A stretch of 64,000 nucleotides of DNA. Source: Patescibacteria group bacterium. GTDB taxonomy: Bacteria; Patescibacteriota; Dojkabacteria; JAKAPS01. The position numbers and the translations under genes are program-made. Below are positions 1 through 64,000 of this stretch, piece by piece. The stretch spans positions 11,289 to 75,288 of the forward strand of contig JANWIC010000008.1 of assembly GCA_025450075.1 (NCBI GenBank), written 5' to 3'. The stretch's first letter is position 1, and the number at the start of each line of letters is the position of its first letter. The notes under the pieces were generated by a model. It saw nothing but the letters and a program-made list of their open reading frames with translations. It had not been told where the DNA came from and ran no database searches.

Positions 1-227
1 ACACCCTTTTAAAATCAGCTATATTAAATACAAGTCAACCAAACGATATAATTGCAGAAAGGATGCTCACATGGGGAAATATTTTAACTCATAAAGCAAG
101 CCTTCTACACGACTAAGGTTCGAACATATTGCATAAGTTCCGGTTGAATATTTCTTATTGCGAGTTTGGAATTGACATTAAACCATATCTTTTATTTGCA
201 ATACTTTCAAGAAAAGAATGAACAAAA

Positions 228-1175
228 ATGAATAAAGAAGAACTTTTAATACAATTAAGGAAATTACATCAAGAGTTAATAAAACTAGTAGATAAATTTC
301 CAATTGAAAAAAAGGGTGAAATAATTTTTGATAGATGGAGTCTAAACGATGTTCTGGCACATATCACAGCATGGAATAACCAAGATATATTACGATTTGA
401 AGGAGCCAATTCCGGAGATAATCCCGCAAAGTATTGGATAGAAGACCTTGATGCTTTCAATGCCACAGAAGTTAATAAAGCCAAGTCATATATACCGCAA
501 GATATTTACTCTGCTTTTGTAAATTCAGGATATAACTTGATAAAAGACGCAGAGGATTTGCCTGAAGAGCATTGGCAAATAACTATTGATCCCAAACACA
601 CTCTTTCTTTGCATCGAGACTTTATATACTCTATTGAGCATTATAAAGATGAACATATTCCGCAACTTCAGGCATATTTTGCCTCTAATCAGGACAGAAA
701 AGATAGAATCATAATAATCGGCACATCTGCTTCTGGAAAATCGACAGTTATTAAAGAGTTACGAAACAATGGATACACACTTATAAAAGAAATTGATGAA
801 GAATTGATGCAATTAAATGGAGGGAAATTCCCCCAAACAGCTGAATTGCAACATGAAGTATTGGCCCCTAAAGTAATTCAAAACGTTTTGAACATGGATA
901 ATATAATCTTCTTTACCAATACAGATTATTTTACAAAACAGGATTTAGAAGAGGCAAAGAAAAGAGGATTTACCATCATGCAATTAGTAGTTCCGTTAGA
1001 AGAGCTGGAAAAGAGAAATAAATACAGAATGGAGAATAATGGATATAATGACTTAAGCATCTATTTTGAAGGAATGTTAAGGTATCAAATGGAAATGAGA
1101 AATTTGGGTTTAATTGATAAGGAATTAGATGGAACATTACCTGTTGAGGAAATAATCAAGCAAATCTTGGTATAA
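228..1175 (+). CDS. Two-domain protein: N-terminal DinB/ClbS-like four-helix-bundle region fused to a C-terminal P-loop NTP kinase-like domain
   Basis: N-terminal 'DRWSLNDVLAHITAWNN' resembles DinB_2/ClbS-DfsB helical-bundle proteins. Walker A 'IIIIGTSASGKSTVIKEL' at ~aa 165 resembles small nucleotide/shikimate-type kinases (AAA_33). Confidence 0.5.
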   Translation: MNKEELLIQLRKLHQELIKLVDKFPIEKKGEIIFDRWSLNDVLAHITAWNNQDILRFEGANSGDNPAKYWIEDLDAFNATEVNKAKSYIPQDIYSAFVNSGYNLIKDAEDLPEEHWQITIDPKHTLSLHRDFIYSIEHYKDEHIPQLQAYFASNQDRKDRIIIIGTSASGKSTVIKELRNNGYTLIKEIDEELMQLNGGKFPQTAELQHEVLAPKVIQNVLNMDNIIFFTNTDYFTKQDLEEAKKRGFTIMQLVVPLEELEKRNKYRMENNGYNDLSIYFEGMLRYQMEMRNLGLIDKELDGTLPVEEIIKQILV

Positions 1176-1218
1176 TAAAAGTGTTAAGCAAACAAAACTA
1201 TTTATAATACATTACTCA

Positions 1219-1485
1219 TTAAATTATTCCGCTCCTGTGCAGTGTATACCAAATGCTTATCATCAATGGAATAAGTGTAATGACAATTATCGCAAATACA
1301 AGTAAGGGTGTTATTGTTAAATGCTTTTTAGTTATTGCATAAAATTCAATAATATCTGTTACTGAGACAATAATGATTGTCCTAATGAGCAGGTCTTTAA
1401 AAAGATTCATAGTTTTCCTCCTTTCTTTGATAATATAATTCTTTCCTATTCCCGTTATAGTACTAATGACGAACCTCGTCAACAT
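1219..1485 (-). CDS. Small hypothetical membrane protein
   Basis: 88-aa ORF with two hydrophobic helices. AT-rich sequence, so it could be spurious. Confidence 0.25.
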   Translation of the reverse strand: MLTRFVISTITGIGKNYIIKERRKTMNLFKDLLIRTIIIVSVTDIIEFYAITKKHLTITPLLVFAIIVITLIPLMISIWYTLHRSGII

Positions 1486-1530
1486 TTACCTTCACCTATA
1501 TGAAAGTTTAGGGAAATTGCCAATATTTCT

Positions 1531-1989
1531 TTGACGGAATATATCTTACCTGATATAGTAAAGGCATTATTCTTTGCCATGCAAAAACTATTCACAATTT
1601 TAGGAAATTTTTTCAAGGGTTTTTCACTTTTTCTTACCATTATTCATCATATCATCTGGATCATTATTGGAGGAGCGATATTAATTGGGGTATTCATGGT
1701 CTTAAAAGATGGTGGAGTAAATAAGATAATTCAACAAAATCTTCCGGCCCAATTACAAAAAGGAGATAACCAATCATCTTCCAACAACAATAACCAAAAC
1801 TCTTCAAATCAGCAATCAAATAACCTGAACGGGAATATGCCATCTCAGCAAGAAATGCAATGTGCTGCAAATATTATTGGCCAAGCAGCAGTGAATCAGA
1901 TTGTATCGACAAGAACAGTAAGTTATCTTGTAGAACAAAGAATAAAAGGATGTTTCCCCAATGGCGCACCTTTTAATGTTAACCAATGA
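1531..1989 (+). CDS. Hypothetical membrane protein with a Q/N/S-rich low-complexity segment
   Basis: N-terminal TM helices followed by 'SSSNNNNQNSSNQQSNNLNGN' and a C-terminal region with two Cys. Confidence 0.35.
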   Translation: MTEYILPDIVKALFFAMQKLFTILGNFFKGFSLFLTIIHHIIWIIIGGAILIGVFMVLKDGGVNKIIQQNLPAQLQKGDNQSSSNNNNQNSSNQQSNNLNGNMPSQQEMQCAANIIGQAAVNQIVSTRTVSYLVEQRIKGCFPNGAPFNVNQ

Positions 1990-2051
1990 TTTCAAGTAAA
2001 CCTGTTCTTTCCTACTTCAAGTGAAAGGTATACTCTTTAATCTTTGCTGTT

Positions 2052-2426
2052 TTAGAAAGTAAAGGAGTGAGGATTTGTAAATATTGCAAGTACAATAATT
2101 GCAAAACACAAAAGAGTAAATACAAAAATGAGCACAACTTGTTCAAGAATGAATTCTTTCAAAAGCTGTGAAACGGAAAATGAAATAGGTTTGTGATGAT
2201 ATCTATGATAAATATATACGAAACTTTTCCTTAAAATATATAGAATCGAGTTTATTACAATAAGAGGAAGGAATAAGCTTAGGTCAAGAAAAGATATCTG
2301 TTTATTCAAATCTAATAAAACGATCAAATCAATAAAAGCATAGATAAAAAGTCTTATTAATTTTAAAAGTATTGCTTTTATCATAAATGAGGGTATATGT
2401 AAGAGATTATAGGGGAAACGTGGCAC
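2052..2426 (-). CDS. Hypothetical integral membrane protein
   Basis: 124-aa ORF with 3-4 hydrophobic segments. No recognisable motif. Confidence 0.25.
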   Translation of the reverse strand: MPRFPYNLLHIPSFMIKAILLKLIRLFIYAFIDLIVLLDLNKQISFLDLSLFLPLIVINSILYILRKSFVYIYHRYHHKPISFSVSQLLKEFILEQVVLIFVFTLLCFAIIVLAIFTNPHSFTF

Positions 2427-2482
2427 CTCTACAATACGATCATAAAAAATCTTAAGGAACTATTGCATAAAATTACAACATA

Positions 2483-3115
2483 ATGTATTGTTGTGAACAA
2501 TTATTTGTTTTTCTCTCAATCAAAATGACGGAAGTAGTTGAATTAAACAATGCACAAAACGAAAATGCTTCAATAGCTATTATAACTGGAGTGGATCTAG
2601 CTAAGCTGGGTGCAGATGCGCAAATTGATGGTGCTTTATTATCATTTGGAATTAACGCTGCTGATTTACAAAGCTTAATTGAAGGAAAATTTCCATTTGC
2701 AGGTGAGCCAGGGATCGAGACAATCCGATACGGGGACGTGGATGAAGAAGTCGTCGTTCGTGTGGCAACAATGCCAAGCGGCAAAAAAATTGAAGTATCG
2801 GATTGTAAGAGAGCAATAAAAAGCCATATTCCACCTGAAACAGGCGATATGCAGCTTAGGCAAAAAGATCATACATGGAAAATTCTTATCGTTGAAAGCG
2901 GTGGTTTAACAATTCATATTCCAAATGAAACAGAACCTGCGGGTTATCTATATCTAAATAGCAATGAAGGTAGAGATTTCCATCTTCCTCAAGGCAGTAT
3001 CATTGCAATCCAATCCCCTATTTCATTTACCATTACAGCCTCAGAAGAGGATACACACTATTACTATATAAGCAGCCCTCGCCACAGCACCATTGGAGAT
3101 AGAAGCACCTATTGA
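2483..3115 (+). CDS. Hypothetical protein, possibly beta-barrel/cupin-like; probable true start at ATG 2525 ('MTEVVELNN')
   Basis: Long ORF upstream of and co-directional with the desaturase. No family-defining motif seen. Confidence 0.4.
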   Translation: MYCCEQLFVFLSIKMTEVVELNNAQNENASIAIITGVDLAKLGADAQIDGALLSFGINAADLQSLIEGKFPFAGEPGIETIRYGDVDEEVVVRVATMPSGKKIEVSDCKRAIKSHIPPETGDMQLRQKDHTWKILIVESGGLTIHIPNETEPAGYLYLNSNEGRDFHLPQGSIIAIQSPISFTITASEEDTHYYYISSPRHSTIGDRSTY

Positions 3116-3183
3116 AGCATACATTATTACCATTAAAGCTCTATTTCGTTGTATATTATCCGATATAAAGATATAATGGGACA

Positions 3184-4236
3184 ATGCAAAGACAAAAAAC
3201 CGTTCTTCATTCACGTAATACAAGCGTCAACAATTCTACAATAGATGGGAATACGCTCTTTATTCAATTACGTGAAAAAATACGTGAAGAAGGAATATTT
3301 GATAGAGATTATCGCTATTATTCCATTCTTACCGTCATTATGGTCAGCGGCTTTATTTCATCAATTATCTTTCTGTTTCTGGTAAATAATCCCTTCCTTC
3401 TATTTTTTAGTTGCATCTTGTTTAGCTTTTTCTCAGTGCAGTTAGCAGGTATTGTACACGATGCAGGACATCGGGCAATATTTAGTTCAGCTCTTGCGAA
3501 TGATATTGCAGGATATATTTTTGGAATAATGCTTGGTTGGGCATATACACCTTGGAGGTCAGCACATAACAAGCATCATGCATATACAAATCAAAAAGAT
3601 AAAGATCCGGATTTAGAAGTACCTGTATTTACATTTACCACCGAACATTTTGATAAAAGAGGGAAAACACAACAATTCCTCATTAGATATCAAGTTTATT
3701 TGTATTTCCCATTCGGCTGCTTTGCTGCAGCTCTTATGAAAATCTCAGGATTTATCACATTGCTACATTCGGATAAGAAGAATAAACTCATAGAAGAAAT
3801 ATCAATTGGTCTAAGTCTTTTCATGTGGTATATTGCTCCGTTCTTTCTTTTTGGCATTGGAAAAGCATTGTTTATTATTATTGTCATTAACCTTGTCACC
3901 GGCTTTTATATCTTCAATATTTTTGCCCCAAACCATAAAGGGATGCCGCAATTATCCGCAGATAAGGAGATATCTTTTATGGAAAGACAAATTATGACTT
4001 CAAGAAATATTGTAGGAAGCTGGTTCAATGATATTTTGTATATGGGATTAAACTATCAGGTAGAGCACCATCTATTCCCATCTGTTGCAAGAAACAAATT
4101 AAAACTAACCTCCCCATATATCCTTCAAATTTGTCAACAAAGAAATATTGAATTCACCCGCGTTAGCATTTTAGAATCAAATAGAATCATTCTATCTGAA
4201 CTGAAGAATGTTTCTATGGCTATTTCAAAATTGTAG
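3184..4236 (+). CDS. Membrane fatty-acid desaturase (DesA-like)
   Basis: Three histidine boxes typical of membrane desaturases: 'HDAGHRAIF', 'HNKHHAYTN' and 'QVEHHLFP'. Multiple TM segments. Confidence 0.8.
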   Translation: MQRQKTVLHSRNTSVNNSTIDGNTLFIQLREKIREEGIFDRDYRYYSILTVIMVSGFISSIIFLFLVNNPFLLFFSCILFSFFSVQLAGIVHDAGHRAIFSSALANDIAGYIFGIMLGWAYTPWRSAHNKHHAYTNQKDKDPDLEVPVFTFTTEHFDKRGKTQQFLIRYQVYLYFPFGCFAAALMKISGFITLLHSDKKNKLIEEISIGLSLFMWYIAPFFLFGIGKALFIIIVINLVTGFYIFNIFAPNHKGMPQLSADKEISFMERQIMTSRNIVGSWFNDILYMGLNYQVEHHLFPSVARNKLKLTSPYILQICQQRNIEFTRVSILESNRIILSELKNVSMAISKL

Positions 4237-4301
4237 AGATCTCATATCAGATTTCCCTTCTCGCTAATCACCTATTGTCCGGCTAATAGAAGTGCTACAA
4301 T

Positions 4302-5231
4302 ATGGATGTATATCATCTACCCCACATGGACACTGTTATTCATGCTTCTCATCTCACTAAGCTATATGGCTCTAATGCAGCATTATCTGACTTGAATATT
4401 GATATACAAAAAGGAGAAGTATTTGGATATTTAGGCCCTAATGGCGCAGGAAAAACAACAACAATACGATTGCTTCTTGGCCTCATTAACCCGACAAGCG
4501 GAAGCGCGACAATTCTTGGAAATGATTGCCAAAAAGAAAAGTCGGAAGTACATACTCATATTGCGTATGTTCCAGGAGAATCAACTCTTTGGCCATATCT
4601 TACCGGAAAACAGACACTTCATTTACTTGGAAAAGTATACGGCAGGTATGATGAAGAATATATGCAAACCCTTATTGAAAAATTCCAATTTGACCCGAAT
4701 AAAAAAGTCAGAGCCTATTCGAAAGGAAACAGACAAAAAATAACCCTTATTGCAGCACTGATGACTCGAGCCGATATCCTCATCTTTGATGAACCGACTT
4801 CAGGACTTGATCCTTTGATGGAACAGGAATTTAGAAATTGCATAATAGAAGCCAAAGATCGTGGACAGACTATCTTTTTATCATCACATATTCTTGAAGA
4901 AGTACAGGCATTGTGCGACCGCATCGGCATCCTCAGGCAAGGAAAACTCATTGAAGTTGGGACATTAGCACAAATGAGACATCTTTCTGCCTTGCAAATT
5001 GAGGCAACATTTGCCACTACCCCTCCTGATATTTCTCAAATTGAAGGGGTCCATAACATTTCCATAAGCGGCAATATGTTGAAATGTAGCATGCAAGGGG
5101 ATATTTCAGTTCTTCTTGATGTCATATCCAAGGCAAAACCTAAGACATTCGTAAGTACAGAGCCATCATTAGAAGAACTATTCATGACCATTTATGGAAA
5201 CCATAGTAACAATTTAGAAAAACAATCATGA
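4302..5231 (+). CDS. ABC transporter ATP-binding protein
   Basis: Walker A 'GPNGAGKTT', signature 'YSKGNRQK' and Walker B 'ILIFDEPTSGLD'. Overlaps the downstream permease by 4 bp. The true start may be the internal Met 'MDTVIHASHL'. Confidence 0.85.
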   Translation: MDVYHLPHMDTVIHASHLTKLYGSNAALSDLNIDIQKGEVFGYLGPNGAGKTTTIRLLLGLINPTSGSATILGNDCQKEKSEVHTHIAYVPGESTLWPYLTGKQTLHLLGKVYGRYDEEYMQTLIEKFQFDPNKKVRAYSKGNRQKITLIAALMTRADILIFDEPTSGLDPLMEQEFRNCIIEAKDRGQTIFLSSHILEEVQALCDRIGILRQGKLIEVGTLAQMRHLSALQIEATFATTPPDISQIEGVHNISISGNMLKCSMQGDISVLLDVISKAKPKTFVSTEPSLEELFMTIYGNHSNNLEKQS

Positions 5232-6844
5232 AGACATTTCCCTCTTCAGCAAACACATCTTTCTGGTTTACTTTAACAAGATATATTCGAATATCGCTAT
5301 TCTGGGGATTAATCATTGGGTTTGTAGTTACAACAAATGCAATCGGAACAATTAAAGCAGGAATTAACTTAAACCAATTTGCCGCATCTTTGAGTACAAG
5401 CTCAGGGCTGTTTGCAATATTCGGGTCAGGCCATCAGCTTAACACAATAGAAGGATATGTAACATGGAAAGTATTGGGTCTTACTATGATCATCATGGCA
5501 ATATGGGGGTTGGTTATTTCAACAACTCTTTTTCGTGGAAATGAAGAATCAGGCAGAATTGAACTTATGGCTATAGGGAAAGCTAGCTTGAAAAGAATTA
5601 CAATAAATACACTTGCGGCAATCGCCGCTTGTATTGCAATAATTTTTATTATAGCATCTCTCATAACATATGCATCAGGTAATTCTAATGGATTACATTT
5701 TTCATTCGTAGGAAGCCTACTATTATCATTTGCATGCATTGCAAGCGCTATCATATTTGTTTCTCTTGGAGCTTTATGTGGACAATTATTCACAACAAGA
5801 CATCAAGCACTTTTTTATTGCGTTGCGACATTCGCCATTTTCTATATGGCAAAAATCGTTGCTGATTCATCAAACTCTTTTGCATGGCTAAACAATTTTA
5901 ATCCCTTAGGATGGATTGAAAATATTCAGCCATTTACCGGAAACTATGCAGTATGGATCCTACCTATTCTCGGATTTTCCTCCATACTTTCGGCTCTAGC
6001 AATATATTTTTCCGGGAAAAGGGATCTTGCATCTTCAATTGTAAAGAATAAGGAGACAACAACATCTTCATTTTTGTTTTTGAATAATATCGGTGAGTTC
6101 ATTACCCGCCAGCAAATCTTTTCATTTCTCGGTTGGGTGGTAGGAGTTGGAATTCTCGGATTCATATTTGGATCTGTCGTGAATGCAGGTGAAAATGCCC
6201 TAAGTTCATCACCAAACCTTACAAAAGAAATATCTAAACTCCATTTGTATTCTGGAGCAGATATTGTAAAGGCATTTATGGGATTTGGATTCCTCATTGG
6301 AATGGTACTGGTATCATTCATCGCAATAACAGGTATGACTAAATTGCAAAATGATGAAACATCGGGCTATCTTGACAACCTGTTTGTAAGAAGTGTCAAA
6401 CGTATGAATTGGATGGGATTATCTCTTGTCTTTACAGCTATTGAAATTGTCATAGTAGCATTATCATTAGGAGTACTTTCGTGGGTAGGAACACTTACTC
6501 AACATATTTCAATCGCAATATCTACTCTACTTGTTGCAGGAATAAACAGCACAGCGCCCGCACTTGCCATTTTAGGTATAGGTGCTTGTATATATGGTAT
6601 ATGGCCAAGAATAGCAACACGAGTACAATACTTCATTCTTGGATGGGGCATCCTCATTGATCTTATTGGTCCTTCAATTCATTTAAGTAATATTTTCCTC
6701 AACACATCCCTTTTCTATCATATGGCTCTCTCCCCTGGAGAAGATCCCAATTGGACAGTTGTCATTATTTTCACTCTCATCGGAATTATCGGCAGCATGA
6801 TTGGCATGTACCTTTTTTCCAAAAGAGATATACAATCAAGTTGA
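5228..6844 (+). CDS. ABC transporter permease (large polytopic, ABC-2 like)
   Basis: 538 aa and very hydrophobic with ~10-12 TM helices. Translationally coupled to the upstream ATPase (ATGA overlap). Confidence 0.7.
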   Translation: MKTFPSSANTSFWFTLTRYIRISLFWGLIIGFVVTTNAIGTIKAGINLNQFAASLSTSSGLFAIFGSGHQLNTIEGYVTWKVLGLTMIIMAIWGLVISTTLFRGNEESGRIELMAIGKASLKRITINTLAAIAACIAIIFIIASLITYASGNSNGLHFSFVGSLLLSFACIASAIIFVSLGALCGQLFTTRHQALFYCVATFAIFYMAKIVADSSNSFAWLNNFNPLGWIENIQPFTGNYAVWILPILGFSSILSALAIYFSGKRDLASSIVKNKETTTSSFLFLNNIGEFITRQQIFSFLGWVVGVGILGFIFGSVVNAGENALSSSPNLTKEISKLHLYSGADIVKAFMGFGFLIGMVLVSFIAITGMTKLQNDETSGYLDNLFVRSVKRMNWMGLSLVFTAIEIVIVALSLGVLSWVGTLTQHISIAISTLLVAGINSTAPALAILGIGACIYGIWPRIATRVQYFILGWGILIDLIGPSIHLSNIFLNTSLFYHMALSPGEDPNWTVVIIFTLIGIIGSMIGMYLFSKRDIQSS

Positions 6845-6889
6845 TGAGAGATCTTTGAGAATTTATTGGATAAGAAATTCTAGAGCCCC

Positions 6890-7711
6890 TTATGACACAG
6901 CAAAAGAAGCTTCTTGCTGGTTACTTTTTTTCATCTGTATTGTCCTACTTCCCTGGCGGCCAATTCCTCCTTGGTGACGGATATATCGCCCGTATCTGGT
7001 ATAAAAGGGCGTCGAATGGCGCACAGTACCTATCATTTCCATTAAAATAAGATTCTTTGATCTGAAAGGTAATAACTGTCCTATTCCCATAAGAGTGTAA
7101 ACAATTTCAGACAAATAGTCTTTTCCTTCTCTGGATATTACTTCTGTTAAACATGAAAGGCTTTTATCTTGTGCACCCTGTTTAATAACACCTTGAGGAG
7201 TAAGTATGGTGATATGATGTCTTCCTCGACTTCTCCTATCATTTAACTCATCACGAACTAATGAATCTTTCAATGCCTGGGCTACTCTTAATCGGTTATG
7301 ACCTGCAATAATGTCAATGTTACCGCTAACTGATCTATTTCCTGACAGTTTCTTGATAAGGCCTAATAATTTTCTAATTTCACTATATGTTTCTATGGTA
7401 TGATCTTCCAGATAAAAACAATTAGAATCAACACCAAATTCTCGAAGCCTCCTTGCAACATAGTGGGAATAACTGGGGCCAATAGGATTCCCGTCATTAT
7501 CATAAGTATCTTGAGCTACATTTGCATTGCAGGATAAAATGAGCGATTTTCTATTATCAGGTGCCATATGCCACTTTATTGCTGCAGCGGCGATAAGTGA
7601 ATCAACAAAAAGGCTATCCTCTCTATTTATCCAAGGATTACCCTTTCCGACTAAACATATATAGTCATAACTTTGTGGCAAACTTTCCGTATTTATACTT
7701 TCCTCAGCCAT
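6890..7711 (-). CDS. DUF218 / YdcF-SanA-ElyC family protein
   Basis: Central region 'IIAGHNRLRVAQALKD...YSHYVARRLREFGVDSNCFYLEDHTIETYSEIRKL' matches the DUF218 fold pattern. Confidence 0.5.
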   Translation of the reverse strand: MAEESINTESLPQSYDYICLVGKGNPWINREDSLFVDSLIAAAAIKWHMAPDNRKSLILSCNANVAQDTYDNDGNPIGPSYSHYVARRLREFGVDSNCFYLEDHTIETYSEIRKLLGLIKKLSGNRSVSGNIDIIAGHNRLRVAQALKDSLVRDELNDRRSRGRHHITILTPQGVIKQGAQDKSLSCLTEVISREGKDYLSEIVYTLMGIGQLLPFRSKNLILMEMIGTVRHSTPFYTRYGRYIRHQGGIGRQGSRTIQMKKSNQQEASFAVS

Positions 7712-8000
7712 AGTAACTATGGGGTGACAGGGCGTATTCTACTGTTTTATATCTCTACTGTCAATAAAAGAACCGATCATTTTCTGTTAAATGACCTTAT
7801 ATTATGAGAAGGAAAAATCTTGGAGTTTATATATTAGATCAAAATCCCAAATCTTGATGATCTTAGAAAATAGATGACCTGCCGTTCTTCCCGATAATCG
7901 CCCTGTCAGCATGTTTCCATGCAAATTCAAAGAAAAGAATCCTTAGATTTTACAGAATGTTCCCGCTTACTGTAACATTGAATATATTAATATCTATTTT

Positions 8001-8387
8001 ATGCATACTCAAGATCCAAGAATTGATACCTATTTATCAACTATACCTTCCTGGCAAAAAGAAGTTTTTACTAAAGCAAGAATGTTGATCCGCCAAGCTG
8101 ACCCTGAAGTAGTTGAAACCATTAAAAGAACAACACTCCCCTTCTTTACTCTGAATGGAAATATCTGTGCTTTTATGTCGACAAAAGATCATGCAAACAT
8201 TTTAATTTATGATCCAATAGCTCCAGATCCTCACCATATTATCAATCAAGGAAATGGAAATATGACAGCAAGAGCGATACAAATATTTGAAGGAAAAACA
8301 TTGGATGAAAAAGCATTCGTACAACTTATCAGGGAAGTGATTAAGAATAACCGGGTTGGTGGATGGCGAAAGATTAAGAAAGATTAG
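8001..8387 (+). CDS. DUF1801 (YdhG-like) domain protein
   Basis: 128 aa with 'ETIKRTTLPFFTLNGNICAFMSTKDHANILIYD', typical of DUF1801. Confidence 0.55.
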   Translation: MHTQDPRIDTYLSTIPSWQKEVFTKARMLIRQADPEVVETIKRTTLPFFTLNGNICAFMSTKDHANILIYDPIAPDPHHIINQGNGNMTARAIQIFEGKTLDEKAFVQLIREVIKNNRVGGWRKIKKD

Positions 8388-8449
8388 CAAATATTCCCCA
8401 TAGCATTCTTCTATAAATTGGTGTACAATCGCATCATAAAGTGAAATAA

Positions 8450-8701
8450 AAGACATCAGATAACGAGTTACATAAAGATACTCCTGATCTATTTCTTAGA
8501 GAAAATAATGGATATCTTCTACCTCTGTCACCTTCTGAACAGCAAGCTGTGCTTGATGCCTTAAAAGAGGGGAGATTAGATGTACCGTTATTACCTGTTG
8601 GAGCAACTCCAGTATTTTTTAGCTTGACTCGATTATTACAATATATGCCAGCTGATGTGATTGCTCCCCTTCAAATTTCAAAGAAATTGATTTTATCCTA
8701 G
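8450..8701 (+). pseudogene. Start-less open reading frame (84 codons) that overlaps and continues by a -1 shift into the 8764..9153 ORF; probable frameshifted/degraded N-terminal part of that gene
   Basis: A stop-free frame with protein-like sequence ('...LSPSEQQAVLDALKEGRLDVPLLPVGATPVFFSLTRLLQYMPADVIAPLQISKK...') runs from the TAA at 8447-8449 to the TAG at 8699-8701. The frame of the downstream ORF is open back to 8656 ('...NFKEIDFILATLTPDQQDTLKYL...'). No in-frame ATG/GTG start near the beginning. Confidence 0.35.
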
Positions 8702-8763
8702 CCACTTTAACACCTGATCAACAAGATACTCTCAAATATTTATCTGAAAATTCCGGAGATTTT

Positions 8764-9153
8764 GTGAGTATGAGACATGTAGGTGGATTACAAAAACTAC
8801 AAAGTTGGACAGGCAGAAGAATTTCGCCCGAGACGCTTGTTCATGGAATTGCAGACCTAAAGCGAATATTACCTGAAGGTATTATTACTGAGAACCCTAA
8901 TTCAACCTATCGTTTTAATGGATTACCAGAAGATATACATGAACTGAATGATGTTGCCCACCTCTCTGACAGGGAATTTACAAGAATTATCCGTTCACTA
9001 CTTCGTCTAAATATTTTTACCATTAGACAATTAGAATTTAGCTTGAAACTGGTTGAGGAGGGCCGAATAAGGATGAATGATATGGATGCACAAAAAAGAA
9101 GAATACTTACTAAAATGGTAGAGGAATACAGAAGTATAAATCCTAATCAGTAA
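8764..9153 (+). CDS. Hypothetical protein (possibly the surviving C-terminal part of a frameshifted larger gene)
   Basis: 129-aa ORF. Its frame stays open 108 nt upstream of the annotated ATG and overlaps the preceding start-less frame. Confidence 0.4.
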   Translation: MSMRHVGGLQKLQSWTGRRISPETLVHGIADLKRILPEGIITENPNSTYRFNGLPEDIHELNDVAHLSDREFTRIIRSLLRLNIFTIRQLEFSLKLVEEGRIRMNDMDAQKRRILTKMVEEYRSINPNQ

Positions 9154-9164
9154 AAATTTCCATA

Positions 9165-9971
9165 TTATTTAATCGGAAGATTAATCTCAAACTCAATTTG
9201 ATTCTCTTCATGAGTTGTATTGCGATAGAATTCAATATCAACAAATGGAAGGTTTGTATTTTGTATATATCCATTCTTCTTAGCGTATTTTTCTAATTCT
9301 TTCCATAAAAGTGATAAAAGACTTCCCGATCCTTTGTATGTATAACTTAATGCCTTAAACTCTGATATTGTTTCTTTTCTTACCATATGTTTATATTCTT
9401 CTTTTATCTCCATACCTTCTTCTACTACAACCCCGACTTTCATTCGTGATTTTGCAGGTCTATATCCAGAATCTAGAAAGATAGTTAAGAAAGATACCGT
9501 ATTTGGAAGTTTCACGAAGTAGGAAGCGAGTTCCTTATCATACTCTTTTATCTTTACATATGATCCGACTTTTTCAATATAATAGATTTCAAAATTGTAT
9601 ACGTTCTTTACTTCCGGCTTTACTAATATCCCGTTCTGGTCAAGACTATCAAAGAATTCATCGAGATGAGTAAGCGCCTCTTGTAGTTCATAAATTTCTC
9701 TTTCAATTCCTTTCCTTTTTGCCCTGAATAAATCGCGCATTGAATGATCTTTTGCGAGATATCCCTTTATCTCTTCAATTGAAAAATTAAGCTTTCGAAG
9801 AAGAAGTATCGCCTGGAAATCAAGTATCTGTTCAGGAAGATACAATCTGTACCCATTTGTATCAATATGATCCGGCTTCAGTATCCCCATTCTATCGTAC
9901 CATACGACGGTTCTTTTTGTTGTACTGGCAAGCTTTGCAAACTCTCCGGCTGTAATATATTCTTTCCCCAT
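9165..9971 (-). CDS. MerR-family transcriptional regulator with C-terminal GyrI-like/BmrR-type effector-binding domain
   Basis: N-terminal MerR HTH 'EYITAGEFAKLASTTKRTVVWYDRMGILKPDHIDTNGYRLY' followed by a coiled-coil and a ~150-aa GyrI-like domain. I trimmed the start to ATG 9971 ('MGKEY'), because the longer ORF in the track would overlap the divergent uvrA-like gene. Confidence 0.7.
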   Translation of the reverse strand: MGKEYITAGEFAKLASTTKRTVVWYDRMGILKPDHIDTNGYRLYLPEQILDFQAILLLRKLNFSIEEIKGYLAKDHSMRDLFRAKRKGIEREIYELQEALTHLDEFFDSLDQNGILVKPEVKNVYNFEIYYIEKVGSYVKIKEYDKELASYFVKLPNTVSFLTIFLDSGYRPAKSRMKVGVVVEEGMEIKEEYKHMVRKETISEFKALSYTYKGSGSLLSLLWKELEKYAKKNGYIQNTNLPFVDIEFYRNTTHEENQIEFEINLPIK

Positions 9972-9972
9972 A

Positions 9973-10003
9973 TTGACTACAACGTTACGTCGTACAATAT
10001 TAT
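9973..10003 (+). promoter_or_regulatory. MerR-type promoter: -35 TTGACT (9973-9978), 19-bp spacer containing the dyad TACGtCGTA, -10 TATTAT (9998-10003); drives the class II uvrA-like gene
   Basis: Hexamers and spacing read directly from the sequence. The suboptimal 19-bp spacer is the hallmark of MerR-activated promoters, and the divergent regulator is MerR-type. Confidence 0.5.
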
Positions 10004-10020
10004 ACTCATACTTCATCAAT

Positions 10021-12261
10021 ATGGCAACAATGAATAATATCGTCATAAAAGGGGCGAAAGAGAATAACTTAAAAAATATTGACCTGATGATCCCCCGAAA
10101 TAGCATAGTATGCTTTGTCGGAGTATCCGGATCCGGAAAATCAACTATTGCCTTTGACATAATTGCAAAAGAAGGGCAAAGGCAATACTTTGAATCCTTA
10201 AGCTCCTTTGCCAGAAGATATCTCCAAAAAAGCAACGCTCCGGACGTCGATCTGATCCAAGGGATCTCATCAACTATTATTATTGACCAGGAACGGGTAA
10301 GGAATAGTCCTCGATCAACAGTTGGAACCCTGACCGAAAGCTATACCTATTTGCGGATGCTCTTTTCTCGTGTCGGACTTCCGAGTATGGATTCATCCTT
10401 TTTCTCGTTTAACCATCCCAATGGTGCTTGCAGAGAATGTAAAGGCCTTGGTCGGGCAATTGAAATTGATGTGAATAAGATTGTTGATATGGAGAAGAGC
10501 TTGTCACAAGGGGCGCTTCTCCCATCAGACTGGTATGTAGGAGGAAGACAATGGAAAATTATAAAAGCGACGGGGTATTTTGATATGGATAAGAAAGTGA
10601 AAGATTTTAGCGAAGAAGAATTGCAAACACTTCTCTATCATCCAAAGACTCTTTTTGAAGATGACGAACGTTATGGAGCAAACAGATGGACCTATCAAGG
10701 AATTATCTCCCGGCTTAAAGAAAGGAATTCCAAGGTTCACCGAAGTAACCCACAAAGAGACCTTGGCTATTATACCTCAACAGATTGTCCAACATGCCAC
10801 GGAGGAAGATTACATGAAAAAGCATTATCAGTAAAGATTAATGGGAAGAATATTGGCGAAGTTGCAAATATGTCCATTATTGAGTGCCTGGAATTTGTGA
10901 GAACGATTGACCATCCGCATAGCGAGGCAATTAAACCTCGCCTCATTGAACAGCTCACTGCCCTCATCAATGTCGGCGTTGGATATCTAAGCCTGAATAG
11001 GTCATCTGAGACTTTATCCGGTGGTGAAGCACAAAGAATTAAATTTGCACGACAGCTTGGGTGTGATCTTGTTGAGACAATTTATGTTCTGGATGAACCA
11101 ACCGCTGGATTGCATCCACGGGACGTGGATATGGTCATACAAAACTTAAGAGCATTAAAGGAAAAAGGCAACTCCGTTTTAGTTGTTGAGCATGATAAGG
11201 CTATTATTGAGCAGGCAGATCATATTATCGAAATTGGCCCGGGAGGCGGCGCACAAGGAGGCCAAGTTATTGCCCAAGGGACATTTAATGATATTCTGAT
11301 AACTTCTACCTCACGAATTGCACCCTATCTGCAGGAAAGCTTGAATAATACGCCCCATGCTACAAGAAAACCAACAGGCAGTATTTCTATGAGTCATGCA
11401 AAACGTCATAACCTGAAAGATATCAGCCTCGATATCCCTACAGGAATATTAGTAACTCTTACCGGAGTATCAGGATCAGGCAAGAGTTCTTTAGTAGAAG
11501 AAATGATGGATCGATTTGGTAATTCAATTGTGCTTGTTGACCAAAGCCCTGTAGGAAATTTTAAGCGAGGATGTATAGGAACTTATACAGGATCATTTGA
11601 TATTATCCGAAAAATATTTGCAAAAGAGCATGGTATGTCAGAAAGCTTTTTTAGCTTTAATGCCCATGGAGCGTGTGAAGCATGCCATGGGTTAGGATTT
11701 ATTGATATGGACATGAACTTTTTAGGAAATGTGAAGATATATTGTGAAGCATGTCATAAAAGCAGGTACAAGGAAAAAGTATTGCAATATGAGTATAAAG
11801 GGAAAAATATCGCAGAGGTTCTGAAGATGACGGCAGATGAAATAAAAGAATTTTTCAAAAATGATGCTTTGCAAGAAAAGATGGATCTACTTATTGAAGT
11901 AGGACTTGATTATATCGAAATAGGGCAAACGCTTGATACACTATCCGGAGGAGAATCACAAAGACTAAAACTTGCAAGCCGATTGCAGGCAAAAGGCGAG
12001 TTCTATATCTTAGATGAACCTACCTCTGGGCTTCATTGTGCAGATATCGAAAAGCTCATGAAACTATTAAACCGGTTGGTTGATAACGGAAACACAGTTT
12101 TAGTAGTGGAGCATAATCTTGAAGTAATCAAGTCAGCAGATTGGATCATCGACCTTGGCCCGGAAGGCGGAAATAAAGGAGGATATATCGTGGCGCAAGG
12201 AACTCCCTATGATATTGCAAAAAATGAAGCATCTCCCACGGGGAAGTACTTATCTCTATAA
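10021..12261 (+). CDS. Class II UvrA-like tandem ABC ATPase (UvrA2/DrrC/Ecm16 family) lacking the UvrB-binding domain
   Basis: Two ABC cassettes (Walker A 'GVSGSGKST' and 'GVSGSGKSS'; signatures 'LSGGEAQR' and 'LSGGESQR'). The first cassette goes directly from 'FSRVGLPSMDSSF' to 'FSFNHPNGACRECKGLG' with no intervening ~110-aa UvrB-binding domain or first zinc module. Total ~747 aa versus ~940 aa for canonical UvrA. The C-terminal Zn module 'CEACHGLG...CEACHKSRY' is present. I set the start at ATG 10021, because the TTG at 9973 used by the ORF track coincides with the -35 box. Confidence 0.8.
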   Translation: MATMNNIVIKGAKENNLKNIDLMIPRNSIVCFVGVSGSGKSTIAFDIIAKEGQRQYFESLSSFARRYLQKSNAPDVDLIQGISSTIIIDQERVRNSPRSTVGTLTESYTYLRMLFSRVGLPSMDSSFFSFNHPNGACRECKGLGRAIEIDVNKIVDMEKSLSQGALLPSDWYVGGRQWKIIKATGYFDMDKKVKDFSEEELQTLLYHPKTLFEDDERYGANRWTYQGIISRLKERNSKVHRSNPQRDLGYYTSTDCPTCHGGRLHEKALSVKINGKNIGEVANMSIIECLEFVRTIDHPHSEAIKPRLIEQLTALINVGVGYLSLNRSSETLSGGEAQRIKFARQLGCDLVETIYVLDEPTAGLHPRDVDMVIQNLRALKEKGNSVLVVEHDKAIIEQADHIIEIGPGGGAQGGQVIAQGTFNDILITSTSRIAPYLQESLNNTPHATRKPTGSISMSHAKRHNLKDISLDIPTGILVTLTGVSGSGKSSLVEEMMDRFGNSIVLVDQSPVGNFKRGCIGTYTGSFDIIRKIFAKEHGMSESFFSFNAHGACEACHGLGFIDMDMNFLGNVKIYCEACHKSRYKEKVLQYEYKGKNIAEVLKMTADEIKEFFKNDALQEKMDLLIEVGLDYIEIGQTLDTLSGGESQRLKLASRLQAKGEFYILDEPTSGLHCADIEKLMKLLNRLVDNGNTVLVVEHNLEVIKSADWIIDLGPEGGNKGGYIVAQGTPYDIAKNEASPTGKYLSL

Positions 12262-12340
12262 TTTCTTTCCCCTATGCCAGCCATGGCAATGCATAAGAGT
12301 TTCTAAGAGCCTACAATGCTGCATGTCTATCTAAAAAGAT

Positions 12341-13888
12341 ATGGAGCATGATCCAATTAAATCCACAATGGAGAGGAAAGTACACCAATCACTTACCATC
12401 CTCAATAACATACAAACTCCTGAAATCGAAGGAACCGATTCACATGGCCGCTTCATTTATGGTCCCGATTGGACACTTGAATCACTCCAGACATGGGTTG
12501 GATCTCATCAAGAGCTATTAGATCCCTATCTTCCGATAGAAGATGGGAAGGGAAATATCCAATGGATAAACGATGAAGGCAATCCAATCGAGCGAAGCGT
12601 TGCATCTGAGCGAAGATGGATCGATTACTATTTCGCAACGGTTGCACTCAAAAGACCGGAATATGTTGCATATATACAAGAATTGACAAACTCAGATCAT
12701 ATGGGTGCAATGCATGCTGACTGCAGGGCATGCGTTGCCATACCTTCATGGCTTGAAGGGAAAAATATATACAATCTGCTTTGCACATATACGCAACAAA
12801 AAGATGCAACAGGTAGAAGCATTGATCCCAATCTCTATGAAATTGCCATTATTATTAACAGGAAGAAAGGGACCGAGCCTGATGAAACAGACGGAGAAAT
12901 ACAACGCTTCATGAAAGATACAAATTACCAGTATAATATCAAATATATTGATGTTGAACTTCCCTCCCCTTTTAATAATGTAGGGACCGCAAGAAAAATT
13001 TTAACAGATGTTTTATTATATCGATCATCCCATCGATCATCCCAACCCTCTCCGCTCTACATACTCTCGGAAGATGCAGATCTTACCGGAGTAGACCCGT
13101 CTACCATATCAAAAACAATAGAAGTATTTGATGCAAGACCTGAAGTATGCGCATTAGTTGGTATACAGGATCGAACACCTGAGATATTACAGCAAAATGA
13201 TCTTCTTTTTTTGTATGCACGCTTTAAAGATTTTAGACAAATTGTTCTTCGACATTCCACTCACCTCTTCTCAGGCTTTGAAGAGATGCAATTCAGGTTT
13301 GGAAGTCCAGTAACCGGTGGATGGAACAGTTCATTCAGAGCTGAGGAATTAGCCCATATCGGTGGATATGACCCTGTCCGGATTCGTGAAGATCTCGTCA
13401 TTGGTGAAAGGATAAGAATGATCCATGGAAATAGTAAGAATGAAAATCCACATGTTGTTGCAAGGATTCCCATTCGATCAGACTCTTCACCCCGACGATT
13501 CATTCTTGCTCTATTTGAGGATATGCATGCATATAATGATTCCTTTTCAGATGAAGTGTATAACAAAGATTTAAAGACACAACCAGTTGAAAAACTTTTA
13601 GAATTAATACAGCCCTTTGTAAGAATTGAAGATAACCCCGGAAAATTTGAAGAAATGTTTACCGTCCAATATCTGTCCCTGCTCGACCTTCATTGTCCAA
13701 GTGATATTGCAATTGATATTTTTCATAAAATTATGTGGGGATTAGGGTTTCACCGATCTGATTATGATATTGAAGATGATCATATAATACTTCGCAATAC
13801 TTCCCGGATACAATGCCTTTTAGATAGATATCGAAGAAGACACCAATGTTATTCTACTGAAGATCTCTTCACTAGAAATTCTGAATAA
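12341..13888 (+). CDS. Hypothetical protein with a GT-A fold (family 2) glycosyltransferase-like core and a ~170-aa N-terminal extension
   Basis: 'LYILSEDADL' (DxD-like) and 'GGWNSSFRAEELAHIGGYDPVRIREDLVIGERIRM' match the GT2 'GG...GGfd...EDxdl..R' pattern. Local GC appears higher than in the neighbours. Confidence 0.4.
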   Translation: MEHDPIKSTMERKVHQSLTILNNIQTPEIEGTDSHGRFIYGPDWTLESLQTWVGSHQELLDPYLPIEDGKGNIQWINDEGNPIERSVASERRWIDYYFATVALKRPEYVAYIQELTNSDHMGAMHADCRACVAIPSWLEGKNIYNLLCTYTQQKDATGRSIDPNLYEIAIIINRKKGTEPDETDGEIQRFMKDTNYQYNIKYIDVELPSPFNNVGTARKILTDVLLYRSSHRSSQPSPLYILSEDADLTGVDPSTISKTIEVFDARPEVCALVGIQDRTPEILQQNDLLFLYARFKDFRQIVLRHSTHLFSGFEEMQFRFGSPVTGGWNSSFRAEELAHIGGYDPVRIREDLVIGERIRMIHGNSKNENPHVVARIPIRSDSSPRRFILALFEDMHAYNDSFSDEVYNKDLKTQPVEKLLELIQPFVRIEDNPGKFEEMFTVQYLSLLDLHCPSDIAIDIFHKIMWGLGFHRSDYDIEDDHIILRNTSRIQCLLDRYRRRHQCYSTEDLFTRNSE

Positions 13889-13925
13889 AACAGATATAAT
13901 ACGATAAGTATTTCAAAACTTTCAG

Positions 13926-14624
13926 ATGAAATCAAAATATGAAATCCATCCAGTACAATCTGATATCCTTGTCTATCTATTATTCCATAACAATTCACGA
14001 TTTTCAGAAATTAATGTAAATAAACTTGATACAGATAGTTTCAACTTCCACCTAAAGAGCCTTCTTGAAGCTGGGCTTATCGAAAAGAAAGATACGACTT
14101 ACTCTCTTACATTAAAGGGAAAAGAATTTGCAAACCGATTTGATACAAACATTTCACAAATTGAAAAACAAGCTAAACTTGGTGTCGTGCTTATCTGCAC
14201 AAAGAAAGAACAGGATCATACCCTTTACCTAATGCAACAACGTCTTAAACATCCCTTTTATGGATATAACGGATTTATCACAGGAAAGATCACCTGGGGA
14301 GAAACGGTTAATGAAACAGCAACACGAGAACTTCAAGAAGAAACAAATCTTACCGGAACTATATCCCTTGCAGGCATTGAGCATAAGATGGATTACTCGG
14401 ATCAAAGCCAATTACTGGAAGATAAATTCTTTTATGTTTGTAAAATAACAGATATAAAAGGAACTTTACATGAACAATTCCAAGGAGGAAGAAATTTCTG
14501 GGTAGAAAAACAGGAAATTGAAAAGATGGACAATTTGTTTGACGACGTATTGTTCTTGATCGAAATGATTGAGACAAACACCCTAACATTTCAAGAACAA
14601 AAATTTATTGTAAAAGGATTTTAA
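13926..14624 (+). CDS. Nudix hydrolase with N-terminal winged-HTH domain
   Basis: Nudix box 'GKITWGETVNETATRELQEETNL' (GX5EX7REUXEEXGU). N-terminal ~75 aa resemble a wHTH. Confidence 0.7.
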   Translation: MKSKYEIHPVQSDILVYLLFHNNSRFSEINVNKLDTDSFNFHLKSLLEAGLIEKKDTTYSLTLKGKEFANRFDTNISQIEKQAKLGVVLICTKKEQDHTLYLMQQRLKHPFYGYNGFITGKITWGETVNETATRELQEETNLTGTISLAGIEHKMDYSDQSQLLEDKFFYVCKITDIKGTLHEQFQGGRNFWVEKQEIEKMDNLFDDVLFLIEMIETNTLTFQEQKFIVKGF

Positions 14625-14676
14625 GAAACTACACCAAATCATTATCTTTTAGAAGAGATAACTACAATGCCCTCAT

Positions 14677-15330
14677 TCACGCTCTTTGGCAGTTGTTTAT
14701 TAATTGAGAAAGGTTTGTATTACCATGTAGGAAAAAGCCATTCATGACACATGGTGCGAAGTCATGCAGACGAACAATGGCAATAAAGGATAATCCAAGA
14801 AAGATAATAATAATGCTAAATATTGTCTTCATGCTTATCACTTTTTCTTTATGGATGTATCTTTGTATCAAAGGATATACATTCACAATTATAGCAAGTG
14901 CAGGAAGGACTAATAACCATATGCGAAGGATAGTGCCATTATATAGAAATGTATTATTCATTGTACTAAGCGCAGCGTTATTCGGATGAGATAAATTTCC
15001 TTGAATTAATCTTGATACGAAATCAACAGATAAAGCAAAAAGAAATGGAAAAAGGAAAATTCCTCCCATCATGTTATATACACTTATTTGGATTTTCCCT
15101 GATGATATATTTGCCATATATTGTTGCGGGTTAAAATATGAAATGCTTGAAGCATTCGTCTTTATAATATCTCCAAGAAGTGAGAACCAAAAATTAACTG
15201 AATGCTTGTTGTTATCGGCATACATGTCATGAAATATTAAAATTAGATCATCTTCAAAAGACTGGCGAAATGATCTTGGATAAAAACGTAAAAACATCCT
15301 ATATATTTTTTCAGCATTTTGTTTTGTCAT
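14677..15330 (-). CDS. PadR-associated membrane protein (hypothetical)
   Basis: Overlaps the upstream PadR gene by 4 bp. Hydrophobic C-terminal half. Confidence 0.45.
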   Translation of the reverse strand: MTKQNAEKIYRMFLRFYPRSFRQSFEDDLILIFHDMYADNNKHSVNFWFSLLGDIIKTNASSISYFNPQQYMANISSGKIQISVYNMMGGIFLFPFLFALSVDFVSRLIQGNLSHPNNAALSTMNNTFLYNGTILRIWLLVLPALAIIVNVYPLIQRYIHKEKVISMKTIFSIIIIFLGLSFIAIVRLHDFAPCVMNGFFLHGNTNLSQLINNCQRA

Positions 15331-15668
15331 ATATTCTGAATATATGTATGTAAGTCATGTTTTTGTGCAACTGTAAGGATAGTTTGAAACCTTTTCAGCT
15401 CATCAGAGACAATGCTCATCCCTTTAGGAGTAATTTCATAATATTTCCTTCTAATGTCCCCTCCTGAATTTGCAGATTCACAAATGAATCCAGCATCAAA
15501 AAGCCTTTTAATTGCCGTATATAACGTTCCAGGGCCGAGTAAGACTTTTCCATTTGAATACTCTCCCACTTTTTTCATGATTTCATATCCATGAGATTTT
15601 TGAATACTTAAAACAAGAAGGATATAGAATACCGGTTGTGTAATGGTTAATTCATTTTGTTGCTTCAT
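15327..15668 (-). CDS. PadR-family transcriptional regulator
   Basis: 'ILLVLSIQKSHGYEIMKKVGEYSNGKVLLGPGTLYTAIKRLFDAGFI' is the PadR wHTH signature. Confidence 0.75.
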   Translation of the reverse strand: MKQQNELTITQPVFYILLVLSIQKSHGYEIMKKVGEYSNGKVLLGPGTLYTAIKRLFDAGFICESANSGGDIRRKYYEITPKGMSIVSDELKRFQTILTVAQKHDLHTYIQNI

Positions 15669-15872
15669 ATGTTTTATTAATTTAACCCGATTATATATCG
15701 ATTGTCGTTATATTGTCAAGCGATATAGTTTCTATTAAATTCATTTCTTATCTGATTTAAATCTATATGAATAGAAATCAGAAGCGGGATACTCTGAAAA
15801 TGATCAGATACATATGAGACTCTCGAACTTTATTATAATTTTCTGTATACTCATCATGGATTATTCAAACAT

Positions 15873-18116
15873 ATGGATTTAATCAGCACCATAATTATTA
15901 TATTGTTATTATTGTGTATTGTTGTAATTGTTACCTTAGTTGCAAAAAGGCTATTATTTGTTGAAAGAGTAAGGACAATTCTTTCCAAGAAAACCCAAAA
16001 GGTATTTTTAATCAAGATACATCCTTCTAATGAGAAAAAGGAGAATGTATTTGAAGCTTTGCTAAAGACACTTCATGATGTATTACCACATCATACATAT
16101 ATTAGCTTAGAACTTGTCTGCTCAAACCAGTTCATGCATTTTTATGTAACTGCTCCAATTGAGTATGCTTCCTTACTTACTTCACAACTATATTCGCAAT
16201 TTCCTGATGTCGAAATCGAAGAAACTAATGATTACGCGTCTCTACTAAATCCTTATCTTATTGAAATCGCAAATAAAGGGAAAACACCTTTCAAAACATA
16301 TAAAGATGGATTGGAAGATATATTAAAAGGTATTTCTGCAATTTTATCAACAACATCACAAAATGAAGAAATTTTTCTTCAACTTATACTTTCACCCAAT
16401 GGAAGTAAATTTTGGGAAAAGGGGATTAATCATGTATGGGAGAGCATTACTGACCACTCTGAACAAAACAAAATTAATCAAGAAACATTTAGGGGGAAAT
16501 TAATTATTGGATATGCGGCTCAAAATTCTTTAGTGGCAAAGAAGAAAGTGACTACTGTGATTAGACTTTTAAAACAGACAAAATATCCGCATAATGAATT
16601 AAAAGTAAAAAAATTCAATTTTTTTTCAGATATTGCAGTTTTATGGAAATCGAGGACATTTGAATATGGAGATATATGGACAGAAGCAGAAATTGCTTCG
16701 ATTTACCATTTTCCTTATAAAGGGAGTATTACTTCAAATGTTATTCATACCGACTCAAAAAAAGCTCCTGCTCCAGATATACTACCTCTTCAAGGAGATG
16801 ATATATCATTTTTTGGAGAAACAAATTACCATAATGAATTTAAGAAATTTGGAATTAAAAGAATAGATCGAAGACGTCACATGTATGTTGTTGGGAAAAC
16901 TGGATCTGGAAAAAGCAGACTTTTACAATTATTGTTAATTGCTGATATCCAGAATAATCAAGGATGCTGTCTTATCGACCCTCATGGTGACCTTGCACAA
17001 CAAGTACTAACTTATGTTCCAAAAGAAAGAATAAAAGATGTCGTATACATTGACCCTTCAGATAAGGACTTCCCTATTGGGTTCAATCCTCTCGAAAGTA
17101 CACAGGATTTTGAAACAAAACAACATCTTTCAACTTTTTTCATTGCAATATTCAAAAAGCTTTTTGGATACAATTGGAATCCTCGAATGGAACACCTTGT
17201 AAGGTATATTACTCTAGCTCTTCTTGAAACTTCAGATTCGAACATTCTTGGAATATCAAGAATGTTAACAGACACCGCTTTTAGACAAAGAGTAATTAAG
17301 CAGATCCAAGATCCGGTAATCAAGAATTTTTGGACAAACGAATTTCCAGGTTGGATCGAAAAGTATGCAAATGAAGCAGTGATACCTATTATGAATAAAG
17401 TTGGGCAATTCATTGCAAACCCAATGATTCGTAATATGGTTGGACAAAATAAAAACACCTTAGATTTCGAGAGATTTATGGATGAAGGGAAAATTGTTAT
17501 TATTAATTTATCAAAAGGGAAACTTGGAGAAGAAAATACAGCTTTCTTAGGTTCTATGTTCATCACCAAAATACAACAAGCAGCATTAAGCAGGTCCAGA
17601 ATACCTGAAGAAGCACGTAAAGATTTCTATTTTTATGTAGATGAATTCCAGAACTTTGCTACAGATGCATTTTCATCAATTCTTTCTGAGGCACGTAAAT
17701 ATCACCTTAACCTAACCATTGCTCATCAATATATTGCACAGTTACCTGACGATATCAAAGCAACCGCATTTGGAAATGTTGGGTCATTAGTAACTTTTAG
17801 TGTCGGTGGAGATGATGCAAGCTATCTTGGAAAAGAATTTAGTCCTATCTTTACTCCTGATGATTTAATTTCACTCAATACTCGTGAGATGTACATAAAA
17901 TTATCAGTAAATGGAAAACTTACTCCTCCATTTTCTGCAAGAACTATTGAAATACCTTCTACTTCTACAAATTATACAATTGAAATTTTGGAGCATTCTA
18001 GGATTACTTATGGAAAGAATAGAATTGCTGTAGAAAATGAAATTCAGAGGTGGACAAGTAGTGTTGAATTTCAAAGTGATAATGCCTCTGAGACTTTTCC
18101 CGAACCGATTATCTAA
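15873..18116 (+). CDS. Membrane-anchored VirD4/TraD-like (FtsK-HerA superfamily, TraG/DUF87-type) ATPase
   Basis: N-terminal TM helix 'IIIILLLLCIVVIVTLV'. Walker A 'YVVGKTGSGKSRLLQLLL' followed by 'CLIDPHGDLA' (coupling-protein signature). Walker B 'YFYVDEFQNF'. Confidence 0.65.
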   Translation: MDLISTIIIILLLLCIVVIVTLVAKRLLFVERVRTILSKKTQKVFLIKIHPSNEKKENVFEALLKTLHDVLPHHTYISLELVCSNQFMHFYVTAPIEYASLLTSQLYSQFPDVEIEETNDYASLLNPYLIEIANKGKTPFKTYKDGLEDILKGISAILSTTSQNEEIFLQLILSPNGSKFWEKGINHVWESITDHSEQNKINQETFRGKLIIGYAAQNSLVAKKKVTTVIRLLKQTKYPHNELKVKKFNFFSDIAVLWKSRTFEYGDIWTEAEIASIYHFPYKGSITSNVIHTDSKKAPAPDILPLQGDDISFFGETNYHNEFKKFGIKRIDRRRHMYVVGKTGSGKSRLLQLLLIADIQNNQGCCLIDPHGDLAQQVLTYVPKERIKDVVYIDPSDKDFPIGFNPLESTQDFETKQHLSTFFIAIFKKLFGYNWNPRMEHLVRYITLALLETSDSNILGISRMLTDTAFRQRVIKQIQDPVIKNFWTNEFPGWIEKYANEAVIPIMNKVGQFIANPMIRNMVGQNKNTLDFERFMDEGKIVIINLSKGKLGEENTAFLGSMFITKIQQAALSRSRIPEEARKDFYFYVDEFQNFATDAFSSILSEARKYHLNLTIAHQYIAQLPDDIKATAFGNVGSLVTFSVGGDDASYLGKEFSPIFTPDDLISLNTREMYIKLSVNGKLTPPFSARTIEIPSTSTNYTIEILEHSRITYGKNRIAVENEIQRWTSSVEFQSDNASETFPEPII

Positions 18117-19036
18117 AATACGAGAGAATCCCAATTCATATTTGATTGGTATAGGCTTTCTTTAATTACTCTACAAGCAGAGTTATATAATTGTTCGTTT
18201 AATTGCCTGTTCAAGATACAAAACTGCTTATGCGATAAATCTACACATCCTAAACAATTTTTGACATCAATACAATGGAATATATAAGAGCTATCTTGAC
18301 AGTCTTGTGCATATACAGCATGATCACAATTAAACAATCTTACACTATCAACAACTTCCAAAGAGAGTTCATTATGTGAAGAATATGTCACATCTAGTGT
18401 GTTTTTATTGTAAAAGCCATCATAAATATAGGCAGAGTTTTCATTTCTTGCTGCATCAAAGCAAAGGTAGCTATTTAAGTTATAATAGATGTAATCGCCA
18501 TAAGAAGTATTTTCATTATGTCCTTCATTTGTTTGTGTTGCTGGGTAATTCATTTTTATTTCCTCAAGAATTTTCAACACATTTGTTGAAGAAGTTTTCT
18601 TTAATTGTCCAAGCAATTCCTTATATTCTTGTTCAGAGAATTGCCTATTGAAAACGCAAAATTGTTTATTGGTAAGGTTTGCACATCCGAATATATCATT
18701 ACATCCAATACATCGGTAAGAATAATAAGCATCTCGAACACTTGTACACTTATCTAAAAAGTTTCCATTATAGCATTTGTATGCATCATTACATTCGTAA
18801 CATAGTTCTGATTCTACGCAGTAATCGCAATCATTACAATTCACACACATATATGAGTCATATGTATCAGAACAATCAGTACAACTATCACAATCATAAC
18901 AATTGAACAATTTTTTTGAATTTGAAATTTTATCTCCATAATCGCATTCAACTGAACTTTTAATGCTTACAGGAGATTTTGGTTGCAAAAGAATTAATCT
19001 TTGTAATTCTTTAAAAAATGTATCGCTTCCTATCAT
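18113..19036 (-). CDS. Cysteine-rich tandem CxxC-repeat protein (function unknown)
   Basis: 307 aa with repeated 'NCxDCxxCxDC'-type units: 'NCYDCDSCTDCSDTYDSYMCVNCNDCDYCVESELCYECNDAYKCYNGNF'. There is an internal duplication ('KQFCVFNRQFSEQEYKEL' and 'KQFCILNRQLNEQLYNSA'). Overlaps the upstream zinc-ribbon gene by 4 bp. Confidence 0.5.
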   Translation of the reverse strand: MIGSDTFFKELQRLILLQPKSPVSIKSSVECDYGDKISNSKKLFNCYDCDSCTDCSDTYDSYMCVNCNDCDYCVESELCYECNDAYKCYNGNFLDKCTSVRDAYYSYRCIGCNDIFGCANLTNKQFCVFNRQFSEQEYKELLGQLKKTSSTNVLKILEEIKMNYPATQTNEGHNENTSYGDYIYYNLNSYLCFDAARNENSAYIYDGFYNKNTLDVTYSSHNELSLEVVDSVRLFNCDHAVYAQDCQDSSYIFHCIDVKNCLGCVDLSHKQFCILNRQLNEQLYNSACRVIKESLYQSNMNWDSLVF

Positions 19037-19347
19037 TGAATATCAGGTAATGGATCATTAATAATTGGATCATTCGTAGCAAAATAATCTTCGTAATCTT
19101 TTTTGCACAAGATCTTATTTTGCACATTTTGAGGATTATATGATATAACAACTTCTTTGCCGCATACAGCACAACTTGCCTTATATAATTTTCTTTCACT
19201 TCCTCTTAACTTTAACCTTCTTTTCTGACGACAAGAAGGACATTGGGTTGGAAGAGGTAATTTTTTTTCTTCTAGAATCTTTTGCTCGTTGTCTATAATA
19301 AGGAATTGATTTGAACAATTAGTGCATGTTTGAGTTATTGCTGCCAT
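19033..19347 (-). CDS. Small zinc-ribbon protein
   Basis: 104 aa with paired 'CTNCS...CPSC' and 'CAVCGK' motifs. It is the first gene of a two-gene operon with the Cys-rich protein. Confidence 0.5.
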   Translation of the reverse strand: MAAITQTCTNCSNQFLIIDNEQKILEEKKLPLPTQCPSCRQKRRLKLRGSERKLYKASCAVCGKEVVISYNPQNVQNKILCKKDYEDYFATNDPIINDPLPDIQ

Positions 19348-19626
19348 TTTCTTAATTTATATTGATAATATACACTATCAATAAATTTAACACAATTCCT
19401 CGACAATATTATCCCCCATACTGTATAATATAGACACTATGGAAAACGTACGAAGACTACATGTAAATAGATCAACGACAACCACGACAACGCTTTAGGC
19501 CTGTCGGGGTAGTCAGACGTGTACGTTCTCTTCCATACATATTCTCCCGACAGGGAGTTTTTGCTTTCCCAAGACTCGTGTAACGACACCATCGTAAGAA
19601 GAGATAAATTACTTTATCTTTCTAAT

Positions 19627-20964
19627 ATGAAATCCAAATTTGTTGTTATAAATAAAAAAGGTGAAATCTTTGATGCAGATAAATATATTTCAAAATCAAA
19701 AGATTTTTCTATCCTCATTGAACGGGAAGCACTTGGAAAAGGTGTGAAACCAAGTGTTGACCAAGAAAAGCCTGAATATATAAAACTGGCTAAAAGATTT
19801 GGGTTCTCCTGGGAGAAAAATGCTGATATCGGATTTATGAGTATGGATTACAAGGCAAACTTTATGCACAGACTTGTAAAAGATTTTGCCAGACAAGTAG
19901 TACATCAAATAGGAATGCCAATTCTTGAGATAAGCGGATCAAGGATGTTTGATATGTCGCATCCTGTTGTTCAGGCATATTCAGATCTTTTTGGTGAACG
20001 GCTTTTTCATCCATCAGTTGGAGAGAAGGATATGGTCATGGGGTATGATTGTTCATATCCGCAATTTAATCTATCGCAAGGATATCAGATGAGCTACAAG
20101 CAGCTTCCGTTTGCACACTTCTCCATAAATGAATGTTTCAGACTTGAGCAAAGCGGTGAATGCATGCTTCTATATAGAGGAAGACAATTCAATATGCCGG
20201 ACCTTCATCCATATTTTAAAGATGTAATGGAAGCATTTGATTGGTATCCAAAAATTGAAAAGCAAGTAAGAGAAGTATTTCAGAACAGCAAAAGAGGATT
20301 TGTTCTTTCTGCTGCAGTTTCTTCCTTACAATATTGGGAAAAATACAAGGAAGAAATATGTTCCATTGCTATCCGAAACAAGAAGGAACTTCTTTTAGAA
20401 ATTCCATTACAGGATATGAATAAGTACTGGATCGTAAATGTAGATTACAAAATTATTGATGCATTCGGTCAATCAAGAGAAATAGCATGTATTCAAATCG
20501 ATGTAGAAAATGCAAAACGACTTGATATTTCATATATTGATGAAAAAGGAGAAAAGCAGTATCCAATTATCATCCATAGCGCTGTAAGCGGTGGAATTGA
20601 ACGATATTTGTATATGTTATTTGATAACTTCAGAAATCACTTTCCACTTTGGCTGCATCCCGTGCAACTGCGCCTTATACCTGTCAGTGAAAAGTATAAT
20701 GAAGTATGTGAAGATTTAGCAAACAAATATGCTAAACAAGTTCGCATTGATGTGGATGACAGATCAGAAAGTGTAGCAAAAAGGATTAAACTTGCTAAAG
20801 AAGATTATATTCCGCATGTATTGGTTATTGGAGAAAAGGAATTATCTCAATCAGACGGTATAAAAGAATTAGAAGATATGATTGTAATGATTAAAAAAGA
20901 GATTAAGAAAAAACCATATTCTCCAATTGACTGGCCAATAATGGTAAGTAAACAGGTGAAATAA
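19627..20964 (+). CDS. Threonyl-tRNA-synthetase-like class IIa aaRS paralog: catalytic and anticodon-binding domains only, no N-terminal TGS/editing domains
   Basis: Motif-2-like 'FSINECFRLEQSGECMLLYRGRQFNMPDLHPYF' (compare ThrRS '[30 protein letters not shown]', recalled from memory). Motif-3-like 'HSAVSGGIERYLYMLFDNF'. Class IIa anticodon-binding C-terminus 'LWLHPVQLRLIPVSEKY'. The position aligned to the zinc-ligand His of ThrRS is Phe. I call the start at ATG 19627; the track's longer ORF uses the GTG at 19519. Confidence 0.6.
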   Translation: MKSKFVVINKKGEIFDADKYISKSKDFSILIEREALGKGVKPSVDQEKPEYIKLAKRFGFSWEKNADIGFMSMDYKANFMHRLVKDFARQVVHQIGMPILEISGSRMFDMSHPVVQAYSDLFGERLFHPSVGEKDMVMGYDCSYPQFNLSQGYQMSYKQLPFAHFSINECFRLEQSGECMLLYRGRQFNMPDLHPYFKDVMEAFDWYPKIEKQVREVFQNSKRGFVLSAAVSSLQYWEKYKEEICSIAIRNKKELLLEIPLQDMNKYWIVNVDYKIIDAFGQSREIACIQIDVENAKRLDISYIDEKGEKQYPIIIHSAVSGGIERYLYMLFDNFRNHFPLWLHPVQLRLIPVSEKYNEVCEDLANKYAKQVRIDVDDRSESVAKRIKLAKEDYIPHVLVIGEKELSQSDGIKELEDMIVMIKKEIKKKPYSPIDWPIMVSKQVK

Positions 20965-21025
20965 AGATGTTGGATATGATGCAAAGAGCCGTCTTAAAAG
21001 CGGCTCTTTCTCATGTAATTTTATA

Positions 21026-22813
21026 TCAACCGTTATTATTTCTAAGCGCTTCAAATGCTTTTGCAACAATTGAACCATGTGTTTCACCTCGAGGAGAGTT
21101 AACAAAACCATACGTTGTATTTGATATTTCAACTAGCCGTTGTAAACGATCATCTTCGGCTTTTGCTTCATCCGGGCTATACCGAGAAAGTACAAGTTCA
21201 ATTGCATTCTGCCAATCTTGTAATGTATATGAATGACCAATTAAATCCTTTTCTTCAAGTTGATATCCCCTACCTTTATCTCTTACCACTCTTTCAATGA
21301 GAAGCGCAGTTGCATGATCAACAATTTCTCGTATACTGCGAGGCGTAAAATTATTAGTTAATGTCGTCACCAAATTGATTATCATTTCTCTTGCTTCCTC
21401 TGAACTTTCAGCGGTAATACCTGATAATAGAGGGTCAAATAATTCGACATGTAATTGAGGAGTGCAAGTAGGTACATGTTTTTCAAGAATAGATCGTCGA
21501 GCATCTTCATCAGGAAGACCGCAAAATATCATAAGACCAAGACGTTCACTTTGGCATAATTGAGGTGAAAGTTTCTCTGGGTAATTAGTTGTTGTTATGA
21601 GTCTAATTCCTGAAGAAAATAATCCGGCTAAAAGATTTAGTAATGCATTACTTGCAGCACTTCCCTGCCCGTCATCTTTGTCAAAAGGCCTTTCCATATC
21701 TTCTAAAATAACTATAATTGGCCTTTGAACCTGCTTAGCGATATCCATAAGTCTTCGTATAAGAGTACGATCTGAAGGGTCTTTTAGCAGATCTGCTGCA
21801 AAATCTGTTGCAGAGATTGGAAGCATTATTACACCATGCTCTTCTTTCATAAGCTCCATAATGAGTCTTGTTTTTCCTGTTCCCATTTGTCCTGCTAACA
21901 TTACTGATCGAGGTCTTCCGGAAACTGAACTTGTAAGAGACGGATTAGCAAGGGGATAAAGAAGTATTCGCCGGATAAGTTGCAACTGATCACTATCGGA
22001 AGGAAGTGTACTTTGGTCTTGCAAACCTAAAACATTCATTTTATGATGAATCTCATACATTAGTCTTGCTTGATCCGCAGGAATTCCTTTACCAGCAAGT
22101 ATGCTAGCAATGTTTATTATTGCCAGCATGATTTCAATCTGGTACATACCATCGTTAACTAGACCTCTCCCACCTACATAAATCCCACCTTCTCTCATTT
22201 CGATAAGATAATTTGGAGAAGGATATAAATTTGAGTTGTTATCAGTAACACGAGAATCAGTAAACCAGTGCATATCTTGTCTTGCTCGGAATCCAGCCGC
22301 AACATCATTTCTTGGTAGTTCTCGCATAATAAATAACCCTTTATCCCTTCTTGTTAACCTTCCTAGATTTTCTTGCCCGCGGAAATATCCTAAAATATGA
22401 TCATCAACGGGAAGATCTTTACCTCTTGCGGTAAGAATTGGATAAGTAAATGCTGTACGTTTTCTCGGCTTCCGTCCAGGGTTCGGACCATATATCATAT
22501 CGGAAACAGTAAACAATTGTTCAAGTTGTTCACCTGTTAAATTTTGAATATTAAATTTAATCTGAATTCTAGGAAAATAATCATCTGGAGACCAGGTACT
22601 TTGAACCTCTACAATATTTATTTCTGGCTGAATTCCACCAATATTTTCTACTAACATCTTTACTGCATTTTGGAAAGCAGTGAGTCCTATTCGATCTGTA
22701 GGGTCAAAGCTTAAGGGATACAATAGAGGATCCCGAGGAAGCCTTGCACTGCTATCCATCTCACTAAGTTCTCGAGCTTGTTCTTCCCCACTGACTGGTT
22801 CTCTTATGCTCAT
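21026..22813 (-). CDS. AAA+ ATPase with a ~300-aa N-terminal domain of unknown function
   Basis: Walker A 'LAGQMGTGKTRLI' and Walker B 'PIIVILEDMERPFD'. The N-terminal half has no recognisable motif. GC content appears higher than in the flanking genes. Confidence 0.6.
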   Translation of the reverse strand: MSIREPVSGEEQARELSEMDSSARLPRDPLLYPLSFDPTDRIGLTAFQNAVKMLVENIGGIQPEINIVEVQSTWSPDDYFPRIQIKFNIQNLTGEQLEQLFTVSDMIYGPNPGRKPRKRTAFTYPILTARGKDLPVDDHILGYFRGQENLGRLTRRDKGLFIMRELPRNDVAAGFRARQDMHWFTDSRVTDNNSNLYPSPNYLIEMREGGIYVGGRGLVNDGMYQIEIMLAIINIASILAGKGIPADQARLMYEIHHKMNVLGLQDQSTLPSDSDQLQLIRRILLYPLANPSLTSSVSGRPRSVMLAGQMGTGKTRLIMELMKEEHGVIMLPISATDFAADLLKDPSDRTLIRRLMDIAKQVQRPIIVILEDMERPFDKDDGQGSAASNALLNLLAGLFSSGIRLITTTNYPEKLSPQLCQSERLGLMIFCGLPDEDARRSILEKHVPTCTPQLHVELFDPLLSGITAESSEEAREMIINLVTTLTNNFTPRSIREIVDHATALLIERVVRDKGRGYQLEEKDLIGHSYTLQDWQNAIELVLSRYSPDEAKAEDDRLQRLVEISNTTYGFVNSPRGETHGSIVAKAFEALRNNNG

Positions 22814-23053
22814 ATAATAAAATTATTGTCTTTCATTATACAAAATATTCATATATCTGCAATTAATGTTCAGATCTTTATTACGTAGAGAATAGTTTTT
22901 GTGTTATCAAATATAATATTCATGTAAATCAACAGGAAATGCCCTATTCCATGCCATCTTAAAAAATGCTTTTTGTATTCGAGTAATATCTTTATTTATA
23001 ATTTCAATTCCCATATCACATTATTTCTTTGTATTTCATGATATACTCTTCCT

Positions 23054-23320
23054 ATGGAATACAAAGAAATTGAAAACCATTACCATGATCTTGGCCTTTT
23101 AACTGAGCATGGCACAGACAAACCCGGAACAGTATACCCACCACATATACATGAAATGACTTATCTATATACCCTTACTGGTTCTCTTTCTATTCGTATT
23201 AGAGACGGTGATTGGCAAACGCTCCAAGCAGGAGATGAATTTATAATTCAGAAAGATGAGTTGCATGAAGCAAAAGTCGGAGAAGATGGATGGGAATATG
23301 TAGCAGCGTGGAGCGAATAG
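23054..23320 (+). CDS. Small cupin-domain protein
   Basis: 88 aa with 'HIHEMTYLYTLTGSLSIRIRDG...DELHEAK', a cupin-like two-motif pattern. Confidence 0.5.
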   Translation: MEYKEIENHYHDLGLLTEHGTDKPGTVYPPHIHEMTYLYTLTGSLSIRIRDGDWQTLQAGDEFIIQKDELHEAKVGEDGWEYVAAWSE

Positions 23321-23370
23321 AAAACTTTTATGAAAAGTCGTATACTTATTGAAATTTATTAAAATTCAGA

Positions 23371-23847
23371 ATGAAAAAATATCTACTCGTTGGTCTTCCT
23401 GCTATTCTTATTATTATAGTCATTATTTTAGTAATAACTCATTCCGATAAAACTACAGCCCCTACTTCTACTAACACGACAACTACTACTGTTGCACAAA
23501 ATAACAATGCAGCCGCACCGCATGATAATATATATCTTACAAAAACCAGTAGTTCTCTAGGCTCATATATGACCGATTTTAATGGCGTCACATTATATAC
23601 TTATGATAATGATTCATCTGGGGTAAGCAACTGTAATACCGGATGTATTGAAACATGGCCTGCATACACGTCAGGGGCAGTAAATCAAGGGTCATTCCCA
23701 ACTGACATTACCGTTATTACTCGAAGTGATGGTACAAAACAATTTGCATATAAAGGAAAGCCATTATATTATTATTCAGGTGACAAAACTTCAGGGGATG
23801 TAAATGGAAATGGCATTGGAGGAATTTGGCATATTATTAAGATGTAA
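23371..23847 (+). CDS. Secreted/lipoprotein of the COG4315 repeat family
   Basis: Signal/TM 'LLVGLPAILIIIVIILVI'. Repeated 'LYTYDND...', 'GTKQFAYKGKPLYYYSGD' and 'GIWHII' patterns typical of the Lipoprotein_15/COG4315 repeat. Confidence 0.55.
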   Translation: MKKYLLVGLPAILIIIVIILVITHSDKTTAPTSTNTTTTTVAQNNNAAAPHDNIYLTKTSSSLGSYMTDFNGVTLYTYDNDSSGVSNCNTGCIETWPAYTSGAVNQGSFPTDITVITRSDGTKQFAYKGKPLYYYSGDKTSGDVNGNGIGGIWHIIKM

Positions 23848-23849
23848 CT

Positions 23850-24401
23850 ATGAATTCGCTTTTTCTATTCAATCTTGTTACTCTAGACGGTTTTTATGCA
23901 GGTCCAAATGGTGATATCGACTGGCACAATGTTGATGAAGAATTTAATCAATTCGCTATAAAACAATTAAATGAAATAGATGTATTGCTTTTTGGCAAAA
24001 CGACATATGATCTCATGGCATCATATTGGCCTACTGATGAAGCAAAAACAGATGATTCAATCATTGCATCAAAAATGAATTCCATTTCAAAGATTGTATT
24101 TTCGACAACAATGCAAGAAGCAAGTTGGGAAAACACAACACTTGTACATCAAATTGAAAAGGATAAGTTGCTCTCCATGAAAGAAACCTCTCGGCTTGCC
24201 ATTTTTGGAAGTGGTAAACTTGCAGTTGATCTCATAAATCAAGGATTAGTTGATGAATTGCGGATTCTCGTAAATCCGGTAATTTTAAGTGAAGGTATGC
24301 GTCATTTAGAAGGAATTTCAAAGCCACATACCCTGCAACTTGTCAGAACACAACAATTCCAATCAGGAAATGTATTGCTCGTGTATAAAATCCTTTATTG
24401 A
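23850..24401 (+). CDS. Dihydrofolate-reductase-family (RibD C-terminal domain) protein
   Basis: 'YWPTDEA', 'LAIFGSGKLAVDLINQGLVDELRILVNPVILSEGMRHLE' and ~180 aa length fit the RibD_C/DHFR-like family. Confidence 0.6.
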   Translation: MNSLFLFNLVTLDGFYAGPNGDIDWHNVDEEFNQFAIKQLNEIDVLLFGKTTYDLMASYWPTDEAKTDDSIIASKMNSISKIVFSTTMQEASWENTTLVHQIEKDKLLSMKETSRLAIFGSGKLAVDLINQGLVDELRILVNPVILSEGMRHLEGISKPHTLQLVRTQQFQSGNVLLVYKILY

Positions 24402-25252
24402 AATCCCTCATTGTCTACGCCAAATGGATAAATGATTGGCAAACTGGATTTTAATATTTTCTCATTTAATACTTGGTACATCATGCTTCTTAGACTTGAT
24501 GGTTTTTCATTTTGTAAAAGTATTGTGTTTGGGTAGAATAACTTGATCCACATTCCTTGGAGCGCATATTCAGCAAATTTTCTTTTGATCCAATCATGCA
24601 ATATCTTATCATCCGGCTTTGGAATATTTACAAAATATTTTCCTGCTCCGAAAGCATTCTTTAATTTTTCAAATTCTTTTTCAAAAGCAATTGTTGGAAA
24701 ATATGACTGAATATTTTTATATATAATTGTAAACGATGATTCAAAATTCCACCCTACTGCATTTTCTATTTCTGTTTCAAATGCATACCAACTTTTTACT
24801 TCAAATGGAATATCATGATATTGTTTAGCAATATAATCTTTTAAATTTGTTCTGTATTCTTCCCATCGATTTTTATACCTATTCATCAGATCTTCTTTAT
24901 CTATTCTTGGATAAATCTTTTTCTGTTGCGAATAGATATAGTATGGATCAGTATTTCCTATCATGACAGTAAGTAAGGTATTCGGATATACATCCAATAT
25001 CTTCTTATATAAATCCATAAGGACAGGAAGGTCAACATCCAGATTATTCCCCTTCGGGTCTAGCGAAACATATTGTTCAGGGCATTCTTGTGAGTACAAG
25101 AATTTCGGATCTATTGTCGAACAGGTGAAACAAAACAAATTTAATCTCTCACCCGTTCTTGTAACCTTTCGAGTTACCATTTGCACTTCGGTATCATCTG
25201 AATTACTTTTATTCTTATCAATCTCTTTTATTAGTTTTTGTAGATTTTTCAT
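24395..25252 (-). CDS. Uncharacterised protein, shorter member of a tandem paralog pair
   Basis: Clear similarity to the upstream ORF: 'PEQYVSLDPKGNNL'/'PESYILTDTAGNNV', 'TVMIGNTDPYYI'/'LVVIGDTDQDTYI' and 'ILLQNEKP'/'ILLQNEFPP'. Start trimmed to Met 'MKNLQKL'. Confidence 0.5.
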   Translation of the reverse strand: MKNLQKLIKEIDKNKSNSDDTEVQMVTRKVTRTGERLNLFCFTCSTIDPKFLYSQECPEQYVSLDPKGNNLDVDLPVLMDLYKKILDVYPNTLLTVMIGNTDPYYIYSQQKKIYPRIDKEDLMNRYKNRWEEYRTNLKDYIAKQYHDIPFEVKSWYAFETEIENAVGWNFESSFTIIYKNIQSYFPTIAFEKEFEKLKNAFGAGKYFVNIPKPDDKILHDWIKRKFAEYALQGMWIKLFYPNTILLQNEKPSSLRSMMYQVLNEKILKSSLPIIYPFGVDNEGFQ

Positions 25253-25259
25253 ATTGATT

Positions 25260-26468
25260 TTATGACCTAAATAGATATATTGCTGGAATTGGATTCCTTT
25301 GTAAATATGCATTAAGCATGTTCGTTCGAAAAACTGGAGGGAATTCATTTTGAAGTAGGATCATGCCTTGAAAGATGTTTGTAATGGTTTTTCCTTGCAT
25401 AGCATACATACATATTTTTCCATAAGCTATCTTTCTAAAAGTCTCATCGTCAGGAAGTGGTATTCCCGGATACCAGTTATTCGCTTCCCAATTTTCACGA
25501 ATTCGTTGAGCTTCTTCTTCTACCATTTCTTGTGAAATTTTCTCATTATAATACGCAATTCCCGGATCAATAGAGTTCCATAAAATTACTGTTAAATCAA
25601 TTGGAGCATCTTTACAATATTTTTGTAATTGATTTACAAGATTTCTCCTGTATTCCTCTTTATACATATTTACTTTTTGTCCATTTACAGAAGGTAACCC
25701 AACTACTGGATCTATATATGTATCCTGATCAGTATCACCAATGACAACAAGCACTTGTAATCGGAGACCATATTTCCCTATTACTTGGGCAATGGTAACT
25801 ACTTTCTCAATCCATCCTCTTACGTTATTCCCTGCAGTATCTGTAAGGATATATGATTCGGGTGATTCACTCCAAAGCTGGGAAGTATCAAGGCTTAAGC
25901 AATTAAATAAAAAAACGTGTAACCGTCCTGAAGGGAGAGTTTCCTTTACACATTCGTATAGACGATTTCTATCCGTTTCTTCCTTCAGTTTATTAAATCT
26001 ACCTAAGACATCACATATCCATGCTGCCTGTTCATCCTCCGGACGTGTCGGGAGAATATATCCTCCTATTGCATCTAAATATTGTGGAAAAGGAGTTTTG
26101 TGTAAATCAGTACGAAATATTTCTCGCATTAATACTAATACTCCCATATATCCGGATAGGATAAAGACATCTTTTCTAGGAGAGTCAGGAGGAAGAAAGT
26201 TTCTCGCCTTTTCAACAAAGGGATCTTCATATTCTGCCGACCACCTTCTTACATATCTATTTTGCAGAAGAAGTTTATCTCTTCCCTCTTCTCTTTTAAA
26301 TTTTTCAACCTTGTCAAGAAGATAAGGTATTCCGCTCACACGCTGATAGATTTCAAATAAGTCGAGAAAGTTCGTTATGGTATCAAGCGGCGGAATAATG
26401 GTGTCTACAATGTCTGTAATTCTATCAGCTTCATCTTTTAATTCAAATTGTTTTATTTCTGTTGACAT
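25260..26468 (-). CDS. Uncharacterised protein, longer member of the tandem paralog pair (extra ~110-aa N-terminal region)
   Basis: Paralogous to 24395..25252 over ~270 aa. No known family recognised. Start trimmed to Met 'MSTEIKQF'. Confidence 0.5.
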   Translation of the reverse strand: MSTEIKQFELKDEADRITDIVDTIIPPLDTITNFLDLFEIYQRVSGIPYLLDKVEKFKREEGRDKLLLQNRYVRRWSAEYEDPFVEKARNFLPPDSPRKDVFILSGYMGVLVLMREIFRTDLHKTPFPQYLDAIGGYILPTRPEDEQAAWICDVLGRFNKLKEETDRNRLYECVKETLPSGRLHVFLFNCLSLDTSQLWSESPESYILTDTAGNNVRGWIEKVVTIAQVIGKYGLRLQVLVVIGDTDQDTYIDPVVGLPSVNGQKVNMYKEEYRRNLVNQLQKYCKDAPIDLTVILWNSIDPGIAYYNEKISQEMVEEEAQRIRENWEANNWYPGIPLPDDETFRKIAYGKICMYAMQGKTITNIFQGMILLQNEFPPVFRTNMLNAYLQRNPIPAIYLFRS

Positions 26469-26660
26469 TATGGTAAGTATAAGATAGAAAAAAATCCCGC
26501 TAAAAGCGGGATATATGAATATGTGCAATTGGTATGATCAATGCCTCAGCACATATTCACCATGTGTATGATGGGAAATTTGAAACGAGATTTTATTCAA
26601 AGAACTTGTTGTCATGTTTTAGCGTATTAAAACAGTGAGATTATATCACAGAGTAAAAAC

Positions 26661-27539
26661 TCATGCAATATTTGCAGGAATCATAATACACATGATTAAA
26701 AGGCTAATAAGAGAGAAGAAAAACATTGATCTTGCCCACTTAGTTTCATCTTTTGCCCTAAATCCCTTTATCCCCAATCTGATCCAGATAATCCCCAGAA
26801 TCGCCATAACAATAAAATATATTTTTCCTGTATAACCCGTTATCGAAAGAATTAGTGATGTAAGTGTAAACAAAATAACAAATATAAGCATTTGTATTTT
26901 AGTGCTTTGTGATCCTTTCTCAACTGGCCAGACATGTAACTTCGCATTTGTATAATCTTTTAACCTGAATAGTGATATGGCATAAAAATGAGGCATCTGC
27001 CACCATACCATCATTAAAAAGAGTAGTACAGCTGCAGTATCAATCCTGTTTGAAACAGCGGTATAACCAGCTAGAAGAGGCATAGCACCGGATATACTGC
27101 CAATGATCGTACTATATATTGAATGCCGTTTTGCAGCTCCATATACAATGATATATATCCCATATCCGATTAGTCCTTCTATCACAGTAATTATATTCGT
27201 AAAGTGTATCAAGAATCCAAATCCAGCAATACCAAGGATTGTTGCATATACAAGAGCATGTGATATTGGAATTGTACCGGTAACAAGAGAACGTCTTTTT
27301 GTTCTTGTCATCTGCGCATCAACTCCTCTATCAATGAAGTTATTAAAGACACAACCTGATGCAATAACAAAAGATGTTCCAAATATTACACCGATTGCAA
27401 TACTCCAATGTATTTTCCAATCAGATGCAAGCAAAAATCCGGAAATAAGGGCAAGGAGATTACCATATACAATTCCAGGTTTTGCAAGTTGATAATATGT
27501 TCGTATTTTTTCCATATGTTTCATCATAACATATCCCAA
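26661..27539 (-). CDS. ctaB: Protoheme IX farnesyltransferase (heme O synthase), UbiA superfamily
   Basis: UbiA-type polytopic protein with 'VWWQMPHFYAISLFRLKDYTNAKLHVWPV', a CyoE/CtaB signature region, and Asp-rich motifs. Confidence 0.75.
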   Translation of the reverse strand: MGYVMMKHMEKIRTYYQLAKPGIVYGNLLALISGFLLASDWKIHWSIAIGVIFGTSFVIASGCVFNNFIDRGVDAQMTRTKRRSLVTGTIPISHALVYATILGIAGFGFLIHFTNIITVIEGLIGYGIYIIVYGAAKRHSIYSTIIGSISGAMPLLAGYTAVSNRIDTAAVLLFLMMVWWQMPHFYAISLFRLKDYTNAKLHVWPVEKGSQSTKIQMLIFVILFTLTSLILSITGYTGKIYFIVMAILGIIWIRLGIKGFRAKDETKWARSMFFFSLISLLIMCIMIPANIA

Positions 27540-27582
27540 TCCCCTCTTCTATTCATTCAGCATTATTAGGTATAATCAGGAC

Positions 27583-27987
27583 ATGGATAACAATGGATAC
27601 TCCCAAAAACCATTACTAGAAAAATTAGGTATAAGGCAAGGATCATCATCCCTCATTCTTCACGCTCCGCAAGAGATGGTTGCATTGCTTCATGAAGCAC
27701 ATCTTCCATTCGACTCAACGATTCAAAGAGATTATGACTTTATCCATGCCTTCTATCTTTCTACCCACGATTTAAAACAGGAATTTACCTCCTTAAAGAA
27801 GCATTTAAATAGGGATGGGATGCTTTGGATTTCCTGGCCAAAGAAAGCATCCCAAATTCAGACAGAATTAAATGAATTGTATATCCGTGAATTTGTTTTG
27901 AAGCATGGCTTAGTTGATACTAAAATTGCATCGGTTAGTGAAATATTTTCAGGATTAAAATTTGTATATAAACTAGATGAAAGATAA
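27583..27987 (+). CDS. Hypothetical protein (possibly DUF3052-like)
   Basis: 'GMLWISWPKKASQ' and 'GLVDTKIASVSEIFSGLKFVYKLDER' resemble DUF3052. Confidence 0.35.
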   Translation: MDNNGYSQKPLLEKLGIRQGSSSLILHAPQEMVALLHEAHLPFDSTIQRDYDFIHAFYLSTHDLKQEFTSLKKHLNRDGMLWISWPKKASQIQTELNELYIREFVLKHGLVDTKIASVSEIFSGLKFVYKLDER

Positions 27988-27990
27988 TAT

Positions 27991-28674
27991 TTGAATATGT
28001 CACAATTAGATATCTGGACAGACGAATACAAAACTCATAAAAACCTCCCCAGCAGCAGGGTGATGGAGCCATCAAAAGTTCTGGTAAGTTTCTTTCAATC
28101 ACCTTATATAAATAATGTTCACACTGCTTTGGATGCTGGATGCGGAATGGGAAGAAATTCCATTTACCTTGCCGAACATGATATCTTTACAACCGGCATT
28201 GATTTTGTCCCTAAAGCAATAGAGGAAGCCAAGAAAAACGCAAGTGAAAAAGGACTTGAAAATATGACAGAATTCTTCTGTCATAAAATGTCTGATCCGT
28301 TCCCCATACAAGAGAAATCAGTCGATCTTGTCATCGATATGATGAGTATACACACACTTCATGAAGATGAAAGAATTGCATATTCGAAAGAAGTAACGAA
28401 AGCACTTAAAAAGCATGGCTTTTTTCTCTTTTTTTCAATTGCAGCAAGTAGCCCCGCAGCCCAAGCGTTATGCAAAGATTATCCTGCGGACGAACCCAGT
28501 TCATATTACATCCCCCAAACTGGAGCATTTGAAAAGGCATTCACAAAAGATGATTTTCAAAAACTTTTTCCTAACTTTACCTTTCAAGATTACCAGGAAT
28601 ATGATATGTATACTCCTGCTTTTGATGATACATACCACCGTCTCTACTGCTCAGGAATACTACAGATGGAATAA
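27991..28674 (+). CDS. Class I SAM-dependent methyltransferase (TehB-like)
   Basis: Motif I 'ALDAGCGMGRNSIYLAEHDIFTTGIDF'. Confidence 0.65.
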   Translation: MNMSQLDIWTDEYKTHKNLPSSRVMEPSKVLVSFFQSPYINNVHTALDAGCGMGRNSIYLAEHDIFTTGIDFVPKAIEEAKKNASEKGLENMTEFFCHKMSDPFPIQEKSVDLVIDMMSIHTLHEDERIAYSKEVTKALKKHGFFLFFSIAASSPAAQALCKDYPADEPSSYYIPQTGAFEKAFTKDDFQKLFPNFTFQDYQEYDMYTPAFDDTYHRLYCSGILQME

Positions 28675-30177
28675 TTAGATACGAGTCTGTTCAAATGAAA
28701 TGATTTTGTTATGGTAAGCATATACCGGTAAAAGGAGAAGATTTGTAAATGCAGAGAGTAAATGTAAAGTTGCAAATGAAGCAAGTATATATCGGTAACA
28801 TACTTTCAAATCATAAAAGTCTTCGTCATACATTTCTTTTTTTGTAATAGTATATAATTTTGTAATTGTTTTGTAGCATTGCAGCATTTGTTTCTTTTTG
28901 AAATAAATGGAAATCAATCTTCTGAGAATAAACTTGTTTTCAGGAGACTCTTTTAATACATCTTTATACAATCCCAATGCAGTTTTTTCATGGTCTGTTC
29001 TTTCAGCGAATAAGGCTTCTGCGAGTAGATAATTATCCTTATGTTTTACTTTTTCCTTAATTTCTTTAAGAAGCAGTTTTCCTTTTTCTTCATCTTTTTC
29101 TTTTGCTAGCATCCCAATTGCATAAATATATGAATGGTCAATGGCATTTTTATCAATCCTTTCATCCTTTTCTATAATTTTATTAAGTATTTCACTCCTT
29201 TTTACTAAAACATCTGCTGCTTCTTTAAACTTTTCTTTTGATTCTTGGATTTTTCCTCTTTCAATGAACAGATAATTACCGTAATGATGGAGGTTCTTTG
29301 CTTTAATAAAATACAACATCTCTTCAATTTTCATGAAATCCAAATCGCCAAACTGTACACTTTCATCATCAGATTTATACAGCATATCTAAATTATGCAG
29401 TACTTCATTAATGAGTTTATCAGCAGCAGGATAATTCTTTTTATGGACAAATTTTGCTGCAGTATAGATAAGGCCGATATATGTTACCTCATGCAATACT
29501 TTATTCAATCCATGGTTTGGTCTTCCATCTACATAAAATTCAAATTTTGTTTTTTTTGCAAGATGTTCTTTAATTTCATCAAAAAGAAGTATCGGTAATT
29601 CATGAACAAAGATAAATTGTGGATGGATAACTAAAGCATTTGCTTCATTGTATAAAGTTCCTGTTATTAGAAAATCCAAAAACTGGAATCGCCTAGGTGA
29701 ATATGTATGGTATCTATCAATTGCATACCTGGGGGGAAGAACTATAGCATTAATATATTCACCTATATTTACATAACGATTATCATGGATCAAATGAGAA
29801 TAGATATATTGATTCAATTCTTCACGTATCGTAATACGAGCCTCACCTGGCAAAACACTTTTCATATTTATATCAACCAAATCAAATTGGGAAATACCGA
29901 TATTTGTTTTGTTTTTGCTTGTAAAAATATGCCTGTCAAATACCCAAGCAAGGATCGTTATCCCAATGATAATAAGATAAAATCGTAAAAAATTACCATC
30001 GGGAGGGGCTTTTGGATCAACATATACAATATGGCTGTAAAAAATGCTGAATGCGTAATTATATAGAATTGTTTCTACAAAAAGCAGAACAAGTAATGAA
30101 AGTACCGTACCTTTTTCGCTTCTATAGAATCTTTTTATCTCATCAATAATGACAAGAATATCAAATGGCATCCACAT
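28675..30177 (-). CDS. Hypothetical membrane-anchored protein with a helical-repeat (TPR-like) region
   Basis: N-terminal TM helices, then ~350 aa of Lys/Glu-rich helical repeats. Confidence 0.35.
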   Translation of the reverse strand: MWMPFDILVIIDEIKRFYRSEKGTVLSLLVLLFVETILYNYAFSIFYSHIVYVDPKAPPDGNFLRFYLIIIGITILAWVFDRHIFTSKNKTNIGISQFDLVDINMKSVLPGEARITIREELNQYIYSHLIHDNRYVNIGEYINAIVLPPRYAIDRYHTYSPRRFQFLDFLITGTLYNEANALVIHPQFIFVHELPILLFDEIKEHLAKKTKFEFYVDGRPNHGLNKVLHEVTYIGLIYTAAKFVHKKNYPAADKLINEVLHNLDMLYKSDDESVQFGDLDFMKIEEMLYFIKAKNLHHYGNYLFIERGKIQESKEKFKEAADVLVKRSEILNKIIEKDERIDKNAIDHSYIYAIGMLAKEKDEEKGKLLLKEIKEKVKHKDNYLLAEALFAERTDHEKTALGLYKDVLKESPENKFILRRLISIYFKKKQMLQCYKTITKLYTITKKEMYDEDFYDLKVCYRYILASFATLHLLSAFTNLLLLPVYAYHNKIISFEQTRI

Positions 30178-30219
30178 ATGGGCAGTAATCGCTTAAACAC
30201 CACTACTATAGCATACACA

Positions 30220-32292
30220 TTAGTTTCTGATAAGGCCACCCCACTCCACATACGTAAATCCTTTTCTGATAAAATGCTGGAAGTGTTGGGGAGCCACGGC
30301 TACTTGATGGGGATTATCAAGTGGAAGATAGTCTAAGAAGATCCTATTCACACTATCCGGTTGAGGTGAAATATGCATTGGGAATAATCGGTTTAAGATA
30401 GTGTTTTGGAATATTGTAATTCTATAATATGGTTTATTACTTTTTAACATTTCAGGCACCCAGTATGACAACATATCGGATTTCTCTTGCGATGTAAGTC
30501 CTATATAATCCAAAGTTGAATTCATAAATGACTCGAGATCGTTTCGTGTAACAATGCTCCCTTCGGATACTTCAGGATAATCTATTGATGCTATTGTTCC
30601 TGACCAATAAATATATGGATAGGCATTGCTCTCACATGCCTGCTTTGCATACACAAGACCGAATGAATTTGTGTTTAATAGATTGCAGGAAGTATATGAC
30701 GGCTGCAAGTCATGCAGTATGCCATTAGGCATCGCCAACACATCCCATTCATTGTGATATGTTGGGACCTGCACATGAAATGAAACTGGGCTTTCAAATG
30801 ATATTTTTACTTCGGTTGGCTTAGGCGGATATAGATAAATAACAGGCTTTCCGCAACCACCAAGTGTAAAATTACTTTCAGCTATTGCGTAATACTCCCC
30901 ATTATATCCATCAATTATGATGAGAGGATTATTAGCCACGTATTGAGTATAGCTTGGCGGGGCAACATTAAATGACGACTTAAAATCATCCACACTAATG
31001 CTAGAAACATGATCGGCATACAATTCTTTTAAAATCGGTGAGTTTGGGTCTTTTAGAACATAAGCTGGAGAATTGATTCCTATTGTCCCAATCTGGGTAA
31101 GATCGTTTGCAGTAATTCCTGAAACTAATGCAAAAGAAGGGTCTCTCGAACATCCTCCTTCAGCTAATACAGAATAGGAAGGATATAATTGCGTTGCTGG
31201 AGCAGTTTGCGTTATGAAGTCTGATTTCATTGATAAGAGGAAATCTCCTAATGTTGATAAGTTAACAGTTAAACGCGTTGAATAACTCTGGTCATGAAGG
31301 TGTGAAGGAATTCCTGTGTTATATGTCACAATTTGTTGATTTATTTCACTCATTGCAGCTTTATATGCTTCTAACATACTTGTCGGTACTTCACTATATT
31401 CGGCTGCTATGCCGGTTGGATCAACAACAAAATATCTCGATAATTTAGGAAAATAGCCGTTTTTATCAACAGCTTGCTGGGATATCTCTTGATAGACTGA
31501 AAATCCTGGAATTGAAAATGGAGCAGGAGTATATATCTTTGGATCTAAAGGAACGCTAAATTTAGTAACAGTTAAGATATTGCCAAGGGAATCTTTTAGC
31601 GAAGTATCTTGTGTATATGTCAGGTATTTTACAAATTTGAGATTGGATTCTGTATCAATCGGAAGTAATGTAGGAAACGGATCTATTGTATTATTATCTT
31701 CAGTAACATTGTTAGTATATACTCCGTCAAAAGAACTTTGAGCATACTGTTTTCCAACTAGAATAAAATGTTGCATATCGTTTGTAGCAAATGTATCTAT
31801 ATTCACATCATAATTTTCAACAATAGAAATTATCCTATGATATCCGCTATATTTCCCCTTTTGGATTAATCCATCATCATAATATGATCGAGGAAGAGAA
31901 GTGGAATCAGTCTGAATATATAAATTCAGATCAGTAAGTAAAGTAAGATTCCCTGATGCTGGAGTATACAATGTTGATAATTCATCATCTAATGTTGGCA
32001 TTATATAATTGGTATAATTCTGTGATGTTTGGGTTGGAGTTGAAGTTGGCGTAAGTGTTTGCAGAACTGTGGCTGAAGGTATATTTAATGTAGGAGCTGG
32101 ATGTATAAATACATTAGAGTTAGGAAGGTGGGATATGGTATGATGTTCCCAAATGTATGAAAAAATTGCAATCAGTGCAGCTATTACTAACAAGCTTCCA
32201 GAAATAATAAGTGCAATGCGGAATGACTTAGACTCTTTCCATTTTGTTTTTAAAGGATATAGAACGTTTTCAAAAATTTGAAGCTTAGCCAT
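30220..32292 (-). CDS. Large N-terminally anchored extracellular protein (function unknown)
   Basis: 690 aa with a single N-terminal TM 'LIISGSLLVIAALIAIFSYIW'. Thr/Ser-rich linker 'TLTPTSTPTQTSQ'. No enzymatic motif recognised. Confidence 0.45.
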   Translation of the reverse strand: MAKLQIFENVLYPLKTKWKESKSFRIALIISGSLLVIAALIAIFSYIWEHHTISHLPNSNVFIHPAPTLNIPSATVLQTLTPTSTPTQTSQNYTNYIMPTLDDELSTLYTPASGNLTLLTDLNLYIQTDSTSLPRSYYDDGLIQKGKYSGYHRIISIVENYDVNIDTFATNDMQHFILVGKQYAQSSFDGVYTNNVTEDNNTIDPFPTLLPIDTESNLKFVKYLTYTQDTSLKDSLGNILTVTKFSVPLDPKIYTPAPFSIPGFSVYQEISQQAVDKNGYFPKLSRYFVVDPTGIAAEYSEVPTSMLEAYKAAMSEINQQIVTYNTGIPSHLHDQSYSTRLTVNLSTLGDFLLSMKSDFITQTAPATQLYPSYSVLAEGGCSRDPSFALVSGITANDLTQIGTIGINSPAYVLKDPNSPILKELYADHVSSISVDDFKSSFNVAPPSYTQYVANNPLIIIDGYNGEYYAIAESNFTLGGCGKPVIYLYPPKPTEVKISFESPVSFHVQVPTYHNEWDVLAMPNGILHDLQPSYTSCNLLNTNSFGLVYAKQACESNAYPYIYWSGTIASIDYPEVSEGSIVTRNDLESFMNSTLDYIGLTSQEKSDMLSYWVPEMLKSNKPYYRITIFQNTILNRLFPMHISPQPDSVNRIFLDYLPLDNPHQVAVAPQHFQHFIRKGFTYVEWGGLIRN

Positions 32293-32331
32293 TACATTTA
32301 CTTTAGCATCTTGAAAGTAATGTGTAAATAA

Positions 32332-33048
32332 CTATTCATCATCTGCAAGCTGCTCTGAGAATCGTATATAAGGAGAGTATTTTTCGCGAATCACGGAAGC
32401 ATCTGTAGAAGGTGCCCAGCAAAGATAAATTCCTGCAGCAAATGTGTCCCAATACCTCTTTTGTATATACACATGATCCCCTTCCACTCGAATGTCTTCA
32501 GGATGATGAGTATAATCAGCATTTCTATCTGGGTCCGTGATAATTAGTTCTGTTTCGGTATATCCATGAATAACTACCTGATGAGATCTTTTTCGTGCGG
32601 AATCAAGGTGCCTCGGAACAGATGATATTATTGGTAAGTTTTGGTTAAGCACTTCATACAAGAATGTGTCCGCAAGTTCTTTTCCATCAGTGCGAGTTTG
32701 TAGTGCAAATAAACCTAAAATTCCTTTTGTAACTGGATGAAGAAATTCACCCATGAATAATTGTCCTTTCCAAATAGCTCCAGCACCTGGATCCCAAGCA
32801 AAAGGACGTTTCAAGGATGAGAGTATGAAAGATACAGGATCATCACCTGGTTGAAGAATCATGTAAGAACAGGCAAAAGCACAGAAATTATCATTAAAAG
32901 ATAAATTGCCATTTGGATCTCTCCAATTTTGCAAGGAATCATCCTTCTCAATTTCTCTTAGAAGAGGAAGAAATGCATCTAATGACCTCATTGCAGATTC
33001 TTCTACTTCTTGCTGATAAATTCGTTTGATTGGTATCATACGTTCCAT
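32332..33048 (-). CDS. Hypothetical protein
   Basis: 238-aa ORF. No family recognised. Confidence 0.35.
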   Translation of the reverse strand: MERMIPIKRIYQQEVEESAMRSLDAFLPLLREIEKDDSLQNWRDPNGNLSFNDNFCAFACSYMILQPGDDPVSFILSSLKRPFAWDPGAGAIWKGQLFMGEFLHPVTKGILGLFALQTRTDGKELADTFLYEVLNQNLPIISSVPRHLDSARKRSHQVVIHGYTETELIITDPDRNADYTHHPEDIRVEGDHVYIQKRYWDTFAAGIYLCWAPSTDASVIREKYSPYIRFSEQLADDE

Positions 33049-33122
33049 ATCCTGATCCTATCATAACGAAGGATTCACAACAATACTTGTTATTCCTTTC
33101 CCCTTTTACTAGTATATATGGT

Positions 33123-33446
33123 ATGAAAACAACCCAACGTCCCTGGTATGTATACATGTTACGCTGCTCACATACCTACTTATATACTGGAATTTCGCCT
33201 GATGTCATAAAACGGATCGAAGCGCATCGTGCTGGAAAAGGCGCAAAATTCACAAAAAACAAACATCCAATAGAGCTTGTATATGTAATAAAGATGGATA
33301 ATATGCAACTAGCAATGAAAAAAGAAAGAGAAATGAAAAAATTACCAAAACAAAAGAAAGAAGAAATTATCCTTTCTTTCAAAAATCATAGTGGAGACCC
33401 TAATATTGCAAAGATGTTTTCTACTACTTTTCAAGAGTTGCAATAG
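33123..33446 (+). CDS. Stand-alone GIY-YIG domain nuclease (UPF0213/YhbQ-like)
   Basis: 'WYVYMLRCSHTYLYTGISPDVIKRIEAHRAGKGAKFTKNKHPIELVYV' is a GIY-YIG core. Start set at ATG 33123, because the longer ORF would overlap the convergent gene. Confidence 0.65.
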   Translation: MKTTQRPWYVYMLRCSHTYLYTGISPDVIKRIEAHRAGKGAKFTKNKHPIELVYVIKMDNMQLAMKKEREMKKLPKQKKEEIILSFKNHSGDPNIAKMFSTTFQELQ

Positions 33447-34665
33447 CATCCATGTCTTTTCTGATAGTCTTCATTCCAATCACACAACAGAAAGCAGCAA
33501 AAAGTAAAAATAGAGGAGTGGTAAGTAGAAGTGATGTATGAAGAGATGTCTTGTTAGCAATTGACCCGATAAGTGAAGGGGCGCTAGCATCACCTAATAA
33601 ATGACTTAATAAGAATGATAATCCAAATGCAGATGATCGCATATGAGGTTTGATTACATCATGCATGACAACATAGAGCGGACCGGAAGCACTGCTTAAG
33701 CAAATTCCTCCAAGAAATACAATTACTGAAAATACCGCAACAGAATGTGCAATAAGCGCAAAGAAGACAAAAATAGATCCTATCAATCCACCTACTACTG
33801 GGACATATAATCGGCTATATTTATTTGAATGATATAATCGATCAGAAATCCATCCTCCACCCACTACTCCAATTGTCCCGCTGGTTAATAGCAATATTCC
33901 TGTAAGCAATCCACCTTTTGCAAGATTTAAATGGAACACATCATGTAAATATGTCGGTAGCCAGAATGATACACCTCCTAAGACAAATGCATAAAACACG
34001 TAAGCGAATATAACTGCCCAATATGTTTTTACTTTTGCAATAGATCCGAAAATCTTTATAGGAGCTTCAATCTTTTCCTTTTTCACTTGTACACCTGGCT
34101 CTGTAATCCTATAAGATAGATAGGCAAGGATTAAGCCGGGAAGACCTACAAGAAAAAATGCATATCTCCACCCCAGAAATTCTGCCAAAATTCCTCCAAT
34201 TATAAAGCCGAAAGCGGCTCCAATTAAATTTCCGGATAGGAAAAATGAAAGCACTTTTCCCCTGTTATCACTTTCAGCATAATCGCCTAAAAGTGAAAGT
34301 GAGGCAGGTGAATATCCTGCTTCACCAATTCCAAGAAATGACCTAACAACAAACAATTGTTTAAATGTATGAATAACTCCACCCAGCATTGTCATGATGC
34401 TCCAGGCACCGACACAAACCGCAATTATGTTTTTCCTTATAGACCTGTCTGCTAACATAGATAACGGAAGACTTGAAAGTGCAAAGACTATAACAAATGA
34501 CGTGCCAAGCAGTCCTTCTTGGAAAAGATTCAAGCCGAATTCGATACGTATTTTAGGTAAAACTGCAGGTAAAATATATCGGTCTGCATAGTTGAGCATA
34601 TTTACAAAAAAAAGCACAATAAGGGCGAATGATGCGTTCCTATTTTTCATGACCAGATTATACAA
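33424..34665 (-). CDS. MFS transporter
   Basis: 12-TM architecture with 'LADRSIRKNIIAVCVGAWSIMTMLGG...FVVRSFLGIGEAGYSPASLSLL', the MFS motif-A region. Confidence 0.75.
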   Translation of the reverse strand: MYNLVMKNRNASFALIVLFFVNMLNYADRYILPAVLPKIRIEFGLNLFQEGLLGTSFVIVFALSSLPLSMLADRSIRKNIIAVCVGAWSIMTMLGGVIHTFKQLFVVRSFLGIGEAGYSPASLSLLGDYAESDNRGKVLSFFLSGNLIGAAFGFIIGGILAEFLGWRYAFFLVGLPGLILAYLSYRITEPGVQVKKEKIEAPIKIFGSIAKVKTYWAVIFAYVFYAFVLGGVSFWLPTYLHDVFHLNLAKGGLLTGILLLTSGTIGVVGGGWISDRLYHSNKYSRLYVPVVGGLIGSIFVFFALIAHSVAVFSVIVFLGGICLSSASGPLYVVMHDVIKPHMRSSAFGLSFLLSHLLGDASAPSLIGSIANKTSLHTSLLLTTPLFLLFAAFCCVIGMKTIRKDMDAIATLEK

Positions 34666-34745
34666 AAAACTATCGAAAAAAGCACTTCATACATCATGTA
34701 TTTATCATCCGAATCGGATATAATACTGTTGAAAGATACAAAGCA

Positions 34746-35417
34746 ATGAAACTCTTAATTGTAGAAGATGAAGAAAAAATCAATAATGCAATTTCGCAGG
34801 GATTTCGTGAAGAAGGTTTTGATGTCAGTAGTGCTTTTGATGGTGAGGAAGCAAGGACGATAATCGAAAGGGACGAATTCGATTGTGTGGTTCTTGACCT
34901 AATGCTTCCTCACCTTGATGGCATTACTCTACTAACCCGTATGAGGGAACATAAAGATAATACCCCCGTCATAATATTGACAGCAAGAGATGAAGTTGAA
35001 GATAAAGTAAAGGGATTGAATTCAGGAGCAGATGATTATCTGGCAAAACCTTTTTCATTTCATGAACTGTTATCAAGAGTTAAAGCAATCATACGCAGGA
35101 CTTCTTCCAACCAGACCATACTTCAAGTTGATTCACTCTTCTTAGATCCCTTTAAAAAAACAGTTACTCGAGCAGGAGTCCCGATCCATATTACCGGGAA
35201 AGATTTTATTCTTCTTGAATATCTGATGAGGAATAAAGGGGCGGCAGTATCAGAAGATAGGATAATAAGGCATTTGTGGGATTTTGAAGAAGAAATAAGT
35301 TCAAATGTTGTAGCTTCCCATATTAAAAATCTTCGTATTAAAGTAGATAAAGCTTTCCCAAAAGAAAAGCCAGTTATCCATACTTTGCGAGGGCTTGGAT
35401 ATAAACTCGATGGATAA
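34746..35417 (+). CDS. OmpR-family response regulator
   Basis: Receiver 'KLLIVEDEEKI...DCVVLDLMLPHLDG' plus a winged-helix output domain with 'LEYLMRNKG' and 'LRGLGYKL'. Confidence 0.85.
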   Translation: MKLLIVEDEEKINNAISQGFREEGFDVSSAFDGEEARTIIERDEFDCVVLDLMLPHLDGITLLTRMREHKDNTPVIILTARDEVEDKVKGLNSGADDYLAKPFSFHELLSRVKAIIRRTSSNQTILQVDSLFLDPFKKTVTRAGVPIHITGKDFILLEYLMRNKGAAVSEDRIIRHLWDFEEEISSNVVASHIKNLRIKVDKAFPKEKPVIHTLRGLGYKLDG

Positions 35418-36417
35418 ACAATACAAAACAACAAAATTTAAACTGACATTATTATATTTTGTAATTGTATTTGCTATTGTTGCATTCTTTTCTATCATTA
35501 TTATCAATATTCAATTTGACCAGTTTAATCGTATCGAACAAGCCAGAGCGCATGATATACAACGACTTGGTTATCTTGATTCTCCGGAAACTGATCCCTT
35601 TTTAAGTGTAATTGATAATGCAAAAGATAGTATCCTTGCCCGCATATTTGAAACAGATGCAGTTATCCTTCTTATTAGCGCATTACTTTCATATTATCTT
35701 GCAGGAAAAACACTGGAGCCTATTGAAGAGGCATTTGAAAAGCAAAAGCAATTCATAGCTGATGCATCCCATGAATTAAAGACCCCTCTTACTGCAATTA
35801 CAACTGAGGCAGAAGTATTGTTAAATACGGAAAGGACAAACGAGCAATATAAGGGATTTACCAAAAGTGTATTGGAAGAAGCTCAACGACTTACGCAATT
35901 AACAATACAACTACTACAAATTGCAAAAACTGATAATAACAAAATGAAACTGATGTATGAAGATGTAAACTTGGAAGATCTAATCAGAACAGAAGGTGAT
36001 AAATTTACACCAATTGCAGATACAAAAACAATTACCTTAATTTATCATAAACCAGTTAATCCTCCAATCATTTTTGCAGATAAACATAGAATTATCCAGT
36101 TAATCGATATCCTTTTGGATAATGCAATAAAATACAACATAGAAGGAGGTCAAATAGACCTATCGACAAAATCTACAAAAAATGCAATTAAGCTCATAAT
36201 TACGGATACTGGTATTGGAATACCAAAAGAACAGGTTGATAAAATTTTTGACCGGTTCTACCGAATAACTAATGATAGACATAATCGAGGTTTCGGCCTT
36301 GGTCTATCAATTGCAAAAGAAATTGTCAATGAACATAAGGCTAAAATTGAAGTAGAAAGTGTGGAAAATAAAGGAACAACCATTCGAGTTATATTTCCAC
36401 ATCGTCATCATTCCTAA
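35395..36417 (+). CDS. Sensor histidine kinase
   Basis: H-box 'DASHELKTPLTAI', N-box 'LLDNAIKYN' and G-box 'DTGIGIPKEQ...GFGLGLSIAK'. Confidence 0.85.
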   Translation: MDINSMDKQYKTTKFKLTLLYFVIVFAIVAFFSIIIINIQFDQFNRIEQARAHDIQRLGYLDSPETDPFLSVIDNAKDSILARIFETDAVILLISALLSYYLAGKTLEPIEEAFEKQKQFIADASHELKTPLTAITTEAEVLLNTERTNEQYKGFTKSVLEEAQRLTQLTIQLLQIAKTDNNKMKLMYEDVNLEDLIRTEGDKFTPIADTKTITLIYHKPVNPPIIFADKHRIIQLIDILLDNAIKYNIEGGQIDLSTKSTKNAIKLIITDTGIGIPKEQVDKIFDRFYRITNDRHNRGFGLGLSIAKEIVNEHKAKIEVESVENKGTTIRVIFPHRHHS

Positions 36418-37875
36418 ATGCCCAATTTCTTTCATAAAACAAAACATGTCTTCAAAAGCTATCGGATACTAATACTCATTATTGCAGTTTATATAATATA
36501 TTTTTCGCTTTATACCATTATCCGGAACAATCATTTCTATTCTGGAGAATTTGATTTGGGGAATATGCAACAGACTCTTTGGAATACCTTACATGGACAT
36601 TTTTTTATGGAATCTGATCCAACAAGACATGCCGTAGTCGTTTCCCGATTTGCTGATCATGCAGATTTGCTTCTTCTTGCGGTTCTCCCATTTTATGCTC
36701 TCTTTACCTCCTTAAAAACATTACTAATTGTCCAGACAATTGCAGTCGCACTTGGCGCCATTCCGGTATTTTTATTCACTCGGCAAGTTACACAAAGCAA
36801 ATATCTTGGATATCTGTTCGCTACTACATACCTTCTTCTTCCAGGGCTTGAAAATGCAAACGTATTTGAATTCCATGCAGTAACAATGGGAATGACAAGC
36901 ATACTCTTTTTCTTTTACTTTTTATGGAATAGAAAATATGTGACAGCTATTCCCTTCTTCATACTTTCACTTCTTGCCAAAGAAGAAGTAGGATTTACCC
37001 TTGCACTTATGAGTCTATACTTTCTATATGTAATAAATCTCACTCATACATTCAAACCACGTTTTAATACTCTCGAAACAAAATTTAAAAAGAACATTAA
37101 ACTAAATATTTTCTTTCTTTCACTTGCATTATTTGCCTTTTCATATTCCTGTATCATGATCATGGTTGTCATTCCTCATTTTAGAAATGGACCATCAATA
37201 TATTTACAAAATTATGAAAATGCATCGCAAGGCATATCTGGAATAATTTCCTATACAATTTTTCATCCATTATCAATTCTACAACTTCATGGATGGAATG
37301 ATATTAAATATGTCGGTGAACTATTAGTACCAACTGGTCTTCTATCAATATTTTCTCCATTGCTATCTCTCCTTGCTCTTCCTGAACTATTAATTGACAT
37401 TCTGAGTAAAAACACATTCATGCAATCTATCTATTTCCAGTACACTTCAGTTATTAATCCAATCATTATCCTTTCAAGTATTACTGGCTTTGTCAGCTGT
37501 AATAATTTTCTATCCTTGCATTTTAAACAATATAAAACGAAATATCTTGTTATTCTTTTAACCTTTACATTATTACTATCTTCATATTTCTTCTCTCCTC
37601 TTGCACTTGCAAGAGGGTTTAAATCTGATTCTTTACTCAGTACAAAAGATGTAAATGAAATTTACACATTACAAAAATCAATTCCGCATACAGCAATTGT
37701 GAGTGCAAGTAATAATATTGCGCCTCACTTCTCACAAAGGTTTGAAATATTTACCTATCCAACTGCAAAAACTTTTGCTGATTACATTATTATTGAAAAT
37801 GAATCTCAATCTCCTTCGTCAGCATATAAACATATTTACTCAGGAAATTCTCTACAAGTTTATAAGAAAAAATAA
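36418..37875 (+). CDS. Polytopic integral membrane protein (DUF2079-like, predicted GT-C-type glycosyltransferase)
   Basis: Start codon abuts the kinase stop. N-terminal 'YSGEFDLGNMQQTLWNTLHGHFF' resembles DUF2079. ~12 TM helices. Confidence 0.4.
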   Translation: MPNFFHKTKHVFKSYRILILIIAVYIIYFSLYTIIRNNHFYSGEFDLGNMQQTLWNTLHGHFFMESDPTRHAVVVSRFADHADLLLLAVLPFYALFTSLKTLLIVQTIAVALGAIPVFLFTRQVTQSKYLGYLFATTYLLLPGLENANVFEFHAVTMGMTSILFFFYFLWNRKYVTAIPFFILSLLAKEEVGFTLALMSLYFLYVINLTHTFKPRFNTLETKFKKNIKLNIFFLSLALFAFSYSCIMIMVVIPHFRNGPSIYLQNYENASQGISGIISYTIFHPLSILQLHGWNDIKYVGELLVPTGLLSIFSPLLSLLALPELLIDILSKNTFMQSIYFQYTSVINPIIILSSITGFVSCNNFLSLHFKQYKTKYLVILLTFTLLLSSYFFSPLALARGFKSDSLLSTKDVNEIYTLQKSIPHTAIVSASNNIAPHFSQRFEIFTYPTAKTFADYIIIENESQSPSSAYKHIYSGNSLQVYKKK

Positions 37876-37968
37876 ATTTTTTCATAAGGGCTCGTGTATA
37901 TTTGCTAAAATGTATACATTTGTATTACACTGGAATAAAGAAAAATATTTAAAAGGAGGTGATCCCCA

Positions 37969-38094
37969 ATGGCAGCAAGAAAAACAAGAGCTAAGACAAC
38001 CAAGAAGGTTGCAAAGAAAGCTCCTGCAAGAAAAACAGTTAAGAAAGCTACTCGAAAAACAGCAGCTCGAAAAACAACGAAACGAAGAAAGTAA
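37969..38094 (+). CDS. Unannotated 41-aa lysine/arginine-rich peptide (histone-H1-like/KAKK-repeat basic protein)
   Basis: ATG preceded by a perfect SD 'AAGGAGGTGAT' 7 nt upstream. Translates to 'MAARKTRAKTTKKVAKKAPARKTVKKATRKTAARKTTKRRK'. Followed 17 nt later by an intrinsic terminator. Confidence 0.55.
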   Translation: MAARKTRAKTTKKVAKKAPARKTVKKATRKTAARKTTKRRK

Positions 38095-38111
38095 GTTGTT
38101 AAAAAAATAAA

Positions 38112-38145
38112 ATGGAAGGAATGGTAACACTCCTTCCATTTTTTC
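38112..38145 (+). terminator. Rho-independent terminator
   Basis: 9-bp stem ATGGAAGGA/TCCTTCCAT with a 10-nt loop, followed by TTTTTT. Confidence 0.65.
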
Positions 38146-38237
38146 TCTCTACCATCCTCATTAAAAAAATTTACCATAATATACAATATTAAAAAAGATT
38201 ACTGTACTCAGTTAAGGTAAATACATATAATAGATAT

Positions 38238-39215
38238 ATGCATCAACACAAGATCTTACAACTTTACATCATCATATGTATATCTATTGCTTTACTTCTT
38301 ATTTTAATAGACCATAACTCACAGCATCAAACAGTAATATCAGGATCGTTACAAATCCCAACAGAAAAGATTACTTCAGCAGTACCTTCTGAAACTACTA
38401 ATCCTTCAATATCCCCTACACCAACCAGCTTGCCGCACCATGTATTTGTAATCGTAATGGAAAATCATGGGTATTCAAGTATTGTACATAATAGTCAGGC
38501 ACCTTATATTAATTCTCTCTTATCACAAGCAGCTATTGCAGATAACTATACTTCAGTAGCTCATCCAAGCTTACCAAACTATATTGGATTAATAAGTGGA
38601 TCAACATTTTCCATAACAAGTGATTGCACCAACTGTTATATTAATGCCGCAAATCTTGCAGACCAATTAGACCAAAACAATATTTCTTGGAAAGCATATA
38701 TGGACAGCATGCCTTCTCCCTGCTTTATTGGTAGTCGATATCCATATGCGCAAAAGCATGACCCATTCATGTACTTTAATGATATTCGCTTAAATCCAAC
38801 ACGATGCGCAAAACATATTGTCCCGTTAAATAACTTCAATACAGATATTGGTACAAATACAATTCCTCAATTCACATGGATTACACCAAATTTATGTAAT
38901 GACATGCATGATTGCAGTATTGCAAAAGGTGATGCGTGGCTTGCTGGTATTGTGCCCACTATTCTTCATACATCTTCATATCAGCATGGAGGAATTCTAT
39001 TTATTACATGGGATGAAGGAAGTGATGTAGCACTATCATCCGATAAGATCCTTACACTCGTTCTATCACCTACTGCAAAGCAGGGATATTATAATTCTCA
39101 AAACTTAAATCATTACTCTTTACTTCGTACAATTGAAGATATTTTCCATTTAGGTTATTTGAATAATGCACAACAGGCAACTTCAATGTCTAATTTCTTT
39201 ACCACTTCGTTTTAA
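38238..39215 (+). CDS. Phosphoesterase-family protein (acid phosphatase / non-haemolytic phospholipase C, PF04185-like), secreted
   Basis: Signal/TM 'LYIIICISIALLLILI'. 'HVFVIVMENHGYSSIV' and 'PNYIGLISGSTF' match phosphoesterase-family motifs. Confidence 0.6.
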   Translation: MHQHKILQLYIIICISIALLLILIDHNSQHQTVISGSLQIPTEKITSAVPSETTNPSISPTPTSLPHHVFVIVMENHGYSSIVHNSQAPYINSLLSQAAIADNYTSVAHPSLPNYIGLISGSTFSITSDCTNCYINAANLADQLDQNNISWKAYMDSMPSPCFIGSRYPYAQKHDPFMYFNDIRLNPTRCAKHIVPLNNFNTDIGTNTIPQFTWITPNLCNDMHDCSIAKGDAWLAGIVPTILHTSSYQHGGILFITWDEGSDVALSSDKILTLVLSPTAKQGYYNSQNLNHYSLLRTIEDIFHLGYLNNAQQATSMSNFFTTSF

Positions 39216-39847
39216 CTTAGTGAAAATGAAAACCCTCCTGAAATTGAACATCTAATATTTCGAATTACATCTTCATCCTTGTTAATATATAACCGTACAA
39301 TTTTTCCGCTTGCCATATCAACCCAGTTATTTACTACGCCAACATAAGAAATATGTTGATTAGAATCATCTTTAAATTCATCAATCTGAAATGTAAACGA
39401 CCCATCCAAATGAAAATTTCCAACTCTTAAATGAGCAACAATGGTTTCAACCGGAAGAATGACATTTGTAAGAGCCACTCCTACTTGGTAGGGCTTAAAA
39501 TTTCGTAAAAATTTAGAAGGTATTGGTTCACCGTTATGAACAGCATATTTATCAATTATACCGATACCAAGACCTTCATCATATTCACATTGAAACCTGG
39601 GAATTGTACCATATAATTGTAACACGCCAATACCAGGAATTTCTTTTCCATCAGTACTGAACCCTGATGAGAATCGAATATGTTCTCCCGGCAATAGAAA
39701 ATGCTGCTCATTTGCAATAACTATCTGATGGGTTGTAAACGAACCTGTTTCTTCCGACATATGCCATATTATATTTTTCGGAAATTCAAAGATCTGTGAG
39801 AAAATAACAAATGATTTGACACCTGAGTGAGAATGCATATAATACAA
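39212..39847 (-). CDS. Hypothetical protein
   Basis: 211-aa ORF. No motif recognised. Confidence 0.35.
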   Translation of the reverse strand: MYYMHSHSGVKSFVIFSQIFEFPKNIIWHMSEETGSFTTHQIVIANEQHFLLPGEHIRFSSGFSTDGKEIPGIGVLQLYGTIPRFQCEYDEGLGIGIIDKYAVHNGEPIPSKFLRNFKPYQVGVALTNVILPVETIVAHLRVGNFHLDGSFTFQIDEFKDDSNQHISYVGVVNNWVDMASGKIVRLYINKDEDVIRNIRCSISGGFSFSLS

Positions 39848-39870
39848 ATAGATGATTATCTAAATCAATC

Positions 39871-40263
39871 ATGAAAAATATTTCAAAAGAATATACAATT
39901 AAGGCACCCGTAGAAGAAGTTTGGAAAGCTCTAACTCGAGCAGAATATATTGAAGAATGGAGCGGTGCAGCTGCAATTATGGATGGAAGACCTCTTACAC
40001 GCTTCACACTTTGGAATGGAGATATTTATGGAATGAATATAAAAAGCATGCAAAACCAATTGCTTATTCAAGAATGGGCAGAAGCCAGTTGGCTGATGTC
40101 TACACGAGTCACTTTTACTCTAAAAGACTTAGGGAATAAAGAGACAAGCTTGACGCTACTTCATGAAGGTGTTCCTGATGAAAAGTATAACAGCATTAAT
40201 AAAGGCTGGGATATGTATTATCTTGGAGCCATTAAAGATTTTCTTGAATCAAAATCCCGTTAG
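39871..40263 (+). CDS. SRPBCC-superfamily protein (AHSA1/Aha1-like)
   Basis: 130 aa with 'EVWKALTRAEYIEEWSG...', typical of the activator-of-Hsp90-ATPase homolog domain. Confidence 0.55.
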   Translation: MKNISKEYTIKAPVEEVWKALTRAEYIEEWSGAAAIMDGRPLTRFTLWNGDIYGMNIKSMQNQLLIQEWAEASWLMSTRVTFTLKDLGNKETSLTLLHEGVPDEKYNSINKGWDMYYLGAIKDFLESKSR

Positions 40264-40317
40264 GTTTCATACAGAAATTACCCCTCTCCCCATGGTATCC
40301 TGTTAATTGCAAAGGAG

Positions 40318-40521
40318 GTGATGAAAATGGCAGTCAACCCAATACAACTTGAAAAATTTCTCAAAGGCGCTGATTATCCAACAGATAAGCAGAGCTTAAT
40401 TAAAATTGCTCAAAGCAACCAAGCAGACCAGGAAGTTATTGAAACATTAAATAACATGCCGGGAGATCAATTCAACTCAGTAAAAGATGTCAGTAAAGCA
40501 ATTGGAGCGGAAGATATCTAA
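40318..40521 (+). CDS. DUF2795 small protein
   Basis: SD 'AAGGAGGTGATGAAAATG'. 'LKGADYPTDKQSLIKIAQSNQADQEVIETLNNMP' is characteristic of DUF2795. Confidence 0.55.
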   Translation: MMKMAVNPIQLEKFLKGADYPTDKQSLIKIAQSNQADQEVIETLNNMPGDQFNSVKDVSKAIGAEDI

Positions 40522-40836
40522 TTAACAATCATTTTCTTCTTCCCATTTTGTTAAATGAGCCATAATTTCTTTTAAGGATTGGCCTTTTGGGGTAAGGGAA
40601 TATTCAACATGAAGAGGTACTTCTGCAAATACCTTCTTTTTTATGATACCATTTCTTTCTAACTGCTGGAGTCTTAATGATAAAGTTTTGGGACTGATCC
40701 CGCTTAAAGCATATTCTAATTCGCCGAAACGCTTCGTACCTATGCATAAATTGCATAAAAGCGGGATCGTCCACTTGCTTCCAATTATTTTTAATGTTTT
40801 AGTAAATGCAATTGCTTGCTTTTTATTCTCTGGCAT
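40522..40836 (-). CDS. HxlR-type HTH transcriptional regulator
   Basis: 'KWTIPLLCNLCIGTKRFGELEYALSGISPKTLSLRLQQLERNGII' is the HxlR wHTH signature. Confidence 0.75.
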   Translation of the reverse strand: MPENKKQAIAFTKTLKIIGSKWTIPLLCNLCIGTKRFGELEYALSGISPKTLSLRLQQLERNGIIKKKVFAEVPLHVEYSLTPKGQSLKEIMAHLTKWEEENDC

Positions 40837-40952
40837 CTTAGTGGAAATAATGTTTAAGAGAGTATATATTTATACTTCACAAAGTGCAAGTACTTTACAA
40901 AAATAATTAGCAATGCTATAGTACGACTGCTAATATCATTTTCAATTGTACT

Positions 40953-41903
40953 ATGAAACAAGTTATGTATGATGCACCCATGCTAGATTCCTATTCGAAA
41001 GTAGTTGTAGATATTGTTGAAAGAGTGGGACCTTGTGTAGTTAGTATATGTGTAGTTCGAAATGGAAGGATGAGACAGGAAACTTCAGCTGGATCAGGCG
41101 TAATAATTACTCCTGATGGATTTATTCTAACAAATAACCATGTTGTAGAAGGTGCAAGTGAGTTGGCAGTTAACTTTGTTAACGGGAATAGCATGAATGC
41201 TACTCTCATCGGCACTGATCCAACTATTGATCTTGGTATCATTCGAGTTAATTCTACGAATCTTCCAAATGCAACTTTGGGGGATGCAAACTTTCTCAAA
41301 GCTGGACAGATTGCAATCGCAATTGGAAATCCATTTGGATTCCAAAATTCAGTTACAACTGGAGTAATCTCAGCACTTGGAAGAGGACTTAGAAGCCAAT
41401 CAGGACACTTGATAGAAAATATTATCCAAACCGATGCTCCTATAAATCCAGGAAACTCAGGCGGACCTCTCGTAAATCATCGTGGTGAAATTATCGGCAT
41501 TAATACTGCTATTAATCACATGGCACAAGGCATCGGATTTGCAGTTCCTATAAATGATATAACCAAAAATGTTATCGGGGAATTAATCATGCATGGAAAA
41601 ATACGACGTCCATATTTGGGGATTGCGGGACAACAAAGACCAGTTGGAAGGAAGTTTCAACGTGCCTATAGTCTGATTAAAGAAACGGTAATTGAGGTAC
41701 TTTTCGTTAAAGAAAATGCTCCAGCACAAAGAGCAGGTGTTAAACCGGGTGATTTTATTGTTTCACTTGACGATATACAATTATCATCAATTGATGAGCT
41801 TCACCATGCACTTTCACAAAAGAGTATTGGATCAGTTTTTCGTTTAGGTGTCATTCGAAATGATAAGTTGCATGCGCTCACGGTTATTGCAAGTGAAGCA
41901 TAA
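40953..41903 (+). CDS. HtrA/DegP-like trypsin-family serine protease with C-terminal PDZ domain
   Basis: Catalytic His 'LTNNHVV', 'DPTIDLGIIRV' and Ser 'INPGNSGGPLVN'. The C-terminal ~90 aa are PDZ-like. Confidence 0.8.
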   Translation: MKQVMYDAPMLDSYSKVVVDIVERVGPCVVSICVVRNGRMRQETSAGSGVIITPDGFILTNNHVVEGASELAVNFVNGNSMNATLIGTDPTIDLGIIRVNSTNLPNATLGDANFLKAGQIAIAIGNPFGFQNSVTTGVISALGRGLRSQSGHLIENIIQTDAPINPGNSGGPLVNHRGEIIGINTAINHMAQGIGFAVPINDITKNVIGELIMHGKIRRPYLGIAGQQRPVGRKFQRAYSLIKETVIEVLFVKENAPAQRAGVKPGDFIVSLDDIQLSSIDELHHALSQKSIGSVFRLGVIRNDKLHALTVIASEA

Positions 41904-41904
41904 C

Positions 41905-42405
41905 TTATTGCATAGTCAGCACTAGATATATCATTGCAAGACTGGTTCCTAAAGCCGCCATAACAAATTGTGCTACTATGAGGGAAGAGAATAGCATAAC
42001 CGCAATTGCTGGAATAAACATGATAGACGCACCAAAATAGTACTGAGGTTTTTTCTCAATAAATCCGTTTATAATAAAACCTAGGGATAATAGAATCATC
42101 CAAAAAACCCCTAAAGTTATTTGTAACGATGCCAAAGCCTGAAGATGGAAAACAAGAAATGATATGAACAAACCCAAAACGATCACCGCTATCCAATTAA
42201 TAAATATTGCCTTCATAATTTTAGATTGTAATGGCATGACACGAAGCATGTATCCAACACCAATTACGGAAAAAAGAAACCATACACCATTAATATTTTC
42301 CGATTGATAAGCGTTTGTTGCTAAAAACCCAACAAAAAGTATACCTGCCCAAAGCAGATAAACTTTGTATCGAGTATTTTTAAGCATTAATCCTAAATTC
42401 ATCAT
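41905..42405 (-). CDS. Hypothetical integral membrane protein
   Basis: 166 aa with ~5 TM helices. Confidence 0.4.
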   Translation of the reverse strand: MMNLGLMLKNTRYKVYLLWAGILFVGFLATNAYQSENINGVWFLFSVIGVGYMLRVMPLQSKIMKAIFINWIAVIVLGLFISFLVFHLQALASLQITLGVFWMILLSLGFIINGFIEKKPQYYFGASIMFIPAIAVMLFSSLIVAQFVMAALGTSLAMIYLVLTMQ

Positions 42406-42442
42406 ATCTACAGTAACAAATTTCTTTTATTTAGACAATCCT

Positions 42443-44251
42443 CTATATTTTACCTAATTTTTTAGCCAACTGGGTAGTTTCTTGCAACAAGTTATCAATA
42501 TCTTTCAATCCATCTTCCCAGAATTTTTCCGAAGTAATATCAATACCAAGATTTTTAAAAATATCTTTTGGAGAAGCAGAGCTACCTGCTGATAAGAAAT
42601 CAATAACTTTATCAATAAATCCCTTTTCCCGTCTTACTGCAAATTGTAATGATTTTGATATCAAAAGTCCGCTAGCATAACTATAAACATAAAAATATGA
42701 ACGGAAATGGGAAACATACATCCACCAGTTTTGTGATCCCGCTGTCAACTCAACTGCCTCTCCCATATAAGAAGTCATATGTTGAAGAAATAATTCCCCT
42801 ATTTCTTCTTTTGTCAGATATCCCTTTTCCCGGTACATCTTATGCAGATCTGTTTCAAAGTTATAGAATGCAATCTGCCGAAAGATAGTGGCTATCTGTT
42901 CATCTAACTTTTTAACCATAAGAGATAATTTCACCTCATCATCTGCATCTTGTAGCAATCGTTGTAAAACGAAATCTTCCATAAATGTACTTGCAACTTC
43001 AGCTGTACTCATCGGAACACCAAAGTTCAAACCATTCAAATTCTTTCGCATTAACTCATTATTTATTCCATGTCCTGTTTCATGCGCAAGAGTAAGAAGA
43101 TCATTAACTTTACCTGTAAAATTAAGTAGTATATAGGTAGCTTGGGACAAAGATCCTGATGCACAGAATGCTCCTGAATCTTTTCCCCTATAAGGAAAGA
43201 CATCATAATGACCTTCTGTTAAAAAATCCATCATTATCGATCCGAATATTGGACTAAGATCATCAAGTGTTTGGTGTACAAGTTCTGCTGCTTCATCCCA
43301 GTCATATGTTTCATTTATCTCACCATACTCAGCATTTCTGTCATAATATTTTAATTTATCAACCCCCATCAGTTTTGCTTTAAATGAATAATAATTTTGT
43401 GCTATTGCAAAGGAAGAAGAGACACTTTTTACTACCGCTTCCACGACTTTAATATCCATATCATCTCCCATTATCCGTGCTTCATCAGGACGAGAGTAAT
43501 GACGAATTTCATCTGAAACTTTTTTATCTTGCAATACCGAATTTATTTCTGCTTCAGCGACATCTACATTTTTATCAAGAATACTATTCAATCCATTTGC
43601 TGCAGATTCTCTTACTTTCCTGTCTTTACTTTCTAAAAGTCCCAAGATAGCTGCAAAGCTAAGTTTTTCATTCTTTCCATCTTCTGTAAGTACTTTACGC
43701 TCTTCTTTTGCTAAAAAACGATTAAGCATATCAATCCAATTTCCATAAGATGCCCTGCTTTTTAAAGACATAATTTTTTCTTCGTCTTCCGTAAGAATAT
43801 GTTTTGCGAATGCAAAAAGGCGTTCTAAATAATGATGATACTCTATGAGTGTAGGGGATTGGAGAAATGATTCCTGTATATCCTCAGGTATCTTGGATAA
43901 ATTGACTTCAAAAAAATTTATTTGGTTTGAAATATAAAGAGCAAAATCTCCTGCTTTATTTTCTTTTGCTTTAATCTCAGTATTATTTTGGTCTAACTCC
44001 GATTTTAAGCCAAAATAATATCCTTCATTCCCGTCTCCACTATACTTTGCTGCCCATTCTGCCAAGGTATCCAAAGCTTCTTTTAAAGCACCTGGATCAG
44101 TTAGATAAGAATTATCATTTCGATACGTCTCTACAAATGCTTTTGTCTTTTCTTCAATGATTTTACGTTCTTTTTGAAAATCTTCTTCATTCCCTGAGGG
44201 AAGAAGCAATGAGAAATTCCAATTGATTGGATATCGATAAGTTTTTACCAT
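42443..44251 (-). CDS. pepF: Oligoendopeptidase F (M3B metallopeptidase)
   Basis: ~600 aa with zinc motif 'LAHETGHGINNE' (HExxH) and overall PepF-like sequence. Confidence 0.8.
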   Translation of the reverse strand: MVKTYRYPINWNFSLLLPSGNEEDFQKERKIIEEKTKAFVETYRNDNSYLTDPGALKEALDTLAEWAAKYSGDGNEGYYFGLKSELDQNNTEIKAKENKAGDFALYISNQINFFEVNLSKIPEDIQESFLQSPTLIEYHHYLERLFAFAKHILTEDEEKIMSLKSRASYGNWIDMLNRFLAKEERKVLTEDGKNEKLSFAAILGLLESKDRKVRESAANGLNSILDKNVDVAEAEINSVLQDKKVSDEIRHYSRPDEARIMGDDMDIKVVEAVVKSVSSSFAIAQNYYSFKAKLMGVDKLKYYDRNAEYGEINETYDWDEAAELVHQTLDDLSPIFGSIMMDFLTEGHYDVFPYRGKDSGAFCASGSLSQATYILLNFTGKVNDLLTLAHETGHGINNELMRKNLNGLNFGVPMSTAEVASTFMEDFVLQRLLQDADDEVKLSLMVKKLDEQIATIFRQIAFYNFETDLHKMYREKGYLTKEEIGELFLQHMTSYMGEAVELTAGSQNWWMYVSHFRSYFYVYSYASGLLISKSLQFAVRREKGFIDKVIDFLSAGSSASPKDIFKNLGIDITSEKFWEDGLKDIDNLLQETTQLAKKLGKI

Positions 44252-44293
44252 AGATCTGTGTAAAGTATTTTGATTCTACTATAATTTTTTCTA

Positions 44294-44324
44294 CAAAAAC
44301 AGATGCTTACGCATCTGTCTTTGT
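44294..44324 (-). terminator. Intrinsic terminator downstream of the YmgE-like gene (also near-symmetric on the plus strand)
   Basis: Stem ACAGATGC/GCATCTGT with loop TTAC, flanked by an A-run on the plus strand (U-run on the minus transcript). Confidence 0.55.
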
Positions 44325-44345
44325 CCAAACCCTAATGAAGGGGTT

Positions 44346-44594
44346 TTAATACTTTCGTTGCAATGCTTTGCCGATCGCTATTAAAATTACTGCTCCAATA
44401 ATTGCTACAATAAGACTGTAGACGTTAAATGTTCCAACACCAGGGAATCCTAACAGATTCATAATGAAGCCGCCAATCAATGCACCAATAATTCCTAAAA
44501 CGATGTCCATAACAATTCCTTGGCTTGTTCGGGTAATTAATGAAGCTATCCAACCAGCAATTGCTCCGAAAATGATCCAACTGATAATTGCCAT
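44346..44594 (-). CDS. GlsB/YeaQ/YmgE-family (transglycosylase-associated) small membrane stress protein
   Basis: 82 aa: 'AIISWIIFGAIAGWIASLI...GIIGALIGGFIMNLLG'. Strong SD 'AAGGAGGGG' upstream. Confidence 0.7.
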   Translation of the reverse strand: MAIISWIIFGAIAGWIASLITRTSQGIVMDIVLGIIGALIGGFIMNLLGFPGVGTFNVYSLIVAIIGAVILIAIGKALQRKY

Positions 44595-44865
44595 ACGTAT
44601 ATCCCCTCCTTTCTATGCGATAATATAAAGTAAGAATGTTCGTGTTTTTAGATTGCTCGCTTCTCTATTCGAGCCCTCCATCCATATGAATCTGTTCGTA
44701 TACACGGTTCTTTTTCTTGTACCCCTTTATATGATTGTGTTAATTGTTTAGAAAACATTTGTATTTGCACCTCCTCTCATTGTTTTCTAGCATATTCTTA
44801 TTAAGCTATTTATTCAGTAATGTGCATGACCAAACGCATGTAATTTTATTCACACTCATCTAAAA

Positions 44866-44898
44866 ACAAAAAAGAGAGGCGCAAGCCTCTCTCATTTT
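44866..44898 (-). terminator. Intrinsic terminator (bidirectional in form)
   Basis: Hairpin AGAGAGGC-GCAA-GCCTCTCT, flanked by AAAAAA (plus strand) and TTTT. Confidence 0.6.
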
Positions 44899-44995
44899 AT
44901 CTAGATATTTCTTCATTCCATAAACTATTTAAAATTGAATTTCGTAATTCTTTTTCTAAATACTTTTCCCTGCCTTTTTTTCCTTTTACACTCAT
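44897..44995 (-). CDS. Unannotated 32-aa basic peptide
   Basis: Minus-strand ATG preceded by SD 'GAAAGGGGGTGAA'. Translates to 'MSVKGKKGREKYLEKELRNSILNSLWNEEISR' and runs directly into the terminator above. Confidence 0.4.
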   Translation of the reverse strand: MSVKGKKGREKYLEKELRNSILNSLWNEEISR

Positions 44996-45084
44996 GGCAG
45001 TTCACCCCCTTTCTCTTCTTACCTTACTCTATTTCCATTGCTTTTCTCTGTAAAGAATCATTCCAAAATTATGTGAGAGAAAGA

Positions 45085-45116
45085 ACAAAAGCAGATGTTG
45101 CCATCTGCTTTTGTTT
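45085..45116. terminator. Bidirectional intrinsic terminator downstream of the KGG-repeat gene
   Basis: Stem AAGCAGATG/CATCTGCTT with loop TTGC, an A-run before and a T-run after. Confidence 0.6.
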
Positions 45117-45130
45117 ATATTGTCGTTGAT

Positions 45131-45325
45131 TTATTGGTTCGAGCTGGGTCGAGACGCCTGTCCTCCTTTCTTTCCGGCTGCCCTTGCTTCTTCAGAATTC
45201 CATTCGTGTGCAGTGCCTTGTTCATGTGCTGCCCTTCCTCCTTTACTTGCAATTTCTCTTTGCTTTTTCGGGTCCATTGATGCAAAGCCTCTTCCCCTAG
45301 ATTTACCATTATTCGATTTTGCCAT
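45131..45325 (-). CDS. KGG-repeat general stress protein (YciG/Con-10-like)
   Basis: 64 aa 'MAKSNNGKSRGRGFASMDPKKQREIASKGGRAAHEQG...AGKKGGQASR' with the KGG repeat signature. SD 'AAGGAGGTG' upstream. Confidence 0.7.
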   Translation of the reverse strand: MAKSNNGKSRGRGFASMDPKKQREIASKGGRAAHEQGTAHEWNSEEARAAGKKGGQASRPSSNQ

Positions 45326-45514
45326 TATCCATTCACCTCCTTTCTATACATACCATCATAAAGAAGAAAATGCAGCCAAACAGTAAGGATAATCACATTA
45401 GATGAAGTAATCAACATTACAATTCTTGAGCATAATTGATTACAGAACTAATGGCTCAAGCGGTATATCCTTTATATATAATTTCATAGGCGAAATGAAA
45501 GGAGGTGTATTTCA

Positions 45515-46234
45515 TTGAATCTTGATACCGTAACAAAATCATTTAATTCTGTTGTTAGTACGTTTATCAATTTCATACCGTCTCTTATTAGCGGAGTCGT
45601 TTTGATCATTCTTGGTCTTATTATTGCGGCAATTATTAGGTCAATTGTAAATAAGGTGCTGCAGTCATTAAATTTTGATGCACTTGCTGATAGAGTCGGC
45701 ATTGGTAGATTTGTAGAAGCGACAGGAGTAAATGCAGACCCGATCAAGATAATCAGTAGTCTTGTCTACTGGCTTGTCTTTTTGATATTCCTGAACTCTG
45801 CGTTAATTGCTATGCATATTACCGCATTTTCACAAATTCTGAATGCTCTCTATTTGTATATTCCGCAAGTGGTTGCGGCAGTAATTATACTTCTTGTCGG
45901 TCTTGCCGCTGCTAATTTTCTTGCCGATATTATTCGTGGGCTTGTCGGATTAACAAGAACCGGTTTTCAAAATATACTTGCTGACTTAACAAAGATAGTC
46001 ATCATGCTATTTACAATTCTTGCAGCGCTTCAGCAATTGAACATTGCGACATCACTCTTAAATATTTTATTTAGTGGCATAGTGATTGCCATGGCTCTTG
46101 GAGTTGGTCTAGCTGTGGGAATTTCGTTTGGACTTGGAGGACGCGATCTTGCAACTCAATCATTGACAATGTTTCTTCAATCCATACGTTCTTCCACACC
46201 TGTTGATCGTAACGACAGAAGAACAAAAAAATAG
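45515..46234 (+). CDS. Membrane protein with conserved TM-helix repeats (TM_helix family, MscS-N-terminal-like)
   Basis: TTG start with SD 'GGAGGTG' 7 nt upstream. Four similar TM segments, each followed by an 'IIRSIVNKVL'/'IIRGLVGL'-like amphipathic stretch. Confidence 0.5.
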   Translation: MNLDTVTKSFNSVVSTFINFIPSLISGVVLIILGLIIAAIIRSIVNKVLQSLNFDALADRVGIGRFVEATGVNADPIKIISSLVYWLVFLIFLNSALIAMHITAFSQILNALYLYIPQVVAAVIILLVGLAAANFLADIIRGLVGLTRTGFQNILADLTKIVIMLFTILAALQQLNIATSLLNILFSGIVIAMALGVGLAVGISFGLGGRDLATQSLTMFLQSIRSSTPVDRNDRRTKK

Positions 46235-46252
46235 GATAAGGGGATAAACCCC

Positions 46253-47905
46253 TTATCCTGGTACCTGTATAATTTCTCCCCCAATATTTTTTACAAAATA
46301 TGTATCATGCGATACATAAAGTATTGCTCCAGGGAAATTGTGTAAGGTATTTTCCAATTCTTCAATTGAAGGAAGATCAAGATGGTTTGTCGGTTCATCA
46401 AGAATGAGGAGATTAGGATGGCTGATCATCATCTTCATAATTTGAAATCGGGCTTTTTGTCCTCCTGAAAGTTTCTCAATAAGTACGGATCTGTCTTGAT
46501 AAGGATCGAAAAGATAATCAGCAAGTAATTTGCTTAATTCCTGGTTATTCAAACCTTTATCATATATCTTTTGTATTCCTTCCTCAAGAGTCTTTCCCAA
46601 TATTTCCGGATCAATTTCCTGTTCATATATTCCAATCCGTGCATGTTCATTCAAAATTATTTCTCCGGTATAGATTTTGCCAGGAAAGATATTTTCTCCA
46701 TTCGTATTTCTTATTGCTTTGATAAGTGAGGATTTTCCAGCACCATTTCTTCCCTTGATCATGATACGGTCACTATGCTCAAGCGAGAATGAAATATTCT
46801 CAAAAATTGGCGAATCATATCCCAAAGAAAGATTTTTTACCGTAAGGAGGGTTCGCTTGTACTCATCAGACTTAGATTTTGCTATTCGGATATTTTTATC
46901 TTTGTATTTATGATACCTCTCCAACACATCATCCCGTATGAGTTCTTTTGATTCCTGGTCAATCCATATAGATGGTTTATCAAGTTGTGATTTTATCTCA
47001 TCATATTGTCTCTGCAGCCGTTCTTCTAATTTCCTTGCAGCAATACGAGCTTTTGTTGATTTTACCGAAAGTTTCTTTTCACGTGCTGCAATAACTTGCT
47101 TATGGAGTTTATCTAACAATCGAAGCGATTCTTCATAAGTATTCATCTTCGATATGGTTTTCATGCTATTTTGTTTTAAATAGACATCATATCCACCTTT
47201 ATACACATGTGCAACATAGTCTTTAATCTCAATTATTTTATCAACTACCTGTAGGACATCTCGATCATGTGTAATGACACATACTCCCATTGATGTATGA
47301 GTTAACCATGATATGAAGGCGTCTTTTCCGACATAATCCATATGATTAGTCGGTTCATCGATAAGGGCAATATCTGCTCCAGAATACATCACTTTAACAA
47401 GCTCCACATATTTCTTCTCTCCACCAGAAAGTTGTATTAATGGAGAAAGTATAACTTCAAGGCTTAAACCAAATGACATGAGAGCTTGATAAATGACATC
47501 TGGTAATTCATAATATCCCAATTCACCGAATTGATTGACAGCTTGGGTATATACATGGATCTTTTCAAGATCATTTCCCATCATTTCAGGATAAGTATCA
47601 ATTATTTTTAGTAAGTCGCGGTAATGTGGTACGTCGTCAAGAATATAATCAAGAGGTGTTGTATCGAGATAAAAAATCTCTTGCTGAGTAAGAACCATTC
47701 TGATTCCTTTTTTCAATTCGACTTCACCTTGATAATCCGTATCTTCACCGTCAAGGATATGAAATAGTGTCGTTTTTCCAAATCCATTTCTTCCGATAAG
47801 GGCGACTTTTTCCTTTTCATTTATCTGAAGGTTCAACCCTTTATACAGAGTTTTTCCCGCTATTGTTTTTTCCAATTCTTTGCAATTAATCAGCATATAT
47901 AACAA
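46253..47905 (-). CDS. ABC-F family ATPase (EttA/Uup/ARE-like; two ABC cassettes, no TM domain)
   Basis: Two Walker A motifs ('GRNGFGKTTLF' and 'GRNGAGKSSLI') and two signatures ('LSGGEKKY' and 'LSGGQKAR') separated by a charged linker 'AAREKKLSVKSTKARIAARKLEERLQRQ'. Confidence 0.85.
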   Translation of the reverse strand: MLYMLINCKELEKTIAGKTLYKGLNLQINEKEKVALIGRNGFGKTTLFHILDGEDTDYQGEVELKKGIRMVLTQQEIFYLDTTPLDYILDDVPHYRDLLKIIDTYPEMMGNDLEKIHVYTQAVNQFGELGYYELPDVIYQALMSFGLSLEVILSPLIQLSGGEKKYVELVKVMYSGADIALIDEPTNHMDYVGKDAFISWLTHTSMGVCVITHDRDVLQVVDKIIEIKDYVAHVYKGGYDVYLKQNSMKTISKMNTYEESLRLLDKLHKQVIAAREKKLSVKSTKARIAARKLEERLQRQYDEIKSQLDKPSIWIDQESKELIRDDVLERYHKYKDKNIRIAKSKSDEYKRTLLTVKNLSLGYDSPIFENISFSLEHSDRIMIKGRNGAGKSSLIKAIRNTNGENIFPGKIYTGEIILNEHARIGIYEQEIDPEILGKTLEEGIQKIYDKGLNNQELSKLLADYLFDPYQDRSVLIEKLSGGQKARFQIMKMMISHPNLLILDEPTNHLDLPSIEELENTLHNFPGAILYVSHDTYFVKNIGGEIIQVPG

Positions 47906-47968
47906 AACAATGCAGTTATTGTATCATAAAGCAACAATTAGATATAATCTGGGTATTAATTTACACAT

Positions 47969-49024
47969 ATGCTACTGGGAATAAAAGATTGTGAACCTTT
48001 TGTCACCAAAAGAATTGAAGAATTACTTGATAAAGAAATTCATGCATCCCAAAAATTCGGTAATTTCCTTCCTGAACATATTACCTATTTTAAGAAATTA
48101 TCAACAGTAAACGGCAAACGGGTACGTGCTTATCTTATCTATCTCGGTTCACAACTTTTTGCATCAAATGAAGAAGCAGTAATGAGTAAAGATGTTCTAG
48201 ATCTAGCAGCAGCAGTGGAAATTTTTCATACCGCTATTCTTATCCATGATGATATTGAAGACCAGGGCACGATTCGAAGAGGAATTGACACATACCACAT
48301 CTTTGAACAAAAAAAATATAATTCAAAACATATTGGAGAAAGCCTCGCTATTGATATCGGAGATGCAGGATATTTTTTTGCGGTCGATATTATAGCAAAT
48401 ATTTCCAGCATGCCAGTAACTGACAGATTAAGGACGATGAAGATGTTTGCTCGAGTGGCTATAAACTTATCTTATGGGCAGGCATTTGACATCATCTCTA
48501 CAATTACCCATTCATCAGATATTTCATTTGAAAGGCTTTTAGATATTTGTAACTTAAAAACAGGAACATATACTTTCCTTCTTCCGCTGAAGATGGGAAT
48601 GGTATCTTCAGGCAATTTCAGATATGCTGATACAATAAATGATTATGCATACCATAGTGGTATTGTTTTCCAATTAACTGATGATATATTAGATATCTTT
48701 GCTGATCCAGAAACAACCGGGAAAGTAAGTTGCGGTGACCTTCGTGAAGGAAAGATAAATGGGATCATTAAAAAGACACTAGAGATGGCGGATAAAGGAG
48801 ATAAGGCATATATCACATCCATACTTACACAAGAAGAAAAAGATATTGATACTGAACGTGTAAGAGAGATTATAAAGCGATGTGGAGCACTTGATACGCT
48901 CCATGAATATATCAATTCCCATACCCAATCTGCAATACAATCTTTGGAAGGAATTGAAGGGCAAGAGATGGTAAAAAAGAATTTGAAAAAGCTTGTCTTA
49001 TCTTTGCACGGAAGAAATTCCTAA
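47969..49024 (+). CDS. Polyprenyl diphosphate synthase (trans-isoprenyl diphosphate synthase family)
   Basis: First Asp-rich motif 'ILIHDDIEDQGTIRRG' and second 'FQLTDDILD'. Confidence 0.8.
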   Translation: MLLGIKDCEPFVTKRIEELLDKEIHASQKFGNFLPEHITYFKKLSTVNGKRVRAYLIYLGSQLFASNEEAVMSKDVLDLAAAVEIFHTAILIHDDIEDQGTIRRGIDTYHIFEQKKYNSKHIGESLAIDIGDAGYFFAVDIIANISSMPVTDRLRTMKMFARVAINLSYGQAFDIISTITHSSDISFERLLDICNLKTGTYTFLLPLKMGMVSSGNFRYADTINDYAYHSGIVFQLTDDILDIFADPETTGKVSCGDLREGKINGIIKKTLEMADKGDKAYITSILTQEEKDIDTERVREIIKRCGALDTLHEYINSHTQSAIQSLEGIEGQEMVKKNLKKLVLSLHGRNS

Positions 49025-50151
49025 CCGATCCATTCCTTCATTAATGATGCAAATGTGTCATTTTCTATTGAACCTCTAATTTTTTCACATACTTGTGCAA
49101 GCATTGCAACATTATGGATAGATGCAAGCGTATTTGCTAACAATTCGTGTGAACGGAACAGATGACAAAGATATCCTCTTGAATAGTTTGTGCAGGTATA
49201 GCACTGGCAAGTCCTATCTATTGGAATATCTTGCATCGCATATTCTGCCTTGCTTATCCCCAGCCGATATTTGTTTTTTTTGTTTCCGCCCTCAGCTGGC
49301 GAGATGAGAAGTGCTCCATTTCTTGCAAGTCTTGTAGGTGAAACACAATCAAACATATCAACACCTCTTGCTACAACCTCAAAGATATCATCAATATCTC
49401 CGACTCCCATTGTATATCGAGGCAAATTACAAGGTATTTCATCAAGAATCCAATCAAGAATTTCTTTTGTCCTTTCTTTGTTGTACCCGATTGTCTCGCC
49501 CCCAATCGCAATTCCTTCCAGATTGGCATCCAAGGTCTTGTGGATCGATTCCAGCCTCAAATCCCTATATATCCCCCCTTGCACGATGCCAAACAAAGAT
49601 TGTTTTCTCTCGGGGTCTAGCGTATGCCATTCTTTGATACACCGGTCCAACCATCTGATTGTCCGTTGGGAAGATTCAATTGCATATTGGTAAGGAGCAT
49701 CATCTTTTATAGGCTCATCAAAAGCCATAATGATATCGGAACCGAGTACATGTTGGATTTGCATAGATATTTCAGGAGAAATATGATGCATAGAGCCGTC
49801 AATATGTGATTTGAAAAGGACTCCTTCGTCTGTCACTTTGGTAAGACCACCTGAGAGACTAAATACCTGAAATCCTCCACTGTCTGTAAGAATTGGTTTA
49901 TCCCAATGCATAAAATGATGAATGCCGCCGAATTTTCCAATAACATCCATTCCTGGACGAAGATAGAGATGATAGGTATTTGCAAGAACGATTTGAGATC
50001 CTGTCTCCGCGATCTGGTTTGAGGTAAGCGATTTTACTGTCCCTGCAGTTCCAACCGGCATAAAGACAGGAGTTTCAATCTCTCCATGCGGAGTTGTAAT
50101 TTTTCCTCTTCGAGCCTTTCCGGAAGTCTTTAAGAGTGAGTAACTGATCAT
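49021..50151 (-). CDS. tgt: Queuine tRNA-ribosyltransferase
   Basis: 'LPRYTMGVGDIDD', zinc site 'CQCYTCTNYSRGYLCHL' and catalytic 'DSGGFQ'. Confidence 0.9.
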   Translation of the reverse strand: MISYSLLKTSGKARRGKITTPHGEIETPVFMPVGTAGTVKSLTSNQIAETGSQIVLANTYHLYLRPGMDVIGKFGGIHHFMHWDKPILTDSGGFQVFSLSGGLTKVTDEGVLFKSHIDGSMHHISPEISMQIQHVLGSDIIMAFDEPIKDDAPYQYAIESSQRTIRWLDRCIKEWHTLDPERKQSLFGIVQGGIYRDLRLESIHKTLDANLEGIAIGGETIGYNKERTKEILDWILDEIPCNLPRYTMGVGDIDDIFEVVARGVDMFDCVSPTRLARNGALLISPAEGGNKKNKYRLGISKAEYAMQDIPIDRTCQCYTCTNYSRGYLCHLFRSHELLANTLASIHNVAMLAQVCEKIRGSIENDTFASLMKEWIG

Positions 50152-50207
50152 AGGCTTTAGTAATCCTGCTGATTATATTATAATACACTGGGAAAAATAT
50201 ACTACGT

Positions 50208-51206
50208 ATGCGAACAGACGAATTTCATTTCAATCTTCCACAAAACCTGATTGCACAAAAACGGGTTCATCCTTATGACCGTTCAAAACTTTTAATAGTG
50301 GAAAGGAAACAACAAACTTATGAAGACAAACATTTTTTTGATATTATCAACTACCTTACTCCAAATGATGTCTTAGTTTTTAATGATACTAAAGTGTTTA
50401 AAGCACGTTTAAGAGGTAAAAAAGAGATACTGCTTCTTGAAAACATTAGTGATCAGGATTCCTATCGGTGCATTATCAAGGGAAATGTGAAAGTAGGTTC
50501 AACAATACCATTTCCAAATGGTCTTGTTGCAACTGTCTTAGCAATTGGTGAGGATGGAGAGAGAGATATATGCTTTAATGCAAAAGATGCATACTTACAC
50601 CAATTGATTGATGAGGTTTCTGAATTACCTCTTCCTCCATATATTACAAAGCATTCTGAAGAATATCAAACAATATATGCTGACGAAAAGAAAAGCAATT
50701 CAATTGCTGCTCCAACTGCAGGTTTCCATTTTACAAACAATCTTCTGGAAAGAATTAAACAAAAAGGAGTAGTAACAGAGCATATAACTCTTTCAGTAGG
50801 AATAGGGACATTTCGTCCTGTTAAGAGTGAAACAATTGAAGATCATCCGATGCATGCCGAAGTGTACCATATTGATGAAGAAGTAAAAAATCGTTTGAAT
50901 TCATACAAGAAAGAAAGAAAAAGGATTATTGCTGTTGGAACTACAAGCGTACGAACTTTAGAAGACAGTGCAGACACAAATGGAATACTGCAAAAGACAG
51001 ATAATGAGACAAAGATTTTTATCTATCCTCCTTATCAGTTTAAGTTTGTAGATGCACTCATCACGAATTTCCATCTTCCGCAATCCACATTAATCATGCT
51101 TGTCAGCGCATTTGGTGGCAAAGACTTTATATTTTCCTGCTATCAGCATGCAATAGATGCTCAGTATCGCTTTTATAGTTTTGGAGATGCTATGTTTATC
51201 CAGTAA
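50208..51206 (+). CDS. queA: S-adenosylmethionine:tRNA ribosyltransferase-isomerase
   Basis: 332 aa, QueA-like throughout ('IAAPTAGFHFT', 'AVGTTSVRTLE' and 'NFHLPQSTLIMLVSAFGG'). Confidence 0.85.
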   Translation: MRTDEFHFNLPQNLIAQKRVHPYDRSKLLIVERKQQTYEDKHFFDIINYLTPNDVLVFNDTKVFKARLRGKKEILLLENISDQDSYRCIIKGNVKVGSTIPFPNGLVATVLAIGEDGERDICFNAKDAYLHQLIDEVSELPLPPYITKHSEEYQTIYADEKKSNSIAAPTAGFHFTNNLLERIKQKGVVTEHITLSVGIGTFRPVKSETIEDHPMHAEVYHIDEEVKNRLNSYKKERKRIIAVGTTSVRTLEDSADTNGILQKTDNETKIFIYPPYQFKFVDALITNFHLPQSTLIMLVSAFGGKDFIFSCYQHAIDAQYRFYSFGDAMFIQ

Positions 51207-51212
51207 TATGTA

Positions 51213-51683
51213 GTGTATAATATGGACATGGAACATGAATTAGCACCAGCATTTTCTTTATATGATGAAACAGGAGTTCTTTATTCTTCTGAGCAACTAA
51301 AAGGAAAATCATATATTTTGTATTTTTACCCAAAAGATGATACACCGGGTTGTACTATTGAAGCATGCAGCTTTCGTGACCATTATGAGGATTTTCAACA
51401 GAAAGACATTCTTATCCTTGGTATTGGAAAAGGTACCAAAAGGGATCATCAAAGATTCAGAGAAAAATATCACCTTCCTTTCCCACTTCTTGTTGATGAC
51501 GGATTGAAAGTATGCGAAAGTTATCATGTTCTTAAAAGCGCAAGCATGTTTGGAAAACCCTATATGAAAATTGCAAGAACAACTTTTCTTATAGATGAAA
51601 AAGGCTACATACAAAAAGTATGGGAAGATGTGAACCCACTAGGACATGCAAATCAGATTATGCGTGTTTTACCAAATAGTTAA
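51213..51683 (+). CDS. bcp: Peroxiredoxin, Bcp-type thiol peroxidase
   Basis: 'YFYPKDDTPGCTIEAC' contains the peroxidatic Cys motif. Confidence 0.8.
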   Translation: MYNMDMEHELAPAFSLYDETGVLYSSEQLKGKSYILYFYPKDDTPGCTIEACSFRDHYEDFQQKDILILGIGKGTKRDHQRFREKYHLPFPLLVDDGLKVCESYHVLKSASMFGKPYMKIARTTFLIDEKGYIQKVWEDVNPLGHANQIMRVLPNS

Positions 51684-52280
51684 CAAAAATACTGTTATAC
51701 TTGCTCCCAATAAACCAATATCCCGAATCAATAACGATCCTAAACCTTCTTCATAAGCAAATAACACTGCAAACAAAAGAAGTGATGCAATTAATGATCC
51801 GATATCCATAAATATTCCTGTCACAAATGATACTCCTACTAAAAATTCAAATGCTGATTGAATAAATGCTAAAGGATAGAGTTTTAAAGCATGTGTTTCT
51901 AATTTGAATTTCTTTAAAATCAAATTTGATAGGTTATTGAATATCTCAGGATGTTCAAAATTATCAATTGCATACCAGAAGAATACAAATCCTAAACCTA
52001 CTCGAAGTGGTAACAATTTATCTAACAAGTCAGGATTATTTACATAAGGTACGAAAAATCGCAACTGCTCAAGTTGTGAAGTTAAAGGTGCGAATAAGGC
52101 ATGAATAAGAAGAAGAAAAGAAATGATAAAAACTATCATAAGGTTGACAGTATTTGCCGGAATCTTCTTTTTCATCATTGGAACCTTTTTCACCTCAGTA
52201 GCTGCTACAGGAGTAGCGGGATTAGATGTTGGAGTTTGTATTTGTACTTGTGGTTGATCATGCTGTGGTTGTGGATCCAT
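51669..52280 (-). CDS. DoxX-like membrane protein with a Pro/Gln-rich N-terminal tail
   Basis: Four TM helices. N-terminal 'MDPQPQHDQPQVQIQTPTSNPATPVAATE'. Confidence 0.4.
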   Translation of the reverse strand: MDPQPQHDQPQVQIQTPTSNPATPVAATEVKKVPMMKKKIPANTVNLMIVFIISFLLLIHALFAPLTSQLEQLRFFVPYVNNPDLLDKLLPLRVGLGFVFFWYAIDNFEHPEIFNNLSNLILKKFKLETHALKLYPLAFIQSAFEFLVGVSFVTGIFMDIGSLIASLLLFAVLFAYEEGLGSLLIRDIGLLGASITVFLLTIW

Positions 52281-52294
52281 GTTTGTATGATAAA

Positions 52295-53044
52295 TTATGA
52301 TGTAGGAAATATGATATCTGCGATTTCTTTTGCTTTACCAAGTGAGTCTTCATCTTGCCATATATTTCTTCCAATTGCTCCTCCCATACATCCGGCATCC
52401 ATTGCACCTTGTATTTCCTTCTTCATACCCTCATGATCAGTATGGCTTCCCCCTGCAATACATACCGGAATTTTACCTGCACAGGTAACAACCCATTGCA
52501 TTGCTTCAGGAGAACCTGCATATCTTACTTTTACAATATCTGCTCCAAGTTCTAAACCAACTCGTGCAGCATATGCAGTAATATCTGTTGTTTCTTCACC
52601 AACCTTTGATCCTCTAGGATACATCCAAGCAATTACCGGGATTCCCAGATCATGAGCTTCGTATACAATATTCGCAAATTCCTTAAACATTTTATTTTCA
52701 TGTTTACTTCCAACATACACTGTATATCCCACTGCCTTTGCTCGAAGCTGCATAGCTTCTTCAACTGAGCAAACTTGAGGTGAATATGGTTCATCTTTTA
52801 TGAATTTTGTTTTTCCATTCAACTTAATAATGAGAGGAGTCTTATGGACATCAGGTTTATAATACTTTTCCGCTATACCTTTATGGGTAATAATTCCGGT
52901 AAAAAGACCTGACTTTGTCAAATCCATGACATACTCCGGATTAGCAGATTGCATATCGAAATCGGTTGGACCATGCTCTAAACCTTGGTCATAGGCAAGA
53001 AAGAAGAATTTATCGTCTCGTGAAATCTTGGTTAAATCAACCAT
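52295..53044 (-). CDS. fbaB: Class I fructose-bisphosphate aldolase of the archaeal DhnA/FbaB type
   Basis: 'FLAYDQGLEHGP', Schiff-base Lys region 'DIVKVRY' and ~250 aa TIM-barrel length. Confidence 0.75.
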   Translation of the reverse strand: MVDLTKISRDDKFFFLAYDQGLEHGPTDFDMQSANPEYVMDLTKSGLFTGIITHKGIAEKYYKPDVHKTPLIIKLNGKTKFIKDEPYSPQVCSVEEAMQLRAKAVGYTVYVGSKHENKMFKEFANIVYEAHDLGIPVIAWMYPRGSKVGEETTDITAYAARVGLELGADIVKVRYAGSPEAMQWVVTCAGKIPVCIAGGSHTDHEGMKKEIQGAMDAGCMGGAIGRNIWQDEDSLGKAKEIADIIFPTS

Positions 53045-53137
53045 GTATGGGCAGTAATATATTCATTGAGTATTATATACTATGCACCGGATTCTGCAAA
53101 TACTCTTTGATTTAAATTTTTTGTTTTTGTTACTGAT

Positions 53138-53380
53138 GTGTTATATAATCCAAATATGCTTAATTCAGATAACTTTAGAACAATAACTCAATTACGTCTT
53201 AATACTCTTGAGATCCTGAATACGGTTCTTCGTGAAAACAAACCAATCTATATAATCTCCCGATCAAAGCCTCAAGCAATAATCTTAAGCATCAGCGAAT
53301 ACGGCAAACTCCTTGAATTGAAAAGGGAGAATAAAAGACTTCAGGCACTAGCTAATAGGAAGCAGAATATTGAAAATTGA
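53138..53380 (+). CDS. Phd/YefM-family antitoxin-like protein with no adjacent toxin gene
   Basis: 'ITQLRLNTLEILNTVLRENKPIYIISRSKPQAIILSISEYGKLLE' is the Phd/YefM fold signature. Its 3' end overlaps a convergent kinase gene. Confidence 0.55.
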   Translation: MLYNPNMLNSDNFRTITQLRLNTLEILNTVLRENKPIYIISRSKPQAIILSISEYGKLLELKRENKRLQALANRKQNIEN

Positions 53381-54583
53381 TCCTTCACCTTTTTTGCTTT
53401 CCACGTTTATAGTCCCTCCATGCCGCTGAATGATATACTGACAAATATACAATCCAATTCCTACTCCAAAAGTTTTTTTATCCGGTTTTAATTTACCATA
53501 TGTATATTTTCCGAATAAAGTATGTAATTCATTTTCCGTCATCCCTCTTCCAGTATCAGCAATCGTAATATGTATCATCTTCTCTTCTCTTGCAGTTGCG
53601 ATAGTAATCGAACCTTTTTTAGTAAATTTTGTTGCATTGTATAATATATTATAAATCACCTGAGATATCTTTTGTTCATCAGCTACAATTTGCATTTTTC
53701 CTTCACATTGCACTTCAATTTTTATCTTTCTCTCCAGAATAAATAATCTTAGTTCCTCTGCTAGCTTTCGTATGAGGAGATTAATATCAAACTTAGACTT
53801 TTGGAGTATTAATGCATTACTCTCTATCATTGAAGAACTAAGCATGTTATTTACCAATAGTAATTGTCTGGCTGTAGCCATCCGTGCATAGTGTAAATAT
53901 TCATTTTTATCTGATTCATCAATCATTGATAAAGCATCCCGAATAATTGTGGCCGGAGTTCGAAGTTCATGGCTTGCTATCTCTAGAAGTTCTGTCTTGA
54001 ACTTATTTGATTTTTCCAGGCTTATTATTTTTTCTTCAAGTTCATGGCTTAAATGCCAGTTTTGGATTGCTGTTCCTGCAATATTGGCAAATACCTGCAT
54101 GACATGGAAATCATCATCATCAAATTCCTTATCATGTGTTGCAAAAAGAAGTACTCCTAACGTTTCATCTTTGTAAAGAATCGGGACAGCACATGCACAC
54201 TTAATACGAGCAAATAATTGGATATAGTCAGCGAGACGATAAACTTGTGGAGGTGCAAAATCTTTGTACCTCTCACTCATGTACTGCTTCTTATCAACAA
54301 AACTTCTGACAACGAGATTTCCTTGTCGAGTTAAATTAATTTTTAAATCCTTCATATCCATTGGGAGAAGACTGATTACTTTTTGAATAATAGTGGTCTT
54401 AGATGCTGTGAGAGGATAAATGTATTTTCCATCTTTATCATACAGAAATATGACCGCACCACTGAAGCGGAAATTATGTACTACAGTATCTACAACTTTT
54501 TGACAAATATCTTCAAAATTATCAGAAGAAGCAAAAAGTTGGGATATATCAAAGACAATATCAATTGGTGTTTTACGTGCCAT
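53348..54583 (-). CDS. GAF-domain sensor histidine kinase
   Basis: N-terminal GAF-like ~180 aa. H-box 'ASHELRTPATII', 'LYNATKFTKKG' and 'DTGRGMTENE...GVGIGLYICQ'. Confidence 0.85.
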   Translation of the reverse strand: MARKTPIDIVFDISQLFASSDNFEDICQKVVDTVVHNFRFSGAVIFLYDKDGKYIYPLTASKTTIIQKVISLLPMDMKDLKINLTRQGNLVVRSFVDKKQYMSERYKDFAPPQVYRLADYIQLFARIKCACAVPILYKDETLGVLLFATHDKEFDDDDFHVMQVFANIAGTAIQNWHLSHELEEKIISLEKSNKFKTELLEIASHELRTPATIIRDALSMIDESDKNEYLHYARMATARQLLLVNNMLSSSMIESNALILQKSKFDINLLIRKLAEELRLFILERKIKIEVQCEGKMQIVADEQKISQVIYNILYNATKFTKKGSITIATAREEKMIHITIADTGRGMTENELHTLFGKYTYGKLKPDKKTFGVGIGLYICQYIIQRHGGTINVESKKGEGSIFNILLPIS

Positions 54584-55811
54584 GCTCGTTTTGGGTAATA
54601 TATTCTTGAAGCTGCAATTTTTCCTCTTTTCCTCCAGACAGGATCTGCATTCTCATGATATACAATAAAATGAGGAAATATTCAGGATTTACCACTTGCT
54701 TATATTTTTTTTGAAGCGAGAGAAATCGTTGTATTGTTTGGATTTGAAAATAGTTTTCAATTGCTTTGCCATTGATTTTGCTCATCATTTTCTTCATATT
54801 TTCCCGATTAAAAACTGATCTCAGCTTTAATGTTAAAATCCGCTTAGGATCAAGATAGCCTTGATACACTGCATAATTGTATACCCATGAAGAAAAGTCG
54901 CCTTCCTGAAATTCCCTCCCATATGACTTATACCCATTCACAAAATATGTTAATTCAGATATTTCTATTGCCATCTCTTTTAATAATTCAAGTTTTCTCC
55001 CGGATTTACAAATCTTTGCAACATGTTCATCTTGAATTTTTCCAAATAAACCAGTAAAGAAAATGACATAAAAACTGATCGCGCCTGCTGAGCGTCTTAC
55101 ATGCTCTTCAACTGTTAATAGTTTCTTACATGGTCTTTTCCTTGTGTTTACACTCTCATAATGTGATTTGAAAATATACCGTATTCCTTCTTTCATTTCT
55201 TCTCGCACTTTCATTGCAAGATCCACATCTGAACCTTGATGCATCTCATATATATACTTACATGTAAGAGCCAAAGAAGATAAGATTTCATTGATTCCTG
55301 TCTTGTCAAGCTCTTTTCTGGATTCATATAGCCCATCGACTGATGCAAGAAAACCCTCTTCAAATGTTTTCAATATTTTTAATGCCTTTGCTTCTTTATC
55401 AATTTTTCCTAGAAAACTTGTCACAAGTTTTCCCTCCAGTTCATCTGCAAATGTATCTGCTATGCAATCAATCATTGTGAATAAAAATGCAAAACAGACA
55501 TATATATCCTCATCAGCAGCAAGGACAAATTGTTTTAGAAACATATGATGGAAAAAATATATGCCGACAATAGATCGAGTTTCCATTTTCTCATTCCTCG
55601 TATAGAAAGGACAATCATGTATAAGTGAAAAAGTCTCTAGACAATGCGGGTCACTTTTCATTATTGACTCAATACTACCCTTAAGATAGGAGCGTACATA
55701 CCTATACGGAAGAAGAAGGAATATCCTGATTTTTTCCTGGATACTTTGTGTTTTTGTGGGGGTAGAAAAAAGGATATGAAAAATCTGATCCTTTGGATAT
55801 TGCTTAGTCAT
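54573..55811 (-). CDS. Hypothetical alpha-helical protein with weak class I terpene-synthase-like motifs
   Basis: Asp-rich 'AADEDIY...MIDCIADTFADE' (~aa 99-124) and an NSE-like triad 'VNGYKSYGRE' (N292/S296/E300). Start overlaps the upstream gene by 4 bp. Confidence 0.3.
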   Translation of the reverse strand: MTKQYPKDQIFHILFSTPTKTQSIQEKIRIFLLLPYRYVRSYLKGSIESIMKSDPHCLETFSLIHDCPFYTRNEKMETRSIVGIYFFHHMFLKQFVLAADEDIYVCFAFLFTMIDCIADTFADELEGKLVTSFLGKIDKEAKALKILKTFEEGFLASVDGLYESRKELDKTGINEILSSLALTCKYIYEMHQGSDVDLAMKVREEMKEGIRYIFKSHYESVNTRKRPCKKLLTVEEHVRRSAGAISFYVIFFTGLFGKIQDEHVAKICKSGRKLELLKEMAIEISELTYFVNGYKSYGREFQEGDFSSWVYNYAVYQGYLDPKRILTLKLRSVFNRENMKKMMSKINGKAIENYFQIQTIQRFLSLQKKYKQVVNPEYFLILLYIMRMQILSGGKEEKLQLQEYITQNEHGT

Positions 55812-57391
55812 ACCATTACCTTTTTATATATTGATAAGGAAGTGAGCAAAAGTGTGCGAACTATATTGAGGGGGGAATAGGAAACCTTTACAATCCACAT
55901 CTTTTCCAACATAGTTATATCCTGATTATACGCATTTACAAAAATATCTTCCAATATTTTCCCTTGTTCAGTTATGATACCAATAATTCTTTTTCTGTCA
56001 CAGTTCCCTATTTTTGCTTTTCTCATATAATACCACAATCCTATAATTCCCCAAGCCCGTTCTTCACAGGTTAAAGAAGAATTTGACACTTTCTCAATAA
56101 GGGATCGGTAAATTTTCTCTCTCAAAGATTTTATGGACTTAGCAAGTGGAGAAGAAGCATTTGCACTACAAGAAAGTGTATTGTAAATAGCTACATACGC
56201 AATCAAAGAATTGGCATAAAAGTATATTTTGGAAATATGCCATTTATCAATATCATGTATTTGATTTCGAATGCATTCATTGAGGTTTTCATGAATTATC
56301 GTTATATATTTGAAGAATAATGGATCATTTGGGTCAGCGAAAGAAAGAGCGCTCAGAATGTCTGCCATTGTGCCAAACGATGGCCTTATTTCATTTTTAT
56401 AGGATCCAAAAAATGTTCTTTTTTTGTATGTTTGAATATATGGAGAAAAGATACTTAGAGGTATTTTCCTGCCTGTTAGAGAAAGTAATTTATATGCCAT
56501 CCCTGTTGTATCTCCGTCCTTTAGGGCAAATGCTTTTGATATACCTACCCCTTCAGTAATTGAAAATCCAGCATCGAACAGGTACGGTACTACAGCTTTT
56601 GCCGTGTCATCAAGTTCCGTTTTCGATAAAAGATCAGAATGTAGCAATAGATGAAACTGCCATGCAATTTCAAATATTTCCCCATAGGCAAATGCATTCA
56701 TCTGGAATGTCTTTTTTTCTACATAATAATTATATAGTTTTTCATACGCCTCAGGCATATCATAGTTTGCCAGAAACGCTAGAATCTCAATATTATCAAA
56801 TTGGAAAGCATATTTTTTCGCCTTTCGCAGAAACTCTGTGAAATTCGGGTGGTCTTCCAAACCTTCAATAGAAAAGAGAATTGTATTACTTTGTGAGCGA
56901 ATTTTTTCATCCCTTAATTTTGAGTAAGCTCTTTCAAGCCTGTCCAAAGTCACATCAGAGGAAAGCAATCTTTTTTCACGAAGTCTGGAAATATAGAATG
57001 GAATTAAAATCTCAGCTCCAACTGTTTTTTGGGTATCTTTCTGTAATTTTTCTGAAAACATATATACTCCGGGAAGCAGCAGTTGCATGATATCATCATG
57101 TGTGTGATCTTGAGATAATGAGACAAGCGCAGATAAAACACTCAATAATTGGTCATGATAATTATGTAACATCTTCGGTTTATCTCCGATATATCCTATT
57201 CCATTTTCAACATATATATGGGAAATAACTTCTTCTGTTGCTTTTTTCCTTAATCCTTCTCTATCGACAGATTCTTTAAGACGCATTACCATTGTTGCTC
57301 CATAAAAACTTCCCTTTTGAGATGATAATGAAGTAAGCGACTCAAGAAAAGTAGAAATAAGAAAACTTGGGTAATCTTCAGAATCTGGCAT
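55808..57391 (-). CDS. Hypothetical protein resembling class II terpene cyclases (squalene-hopene / copalyl-diphosphate synthase superfamily)
   Basis: 'YAFQFDN', 'ELDDTAKAVV' and 'KDGDTTGMAYKLLSL' resemble the DxDDTA general-acid region (SHC 'DVDDTAVVV', CPS 'DIDDTAMAFRLL', both recalled from memory). ~530 aa and helical. Confidence 0.35.
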   Translation of the reverse strand: MPDSEDYPSFLISTFLESLTSLSSQKGSFYGATMVMRLKESVDREGLRKKATEEVISHIYVENGIGYIGDKPKMLHNYHDQLLSVLSALVSLSQDHTHDDIMQLLLPGVYMFSEKLQKDTQKTVGAEILIPFYISRLREKRLLSSDVTLDRLERAYSKLRDEKIRSQSNTILFSIEGLEDHPNFTEFLRKAKKYAFQFDNIEILAFLANYDMPEAYEKLYNYYVEKKTFQMNAFAYGEIFEIAWQFHLLLHSDLLSKTELDDTAKAVVPYLFDAGFSITEGVGISKAFALKDGDTTGMAYKLLSLTGRKIPLSIFSPYIQTYKKRTFFGSYKNEIRPSFGTMADILSALSFADPNDPLFFKYITIIHENLNECIRNQIHDIDKWHISKIYFYANSLIAYVAIYNTLSCSANASSPLAKSIKSLREKIYRSLIEKVSNSSLTCEERAWGIIGLWYYMRKAKIGNCDRKRIIGIITEQGKILEDIFVNAYNQDITMLEKMWIVKVSYSPLNIVRTLLLTSLSIYKKVMV

Positions 57392-57431
57392 GTCTACATA
57401 AGCTCATGTATAAGATTAGCTTATGTAGACA
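57391..57431. promoter_or_regulatory. Perfect 14-bp inverted repeat TGTCTACATAAGCT-N13-AGCTTATGTAGACA overlapping the start codon of the 527-aa gene
   Basis: Read directly from the sequence. It lies between the receiver gene stop and the downstream gene start on the minus strand. Confidence 0.5.
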
Positions 57432-57487
57432 ATGCGGAATTGTCCAAAACCGCACTAATGGTATAGAGGATAAGATATTAATAACGG

Positions 57488-57907
57488 CTATATATTAGTA
57501 ATAGTAAAGGTACTATCTGAAAAAAGCGTTTCTTTTATTGTCTTTACTATCTGTTCAGGTGTATAGTCACTTTTTGAGATAAACAAATTTACACCTAGTT
57601 TTGAGCATTCTTTCATAACATCATTATTTAGCATATTTGTCAGTACAATCACTTTAGTATTTGTCCATTGCGATCGAATATGTTTCAATAAATCCAATCC
57701 TGAAATATCTGGAAGCATTAAATCAAGGATTACCAATGAGATAGGATGTTCATTATACTTATTAATTGCAGATTTCCCGCTCTTTGAAATGAGAACCCGA
57801 TATCCTTCTCTAGAGAAGGCGTTAAAATAAATTTTTGCTAATATTTCTTCATCTTCTACAAGAAGAATACTAAATTTTTTATTTTTACGGTATTCAATGA
57901 TATCCAT
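57488..57907 (-). CDS. Stand-alone CheY-like response-regulator receiver protein
   Basis: 'ILLVEDEEILAKIY...LVILDLMLPDISGLDLLKHIR...KVIVLTN' with no output domain. Confidence 0.8.
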   Translation of the reverse strand: MDIIEYRKNKKFSILLVEDEEILAKIYFNAFSREGYRVLISKSGKSAINKYNEHPISLVILDLMLPDISGLDLLKHIRSQWTNTKVIVLTNMLNNDVMKECSKLGVNLFISKSDYTPEQIVKTIKETLFSDSTFTITNI

Positions 57908-58182
57908 AACAATAAATAAAACCCATGGTTTTGCATTATAAGTTAAATGAATATTAAATTCTCTATATAGACAACTACATATTTGAATATACTAGATTCG
58001 ATTTCTTATAATGGGTATGGGTTGAATGAGGCAGGAGTGGGGGCTCCTGCCTCTCACTCAATTTTATTCCATCCCGATTAAACCACATTTCCATTAATAA
58101 AGGAAGGAGTAATCCTGATTCATCAGAAAGGTTGCAAAATGAAGATGAATTCGGTATTATCCGAAGGAATTATACATAGCTC

Positions 58183-58776
58183 ATGGCTATTAGAACTGTA
58201 ATTAAAATTGGTGAACCCAAATTAAGGAAAAAAAGCGTTGATGTACCCATCAACGATATCCAAACCCCATACATTCAAGGAATCATACAGGACTTATCTG
58301 ATACCTTATTAGAATACAAAACGAAAAAAGGAATATATAAAGGAGTGGGACTTGCAGCTAACCAAATTGGTATTAATTATCGTATCTTCATTATTCATAT
58401 ACCCCCAAGAAGGGGTATTAAAGATGATCCGCATTGTATGCCTCTAACTGTCTTTATAAACCCGAAATTAGTAAACCATGGAGAGAAAACTACTTCTCTA
58501 TTTGAAGGATGTATGAGCTTCAAACATTACCGGGCAATCATATCGCGGTTTGATGAAGTAGAAGTGGAAGCATATGACCAGCACGCTCAAGTATTCAGGA
58601 TGAAATTAAAAGGGTTTAAAGCAAGAGTTTTTCAGCATGAATATGACCATCTTGAAGGGATTATGTATATTGATAAAGCAGATACTCGTACACTCATTAC
58701 ACAGCGCCAATACAAATTAAAGTGGATGAAGGCACTTCCAGAAGAAATTGATAAACTGATTAATAATCAATATTAA
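58183..58776 (+). CDS. def: Peptide deformylase
   Basis: Motifs 'GVGLAANQIG', 'EGCMS' and 'QHEYDHLEG'. Confidence 0.85.
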   Translation: MAIRTVIKIGEPKLRKKSVDVPINDIQTPYIQGIIQDLSDTLLEYKTKKGIYKGVGLAANQIGINYRIFIIHIPPRRGIKDDPHCMPLTVFINPKLVNHGEKTTSLFEGCMSFKHYRAIISRFDEVEVEAYDQHAQVFRMKLKGFKARVFQHEYDHLEGIMYIDKADTRTLITQRQYKLKWMKALPEEIDKLINNQY

Positions 58777-58814
58777 TCATTGTCTTTGCAACATAAAAGG
58801 CTTACAATACTAAT

Positions 58815-59573
58815 ATGGAGAATATCATTGAGGTTAAAAACCTAACTAAAAAATATGGATCATTTACAGCTGTAAACGGAATCTCATTTTCAGTAGAAAA
58901 AGGAGAGGTTTTTGGGATTTTGGGACCAAACGGAGCAGGAAAGACAACAACTCTTGAGATGATTGAAGGTCTTCGTGATATCACTTCAGGTACAATTTCT
59001 GTCGATGGATTAAATGTAAAAAAACAAAGAGAAGAAGTAAAGAAAATTATTGGAGTCCAACTTCAAACAACTGGTTTTTTTGAAAACCTCACATTGAAAG
59101 AACTCCTTGTAATGTACGGAACTTTATATAATATGAAGGTTGACCCTATGGCCATACTTGAAGAAGTAGAATTGAGCGAAAAAGCGAATGCCCAGACAGT
59201 CACTCTTTCAGGAGGACAAAAGCAACGCTTCTCTATAGCCCTTGCATTAGCAAATGACCCAAAAGTCATGTTTTTAGATGAACCTACAACTGGACTTGAC
59301 CCACAGGCTCGAAGGCATTTATGGACATTAATTCAGCAAATTCAGGAGAAAGGGAAAACCATTGTTTTAACTACCCATTATATGGAAGAGGCAGAAGAAT
59401 TATGTCAAAGAGTTGCAATAATGGATCATGGAGAAATAGTCCAGTTGGATACTCCAGATAACCTGATAGATGCATTACTACAAAAAGGTTTTTCAAAAAA
59501 AAGAGTCGAAAAGCAGGCAAATCTAGAAGATGTTTTTATTGATCTTACCGGTCATGATTTACGTGAAGAATAA
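58815..59573 (+). CDS. ABC transporter ATP-binding protein (ABC-2/drug-exporter type)
   Basis: Walker A 'GPNGAGKTT', signature 'LSGGQKQR' and Walker B 'VMFLDEPTTGLD'. Confidence 0.85.
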   Translation: MENIIEVKNLTKKYGSFTAVNGISFSVEKGEVFGILGPNGAGKTTTLEMIEGLRDITSGTISVDGLNVKKQREEVKKIIGVQLQTTGFFENLTLKELLVMYGTLYNMKVDPMAILEEVELSEKANAQTVTLSGGQKQRFSIALALANDPKVMFLDEPTTGLDPQARRHLWTLIQQIQEKGKTIVLTTHYMEEAEELCQRVAIMDHGEIVQLDTPDNLIDALLQKGFSKKRVEKQANLEDVFIDLTGHDLREE

Positions 59574-59576
59574 TTT

Positions 59577-60680
59577 ATGGAACAATTAAGAGCTTTAACA
59601 ATAGCATCATTTAAAATGTATTTCAGGAATAAAAGTGCTGTATTTTTCAGCCTTTTCATCCCAATCCTTATCATCATCATCTTTGGAGTTTTACTTGGCG
59701 GCAATGGCAGTAAACTATCCATTGGTATTAATGATCAGGCAAATAACCAATCTTCACAAAATATTATTTCGCAATTAAAAAAAATAGACTCATTTACTAT
59801 CTCAAGCGGGGTATATGATAATGAGATAAAATCTTTGAAATCAGGTGATAGAGATATTGTACTGGTCTTTCCGAAAGGTTTTTCCCTTACACCAGTAGAT
59901 ACATCATCTCCATCAAAGATTCAAGCGTATTATGACCAGGCCAAATCACAAACTGCACAAGTCGGTTTATTAGTATTAGATAATATTGTACAAACAATCA
60001 ATCAGGGAATCTATTCAAATATATCAAAGCAATCAGTTCCGCAATATGTCAGTCTTGAACAAAAAGGAATCGAGACAAATAATTTGAGTGGTATTGATTT
60101 TCTTGTTCCCGGTATCATCGCAATGTCCATTATGCAACTGGGACTTTTCAGTGTAGCATTTGCATTTACTACTATGAAAAAGACCGGGGCATTGAAGAGA
60201 TTACAGGCAACACCTGCTAAACCGTCAAATTTCATTATTGCTCAATCATTGTCAAGATTAGGAATATCTATGATTCAGGTTTTAATCCTTATCGGAATTG
60301 GAATAGCACTTTTTAAGTTGCATATGTATGGAAATATTATCTTCTTTTTCTTCTTCATCCTTCTTGGTGCTGCAGTATTTCTTGCAATGGGATTTGCTGT
60401 GGCAGGATATTCTAAAGATGAAAATCAGGCGGCTCCTATTACAAACTTCATTCAGCTTCCCATGCTGTTTTTATCAGGAGTATTTTTCCCACGAACTCTC
60501 ATGCCGGATTTCTTAAAAAATGTTACATCCATTCTCCCTCTAACTTATCTTGCAGATGCTCTCAGACAAATTGCAAATAACGGTGCAGGAATTTCTCAAC
60601 TTTGGGGAGATTTTATCGGGTTGCTAATTTGGGCTATAATTTGTATGATTATAGCGGTCAAAGTATTTAAATGGGAGTAA
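59577..60680 (+). CDS. ABC-2 family transporter permease
   Basis: 367 aa with an N-terminal TM, a large extracytoplasmic loop and five C-terminal TMs. Directly follows the ATPase. Confidence 0.7.
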   Translation: MEQLRALTIASFKMYFRNKSAVFFSLFIPILIIIIFGVLLGGNGSKLSIGINDQANNQSSQNIISQLKKIDSFTISSGVYDNEIKSLKSGDRDIVLVFPKGFSLTPVDTSSPSKIQAYYDQAKSQTAQVGLLVLDNIVQTINQGIYSNISKQSVPQYVSLEQKGIETNNLSGIDFLVPGIIAMSIMQLGLFSVAFAFTTMKKTGALKRLQATPAKPSNFIIAQSLSRLGISMIQVLILIGIGIALFKLHMYGNIIFFFFFILLGAAVFLAMGFAVAGYSKDENQAAPITNFIQLPMLFLSGVFFPRTLMPDFLKNVTSILPLTYLADALRQIANNGAGISQLWGDFIGLLIWAIICMIIAVKVFKWE

Positions 60681-60688
60681 CTGCCTAA

Positions 60689-62362
60689 ATGTTTACAAAA
60701 ATTACAAAGGGTCTTCGAATTGGCTCTTCTCTTACCAGCGTTAAGTTTATTACCTCTACCCTGCTGACCATTATTCTTTCAGCGGTGTTTTTAATGCTTA
60801 TCTATGCATGGAGCACTGCACAAATTCTAACCCAGCAAGTATTGAATGATGAAGGAAGTGCGGTTCAAACTGCTGCATCTTCAATAGATTCATTTCTCGA
60901 GCAATCATATACAAACTTAAAAGCAGATTATATCAGTAACAAACCAATTGACCCATCTCTTGGAAAAACTTTCCAAATAGGAATTATACAAGAAAAAGCA
61001 GGTAAAACTTCTAGTATTAATCTTAATGATACTCGTCTTCCCTACCTTACAAATTATCTCCAAAACCAGGGTACAAACACAGCAAAGTATTATTTTGATT
61101 CCACCAATAACTTGCTGTATGTTGTTTATAGTGCAGATGATGGAGGGTATGAAGCAGGAGCAATTGATACAACAACTGATAAGAGCTTGTATAGCATTTA
61201 TAGCCTTTCCGGATACCATGCCTACTTTGTTTCTAATTCTGGAAATATCTTAGACTCAAATACAAAAAATACCGATATCAATTTCATAAAATCATTGAAT
61301 ATCAAATATGATAATTTCCAACAAGTGAAATTGGGAAATATTCATCGAAGCATTTTTTCTTATGCCCCACTTTCTACGGTCAATTTAGGGATTGGGATGC
61401 TTTCAGATCCAATTACCGGAATGCTTATGCAAGATTCAGCAAATTTTTTGTATTTCCTGCTGCTTTTATGTCTTATCCTATTTCTTGCAATCACGATTAT
61501 ATTTGCACTTCTTATCGACATCCCACTTACTCAAACTTTAGATTTCCTTCAGGATTATGCGGAAGGTAACGTTCGTGAATTACATATTCATGCACAAGAT
61601 TCTTTTGGTACATTAGCTAAACATATCAATGAGCTTATCAAAAAAGTGCATAATGATTTCCAACGTATCGGACAAGCAGATTCAATTCAAGAAGATTTCC
61701 TCCTGTTATCTGGACATCTTCTTAGAACTCCTCTGACTTCAATTCAAGGATATGTAGATATCCTCTCTTCATTACAACCGACAAAACAACAATCTGAAAT
61801 TATTACAAATATTCAAACAGCAGTTACGAAACTCAAACAGCTTGAAGAAAATATTATTGCACTTTCTGCTGACAATACAAAAATCATAAATGCACCTGTC
61901 GATAGTGTAAATGCAAAAGAAATAATGGAAGAAATTTTTGCACAAATGGAAACTCAGGCAAAAGAGAAAAATATTAACTTTATATTGGATACAACCTCAA
62001 GTGAGCAAATTGCAATTAAAGTAAATAGAGGCAACATAATCCATGCATTGAAAAATCTCATCGATAATGCCATCAAGTTTACTTCTGAAGGTGGAACAGT
62101 AAAACTGTATGCAAAAGTTAAGGATAATTCAATCATATTCTCAGTTTCAGATACTGGAATTGGAATGACAAAAGATGAATTGGAGAAAATCTTTATCAAA
62201 TTTTCAAAAGTAAGTGATACGCTCGAATATAACTCGGATGGTTTTGGAATAGGACTATATGTGACAAAAATAATTGTTGAAACATATAACGGTAAAGTTT
62301 GGGCAGATTCAATAAAGGGAAGTGGAAGTATCTTTAATATTCAATTACCAATTGGTAATTAA
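60689..62362 (+). CDS. Sensor histidine kinase with a large extracytoplasmic sensor domain
   Basis: Two TM segments flank a ~200-aa periplasmic region. H-box 'SGHLLRTPLTSI', 'LIDNAIKFT' and 'DTGIGMTKDE...GFGIGLYV'. Confidence 0.8.
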   Translation: MFTKITKGLRIGSSLTSVKFITSTLLTIILSAVFLMLIYAWSTAQILTQQVLNDEGSAVQTAASSIDSFLEQSYTNLKADYISNKPIDPSLGKTFQIGIIQEKAGKTSSINLNDTRLPYLTNYLQNQGTNTAKYYFDSTNNLLYVVYSADDGGYEAGAIDTTTDKSLYSIYSLSGYHAYFVSNSGNILDSNTKNTDINFIKSLNIKYDNFQQVKLGNIHRSIFSYAPLSTVNLGIGMLSDPITGMLMQDSANFLYFLLLLCLILFLAITIIFALLIDIPLTQTLDFLQDYAEGNVRELHIHAQDSFGTLAKHINELIKKVHNDFQRIGQADSIQEDFLLLSGHLLRTPLTSIQGYVDILSSLQPTKQQSEIITNIQTAVTKLKQLEENIIALSADNTKIINAPVDSVNAKEIMEEIFAQMETQAKEKNINFILDTTSSEQIAIKVNRGNIIHALKNLIDNAIKFTSEGGTVKLYAKVKDNSIIFSVSDTGIGMTKDELEKIFIKFSKVSDTLEYNSDGFGIGLYVTKIIVETYNGKVWADSIKGSGSIFNIQLPIGN

Positions 62363-62600
62363 GAAAGTTTTTTGTTCAATTTGTAATGCAGCAAAATCTT
62401 CTTTTCTTTTATCAAATCTTTAGCGCGTACCATCTTCATTAACTTCTTTTGTTTCTCAAAGTTATCTACTTTACATTTATATAATATTGATATTGGTTCA
62501 ATTAAATTTGATTTACATTGCATGCATTAACTTTGAATATTTTTAGTATAAAGAATGTAGAATAATTTATCAAACAAATGCAAAAATATTATCTGCGTCA

Positions 62601-62630
62601 TCAAAAAAGGATAGGTAACCCTATCCTTTA
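62601..62630 (-). terminator. Intrinsic terminator of the minus-strand suf-ferredoxin operon
   Basis: Hairpin AGGATAGG-TAAC-CCTATCCT, preceded on the plus strand by AAAAAA (a U-run on the minus transcript). Confidence 0.65.
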
Positions 62631-62649
62631 AAACGACTAAGAAAAATAT

Positions 62650-62886
62650 TTATGCTGCTTCTGGAGGCCAAACTTGTTTTTCAGTTCCATCTTCTGCAAC
62701 ATCAACAATAATAATTGCATTAACAGGACATGCTTTTGCAGCTGCAAGCTGTTGATCAGGTGCATCTCCCTGTTGGTTTACAACTGTAGATTTGCTTTCA
62801 TCATCTAATTGAAATGTTCCTGGTGCAATTGCAACACATGATGCAGCACCGATACATTGATCTGATAAAACTTTTATTTGTAGCAT
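62650..62886 (-). CDS. Small [3Fe-4S]/[4Fe-4S] ferredoxin
   Basis: 'CIGAASCVAIAP...ACPVNAI' cluster-binding pattern. Start trimmed to Met 'MLQIKVLSDQCIG'. Confidence 0.7.
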   Translation of the reverse strand: MLQIKVLSDQCIGAASCVAIAPGTFQLDDESKSTVVNQQGDAPDQQLAAAKACPVNAIIIVDVAEDGTEKQVWPPEAA

Positions 62887-62944
62887 AATTCTTTTTGATA
62901 AGTGACACCAACATATTAGAAGAAAACACAGCACATGTCAACAA

Positions 62945-63310
62945 TTAATCCGTAGAGATTTTTTTAAGTGTCACTAGCGCTAATTCAATACATTTCAATC
63001 GTGTTGGTGTTGGATGAATTCCAAGAATATCAAGAAGCGTATCTAAATGCATCTCTTCTATTTCCTTCATTCTTTTTCCTTTAGCGAATGCACAAATCAT
63101 TTCAGCACTTACCTGGCTTAGCAAACATCCTTCTCCCGTAAAGGAAATATCTTGAATGATTCCATCTTCAGCATGTAAAAATATTTTAACTTGATCTCCA
63201 CAAGATGCATTAAATCCTGTGTAAGTATGTGTTGCATTATCTATTATATACTTATGTTGCATATGATGATAAACATCAAGAATATATTGCCTATACATAT
63301 CATCATCCAT
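62945..63310 (-). CDS. sufU: SufU/IscU-like Fe-S cluster assembly scaffold
   Basis: 'NASCGDQVKIFLHAEDG...FTGEGCLLSQ' matches the SufU conserved Cys/Asp sites. Confidence 0.75.
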   Translation of the reverse strand: MDDDMYRQYILDVYHHMQHKYIIDNATHTYTGFNASCGDQVKIFLHAEDGIIQDISFTGEGCLLSQVSAEMICAFAKGKRMKEIEEMHLDTLLDILGIHPTPTRLKCIELALVTLKKISTD

Positions 63311-64000
63311 TTTTTAATTTGTGATATATGTTTTTTAAAGATATAAGTAATTTCTGTATATCTTCTTCATTGTTATAGATGTGTAGACTTACCCGTGCTA
63401 GCGAATTACAGGAAAGTGAGTGAACGAGAGGTTCAGCACAGTGATTACCAGCTCGGATACATATATGATCACGATCCAATAGGCTTGCTATATCATGACT
63501 ATGTACTCCATCCATGGTAAATGAAACGACACTTGATTTTTGAGGACTTGTTCCATACATTTTAATATATGGAAGGTCTTGTAATTGAGTTTGAAGAATT
63601 TGGAGAAGCTGCAAATTTCTCTTTTCAATATTCTCTATTCCAATCTCTTGCAAATATATAATTGCCGCATGCAAAGCAATTCCTCCAGCAATATGCGGAG
63701 TTCCTGCTTCAAACTTCCATGGTAACTCATTATATTTAAATTCATCTAAAGCAACATGAGAAACCATTTCTCCTCCATAAAAGATCGGATCGAATCTATC
63801 AAGAAGTTCTTCTTTTATATACAAGACACCAAGTCCGGTTGGTCCAAACATCTTATGCGATGAAAATGCATAAAAGTCACAATCATATTTACCCACATCA
63901 ACAGGAATATGCCCAACCGCTTGAGCACCATCAATAACTATATATGCTCCGTTCCTTTTTGCAATTTGGCAGATATCATCAATAGGATTGATGGTACCCA
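63303..64000 (-). CDS. sufS: Cysteine desulfurase SufS (5' part lies beyond the window edge)
   Basis: PLP-lysine motif 'FSSHKMFGPTG' and 'RAGNHCAEPL'. The frame is open to position 64000. Confidence 0.8.
   Translation of the reverse strand, partial: GTINPIDDICQIAKRNGAYIVIDGAQAVGHIPVDVGKYDCDFYAFSSHKMFGPTGLGVLYIKEELLDRFDPIFYGGEMVSHVALDEFKYNELPWKFEAGTPHIAGGIALHAAIIYLQEIGIENIEKRNLQLLQILQTQLQDLPYIKMYGTSPQKSSVVSFTMDGVHSHDIASLLDRDHICIRAGNHCAEPLVHSLSCNSLARVSLHIYNNEEDIQKLLISLKNIYHKLKNG

Follow-up and report, generated by a model that had tools for sequence, protein, structure and literature searches.

The locus considered here lies within a 64-kb window, the whole stretch of DNA that was analysed, out of an 81-kb contig. 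It consists of two divergently transcribed genes, one for a MerR-family regulator and one for a UvrA-like protein (hereafter UvrA2), separated by a gap of 49 bp (9972-10020) that contains the uvrA2 promoter and a predicted operator (Table 1). The public annotation of the contig gives the regulator 283 aa with a start at 10016 (P0121), which would put its coding sequence through the promoter; the orthologues listed are mostly 260-275 aa long, many of them exactly 265 aa, and their consensus has its first residue at the 9971 start. For UvrA2, an alternative in-frame ATG at 10030 would yield a protein of 743 aa and matches the N-termini of the orthologues better.

Table 1. Features of the regulator-uvrA2 locus (positions in the window)
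Feature	Position	Strand	Description
Regulator gene	9165..9971	-	MerR family, GyrI-like sensor domain at the C-terminus; 268 aa and a stop codon
GyrI-like small-molecule-binding domain	9168..9617	-	Residues 119-268; Pfam PF06445, above cutoff
Winged helix-turn-helix DNA-binding domain	9753..9953	-	Residues 7-73; Pfam MerR_1
-35 hexamer of the uvrA2 promoter	9973..9978	+	TTGACT; TTGAC invariant in 15 genuine sites of candidate-phyla-radiation (CPR) bacteria
Predicted operator dyad	9977..9995	.	CTACAACGT-T-ACGTCGTAC; 9+1+9, imperfect, 7/9 pairs, centre 9986
Spacer of the uvrA2 promoter	9979..9997	+	19 bp at every CPR site; defines the MerR-type suboptimal spacing
Palindrome TACGtCGTA	9986..9994	.	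Perfect 4+1+4 inside the spacer; centre 9990, position 18
-10 hexamer of the uvrA2 promoter	9998..10003	+	TATTAT; TATTAT/TATAAT in most CPR sites
Regulator promoter candidate	9999..10027	-	TTGCCA 10027-10022, 17-bp spacer, TATAAT 10004-9999
UvrA-like gene	10021..12261	+	Class II UvrA (without UvrB-binding domain); 746 aa
Junction	10372..10398	+	Residues 118-126, VGLPSMDSS; site of zinc module 1 and UvrB-binding domain in class I UvrA
Zinc module 2 cysteines flanking the insertion domain	10429-10440, 10786-10797	+	CREC and CPTC; CxxC positions
Insertion (DNA-binding) domain	10456..10782	+	Residues 146-254; Pfam UvrA_DNA-bind (PF17755) at residues 150-237

A UvrA without the UvrB-binding domain

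The original prediction that this UvrA is of the type devoid of the UvrB-binding domain (class II) was confirmed by alignment to class I UvrAs and to the class II proteins Ecm16 and Deinococcus radiodurans UvrA2 (DrUvrA2). In phmmer comparisons with the PDB, residues 4-120 correspond to residues 1-117 of T. maritima UvrA, after which the alignment jumps to residue 256, that is, over ~138 residues; the break is identical with the UvrAs of B. stearothermophilus and C. thermocellum, and the alignment with DrUvrA2 (2vf7) runs continuously over the junction (query 7-495). In a 33-sequence alignment, residues 100-145 of the window protein (46 residues) stand against 179-194 residues in class I UvrAs, and the boundaries of the junction are identical to those in class II proteins from Firmicutes and Muribaculaceae. 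What is missing is zinc module 1 together with the UvrB-binding domain of ~140 aa: only four CxxC motifs are left (residues 137, 256, 552 and 575), accounting for zinc modules 2 and 3, and zinc module 1 has no CxxC pair in the protein. The precomputed Pfam lists of its homologues, likewise, contain PF17755 and never the UvrB-interaction domain. The remainder of the protein comprises two complete ABC ATPase modules, as judged from the motifs of the first and second sites: Walker A GVSGSGKS (34/482), LSGGE (332/641), Walker B (354/661), DEPT (358/665) and VEH (about 387-389 / 694-696).

When considering the function of such a protein, one possibility is that UvrA2 is the working excision-repair UvrA of the organism, shortened, induced by damage and handing over to UvrB in another way. 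Indeed, class I UvrAs give the highest scores (8e-198 for UvrA, as compared to 1.6e-177 for Ecm16 and 9e-161 for DrUvrA2 in the PDB search; 662 bits for T. maritima UvrA vs 595 for Ecm16), and the NCBIfam uvra profile TIGR00630 matches in three stretches with 798 bits, over its cutoff. However, the cutoff of the PRK00349 equivalog is not reached (816 vs 1147), and the loss takes in the entire UvrB-binding domain along with zinc module 1, with boundaries shared by the other class II proteins. The insertion domain, too, is 39.7% identical to that of Firmicutes class II proteins vs 20.6% to that of class I, which makes it the region that best discriminates between the UvrA classes. Furthermore, no second uvrA is detectable across the whole 64-kb window, neither uvrB nor uvrC was found among the 10 scanned ORFs of at least 481 aa, and Ecm16 cannot complement uvrA (PMC9328131). 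Hence, an excision-repair role for UvrA2 seems very unlikely.

By every sequence feature that can be tested, UvrA2 belongs to class II (more precisely, IIa) as defined in PMC9328131 (citing Marszalkowska 2013) and PMC10192343. In Foldseek comparisons, the AF2 model of the protein matches UvrA with a TM of 0.84 and Ecm16 with a target-normalised TM of 0.87. The CPR UvrA2 proteins form a clade of their own, and since they are about equally similar to class I UvrAs (42-45% identity) and to other class II proteins (42-46%), the function of Ecm16 is not transferable to them by close orthology.

The regulator and its operator

The MerR_1 match in the regulator (1.3e-12) is accompanied by matches to the Pfam families MerR and MerR-DNA-bind, and the GyrI-like match (1.7e-7) covers the C-terminal part; between the two domains, the AF2 secondary structure places the long dimerisation helix at residues 78-113. 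The closest sequence in the PDB is EcmrR (5.4e-13), which is 268 aa long as well. With the AF2 model (pLDDT 91.6), Foldseek retrieves BrlR (7.7e-17), EcmrR (7.7e-16) and BmrR (5.4e-14) for the full-length protein, and CtaZ, the C-terminal domain of EcmrR, SbmC/GyrI, CTR107 with rhodamine 6G and the C-domain of BrlR for the GyrI-like domain, with target-normalised TM values of 0.65-0.80; STM3175 is a further drug-binding protein matched by this domain. The modelled structure thus indicates that the regulator is a MerR protein with a genuine GyrI-like fold, of the BmrR type as had been proposed from the sequence; Pfam finds no TipAS domain (PF07739) in it. Three residues, W223, Y229 and E247, are invariant across the orthologues, and Y138, F152, F165, Y170, H212, Y249 and E262 are kept in at least 90% of the sequences. 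There is no cysteine among the invariant residues, nor a conserved redox cluster or metal-binding cysteines.

The predicted MerR promoter, TTGACT-N19-TATTAT, is indeed present upstream of uvrA2 and occurs once in the 64-kb window, as compared to 0.03 occurrences expected from shuffled sequences. Its 19-bp spacer is invariant over about 40 related loci (15 CPR sites, one additional chance match having been set aside, and 27 metagenome sites); in a metagenome search with a pattern that did not include the -10 hexamer, TAnnnT was found exactly 19 bp past the -35 hexamer in 110 of the 120 sites. The conservation of the spacer and of the dyad within it persists even though the orthologues share only 38-47% (regulator) and 59-66% (UvrA2) identity.

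The regulator is predicted to bind, as a dimer, to the dyad CTACAACGT-T-ACGTCGTAC. This dyad reaches into the last bases of the -35 hexamer, and its centre falls at position 14.0 from the first T of this hexamer, the same position 14 as in the EcmrR test promoter on which in vitro transcription and cryo-EM were carried out (sequence in PMC8113463). Across the family, the dyad follows the consensus cTATAACGT-N-ACGTTATAg. Between 5 and 8 of the 9 pairs form at the 15 CPR sites, among which the window operator has diverged furthest, differing from the 23-nt consensus at three positions. Its half-sites are TACAACGT and ACGTCGTA, and both share a T-to-C change (TACAACGT and TACGACGT vs TATAACGT). 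An operator of the class TTGACT-ATrACGTnACGTnATAg-N2-TAnnnT, with the 19-bp spacer, is found at the uvrA2-paired loci and also, in the same geometry, at 66 further metagenome loci, where it lies ahead of MerR genes; this shows that the sequence is a MerR-family binding site. A Pfam check of four of these 66 genes identified three as MerR+TipAS and one as MerR without TipAS.

The original prediction had placed the operator elsewhere, at the palindrome TACGtCGTA. The palindrome does exist, being a perfect 4+1+4 repeat within the spacer, but it is not the conserved operator: it is centred at 9990 (position 18, not 14) and not at 9986, it is missing from all 14 orthologous sites, it reaches a score of 5 of 10 when extended, and a MerR dimer needs a longer site, published operators spanning ~20 bp (PMC8113463). 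Comparison with the orthologous sites identifies it as a by-product of window-specific substitutions in the right half-site of the conserved dyad, so that its being the binding site of the regulator is highly improbable.

The candidate promoter of the regulator itself is the top promoter-like match (11/12) in a scan of 8700-14700, and a minus-strand site of at least 11/12 is found at the equivalent place in 27 of 41 CPR loci, as compared to 4 of 8200 random positions. The -10 hexamers of the two divergent promoters overlap, and the predicted transcription start of the regulator falls within the right arm of the operator.

Linkage of the two genes and the proposed mechanism

The linkage of the two genes is strict. 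A divergent MerR/GyrI gene precedes uvrA2 in all 13 CPR genome loci for which the upstream flank is available, and the same pair is found in 27 metagenome loci and in locus L170. Another locus (L025) has an additional gene between the regulator and uvrA2; there, the promoter/operator exists in duplicate in its entirety, leaving uvrA2 with a copy of its own. No further conserved neighbour was found around the pair in the related loci. In some loci, a recurrent protein of ~250 aa, without assigned function, is encoded under the same operator.

Such a module had been expected to be unusual for a small AT-rich genome. This expectation did not hold: each partner is represented by well over 100 CPR protein clusters, with the pair syntenic wherever the flank is available, and the cassette is thus common in CPR. 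The sampled class II uvrA genes from outside CPR have no MerR linkage and no such operator; elsewhere, class II uvrA genes adjoin regulators of other types, namely YafY, MarR and TetR. Each component of the cassette is of a known kind; of their pairing, no published description was found.

PADLOC assigns MADS profiles to both proteins (mad3, 2.3e-81, and mad8, 1.1e-37, on UvrA2; mad1, 1e-8, on the regulator), which could suggest that the pair is part of a MADS-type anti-phage defence system. However, MAD6-8 are mandatory in MADS, which also includes a methyltransferase (mad2), and no such genes flank the pair in the window or in about 40 related loci. Having been derived from HHpred alignments with homologues in the PDB, these profiles act as generic ATPase/HTH profiles. 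A defence system of this kind is, in our view, extremely improbable here.

We consider it likely that the pair is a self-contained sensor-effector cassette, in which the regulator switches UvrA2 on in response to a ligand and so provides inducible protection from DNA-binding toxins. MerR proteins bind pseudo-palindromes in 19-20-bp spacers and, upon binding of the ligand, kink and under-twist them (PMC8113463, PMC9909328). By the same logic, a MerR/GyrI-like dimer would sit on the predicted operator, over the end of the -35 hexamer and filling the 19-bp spacer, and, as long as the ligand is missing, the over-long spacer would hold uvrA2 off. The bound dimer would also cover the -10 hexamer and the start site of the regulator's divergent promoter with its 17-bp spacer, so that the regulator would be expected to repress itself. 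The ligand entering the GyrI-like pocket would be a small DNA-active xenobiotic, probably planar or cationic; the ligand-bound dimer would kink and under-twist the spacer, and the realigned -35 and -10 hexamers could then be read by a sigma-70-type RNA polymerase, turning uvrA2 on with a transcript leader that would be very short or absent.

The induced UvrA2 would be an ATP-driven, DNA-scanning dimer without a docking site for UvrB. Ecm16 confers echinomycin resistance in the absence of UvrA, UvrB, UvrC or UvrD, with both the ATPase activity and the insertion domain being needed (PMC9328131, PMC10192343). UvrA2 may similarly recognise drug-distorted DNA and relieve toxicity without the rest of the excision machinery. 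The proposed role in resistance to DNA-binding drugs is drawn by analogy from the biology of Ecm16 and DrrC and from the class of ligands of GyrI-like domains.

It can also be envisaged that the signal perceived by the regulator is endogenous or one of general stress (redox, a second messenger or a metabolite), and that UvrA2 handles endogenous lesions or stalled complexes, or contributes to mutagenesis. GyrI-like MerR proteins can respond to c-di-GMP or pyocyanin as well (BrlR structure entries), and BrlR, the top structural match of the window regulator, binds both. Class II UvrAs of non-producers have been linked to minor UV repair or stationary-phase mutagenesis, the respective knock-outs in D. 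radiodurans, Xanthomonas and P. putida having a weak UV phenotype or none and a role in mutagenesis having been proposed (PMC9328131); the YafY, MarR and TetR regulators beside class II uvrA genes elsewhere would fit such a role, too. Still, the ligands of the solved GyrI-like structures are exogenous planar or cationic drugs, the operator class otherwise serves antibiotic-sensing regulators of the TipAS type (three of the four genes checked), and the cysteines that redox or metal sensing might use are not conserved in the regulator. An endogenous signal therefore appears unlikely, although it is by far the more serious of the alternatives considered.

CPR bacteria have few detoxification options. 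Going beyond the ligand-inducible cassette, we tentatively suggest, as a possibility that falls somewhat short of an even chance, that the pair is a dedicated, mobile two-gene unit of CPR, in which a GyrI-like MerR protein, acting at a TipA/Mta-type operator, senses DNA-binding products of neighbours or hosts and induces a UvrB-independent UvrA to clear the DNA. If true, this would be the first natural class II UvrA wired directly to a xenobiotic sensor. The long-open question of the targets of class II UvrAs would then become directly testable, with the regulator and its promoter serving as a ligand reporter, and the recurrent ~250-aa protein would represent a further, uncharacterised component of resistance.

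Comparison with known systems

Ecm16 of S. lasalocidi, DrrC of S. peucetius and UvrA2 of D. radiodurans have, like the window UvrA2, two ABC ATPase modules, an insertion domain and zinc modules 2 and 3, and lack zinc module 1 and the UvrB-binding domain at the same junction; some of the CPR UvrA2 orthologues are publicly labelled 'daunorubicin resistance protein DrrC'. Yet, the window UvrA2 is only 36-37% identical to these proteins in structural alignment, and its gene lies outside any antibiotic biosynthetic cluster. The CPR uvrA2 is paired with a dedicated MerR sensor, a partner that every sampled class II gene from outside CPR lacks.

The regulator shares with the multidrug sensors BmrR of B. 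subtilis, EcmrR of E. coli and BrlR of P. aeruginosa the winged helix-turn-helix, the coiled-coil helix, the GyrI-like domain and the overall length, and the promoter logic is the same, with a 19-bp spacer and a dyad centred at position 14. The sequence identity to these proteins is, however, about 20%, and the window operator is unrelated in sequence to the BmrR/EcmrR site ACCCTCCCCTaAGGGGAGGGT. Whereas the targets of BmrR, BltR and BrlR are efflux transporters (reviewed in PMC9909328), the output gene of the window regulator encodes a DNA-scanning ATPase.

With the autoregulated TipAL/Mta class (MerR + TipAS), the window shares the class of operator and promoter, including the 19-bp spacer. 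The tipA and mta operators have an ACGT-N-ACGT core as well. Unlike in TipAL/Mta, the sensor in the window is GyrI-like rather than TipAS, and the regulator is encoded divergently from the promoter under control, not downstream of it.

The divergent, overlapping PmerR/PmerT architecture is well known from the mer operon. As in the mer region of Tn501/Tn21, the overlapping divergent promoters of the window combine a regulated 19-bp spacer with a spacer of about 17 bp for the regulator's own promoter, and, in both systems, the position of the operator should let the regulator, once bound, govern the structural gene and also keep down its own expression. The window locus differs from mer in having an organic-ligand sensor rather than a metal-binding site, a single effector gene and another operator sequence.

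The divergent regulator-uvrA2 pair and the class of UvrA2

The two genes are arranged back to back and are separated by 49 bp (see the table). In the regulator, Pfam assigns residues 7-73 to a MerR winged helix-turn-helix and residues 119-268 to a GyrI-like domain of the kind that binds small molecules; the GyrI-like, BmrR-type C-terminus of the original reading is corroborated by Pfam, by sequence matches in the PDB and by Foldseek. Among solved structures, EcmrR, which likewise has 268 aa, is the top sequence match (5.4e-13 over nearly the full length), followed by BrlR and BmrR. An AF2 model based on 67 orthologues (pLDDT 91.6) has BrlR, EcmrR and BmrR as its top full-length Foldseek matches, with a further full-length match to STM3175; its domain-level matches are CtaZ, SbmC/GyrI and CTR107, all of them drug-binding GyrI-like proteins, CTR107 with rhodamine 6G bound. 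In the C-terminal domain, W223, Y229 and E247 are invariant and Y138, F152, F165, Y170, H212, Y249 and E262 nearly so; judged from sequence conservation, these aromatic and acidic residues fit a putative ligand pocket.

The public annotation of the contig places the regulator start 15 codons earlier, at 10016, which yields a protein of 283 aa (P0121). With this start, the coding sequence would cross the conserved promoter/operator (window 9972-10016) and reach to within 4 nt of the uvrA2 ATG. Most of the orthologues listed are 260-275 aa long, many having precisely 265 aa, and the 9971 start coincides with the beginning of their consensus; hence, we take 9971 as the start of the regulator. For uvrA2, an alternative in-frame ATG at 10030 (MNNIVIKGA...) fits the orthologue N-termini better than the one at 10021, and either of the two may be the start (window 10021-10032).

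Features of the window around the regulator-uvrA2 pair and elsewhere
Feature	Position	Strand	Basis or remark
Regulator, MerR + GyrI-like, 268 aa	9165-9971	minus	Pfam
-35 of uvrA2, TTGACT	9973-9978	plus	read from sequence
Operator dyad, CTACAACGT-T-ACGTCGTAC	9977-9995		centre 9986; 7/9 pairs
19-bp spacer	9979-9997	plus	
Palindrome TACGtCGTA	9986-9994		inside operator right arm; centre at position 18.0, numbered from the -35
-10 of uvrA2, TATTAT	9998-10003	plus	
Candidate regulator promoter, TTGCCA, 17-bp spacer, TATAAT	10027-10022 and 10004-9999	minus	11/12
UvrA-like ATPase (uvrA2), 746 aa	10021-12261	plus	
515-aa ORF	12341-13888	plus	80 bp downstream of uvrA2
HTH-NUDIX fusion	13926-14624		two genes downstream of uvrA2
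HerA-like DUF87 ATPase	15873-18116		weak PADLOC HerA matches
Large ORFs lacking a Pfam domain	5228-6844, 28675-30177, 30220-32292, 55808-57391		

In alignments with solved structures, UvrA2 matches residues 1-117 of T. maritima UvrA, the next aligned residue being 256, and the identical break is seen with the UvrA proteins of B. stearothermophilus and C. thermocellum; the alignment with D. radiodurans UvrA2 runs across this junction with no break. When 33 UvrA sequences from related loci are aligned, the segment from query residue 100 to 145 has a length of 46 residues both here and in every orthologue from the candidate phyla radiation (CPR), as well as in the class II proteins of Firmicutes and Muribaculaceae; it is 47 residues long in Allorhizocola, 73 in the Arthrobacter group, and 179-194 in class I proteins. 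Of the CxxC motifs, four are left, those of zinc modules 2 and 3 (residues 137, 256, 552 and 575). The jump from 117 to 256, the 46-residue segment and the CxxC count bear out the class II assignment of the original prediction; by its sequence, UvrA2 is a class IIa protein as defined in the literature, namely one that has lost the first zinc finger and the UvrB-binding domain (PMC9328131, PMC10192343). The Walker A, Walker B, signature and H-loop motifs are each intact in both copies. It is unlikely that this protein is a canonical excision-repair UvrA, given that the UvrB-binding domain is missing. A tblastn search of the window found no second uvrA, the matches being ordinary ABC ATPases only, and no Uvr domain indicative of uvrB or uvrC was found among the 10 ORFs of at least 481 aa that were scanned.

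The insertion domain (PF17755), which in Ecm16 sets the substrate specificity (PMC10192343), is present and shows 40% identity to that of Firmicutes class II proteins versus 21% to class I. This pattern indicates that the deletion was inherited in common with the other class II proteins rather than having arisen independently. A neighbour-joining tree places the CPR proteins in a clade of their own that adjoins the Firmicutes class II. The AF2 model of UvrA2 (pLDDT 78) reaches TM scores of up to 0.84-0.87 to UvrA-family structures; as expected, since the two classes have the same core, Foldseek does not tell them apart. Three longer homologues (P0089, P0091 and P0120) were considered as class I intermediates and rejected, as all three are of class II and carry terminal extensions.

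PADLOC matches to mad3, mad8 and mad1 raised the possibility of a MADS-type phage defence. These profiles were built from PDB homologues; hence, mad3 and mad8 (2e-81 and 1e-37 on UvrA2) strongly match any UvrA-like ATPase and are likely to give rise to false calls of defence systems. As, moreover, the mandatory partners and the methyltransferase are absent, the defence reading was rejected.

The promoter and operator between the genes

The exact pattern TTGACT-N19-TATTAT occurs once in the 64-kb window against 0.03 expected from shuffles. The intergenic regions of the CPR loci align gap-free from the -35 through the -10 element, with TTGAC invariant and a spacer of 19 bp in every case, so that the promoter with a MerR-type 19-bp spacer, as originally read, stands. 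The spacer contains a dyad, cTATAACGT-N-ACGTTATAg (9+1+9), in which 5-8 of the 9 positions pair and which overlaps the final two bases of the -35. Compared with the consensus TATAACGT, both window half-sites, TACAACGT and TACGACGT, carry a T-to-C change; since the change is identical in the two, the dyad symmetry is kept. With the initial T of the -35 as position 1, the centre of the conserved dyad falls at 14.0. The promoter on which activation by EcmrR was demonstrated, TTGACC-N19-TAGATT, carries a perfect palindrome (PMC8113463, Methods), whose centre, as computed here, is likewise at exactly 14.0. The smaller palindrome TACGtCGTA, which had been proposed as the dyad of the regulator, is indeed present but is not the operator: it is a product of window-specific changes in the right arm, occurs in no other locus, and its centre departs from the conserved one.

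In a WWE3 genome (L025), an extra gene lies between the regulator and uvrA2, and the whole promoter/operator is present twice (at 2280 and 3091), once before each gene, which is strong evidence that this element functions as a unit linked to uvrA2. The inserted gene (L025 2325-3086, the same as in L106) encodes a protein of ~250 aa whose family also occupies this position in L063 and L167; it has the conserved motifs RLNH, PMLEF and GVVSGINxHxD and no match in Pfam or PDB, and it may belong to the regulon as a further component. The L025 uvrA2 (3132-6049) is interrupted by a frameshift, with a 415-aa ORF after which the similarity continues in another frame; the gene is a pseudogene or the assembly is in error here.

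On the minus strand, the candidate promoter of the regulator is the best promoter-like match in a scan of 8700-14700, and an equivalent scoring at least 11/12 is found in 27 of 41 CPR loci as compared to 4 of 8200 random positions. Its -10 overlaps the -10 of uvrA2, and the predicted transcription start, near 9992, falls in the right arm of the operator; therefore, a bound dimer should repress the regulator gene. The mer operon is arranged in the same way. On the plus strand, the uvrA2 transcript is predicted to start near 10010. The uvrA2 ATG follows the -10 by only 7-9 nt at roughly half of the orthologous loci, and at many the distance is within 7-11 nt, so that the transcripts there are predicted to be leaderless; at others, uvrA2 has a leader of 28-31 nt that contains the -35 of the divergent regulator promoter. 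The loci concerned include L005, L006, L008, L026, L060, L102, L112, L117 and L124.

Distribution of the module and its proposed function

Homologues of UvrA2 form more than 120 clusters (63-73% identity, ~746 aa), some of which already bear the label DrrC, and those of the regulator form 150 clusters at E <= 1e-10. For many members of the two sets, the contigs are of matching length. All organism-level names are CPR, namely, for UvrA2, Roizman-, Gottesman-, Beckwith-, Ames- and Parcubacteria, or Patescibacteria generally, and the GC content of 33-38% is consistent with a CPR origin. The module is, therefore, ordinary for the lineage, contrary to the original expectation that it would be unusual in such a genome. 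Among the 49 genome loci retrieved with UvrA2, the divergent regulator is present in all 13 CPR loci that retain an upstream flank (L001-L009, L011, L025, L026, L040). Near the class II loci of Firmicutes, Bacteroidota and Actinobacteria, neither tblastn nor inspection of upstream ORFs with Pfam found the regulator, and a fuzzy motif scan found no operator at non-CPR class II uvrA loci. In L170, where gene calls are present, a MerR/GyrI gene adjoins UvrA2 amid unrelated genes. No other recurrent neighbour of the window pair was found except a sporadic HTH-NUDIX gene; a homologue of the window's HTH-NUDIX fusion adjoins the module in L009 (47% identical) and, weakly, in L025, and in none of the metagenome loci. 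The 515-aa ORF next to uvrA2 has no match in Pfam, NCBIfam or PADLOC and no homologue in any related locus. A terminator scan between uvrA2 and this gene found no terminator-like site, and the two may be co-transcribed in this genome only. Scans of window 1-64000 found no tRNA genes or Rfam families.

MerR proteins bind pseudo-palindromes in 19-20-bp spacers and, when bound to a ligand, make the -35 and -10 readable by kinking and under-twisting the DNA (PMC8113463, PMC9909328). By this precedent, the regulator would, in the absence of a ligand, keep uvrA2 off and repress its own gene, and the binding of a small molecule, probably a DNA-active, planar or cationic compound, in the GyrI-like pocket would switch it to activation of uvrA2. 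UvrA2, by analogy with Ecm16, would then recognise the drug-distorted DNA and relieve the toxicity alone, with no docking surface for UvrB; Ecm16 confers echinomycin resistance independently of UvrA, UvrB, UvrC and UvrD, requiring ATP hydrolysis and the insertion domain (PMC9328131, PMC10192343). The regulatory link from the regulator to uvrA2 is well supported by the anatomy of the locus and its conservation and is very probably real; the kind of ligand proposed and a protective role of UvrA2 are plausible and somewhat favoured.

Class II UvrA proteins are widespread: in the plasmid collection alone, class II-like genes are found on 902 records, all at less than 60% identity. Often, they lie beside a one-component regulator of another family, such as a divergent YafY in S. 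xylosus, a MarR in C. tagluense and a TetR in Roseivivax. It is possible, accordingly, that the regulator senses a general stress signal and that UvrA2 has a role in repair or mutagenesis. This possibility is also compatible with the binding of c-di-GMP by BrlR and with the weak phenotypes of class II UvrA knock-outs in non-producers (PMC9328131). The hard-wiring of UvrA2 to a small-molecule sensor throughout the CPR leads us to read it as an inducible response to a chemical signal, and we argue that, at least in this lineage, it is not a housekeeping repair factor. Such a response suggests that these organisms with reduced genomes are under real selective pressure from DNA-targeting metabolites.

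The families of the individual components are known, and some orthologues are annotated as DrrC or MerR; within the searchable library, no paper was found that connects a UvrA paralogue with a MerR/GyrI-like regulator or describes the module in the CPR. In the module, a MerR multidrug-type switch has a class II UvrA as its probable output. Outside a few antibiotic producers, the substrates and the physiological role of class II UvrA proteins are unknown (PMC9328131), and the interest of the module lies mainly in offering a practical route to these substrates: the regulator-promoter pair is compact and portable and could serve to find inducing compounds.

The operator class and its relation to known MerR systems

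Public metagenomes were scanned for TTGACWATRACGTNACGTNATA, a pattern that leaves out the -10, which returned at least 120 loci. Among the 120 matches listed, TAnnnT lies exactly 19 bp past the -35 in 110. The CPR MerR/UvrA2 module accounts for 27 of these 120 listed matches. In 66 (L051-L169), the element lies directly upstream of a same-strand MerR-family gene, typically of ~245 aa; one has partial MerR matches on both sides, and 25 either lie before other genes or offer too little sequence for classification. One more (L134) combines a CPR-type regulator with a cation-diffusion transporter in place of uvrA2: this MerR/GyrI regulator, 45% identical, has the same operator with a poor -10 (TATACC) and faces the cation-diffusion-facilitator gene. 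Of four same-strand MerR genes analysed with Pfam, three encode MerR with a TipAS antibiotic-recognition domain and one MerR with no TipAS; other downstream genes checked include an MFS transporter, a DUF2268 (protease-like) protein and an alpha/beta-hydrolase.

Taken with the tipA and mta operators, which also have an ACGT-N-ACGT core, these metagenome data make the operator and its promoter with a 19-bp spacer look like the signature of a widespread regulon of the Mta/TipA type. The operators of BmrR and EcmrR themselves are quite different in sequence from the CPR operator. With the operator shared and the sensor GyrI-like, the CPR regulator can therefore be described as a TipA/Mta-type operator specificity joined to a sensor domain of the BmrR/EcmrR type, so that the locus illustrates the modular evolution of the MerR family, in which one operator class serves two unrelated sensor domains, TipAS and GyrI-like.

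What the first reader, a model, noticed from the sequence alone, without database searches (positions are those of the whole stretch)
18113..19347. Two-gene operon: zinc-ribbon protein plus a 307-aa protein built of tandem 'NCxDCxxCxDC' repeats
The downstream protein carries more than 35 cysteines arranged in a ~10-12-residue periodic C-x2-C array ('NCYDCDSCTDCSDTYDSYMCVNCNDCDYCVESELCYECNDAYKCYNG'). It has an internal duplication of a 'KQFC(V/I)(F/L)NRQ...EQ.Y' unit and no signal peptide. The genes overlap by ATGA, so they are translationally coupled. Such dense CxxC arrays suggest a metal-binding or redox-active scaffold, or a radical-SAM/RiPP-associated partner. I cannot match it to a named family.
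Basis: seen in the sequence. Interest (0 to 1): 0.55.

Follow-up and report, generated by a model that had tools for sequence, protein, structure and literature searches.

The report
New rod-protein family of ultrasmall bacteria
The cysteine-rich gene is real and belongs to a large, unnamed protein family of ultrasmall (CPR/Patescibacteria) bacteria that most likely folds into a thin, acidic 12-residue-per-turn beta-helix rod rather than a metal-binding array. It always travels with a zinc-finger partner and, in this lineage, with a VirD4-like membrane ATPase whose role in these bacteria is an open question.

Summary
The two-gene operon exists, on the minus strand: a 104-aa zinc-finger gene (19347..19033) and a 307-aa Cys-rich gene (19036..18113) joined by an ATGA overlap. 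The protein has 25 cysteines, not more than 35.

The metal/redox and radical-SAM/RiPP ideas are not supported. Across orthologs most Cys columns swap freely with Ser/Ala/Thr/Gly. No maturase gene co-occurs.

The protein consists of two homologous ~123-aa modules (HHalign E 3e-48). A small residue sits at every third position. Coevolution over 882 modules puts 57 of the top 120 couplings at sequence separation exactly 12. That indicates a narrow 12-residue-per-rung beta-solenoid, which resembles the beetle antifreeze protein in pattern only.

The family has no Pfam or NCBIfam model. It has about 3,900 clusters at 50% identity, and its best genome matches are almost all Patescibacteria.

It is always paired or fused with zf_Tbcl treble-clef fingers. 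Many relatives are ~560-aa finger-core-linker-finger fusions in tandem arrays of 2-7 paralogs.

In the window's lineage the pair lies convergent to a membrane-anchored VirD4-like ATPase, with overlapping stop codons (20 of 21 loci). Linkage is specific to certain ATPase clades (Fisher p 5e-10).

Best reading: an accessory or cargo module of an orphan type IV coupling-protein-like ATPase. The function itself is inferred, not shown.

The parts
19033..19347 (-). Gene for the 104-aa zinc-finger protein (zf_Tbcl family). It is the first gene of the operon.
   Evidence: ORF. Pfam PF13451 E 2.3e-8, 34.3 bits (cut-off 24), residues 5-44. PF23477 scores 21.3 bits, below its cut-off of 27, for residues 52-82. 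Orthologs are 54-66% identical and sit in the same position in 20+ loci.
19231..19326 (-). Finger 1: C8-x2-C11 ... C36-x2-C39, followed by the basic stretch CRQKRRLKLRG.
   Evidence: All four Cys are conserved in 26 aligned partners. The central segment 34-82 has net charge +10.
19096..19173 (-). Finger 2: C59-x2-C62 ... C81-x2-D84. The fourth ligand is Asp in this lineage and Cys in others.
   Evidence: Alignment. Sub-threshold PF23477 and TIGR04272 matches.
19042..19077 (-). Conserved acidic, proline-rich tail (T)NDPIINDPLPD of the finger protein.
   Evidence: Consensus ENDPIIxDPLPE in nearly all split-form partners. In fused proteins this segment is the linker to the core (P0074). A role as a docking peptide is inference.
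19033..19036 (-). ATGA stop/start overlap between the two genes.
   Evidence: In relatives the junction is an overlap or a gap of at most 15 nt.
18113..19036 (-). Gene for the 307-aa acidic Cys/Ser-laddered repeat protein, from an unnamed Patescibacteria family.
   Evidence: 101 homologous clusters of 306-309 aa at 45-55% identity. 3,941 representative clusters with E<=1e-3. No Pfam, NCBIfam or PADLOC family. Weak match to PHROG 15341, E 3.5e-10.
18605..18973 (-). Module 1 (residues 22-144): about 8-9 rungs of 12 residues plus a cap and a helix.
   Evidence: HHalign of module 1 against module 2: E 2.9e-48, 123 ungapped columns. Period 3 of small residues. i,i+12 coevolution. Rung layout.
18167..18535 (-). 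Module 2 (residues 168-290): the same architecture with few Cys. It shows an NxN[ST] ladder every 12 residues.
   Evidence: (autocorrelation peaks at 12 and 24).
18623..18691 (-). Cap motif 1: FGCxxLxxKxFC(V/I)FNRQxSxxEY (residues 116-138).
   Evidence: Nearly invariant columns F116 G117 C118 L121 K124 C127 F129 N130 E137 Y138. pLDDT is 75-91 here.
18185..18253 (-). Cap motif 2: LGCxxLxxKxFCILNRQxxxxxY (residues 262-284).
   Evidence: Nearly invariant G263 C264 C273 L275 N276 Q278 Y284. pLDDT is 86-95.
18113..18116 (.). Convergent overlap of the two stop codons (CTAA: TAA of the ATPase on +, TAG of the repeat protein on -). There is no intergenic space or terminator.
   Evidence: The same geometry occurs in 12 related loci and in L086/L087. 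No terminator-like site lies between the genes.
15873..18116 (+). Gene for the 747-aa membrane-anchored VirD4/TraD-like (type IV coupling protein-like) ATPase, the conserved neighbour.
   Evidence: Pfam DUF87 31.4 bits (cut-off 23.2) and TrwB_AAD_bind 23.7 bits (cut-off 20.5); TraG-D_C 20.8 bits is just below its cut-off of 22. NCBIfam VirD4-like CD1115 E 1.8e-13, below its cut-off. PHROG 5156 E 2.8e-72. Hydrophobic residues 4-27 form one predicted TM helix (sequence). Walker A is G341-K347 and Walker B is D590-E591, both invariant.
19354..19381 (-). Promoter-like site TTGATA-16-TAAATT ending 7 nt before the ATG, which would give a nearly leaderless transcript. It is overlapped by the palindrome TATTGATA-N8-TATCAATA (19360-19383).
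   Evidence: The number of promoter-like sites in the region is not above the shuffled expectation, so this is weak evidence.

Best explanation
The 307-aa protein is a cytoplasmic, acidic structural repeat protein. It is not a metal-cluster array.

Structure. It consists of two homologous ~123-residue modules. Each is most likely a very narrow beta-solenoid with 12 residues per rung and a rung consensus of [C/S]-[E/K]-[N/D]-C-x-[Y/L]-C-x-D-[S/C]-x-N. The four small residues per rung (Cys, Ser, Ala, Thr or Gly at every third position) fill the tight core. Asn/Asp ladders line the corners. A conserved 'FGC..L..K.FCIFNRQ..x..EY' cap plus a helix closes each module.

Partner. It forms a complex with the upstream treble-clef zinc-finger protein. 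The pair is a split version of single-chain finger-core(-linker-finger) proteins found in other Patescibacteria.

ATPase. The pair works together with the convergently overlapping, membrane-anchored VirD4-like ATPase. It most probably acts as a cytoplasmic accessory (adaptor) of this orphan coupling-protein-like motor, or as cargo handed to it.

Shown: family conservation, the module duplication, the periodicity, the i,i+12 coevolution, the finger fusions, and the clade-specific gene linkage.
Inferred: the fold, the physical complex, and any role in ATPase-driven transport.
For: Real and conserved gene:
- 101 clusters in one search and 3,941 in the other, with constant length.

Cys are not ligands:
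- Most Cys columns interchange with S/A/T/G.
- Only one module position is more than 90% Cys across 882 modules, and there are no obligate Cys pairs.
- Cys number per ortholog ranges from 15 to 35.

Fold:
- The FFT of small-residue occupancy peaks at exactly 3.0.
- The two modules are homologous.
- In mean-field DCA, 57 of the top 120 pairs lie at separation 12, against 1.9 expected.
- In a gap-free subset, 25 of the 52 pairs that beat the best column-shuffled score lie at separation 12.
- The only PDB sequence with any profile match is the 12-residue-rung Tenebrio antifreeze helix 1EZG, at a non-significant E of 1.4.
- The weak Foldseek hits are all beta-helix proteins.

Complex with the finger:
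- N-terminal fusions P0074 and P0085, and C-terminal fusion P0091.
- ~560-aa finger-core-linker-finger forms.
- The finger gene is directly upstream in every close ortholog locus.
- Charges are complementary: the core averages net -14 and the finger centre is +10.

ATPase link:
- 20 of 21 close-ortholog loci have the convergent ATPase, 12 of them with the same overlapping stops.
- 33 of 84 loci have the ATPase within 6 kb, in three different gene orders. The chance expectation is about 3% per locus (using 5,713 homologs in 2,918 genomes from PMC12102498).
- Among loci fetched with the ATPase alone, two ATPase clades have the family adjacent in 16 of 22 cases, against 4 of 73 for the other clades (Fisher p 4.8e-10).

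Precedent:
- The Legionella coupling protein DotL works with the small cytoplasmic subunits DotM, DotN, IcmS/W and LvgA in substrate recognition (PMC12960579).
Against: - AlphaFold2 gave only a moderate model (pLDDT 72, pTM 0.65). The first module was at pLDDT ~50 and was modelled partly as long hairpins. No significant structural neighbour was found.
- i,i+12 couplings in repeat proteins can be inflated by repeat-register alignment effects.
- The seven Cys that are more than 93% conserved in the orthogroup (79, 109, 118, 127, 255, 264, 273) could still bind a metal in the caps.
- Gene linkage is not interaction. Most members of the wider family (arrays, and a MAG with 17 or more copies) have no ATPase within the 6 kb seen.
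- About three quarters of the related ATPases have no family gene nearby.
- No T4SS (VirB4) genes are in the window, so there is no obvious channel for export.
- The cultivated Saccharibacterium S. epibionticum seems to lack the module: PF13451 is absent from its annotation tables. No genetic data therefore bear on it.
Confidence: 0.45

Rival explanations
1. Metal-binding or redox scaffold. The CxxC arrays would coordinate Zn, Fe-S or other metals, or shuttle electrons or sulfur.
For: The protein has 25 Cys and 9 CxxC motifs. Seven Cys are more than 93% conserved in the orthogroup, arranged as C-x8-C-x8-C in each cap. The partner is a genuine zinc finger.
Against: Most Cys columns are freely replaced by Ser/Ala/Thr/Gly. 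The second module of the window protein has only 8 Cys yet keeps the same 12-residue pattern using Asn/Ser/Thr. Cys presence at pairs of positions is only weakly correlated (phi at most 0.42). No ferredoxin, metallothionein or SPASM-type family matches. The fourth cap ligand is not conserved (C112 75%, C261 45%).
Confidence: 0.1
2. The repeat proteins are diversified, exported effectors (cargo) delivered to host bacteria. The VirD4-like ATPase would recruit them through the finger domains. This is a sub-case of the main explanation, with cargo rather than adaptor.
For: Tandem arrays of 2-7 paralogs are only 40-47% identical to each other. One ~1-Mb-class genome has 17 or more copies. There is no Sec signal. 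The ATPase sits at the edge of many arrays. Patescibacteria T4SS are thought to export proteins rather than DNA (PMC10633639, PMC12102498).
Against: The window lineage has a single copy at a fixed position, which is more typical of a housekeeping accessory. Zinc fingers and a stable solenoid are poor substrates for a machine that needs unfolded cargo (established knowledge). The ATPases are not near virB4 (PMC12102498).
Confidence: 0.15
3. The link to the ATPase is only conserved synteny. The finger/solenoid pair would have an independent cytoplasmic role, for example a bactofilin-like scaffold, a DNA mimic or nucleic-acid-handling factor, or an immunity-type binder.
For: Most long-form arrays show no ATPase in the 6 kb seen. 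The core is strongly acidic and rod-like, as DNA mimics such as pentapeptide-repeat proteins are (established knowledge). The finger has a basic CRxxRR stretch. TrmB-like regulators, not ATPases, are interspersed in arrays.
Against: Linkage recurs in three gene orders across distant lineages and is specific to ATPase clades. The overlapping convergent stops are kept at about 45% protein identity.
Confidence: 0.25
4. RiPP or radical-SAM associated partner, or a Cys-rich precursor.
For: Only the Cys richness.
Against: No radical-SAM, cyclodehydratase, protease or transporter family recurs among 84 loci. The protein is 307 aa, of fixed length and highly conserved, unlike a precursor.
Confidence: 0.02

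Closest known systems
Tenebrio molitor antifreeze protein (TmAFP, PDB 1EZG): 12-residue-rung, Cys-rich beta-helix
   Same: Both have a 12-residue period with a small residue at every third position (TCTxSxxCxxAx against CxNCxxCxDCxN). Both are very Cys-rich. 1EZG is the only PDB chain that the family profile touches.
   Different: The match is not significant (E 1.4, high bias), so this is analogy, not homology. TmAFP is a secreted 84-aa protein whose Cys are invariant and disulfide-bonded and which has a Thr-x-Thr ice-binding face (established knowledge). Here the protein is cytoplasmic, its Cys are replaceable, its surface is acidic with Asn/Asp/Tyr, and it has two capped modules.
Type IV coupling protein complexes with small accessory subunits (Legionella DotL-DotM-DotN-IcmS/W-LvgA)
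   Same: A VirD4-type ATPase is encoded or assembled with small cytoplasmic proteins that recognise substrates (PMC12960579). DotN is a Zn-binding protein (my own knowledge, not tested here).
   Different: No sequence relationship was found or tested. The Patescibacteria ATPase is not encoded near a T4SS (PMC12102498). The accessory candidates here are a treble-clef finger and a beta-solenoid.
zf_Tbcl (PF13451) and zf_Tbcl_2 (PF23477): probable treble-clef zinc fingers
   Same: The upstream protein is a member. The same domains flank the core in fused relatives.
   Different: These Pfam families have no described function, so membership does not explain the system.
Pentapeptide-repeat proteins (MfpA/Qnr) and other cytoplasmic beta-solenoids (bactofilins, LbH proteins)
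   Same: They are cytoplasmic, acidic, rod-like solenoids that act by shape and surface rather than by catalysis (established knowledge). LbH proteins are the only weak Foldseek neighbours.
   Different: Those repeats have 5 or 6 residues with rungs of 20 or 18. No Pfam match was found, and the Foldseek E-values of 4-10 are meaningless.
Orphan VirD4-like T4CP homologs of Patescibacteria (PMC12102498)
   Same: The neighbouring 747-aa ATPase is one of these. That paper reports 5,713 homologs in 2,918 genomes, only 148 of them near virB4, and suspects exaptation.
   Different: The paper does not describe any partner genes. The finger/solenoid linkage reported here is specific to two subclades.

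Membership tests
zf_Tbcl (Pfam PF13451), for the 104-aa protein | Score above the Pfam gathering threshold; two CxxC knuckles. | tested here: met
   34.3 bits against a cut-off of 24, residues 5-44. C8, C11, C36 and C39 are conserved in 26 partners.
zf_Tbcl_2 (Pfam PF23477) / TIGR04272 CxxC-x17-CxxC, for the second finger | Score above the curated threshold; four Cys ligands. | tested here: not met
   21.3 bits against 27 and 16.8 bits against 36. The fourth ligand is Asp84 in this lineage. Some orthologs do pass (P0264, P0265).
Type IV coupling protein (VirD4/TraD/TrwB), for the 747-aa neighbour | N-terminal membrane anchor, FtsK/HerA-type P-loop domain, and family-level score. | tested here: inconclusive
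   Pfam TrwB_AAD_bind (23.7 bits, cut-off 20.5) and DUF87 (31.4, cut-off 23.2) pass; TraG-D_C (20.8, cut-off 22) does not quite. NCBIfam VirD4-like CD1115 scores 50 bits against a cut-off of 250. One hydrophobic N-terminal helix and invariant Walker A/B motifs are present. No PDB sequence match.
Type IV coupling protein (VirD4/TraD/TrwB), for the 747-aa neighbour | Encoded with, or acting on, a T4SS channel (VirB4 etc.) or a relaxase. | tested here: not met
   No such genes appear among the window ORFs that were scanned. This is generally true of the Patescibacteria homologs (PMC12102498). Action at a distance is not testable here.
TmAFP-type 12-residue beta-helix | 12-residue rung with small residues every third position. 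| tested here: met
   Period 3. i,i+12 coevolution in 57 of the top 120 pairs, robust in the gap-free subset and against the shuffle control. This is indirect: no confident 3-D model exists.
TmAFP-type 12-residue beta-helix | Invariant, disulfide-bonded Cys pairs; a secreted protein; a TxT ice-binding face; sequence homology. | tested here: not met
   Cys are replaceable and unpaired. There is no signal peptide. The outward positions are E/K, N/D and Y. The profile match has E 1.4.
Cys-ligand metal-cluster arrays (ferredoxin-, metallothionein- or SPASM-like) | Conserved Cys ligand sets. | tested here: not met
   no family match. A three-Cys site in each cap is not excluded.
RiPP / radical-SAM associated protein | A conserved neighbouring maturase. 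| tested here: not met
   Only the ATPase and TrmB-like families recur among 84 loci.
Pentapeptide / hexapeptide repeat solenoids | Match to the Pfam repeat model; a 5- or 6-residue period. | tested here: not met
   No Pfam hit in any of 101 members. The periods are 3 and 12.
Known anti-phage defence systems (PADLOC) | Match of the components to a PADLOC model. | tested here: not met
   The core has no match. The finger matches only LmuB at E 0.004. The ATPase shows only generic HerA/mad8 P-loop similarity, E 1e-10.

The most novel reading that the evidence does not exclude
Two subclades of the 'orphan' VirD4-like ATPases of Patescibacteria have been exapted into a dedicated system. Its clients are a phylum-specific, heavily expanded family of thin acidic 12-residue-rung beta-helix rods fitted with treble-clef fingers. 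The rods would be exported to host cells as a diversified effector repertoire. Alternatively they would act as DNA-shaped plugs or substrates that the hexameric motor grips in place of DNA. Either way this would be a new class of coupling-protein cargo/adaptor and a new natural beta-helix fold family.
Probability: 0.15. Interest if true: 0.85.

Novelty: new variant of a known kind. Interest (0 to 1): 0.6.

Why it matters
Patescibacteria make up a large share of bacterial diversity, and most of their phylum-specific proteins have no known role.

- This family is large, with about 3,900 clusters at 50% identity. It can take up more than 1% of a 1-Mb genome, and it has no database model.
- A 2025 survey found about two VirD4-like coupling-protein genes per Patescibacteria genome, almost never next to a secretion system, and could only suggest that they were exapted. 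The clade-specific linkage found here gives those ATPases their first candidate partners or cargo, which makes that question testable by pull-downs, localisation and co-culture proteomics.
- Structurally, a cytoplasmic 12-residue-rung helix with a replaceable Cys/Ser core would be a new natural example of the tightest known beta-solenoid. It would also be a useful test case, because AlphaFold2 models it poorly.

Tried and rejected
- Sequence-family searches of the core gave nothing: Pfam, NCBIfam and PADLOC, the PDB by sequence and by profile, and Pfam on all 101 members. The one exception was an unannotated PHROG.
- AlphaFold2 was run twice, with 23 and with 101 sequences. It gave pLDDT 68 and 72, and the first module was unreliable.
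- Foldseek against the PDB and BFVD gave no significant hits.
- Phage origin was rejected. There was no tblastn hit in 50,697 phage records and only one marginal hit in IMG/VR. GC content equals that of the surroundings.
- Bacillus phage G carries an ATPase homolog next to a VirB-like gene but has no finger or solenoid gene.
- Disulfide or metal pairing was tested through Cys co-occurrence and rejected.
- The homolog search with the finger protein returned only close orthologs, so it gave no information on other domain architectures.
- Literature searches for PF13451, for treble-clef/CPR and for Cys-rich Patescibacteria proteins found no description of this family.
- I looked for Tn-seq evidence in Southlakia epibionticum. 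Its two T4CP-like genes (SEML1_0142 and SEML1_0293) have no such neighbours, and PF13451 is absent from its annotation tables, so those data do not apply.
- The promoter and terminator scan was no better than chance.

Full report
**1. What is in the window**

Both ORFs are on the minus strand. A 104-aa ORF runs 19347..19033 and a 307-aa ORF runs 19036..18113. The stop of the first and the start of the second share the sequence ATGA.

That protein has 25 cysteines and 9 CxxC motifs, not more than 35. All 17 Cys of the first half fall in one register modulo 3, and all 8 of the second half fall in one register. The chance of this is about 2e-8 and 5e-4 respectively.

The local GC content (30-34%) is the same as the surroundings, so this is not an island. 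A weak promoter-like site and an 8-N8-8 palindrome lie just upstream of the first ATG. The scan is not better than chance.

**2. Is the gene real, and is it known?**

It is real. The word-indexed search found 101 clusters, nearly all 306-309 aa and 45-55% identical. A profile search over 1.84 billion representatives found 3,941 clusters with E<=1e-3 and 1,452 with E<=1e-30.

Every name given by a source is 'hypothetical protein'.

The core matches nothing curated:
- no Pfam, NCBIfam or PADLOC model;
- no PDB chain at a significant E-value;
- in a Pfam scan of all 101 members, only the zf_Tbcl finger families reached meaningful E-values, and only in fused members; no family matched more than 8 members, and those matches had E ≥ 0.007.

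There is one weak match, to an unannotated PHROG (phrog_15341, E 3.5e-10).

A scan of one genome per GTDB species gave at least 571 confirmed loci. The best 79 are almost all labelled Patescibacteria: Daviesbacteria, Levyibacteriota, Blackburnbacteria, Saccharimonadales, Peregrinibacteria, Peribacteria, Gracilibacteria and Parcubacteria groups. A few MAGs are labelled Gammaproteobacteria, Lysobacterales or Bdellovibrionales. They have 34-43% GC and the same gene module, so they are probably mislabelled bins.

The family is essentially absent from phage records and IMG/VR.

**3. The cysteines are not ligands**

In 94 orthologs most Cys columns are 15-88% Cys and otherwise Ser, Ala, Thr or Gly. 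Small residues make up 80-100% of those columns. Only positions 79, 109, 118, 127, 255, 264 and 273 exceed 93% Cys.

Over 882 module instances from the whole family, only one position is more than 90% Cys: the Cys of the FGC motif. Co-occurrence of Cys at pairs of positions is weak (phi at most 0.42). There are therefore no obligate disulfide or metal pairs.

Orthologs carry between 15 and 35 Cys. The second module of the window protein keeps the same pattern with Asn/Ser/Thr in place of Cys.

**4. Architecture**

HHalign of the N-half profile against the C-half profile aligns residues 22-144 with 168-290, without a single gap (probability 100%, E 2.9e-48). The protein is therefore a tandem of two homologous modules. 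Each ends in the motif (F/L)GC-x2-L-x2-K-x-(F/Y)-C-I-(F/L)-N-(R/K)-Q-x5-Y followed by a helix.

Small-residue occupancy has a Fourier peak at exactly 3.0 residues in both modules. Profile autocorrelation peaks at 21 in module 1 and at 12 and 24 in module 2.

I extracted 882 non-identical module instances (effective number 811) from all proteins and loci fetched, and ran mean-field direct-coupling analysis on them.
- Of the top 120 pairs with |i-j|>=4, 57 have separation exactly 12, against 1.9 expected.
- In a subset of 518 modules without internal gaps, 42 of the top 120 have separation 12.
- In that subset, 25 of the 52 pairs that beat the best score of a column-shuffled control have separation 12. 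They are spread over module positions 6-108 and over all three registers.

This is the signature of stacked rungs of 12 residues, about 8-9 per module. Laid out in rows of 12, the consensus rung is [C/S]-[E/K]-[N/D]-C-x-[Y/L]-C-x-D-[S/C]-x-N. The four small positions presumably fill a very tight core, with Asn/Asp ladders at the corners.

AlphaFold2 did not resolve this. The 101-sequence run gave pLDDT 72 and pTM 0.65. The caps and helices are confident (75-95), but the first module is at about 50. Foldseek found nothing significant. Its weak PDB hits are all left-handed beta-helix proteins with E 4-10. BFVD gave one hit at E 0.27.

The only PDB sequence touched by the family profile is 1EZG, the 12-residue-rung Tenebrio antifreeze helix. 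With E 1.4 and high compositional bias, this is a pattern analogy only.

The fold assignment therefore rests on coevolution and periodicity. I rate it likely, not proven. Repeat-register alignment effects can inflate such signals.

**5. The zinc-finger partner**

The 104-aa protein passes Pfam zf_Tbcl (PF13451, 34.3 bits against a cut-off of 24). It has a second, sub-threshold finger (PF23477, 21.3 bits against 27) whose fourth ligand is Asp in this lineage. Its centre is basic (+10). Its tail, ENDPIIxDPLPE, is almost invariant among split-form partners.

The link to the core is a Rosetta-stone case:
- P0074 and P0085 carry the finger fused at the N-terminus.
- P0091 carries it at the C-terminus.
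- Much of the wider family consists of ~560-aa proteins with an N-terminal finger region (identified by sequence), the two-module core, an 'EWGEFF...YNE..AQE.FPL' linker, and a C-terminal finger that Pfam detects.

In every close ortholog locus the finger gene lies directly upstream, either overlapping or within 15 nt. The core is consistently acidic, with mean net charge -14 and pI 4.9. A physical complex is a strong inference, but it was not tested.

**6. The conserved neighbour**

The 747-aa ORF at 15873..18116 on the plus strand ends inside the stop codon of the repeat gene. The four bases 18113-18116 read CTAA, giving TAA on the plus strand and TAG on the minus strand. No terminator-like site lies between the two genes.

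The protein has one N-terminal hydrophobic helix. It has a P-loop domain that passes Pfam DUF87 and TrwB_AAD_bind and narrowly misses TraG-D_C, and it is distantly VirD4-like by NCBIfam. Its Walker motifs are invariant.

Linkage to the finger/core pair is strong:
- Of 21 loci with a close ortholog (42% identity or more), 20 show finger, then core, then convergent ATPase. Twelve of them have the identical overlapping-stop geometry.
- Over all 84 family loci, 33 have a strong homolog of this ATPase within 6 kb, in three gene orders: convergent, upstream co-directional, and downstream co-directional.
- With about two such ATPases per ~1-Mb genome (5,713 in 2,918 genomes, PMC12102498), chance would give about 3% per locus. 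The loci are not phylogenetically independent, so that p-value is only indicative.

As an unbiased reverse test I fetched 80 metagenome loci using the ATPase profile alone. Clustering the nucleotide-binding domains at about 55% identity gave this picture:
- In the window's clade and one sister clade, the family is adjacent (within 700 bp) in 16 of 22 loci.
- In the other clades it is adjacent in 4 of 73 (Fisher p 4.8e-10).

All-against-all clustering of the neighbouring ORFs found no other recurrent family except a TrmB-like regulator. That regulator is interspersed on the opposite strand in long-form arrays, in 13 loci. No VirB4 or other T4SS gene is among the scanned ORFs of the window.

**7. 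Expansion**

In Peregrinibacteria, Peribacteria and Gracilibacteria the fused form occurs in tandem arrays of 2-7 paralogs. The paralogs are only 40-47% identical to one another. One MAG (MFD09206.bin.2.20) has at least 17 short copies, about 60% identical within one five-copy array, with no finger gene found in the loci fetched. The window has a single copy.

**8. Mechanism**

Shown:
- a conserved, phylum-specific two-module repeat protein;
- replaceable Cys;
- 3- and 12-residue order with i,i+12 coevolution;
- obligatory association with treble-clef fingers;
- clade-specific linkage to a membrane-anchored VirD4-like ATPase.

Inferred:
- the protein is a thin acidic beta-helix rod;
- it binds its finger partner;
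- the pair serves the ATPase as a cytoplasmic accessory or as cargo.

The nearest functional precedent is the Legionella coupling complex. There the coupling protein DotL works with the small subunits DotM, DotN, IcmS/W and LvgA to recognise substrates (PMC12960579).

The Patescibacteria T4SS lacks a recognisable coupling protein and relaxase in its own cluster and is thought to export proteins (PMC10633639). The scattered VirD4 homologs are suspected of exaptation (PMC12102498).

I give the combined explanation a confidence of 0.45. By component: about 0.85 for 'structural repeat protein, not a metal array', about 0.7 for a finger-core complex, about 0.55 for a functional link to the ATPase, and about 0.3 for adaptor as opposed to cargo.

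**9. Rivals**

- A metal or redox scaffold is unlikely (0.1) but not excluded for a three-Cys site in each cap.
- The cargo/effector reading (0.15) is favoured by the diverged arrays and the missing Sec signal. It is disfavoured by the single fixed copy here and by the stable folds.
- Pure synteny with an independent role, such as a scaffold, DNA mimic or immunity-like binder (0.25), is favoured by the many arrays without a visible ATPase.
- A RiPP or radical-SAM role is effectively refuted (0.02).

**10. Novelty and limits**

No database model or paper that I could find describes the core family or its link to the ATPase. It is a new protein family whose likely fold class and likely system class are both known, so I call it a 'new variant of a known kind'.

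Limits:
- There is no confident 3-D model.
- Flanks were limited to 6 kb.
- There are no experimental data. The one Patescibacterium with Tn-seq data appears to lack the module.

Noticed in passing
window 18113-18116; L001, L004, L006, L007, L009, L011, L013-L016, L022, L026, L086, L087: The convergent ATPase and repeat-protein genes overlap by their stop codons (CTAA). This exact geometry is kept in at least 14 loci at about 45% protein identity. The two transcripts must therefore overlap at their 3' ends, which may allow antisense or transcriptional-interference coupling.
   Followed up: partly
L003/L029, L019, L025, L027, L034, L035, L042 (MAG MFD09206.bin.2.20, contigs CAWGXL010000011.1 and CAWGXL010000002.1): One genome carries at least 17 short-form copies in several tandem arrays, with no zinc-finger partner gene found in the loci fetched. 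One array is interrupted by a NikA-like/PIN toxin-antitoxin pair (L003 10813-11492) and preceded by a 522-aa MJ0043_C-domain protein.
   Followed up: partly
L040, L053, L055, L056, L059, L061, L068, L070, L071, L081, L084, L005/L030: TrmB-like HTH regulator genes (~270 aa) are interspersed on the opposite strand between long-form array members (three copies in L040). This suggests repeated regulator-plus-gene cassettes.
   Followed up: partly
L166 (Bacillus phage G, JN638751.1 85012-99189); SPO1-like Bacillus phages: The ATPase has clear homologs in jumbo phage G (gp156, profile E 8e-90), next to a VirB-like gene (gp155), and in SPO1-like phages. It also matches PHROG 5156 at E 2.8e-72. No finger or solenoid gene is nearby there.
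   Followed up: partly
L092-L096, L099, L100, L103-L112, L121, L122, L128 and others: Many related ATPase genes in metagenome contigs appear as two consecutive ORFs or as tandem ATPase pairs. This could reflect split genes, real tandem duplicates, or an alternative genetic code (UGA sense) in some lineages.
   Followed up: no
window 19360-19383: A perfect 8-bp inverted repeat, TATTGATA-N8-TATCAATA, overlaps the -35-like element directly upstream of the operon. It lies in the 170-bp divergent region shared with the aaRS-like gene and is a possible operator.
   Followed up: no
window 19519-20964 (+): A 481-aa class II aminoacyl-tRNA synthetase-like ORF has a tRNA-synt_2b core and an HGTP anticodon domain, a predicted GTG start, and no recognisable N-terminal editing domain. 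It is divergently transcribed from the operon.
   Followed up: no
window 21026-22813 (-): A 595-aa protein has a C-terminal AAA ATPase domain and a ~290-aa N-terminal region with no family match. Its GC content is slightly higher (37-39%) than its neighbours.
   Followed up: no
P0173 (731 aa): One long-form member carries an N-terminal GNAT acetyltransferase domain in front of finger-core-linker-finger. In S. epibionticum a GNAT-like gene also sits next to a T4CP-like gene (SEML1_0292/0293). This may be coincidence.
   Followed up: no
PMC10633639 supplementary tables: Southlakia epibionticum has two T4CP-like genes. SEML1_0293 is scored non-essential. SEML1_0142 (TraM-recognition-domain ATPase) and its small upstream neighbour SEML1_0141 are scored essential. 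This nuances the statement in PMC12102498 that the t4cp homolog is dispensable.
   Followed up: partly
L009, L015, L016, L020, L026, L075; P0016: MAGs labelled Gammaproteobacteria, Lysobacterales, Bdellovibrionales or Actinobacteria carry the same finger-core-ATPase module at 34-43% GC. They are probably mis-assigned Patescibacteria bins.
   Followed up: partly
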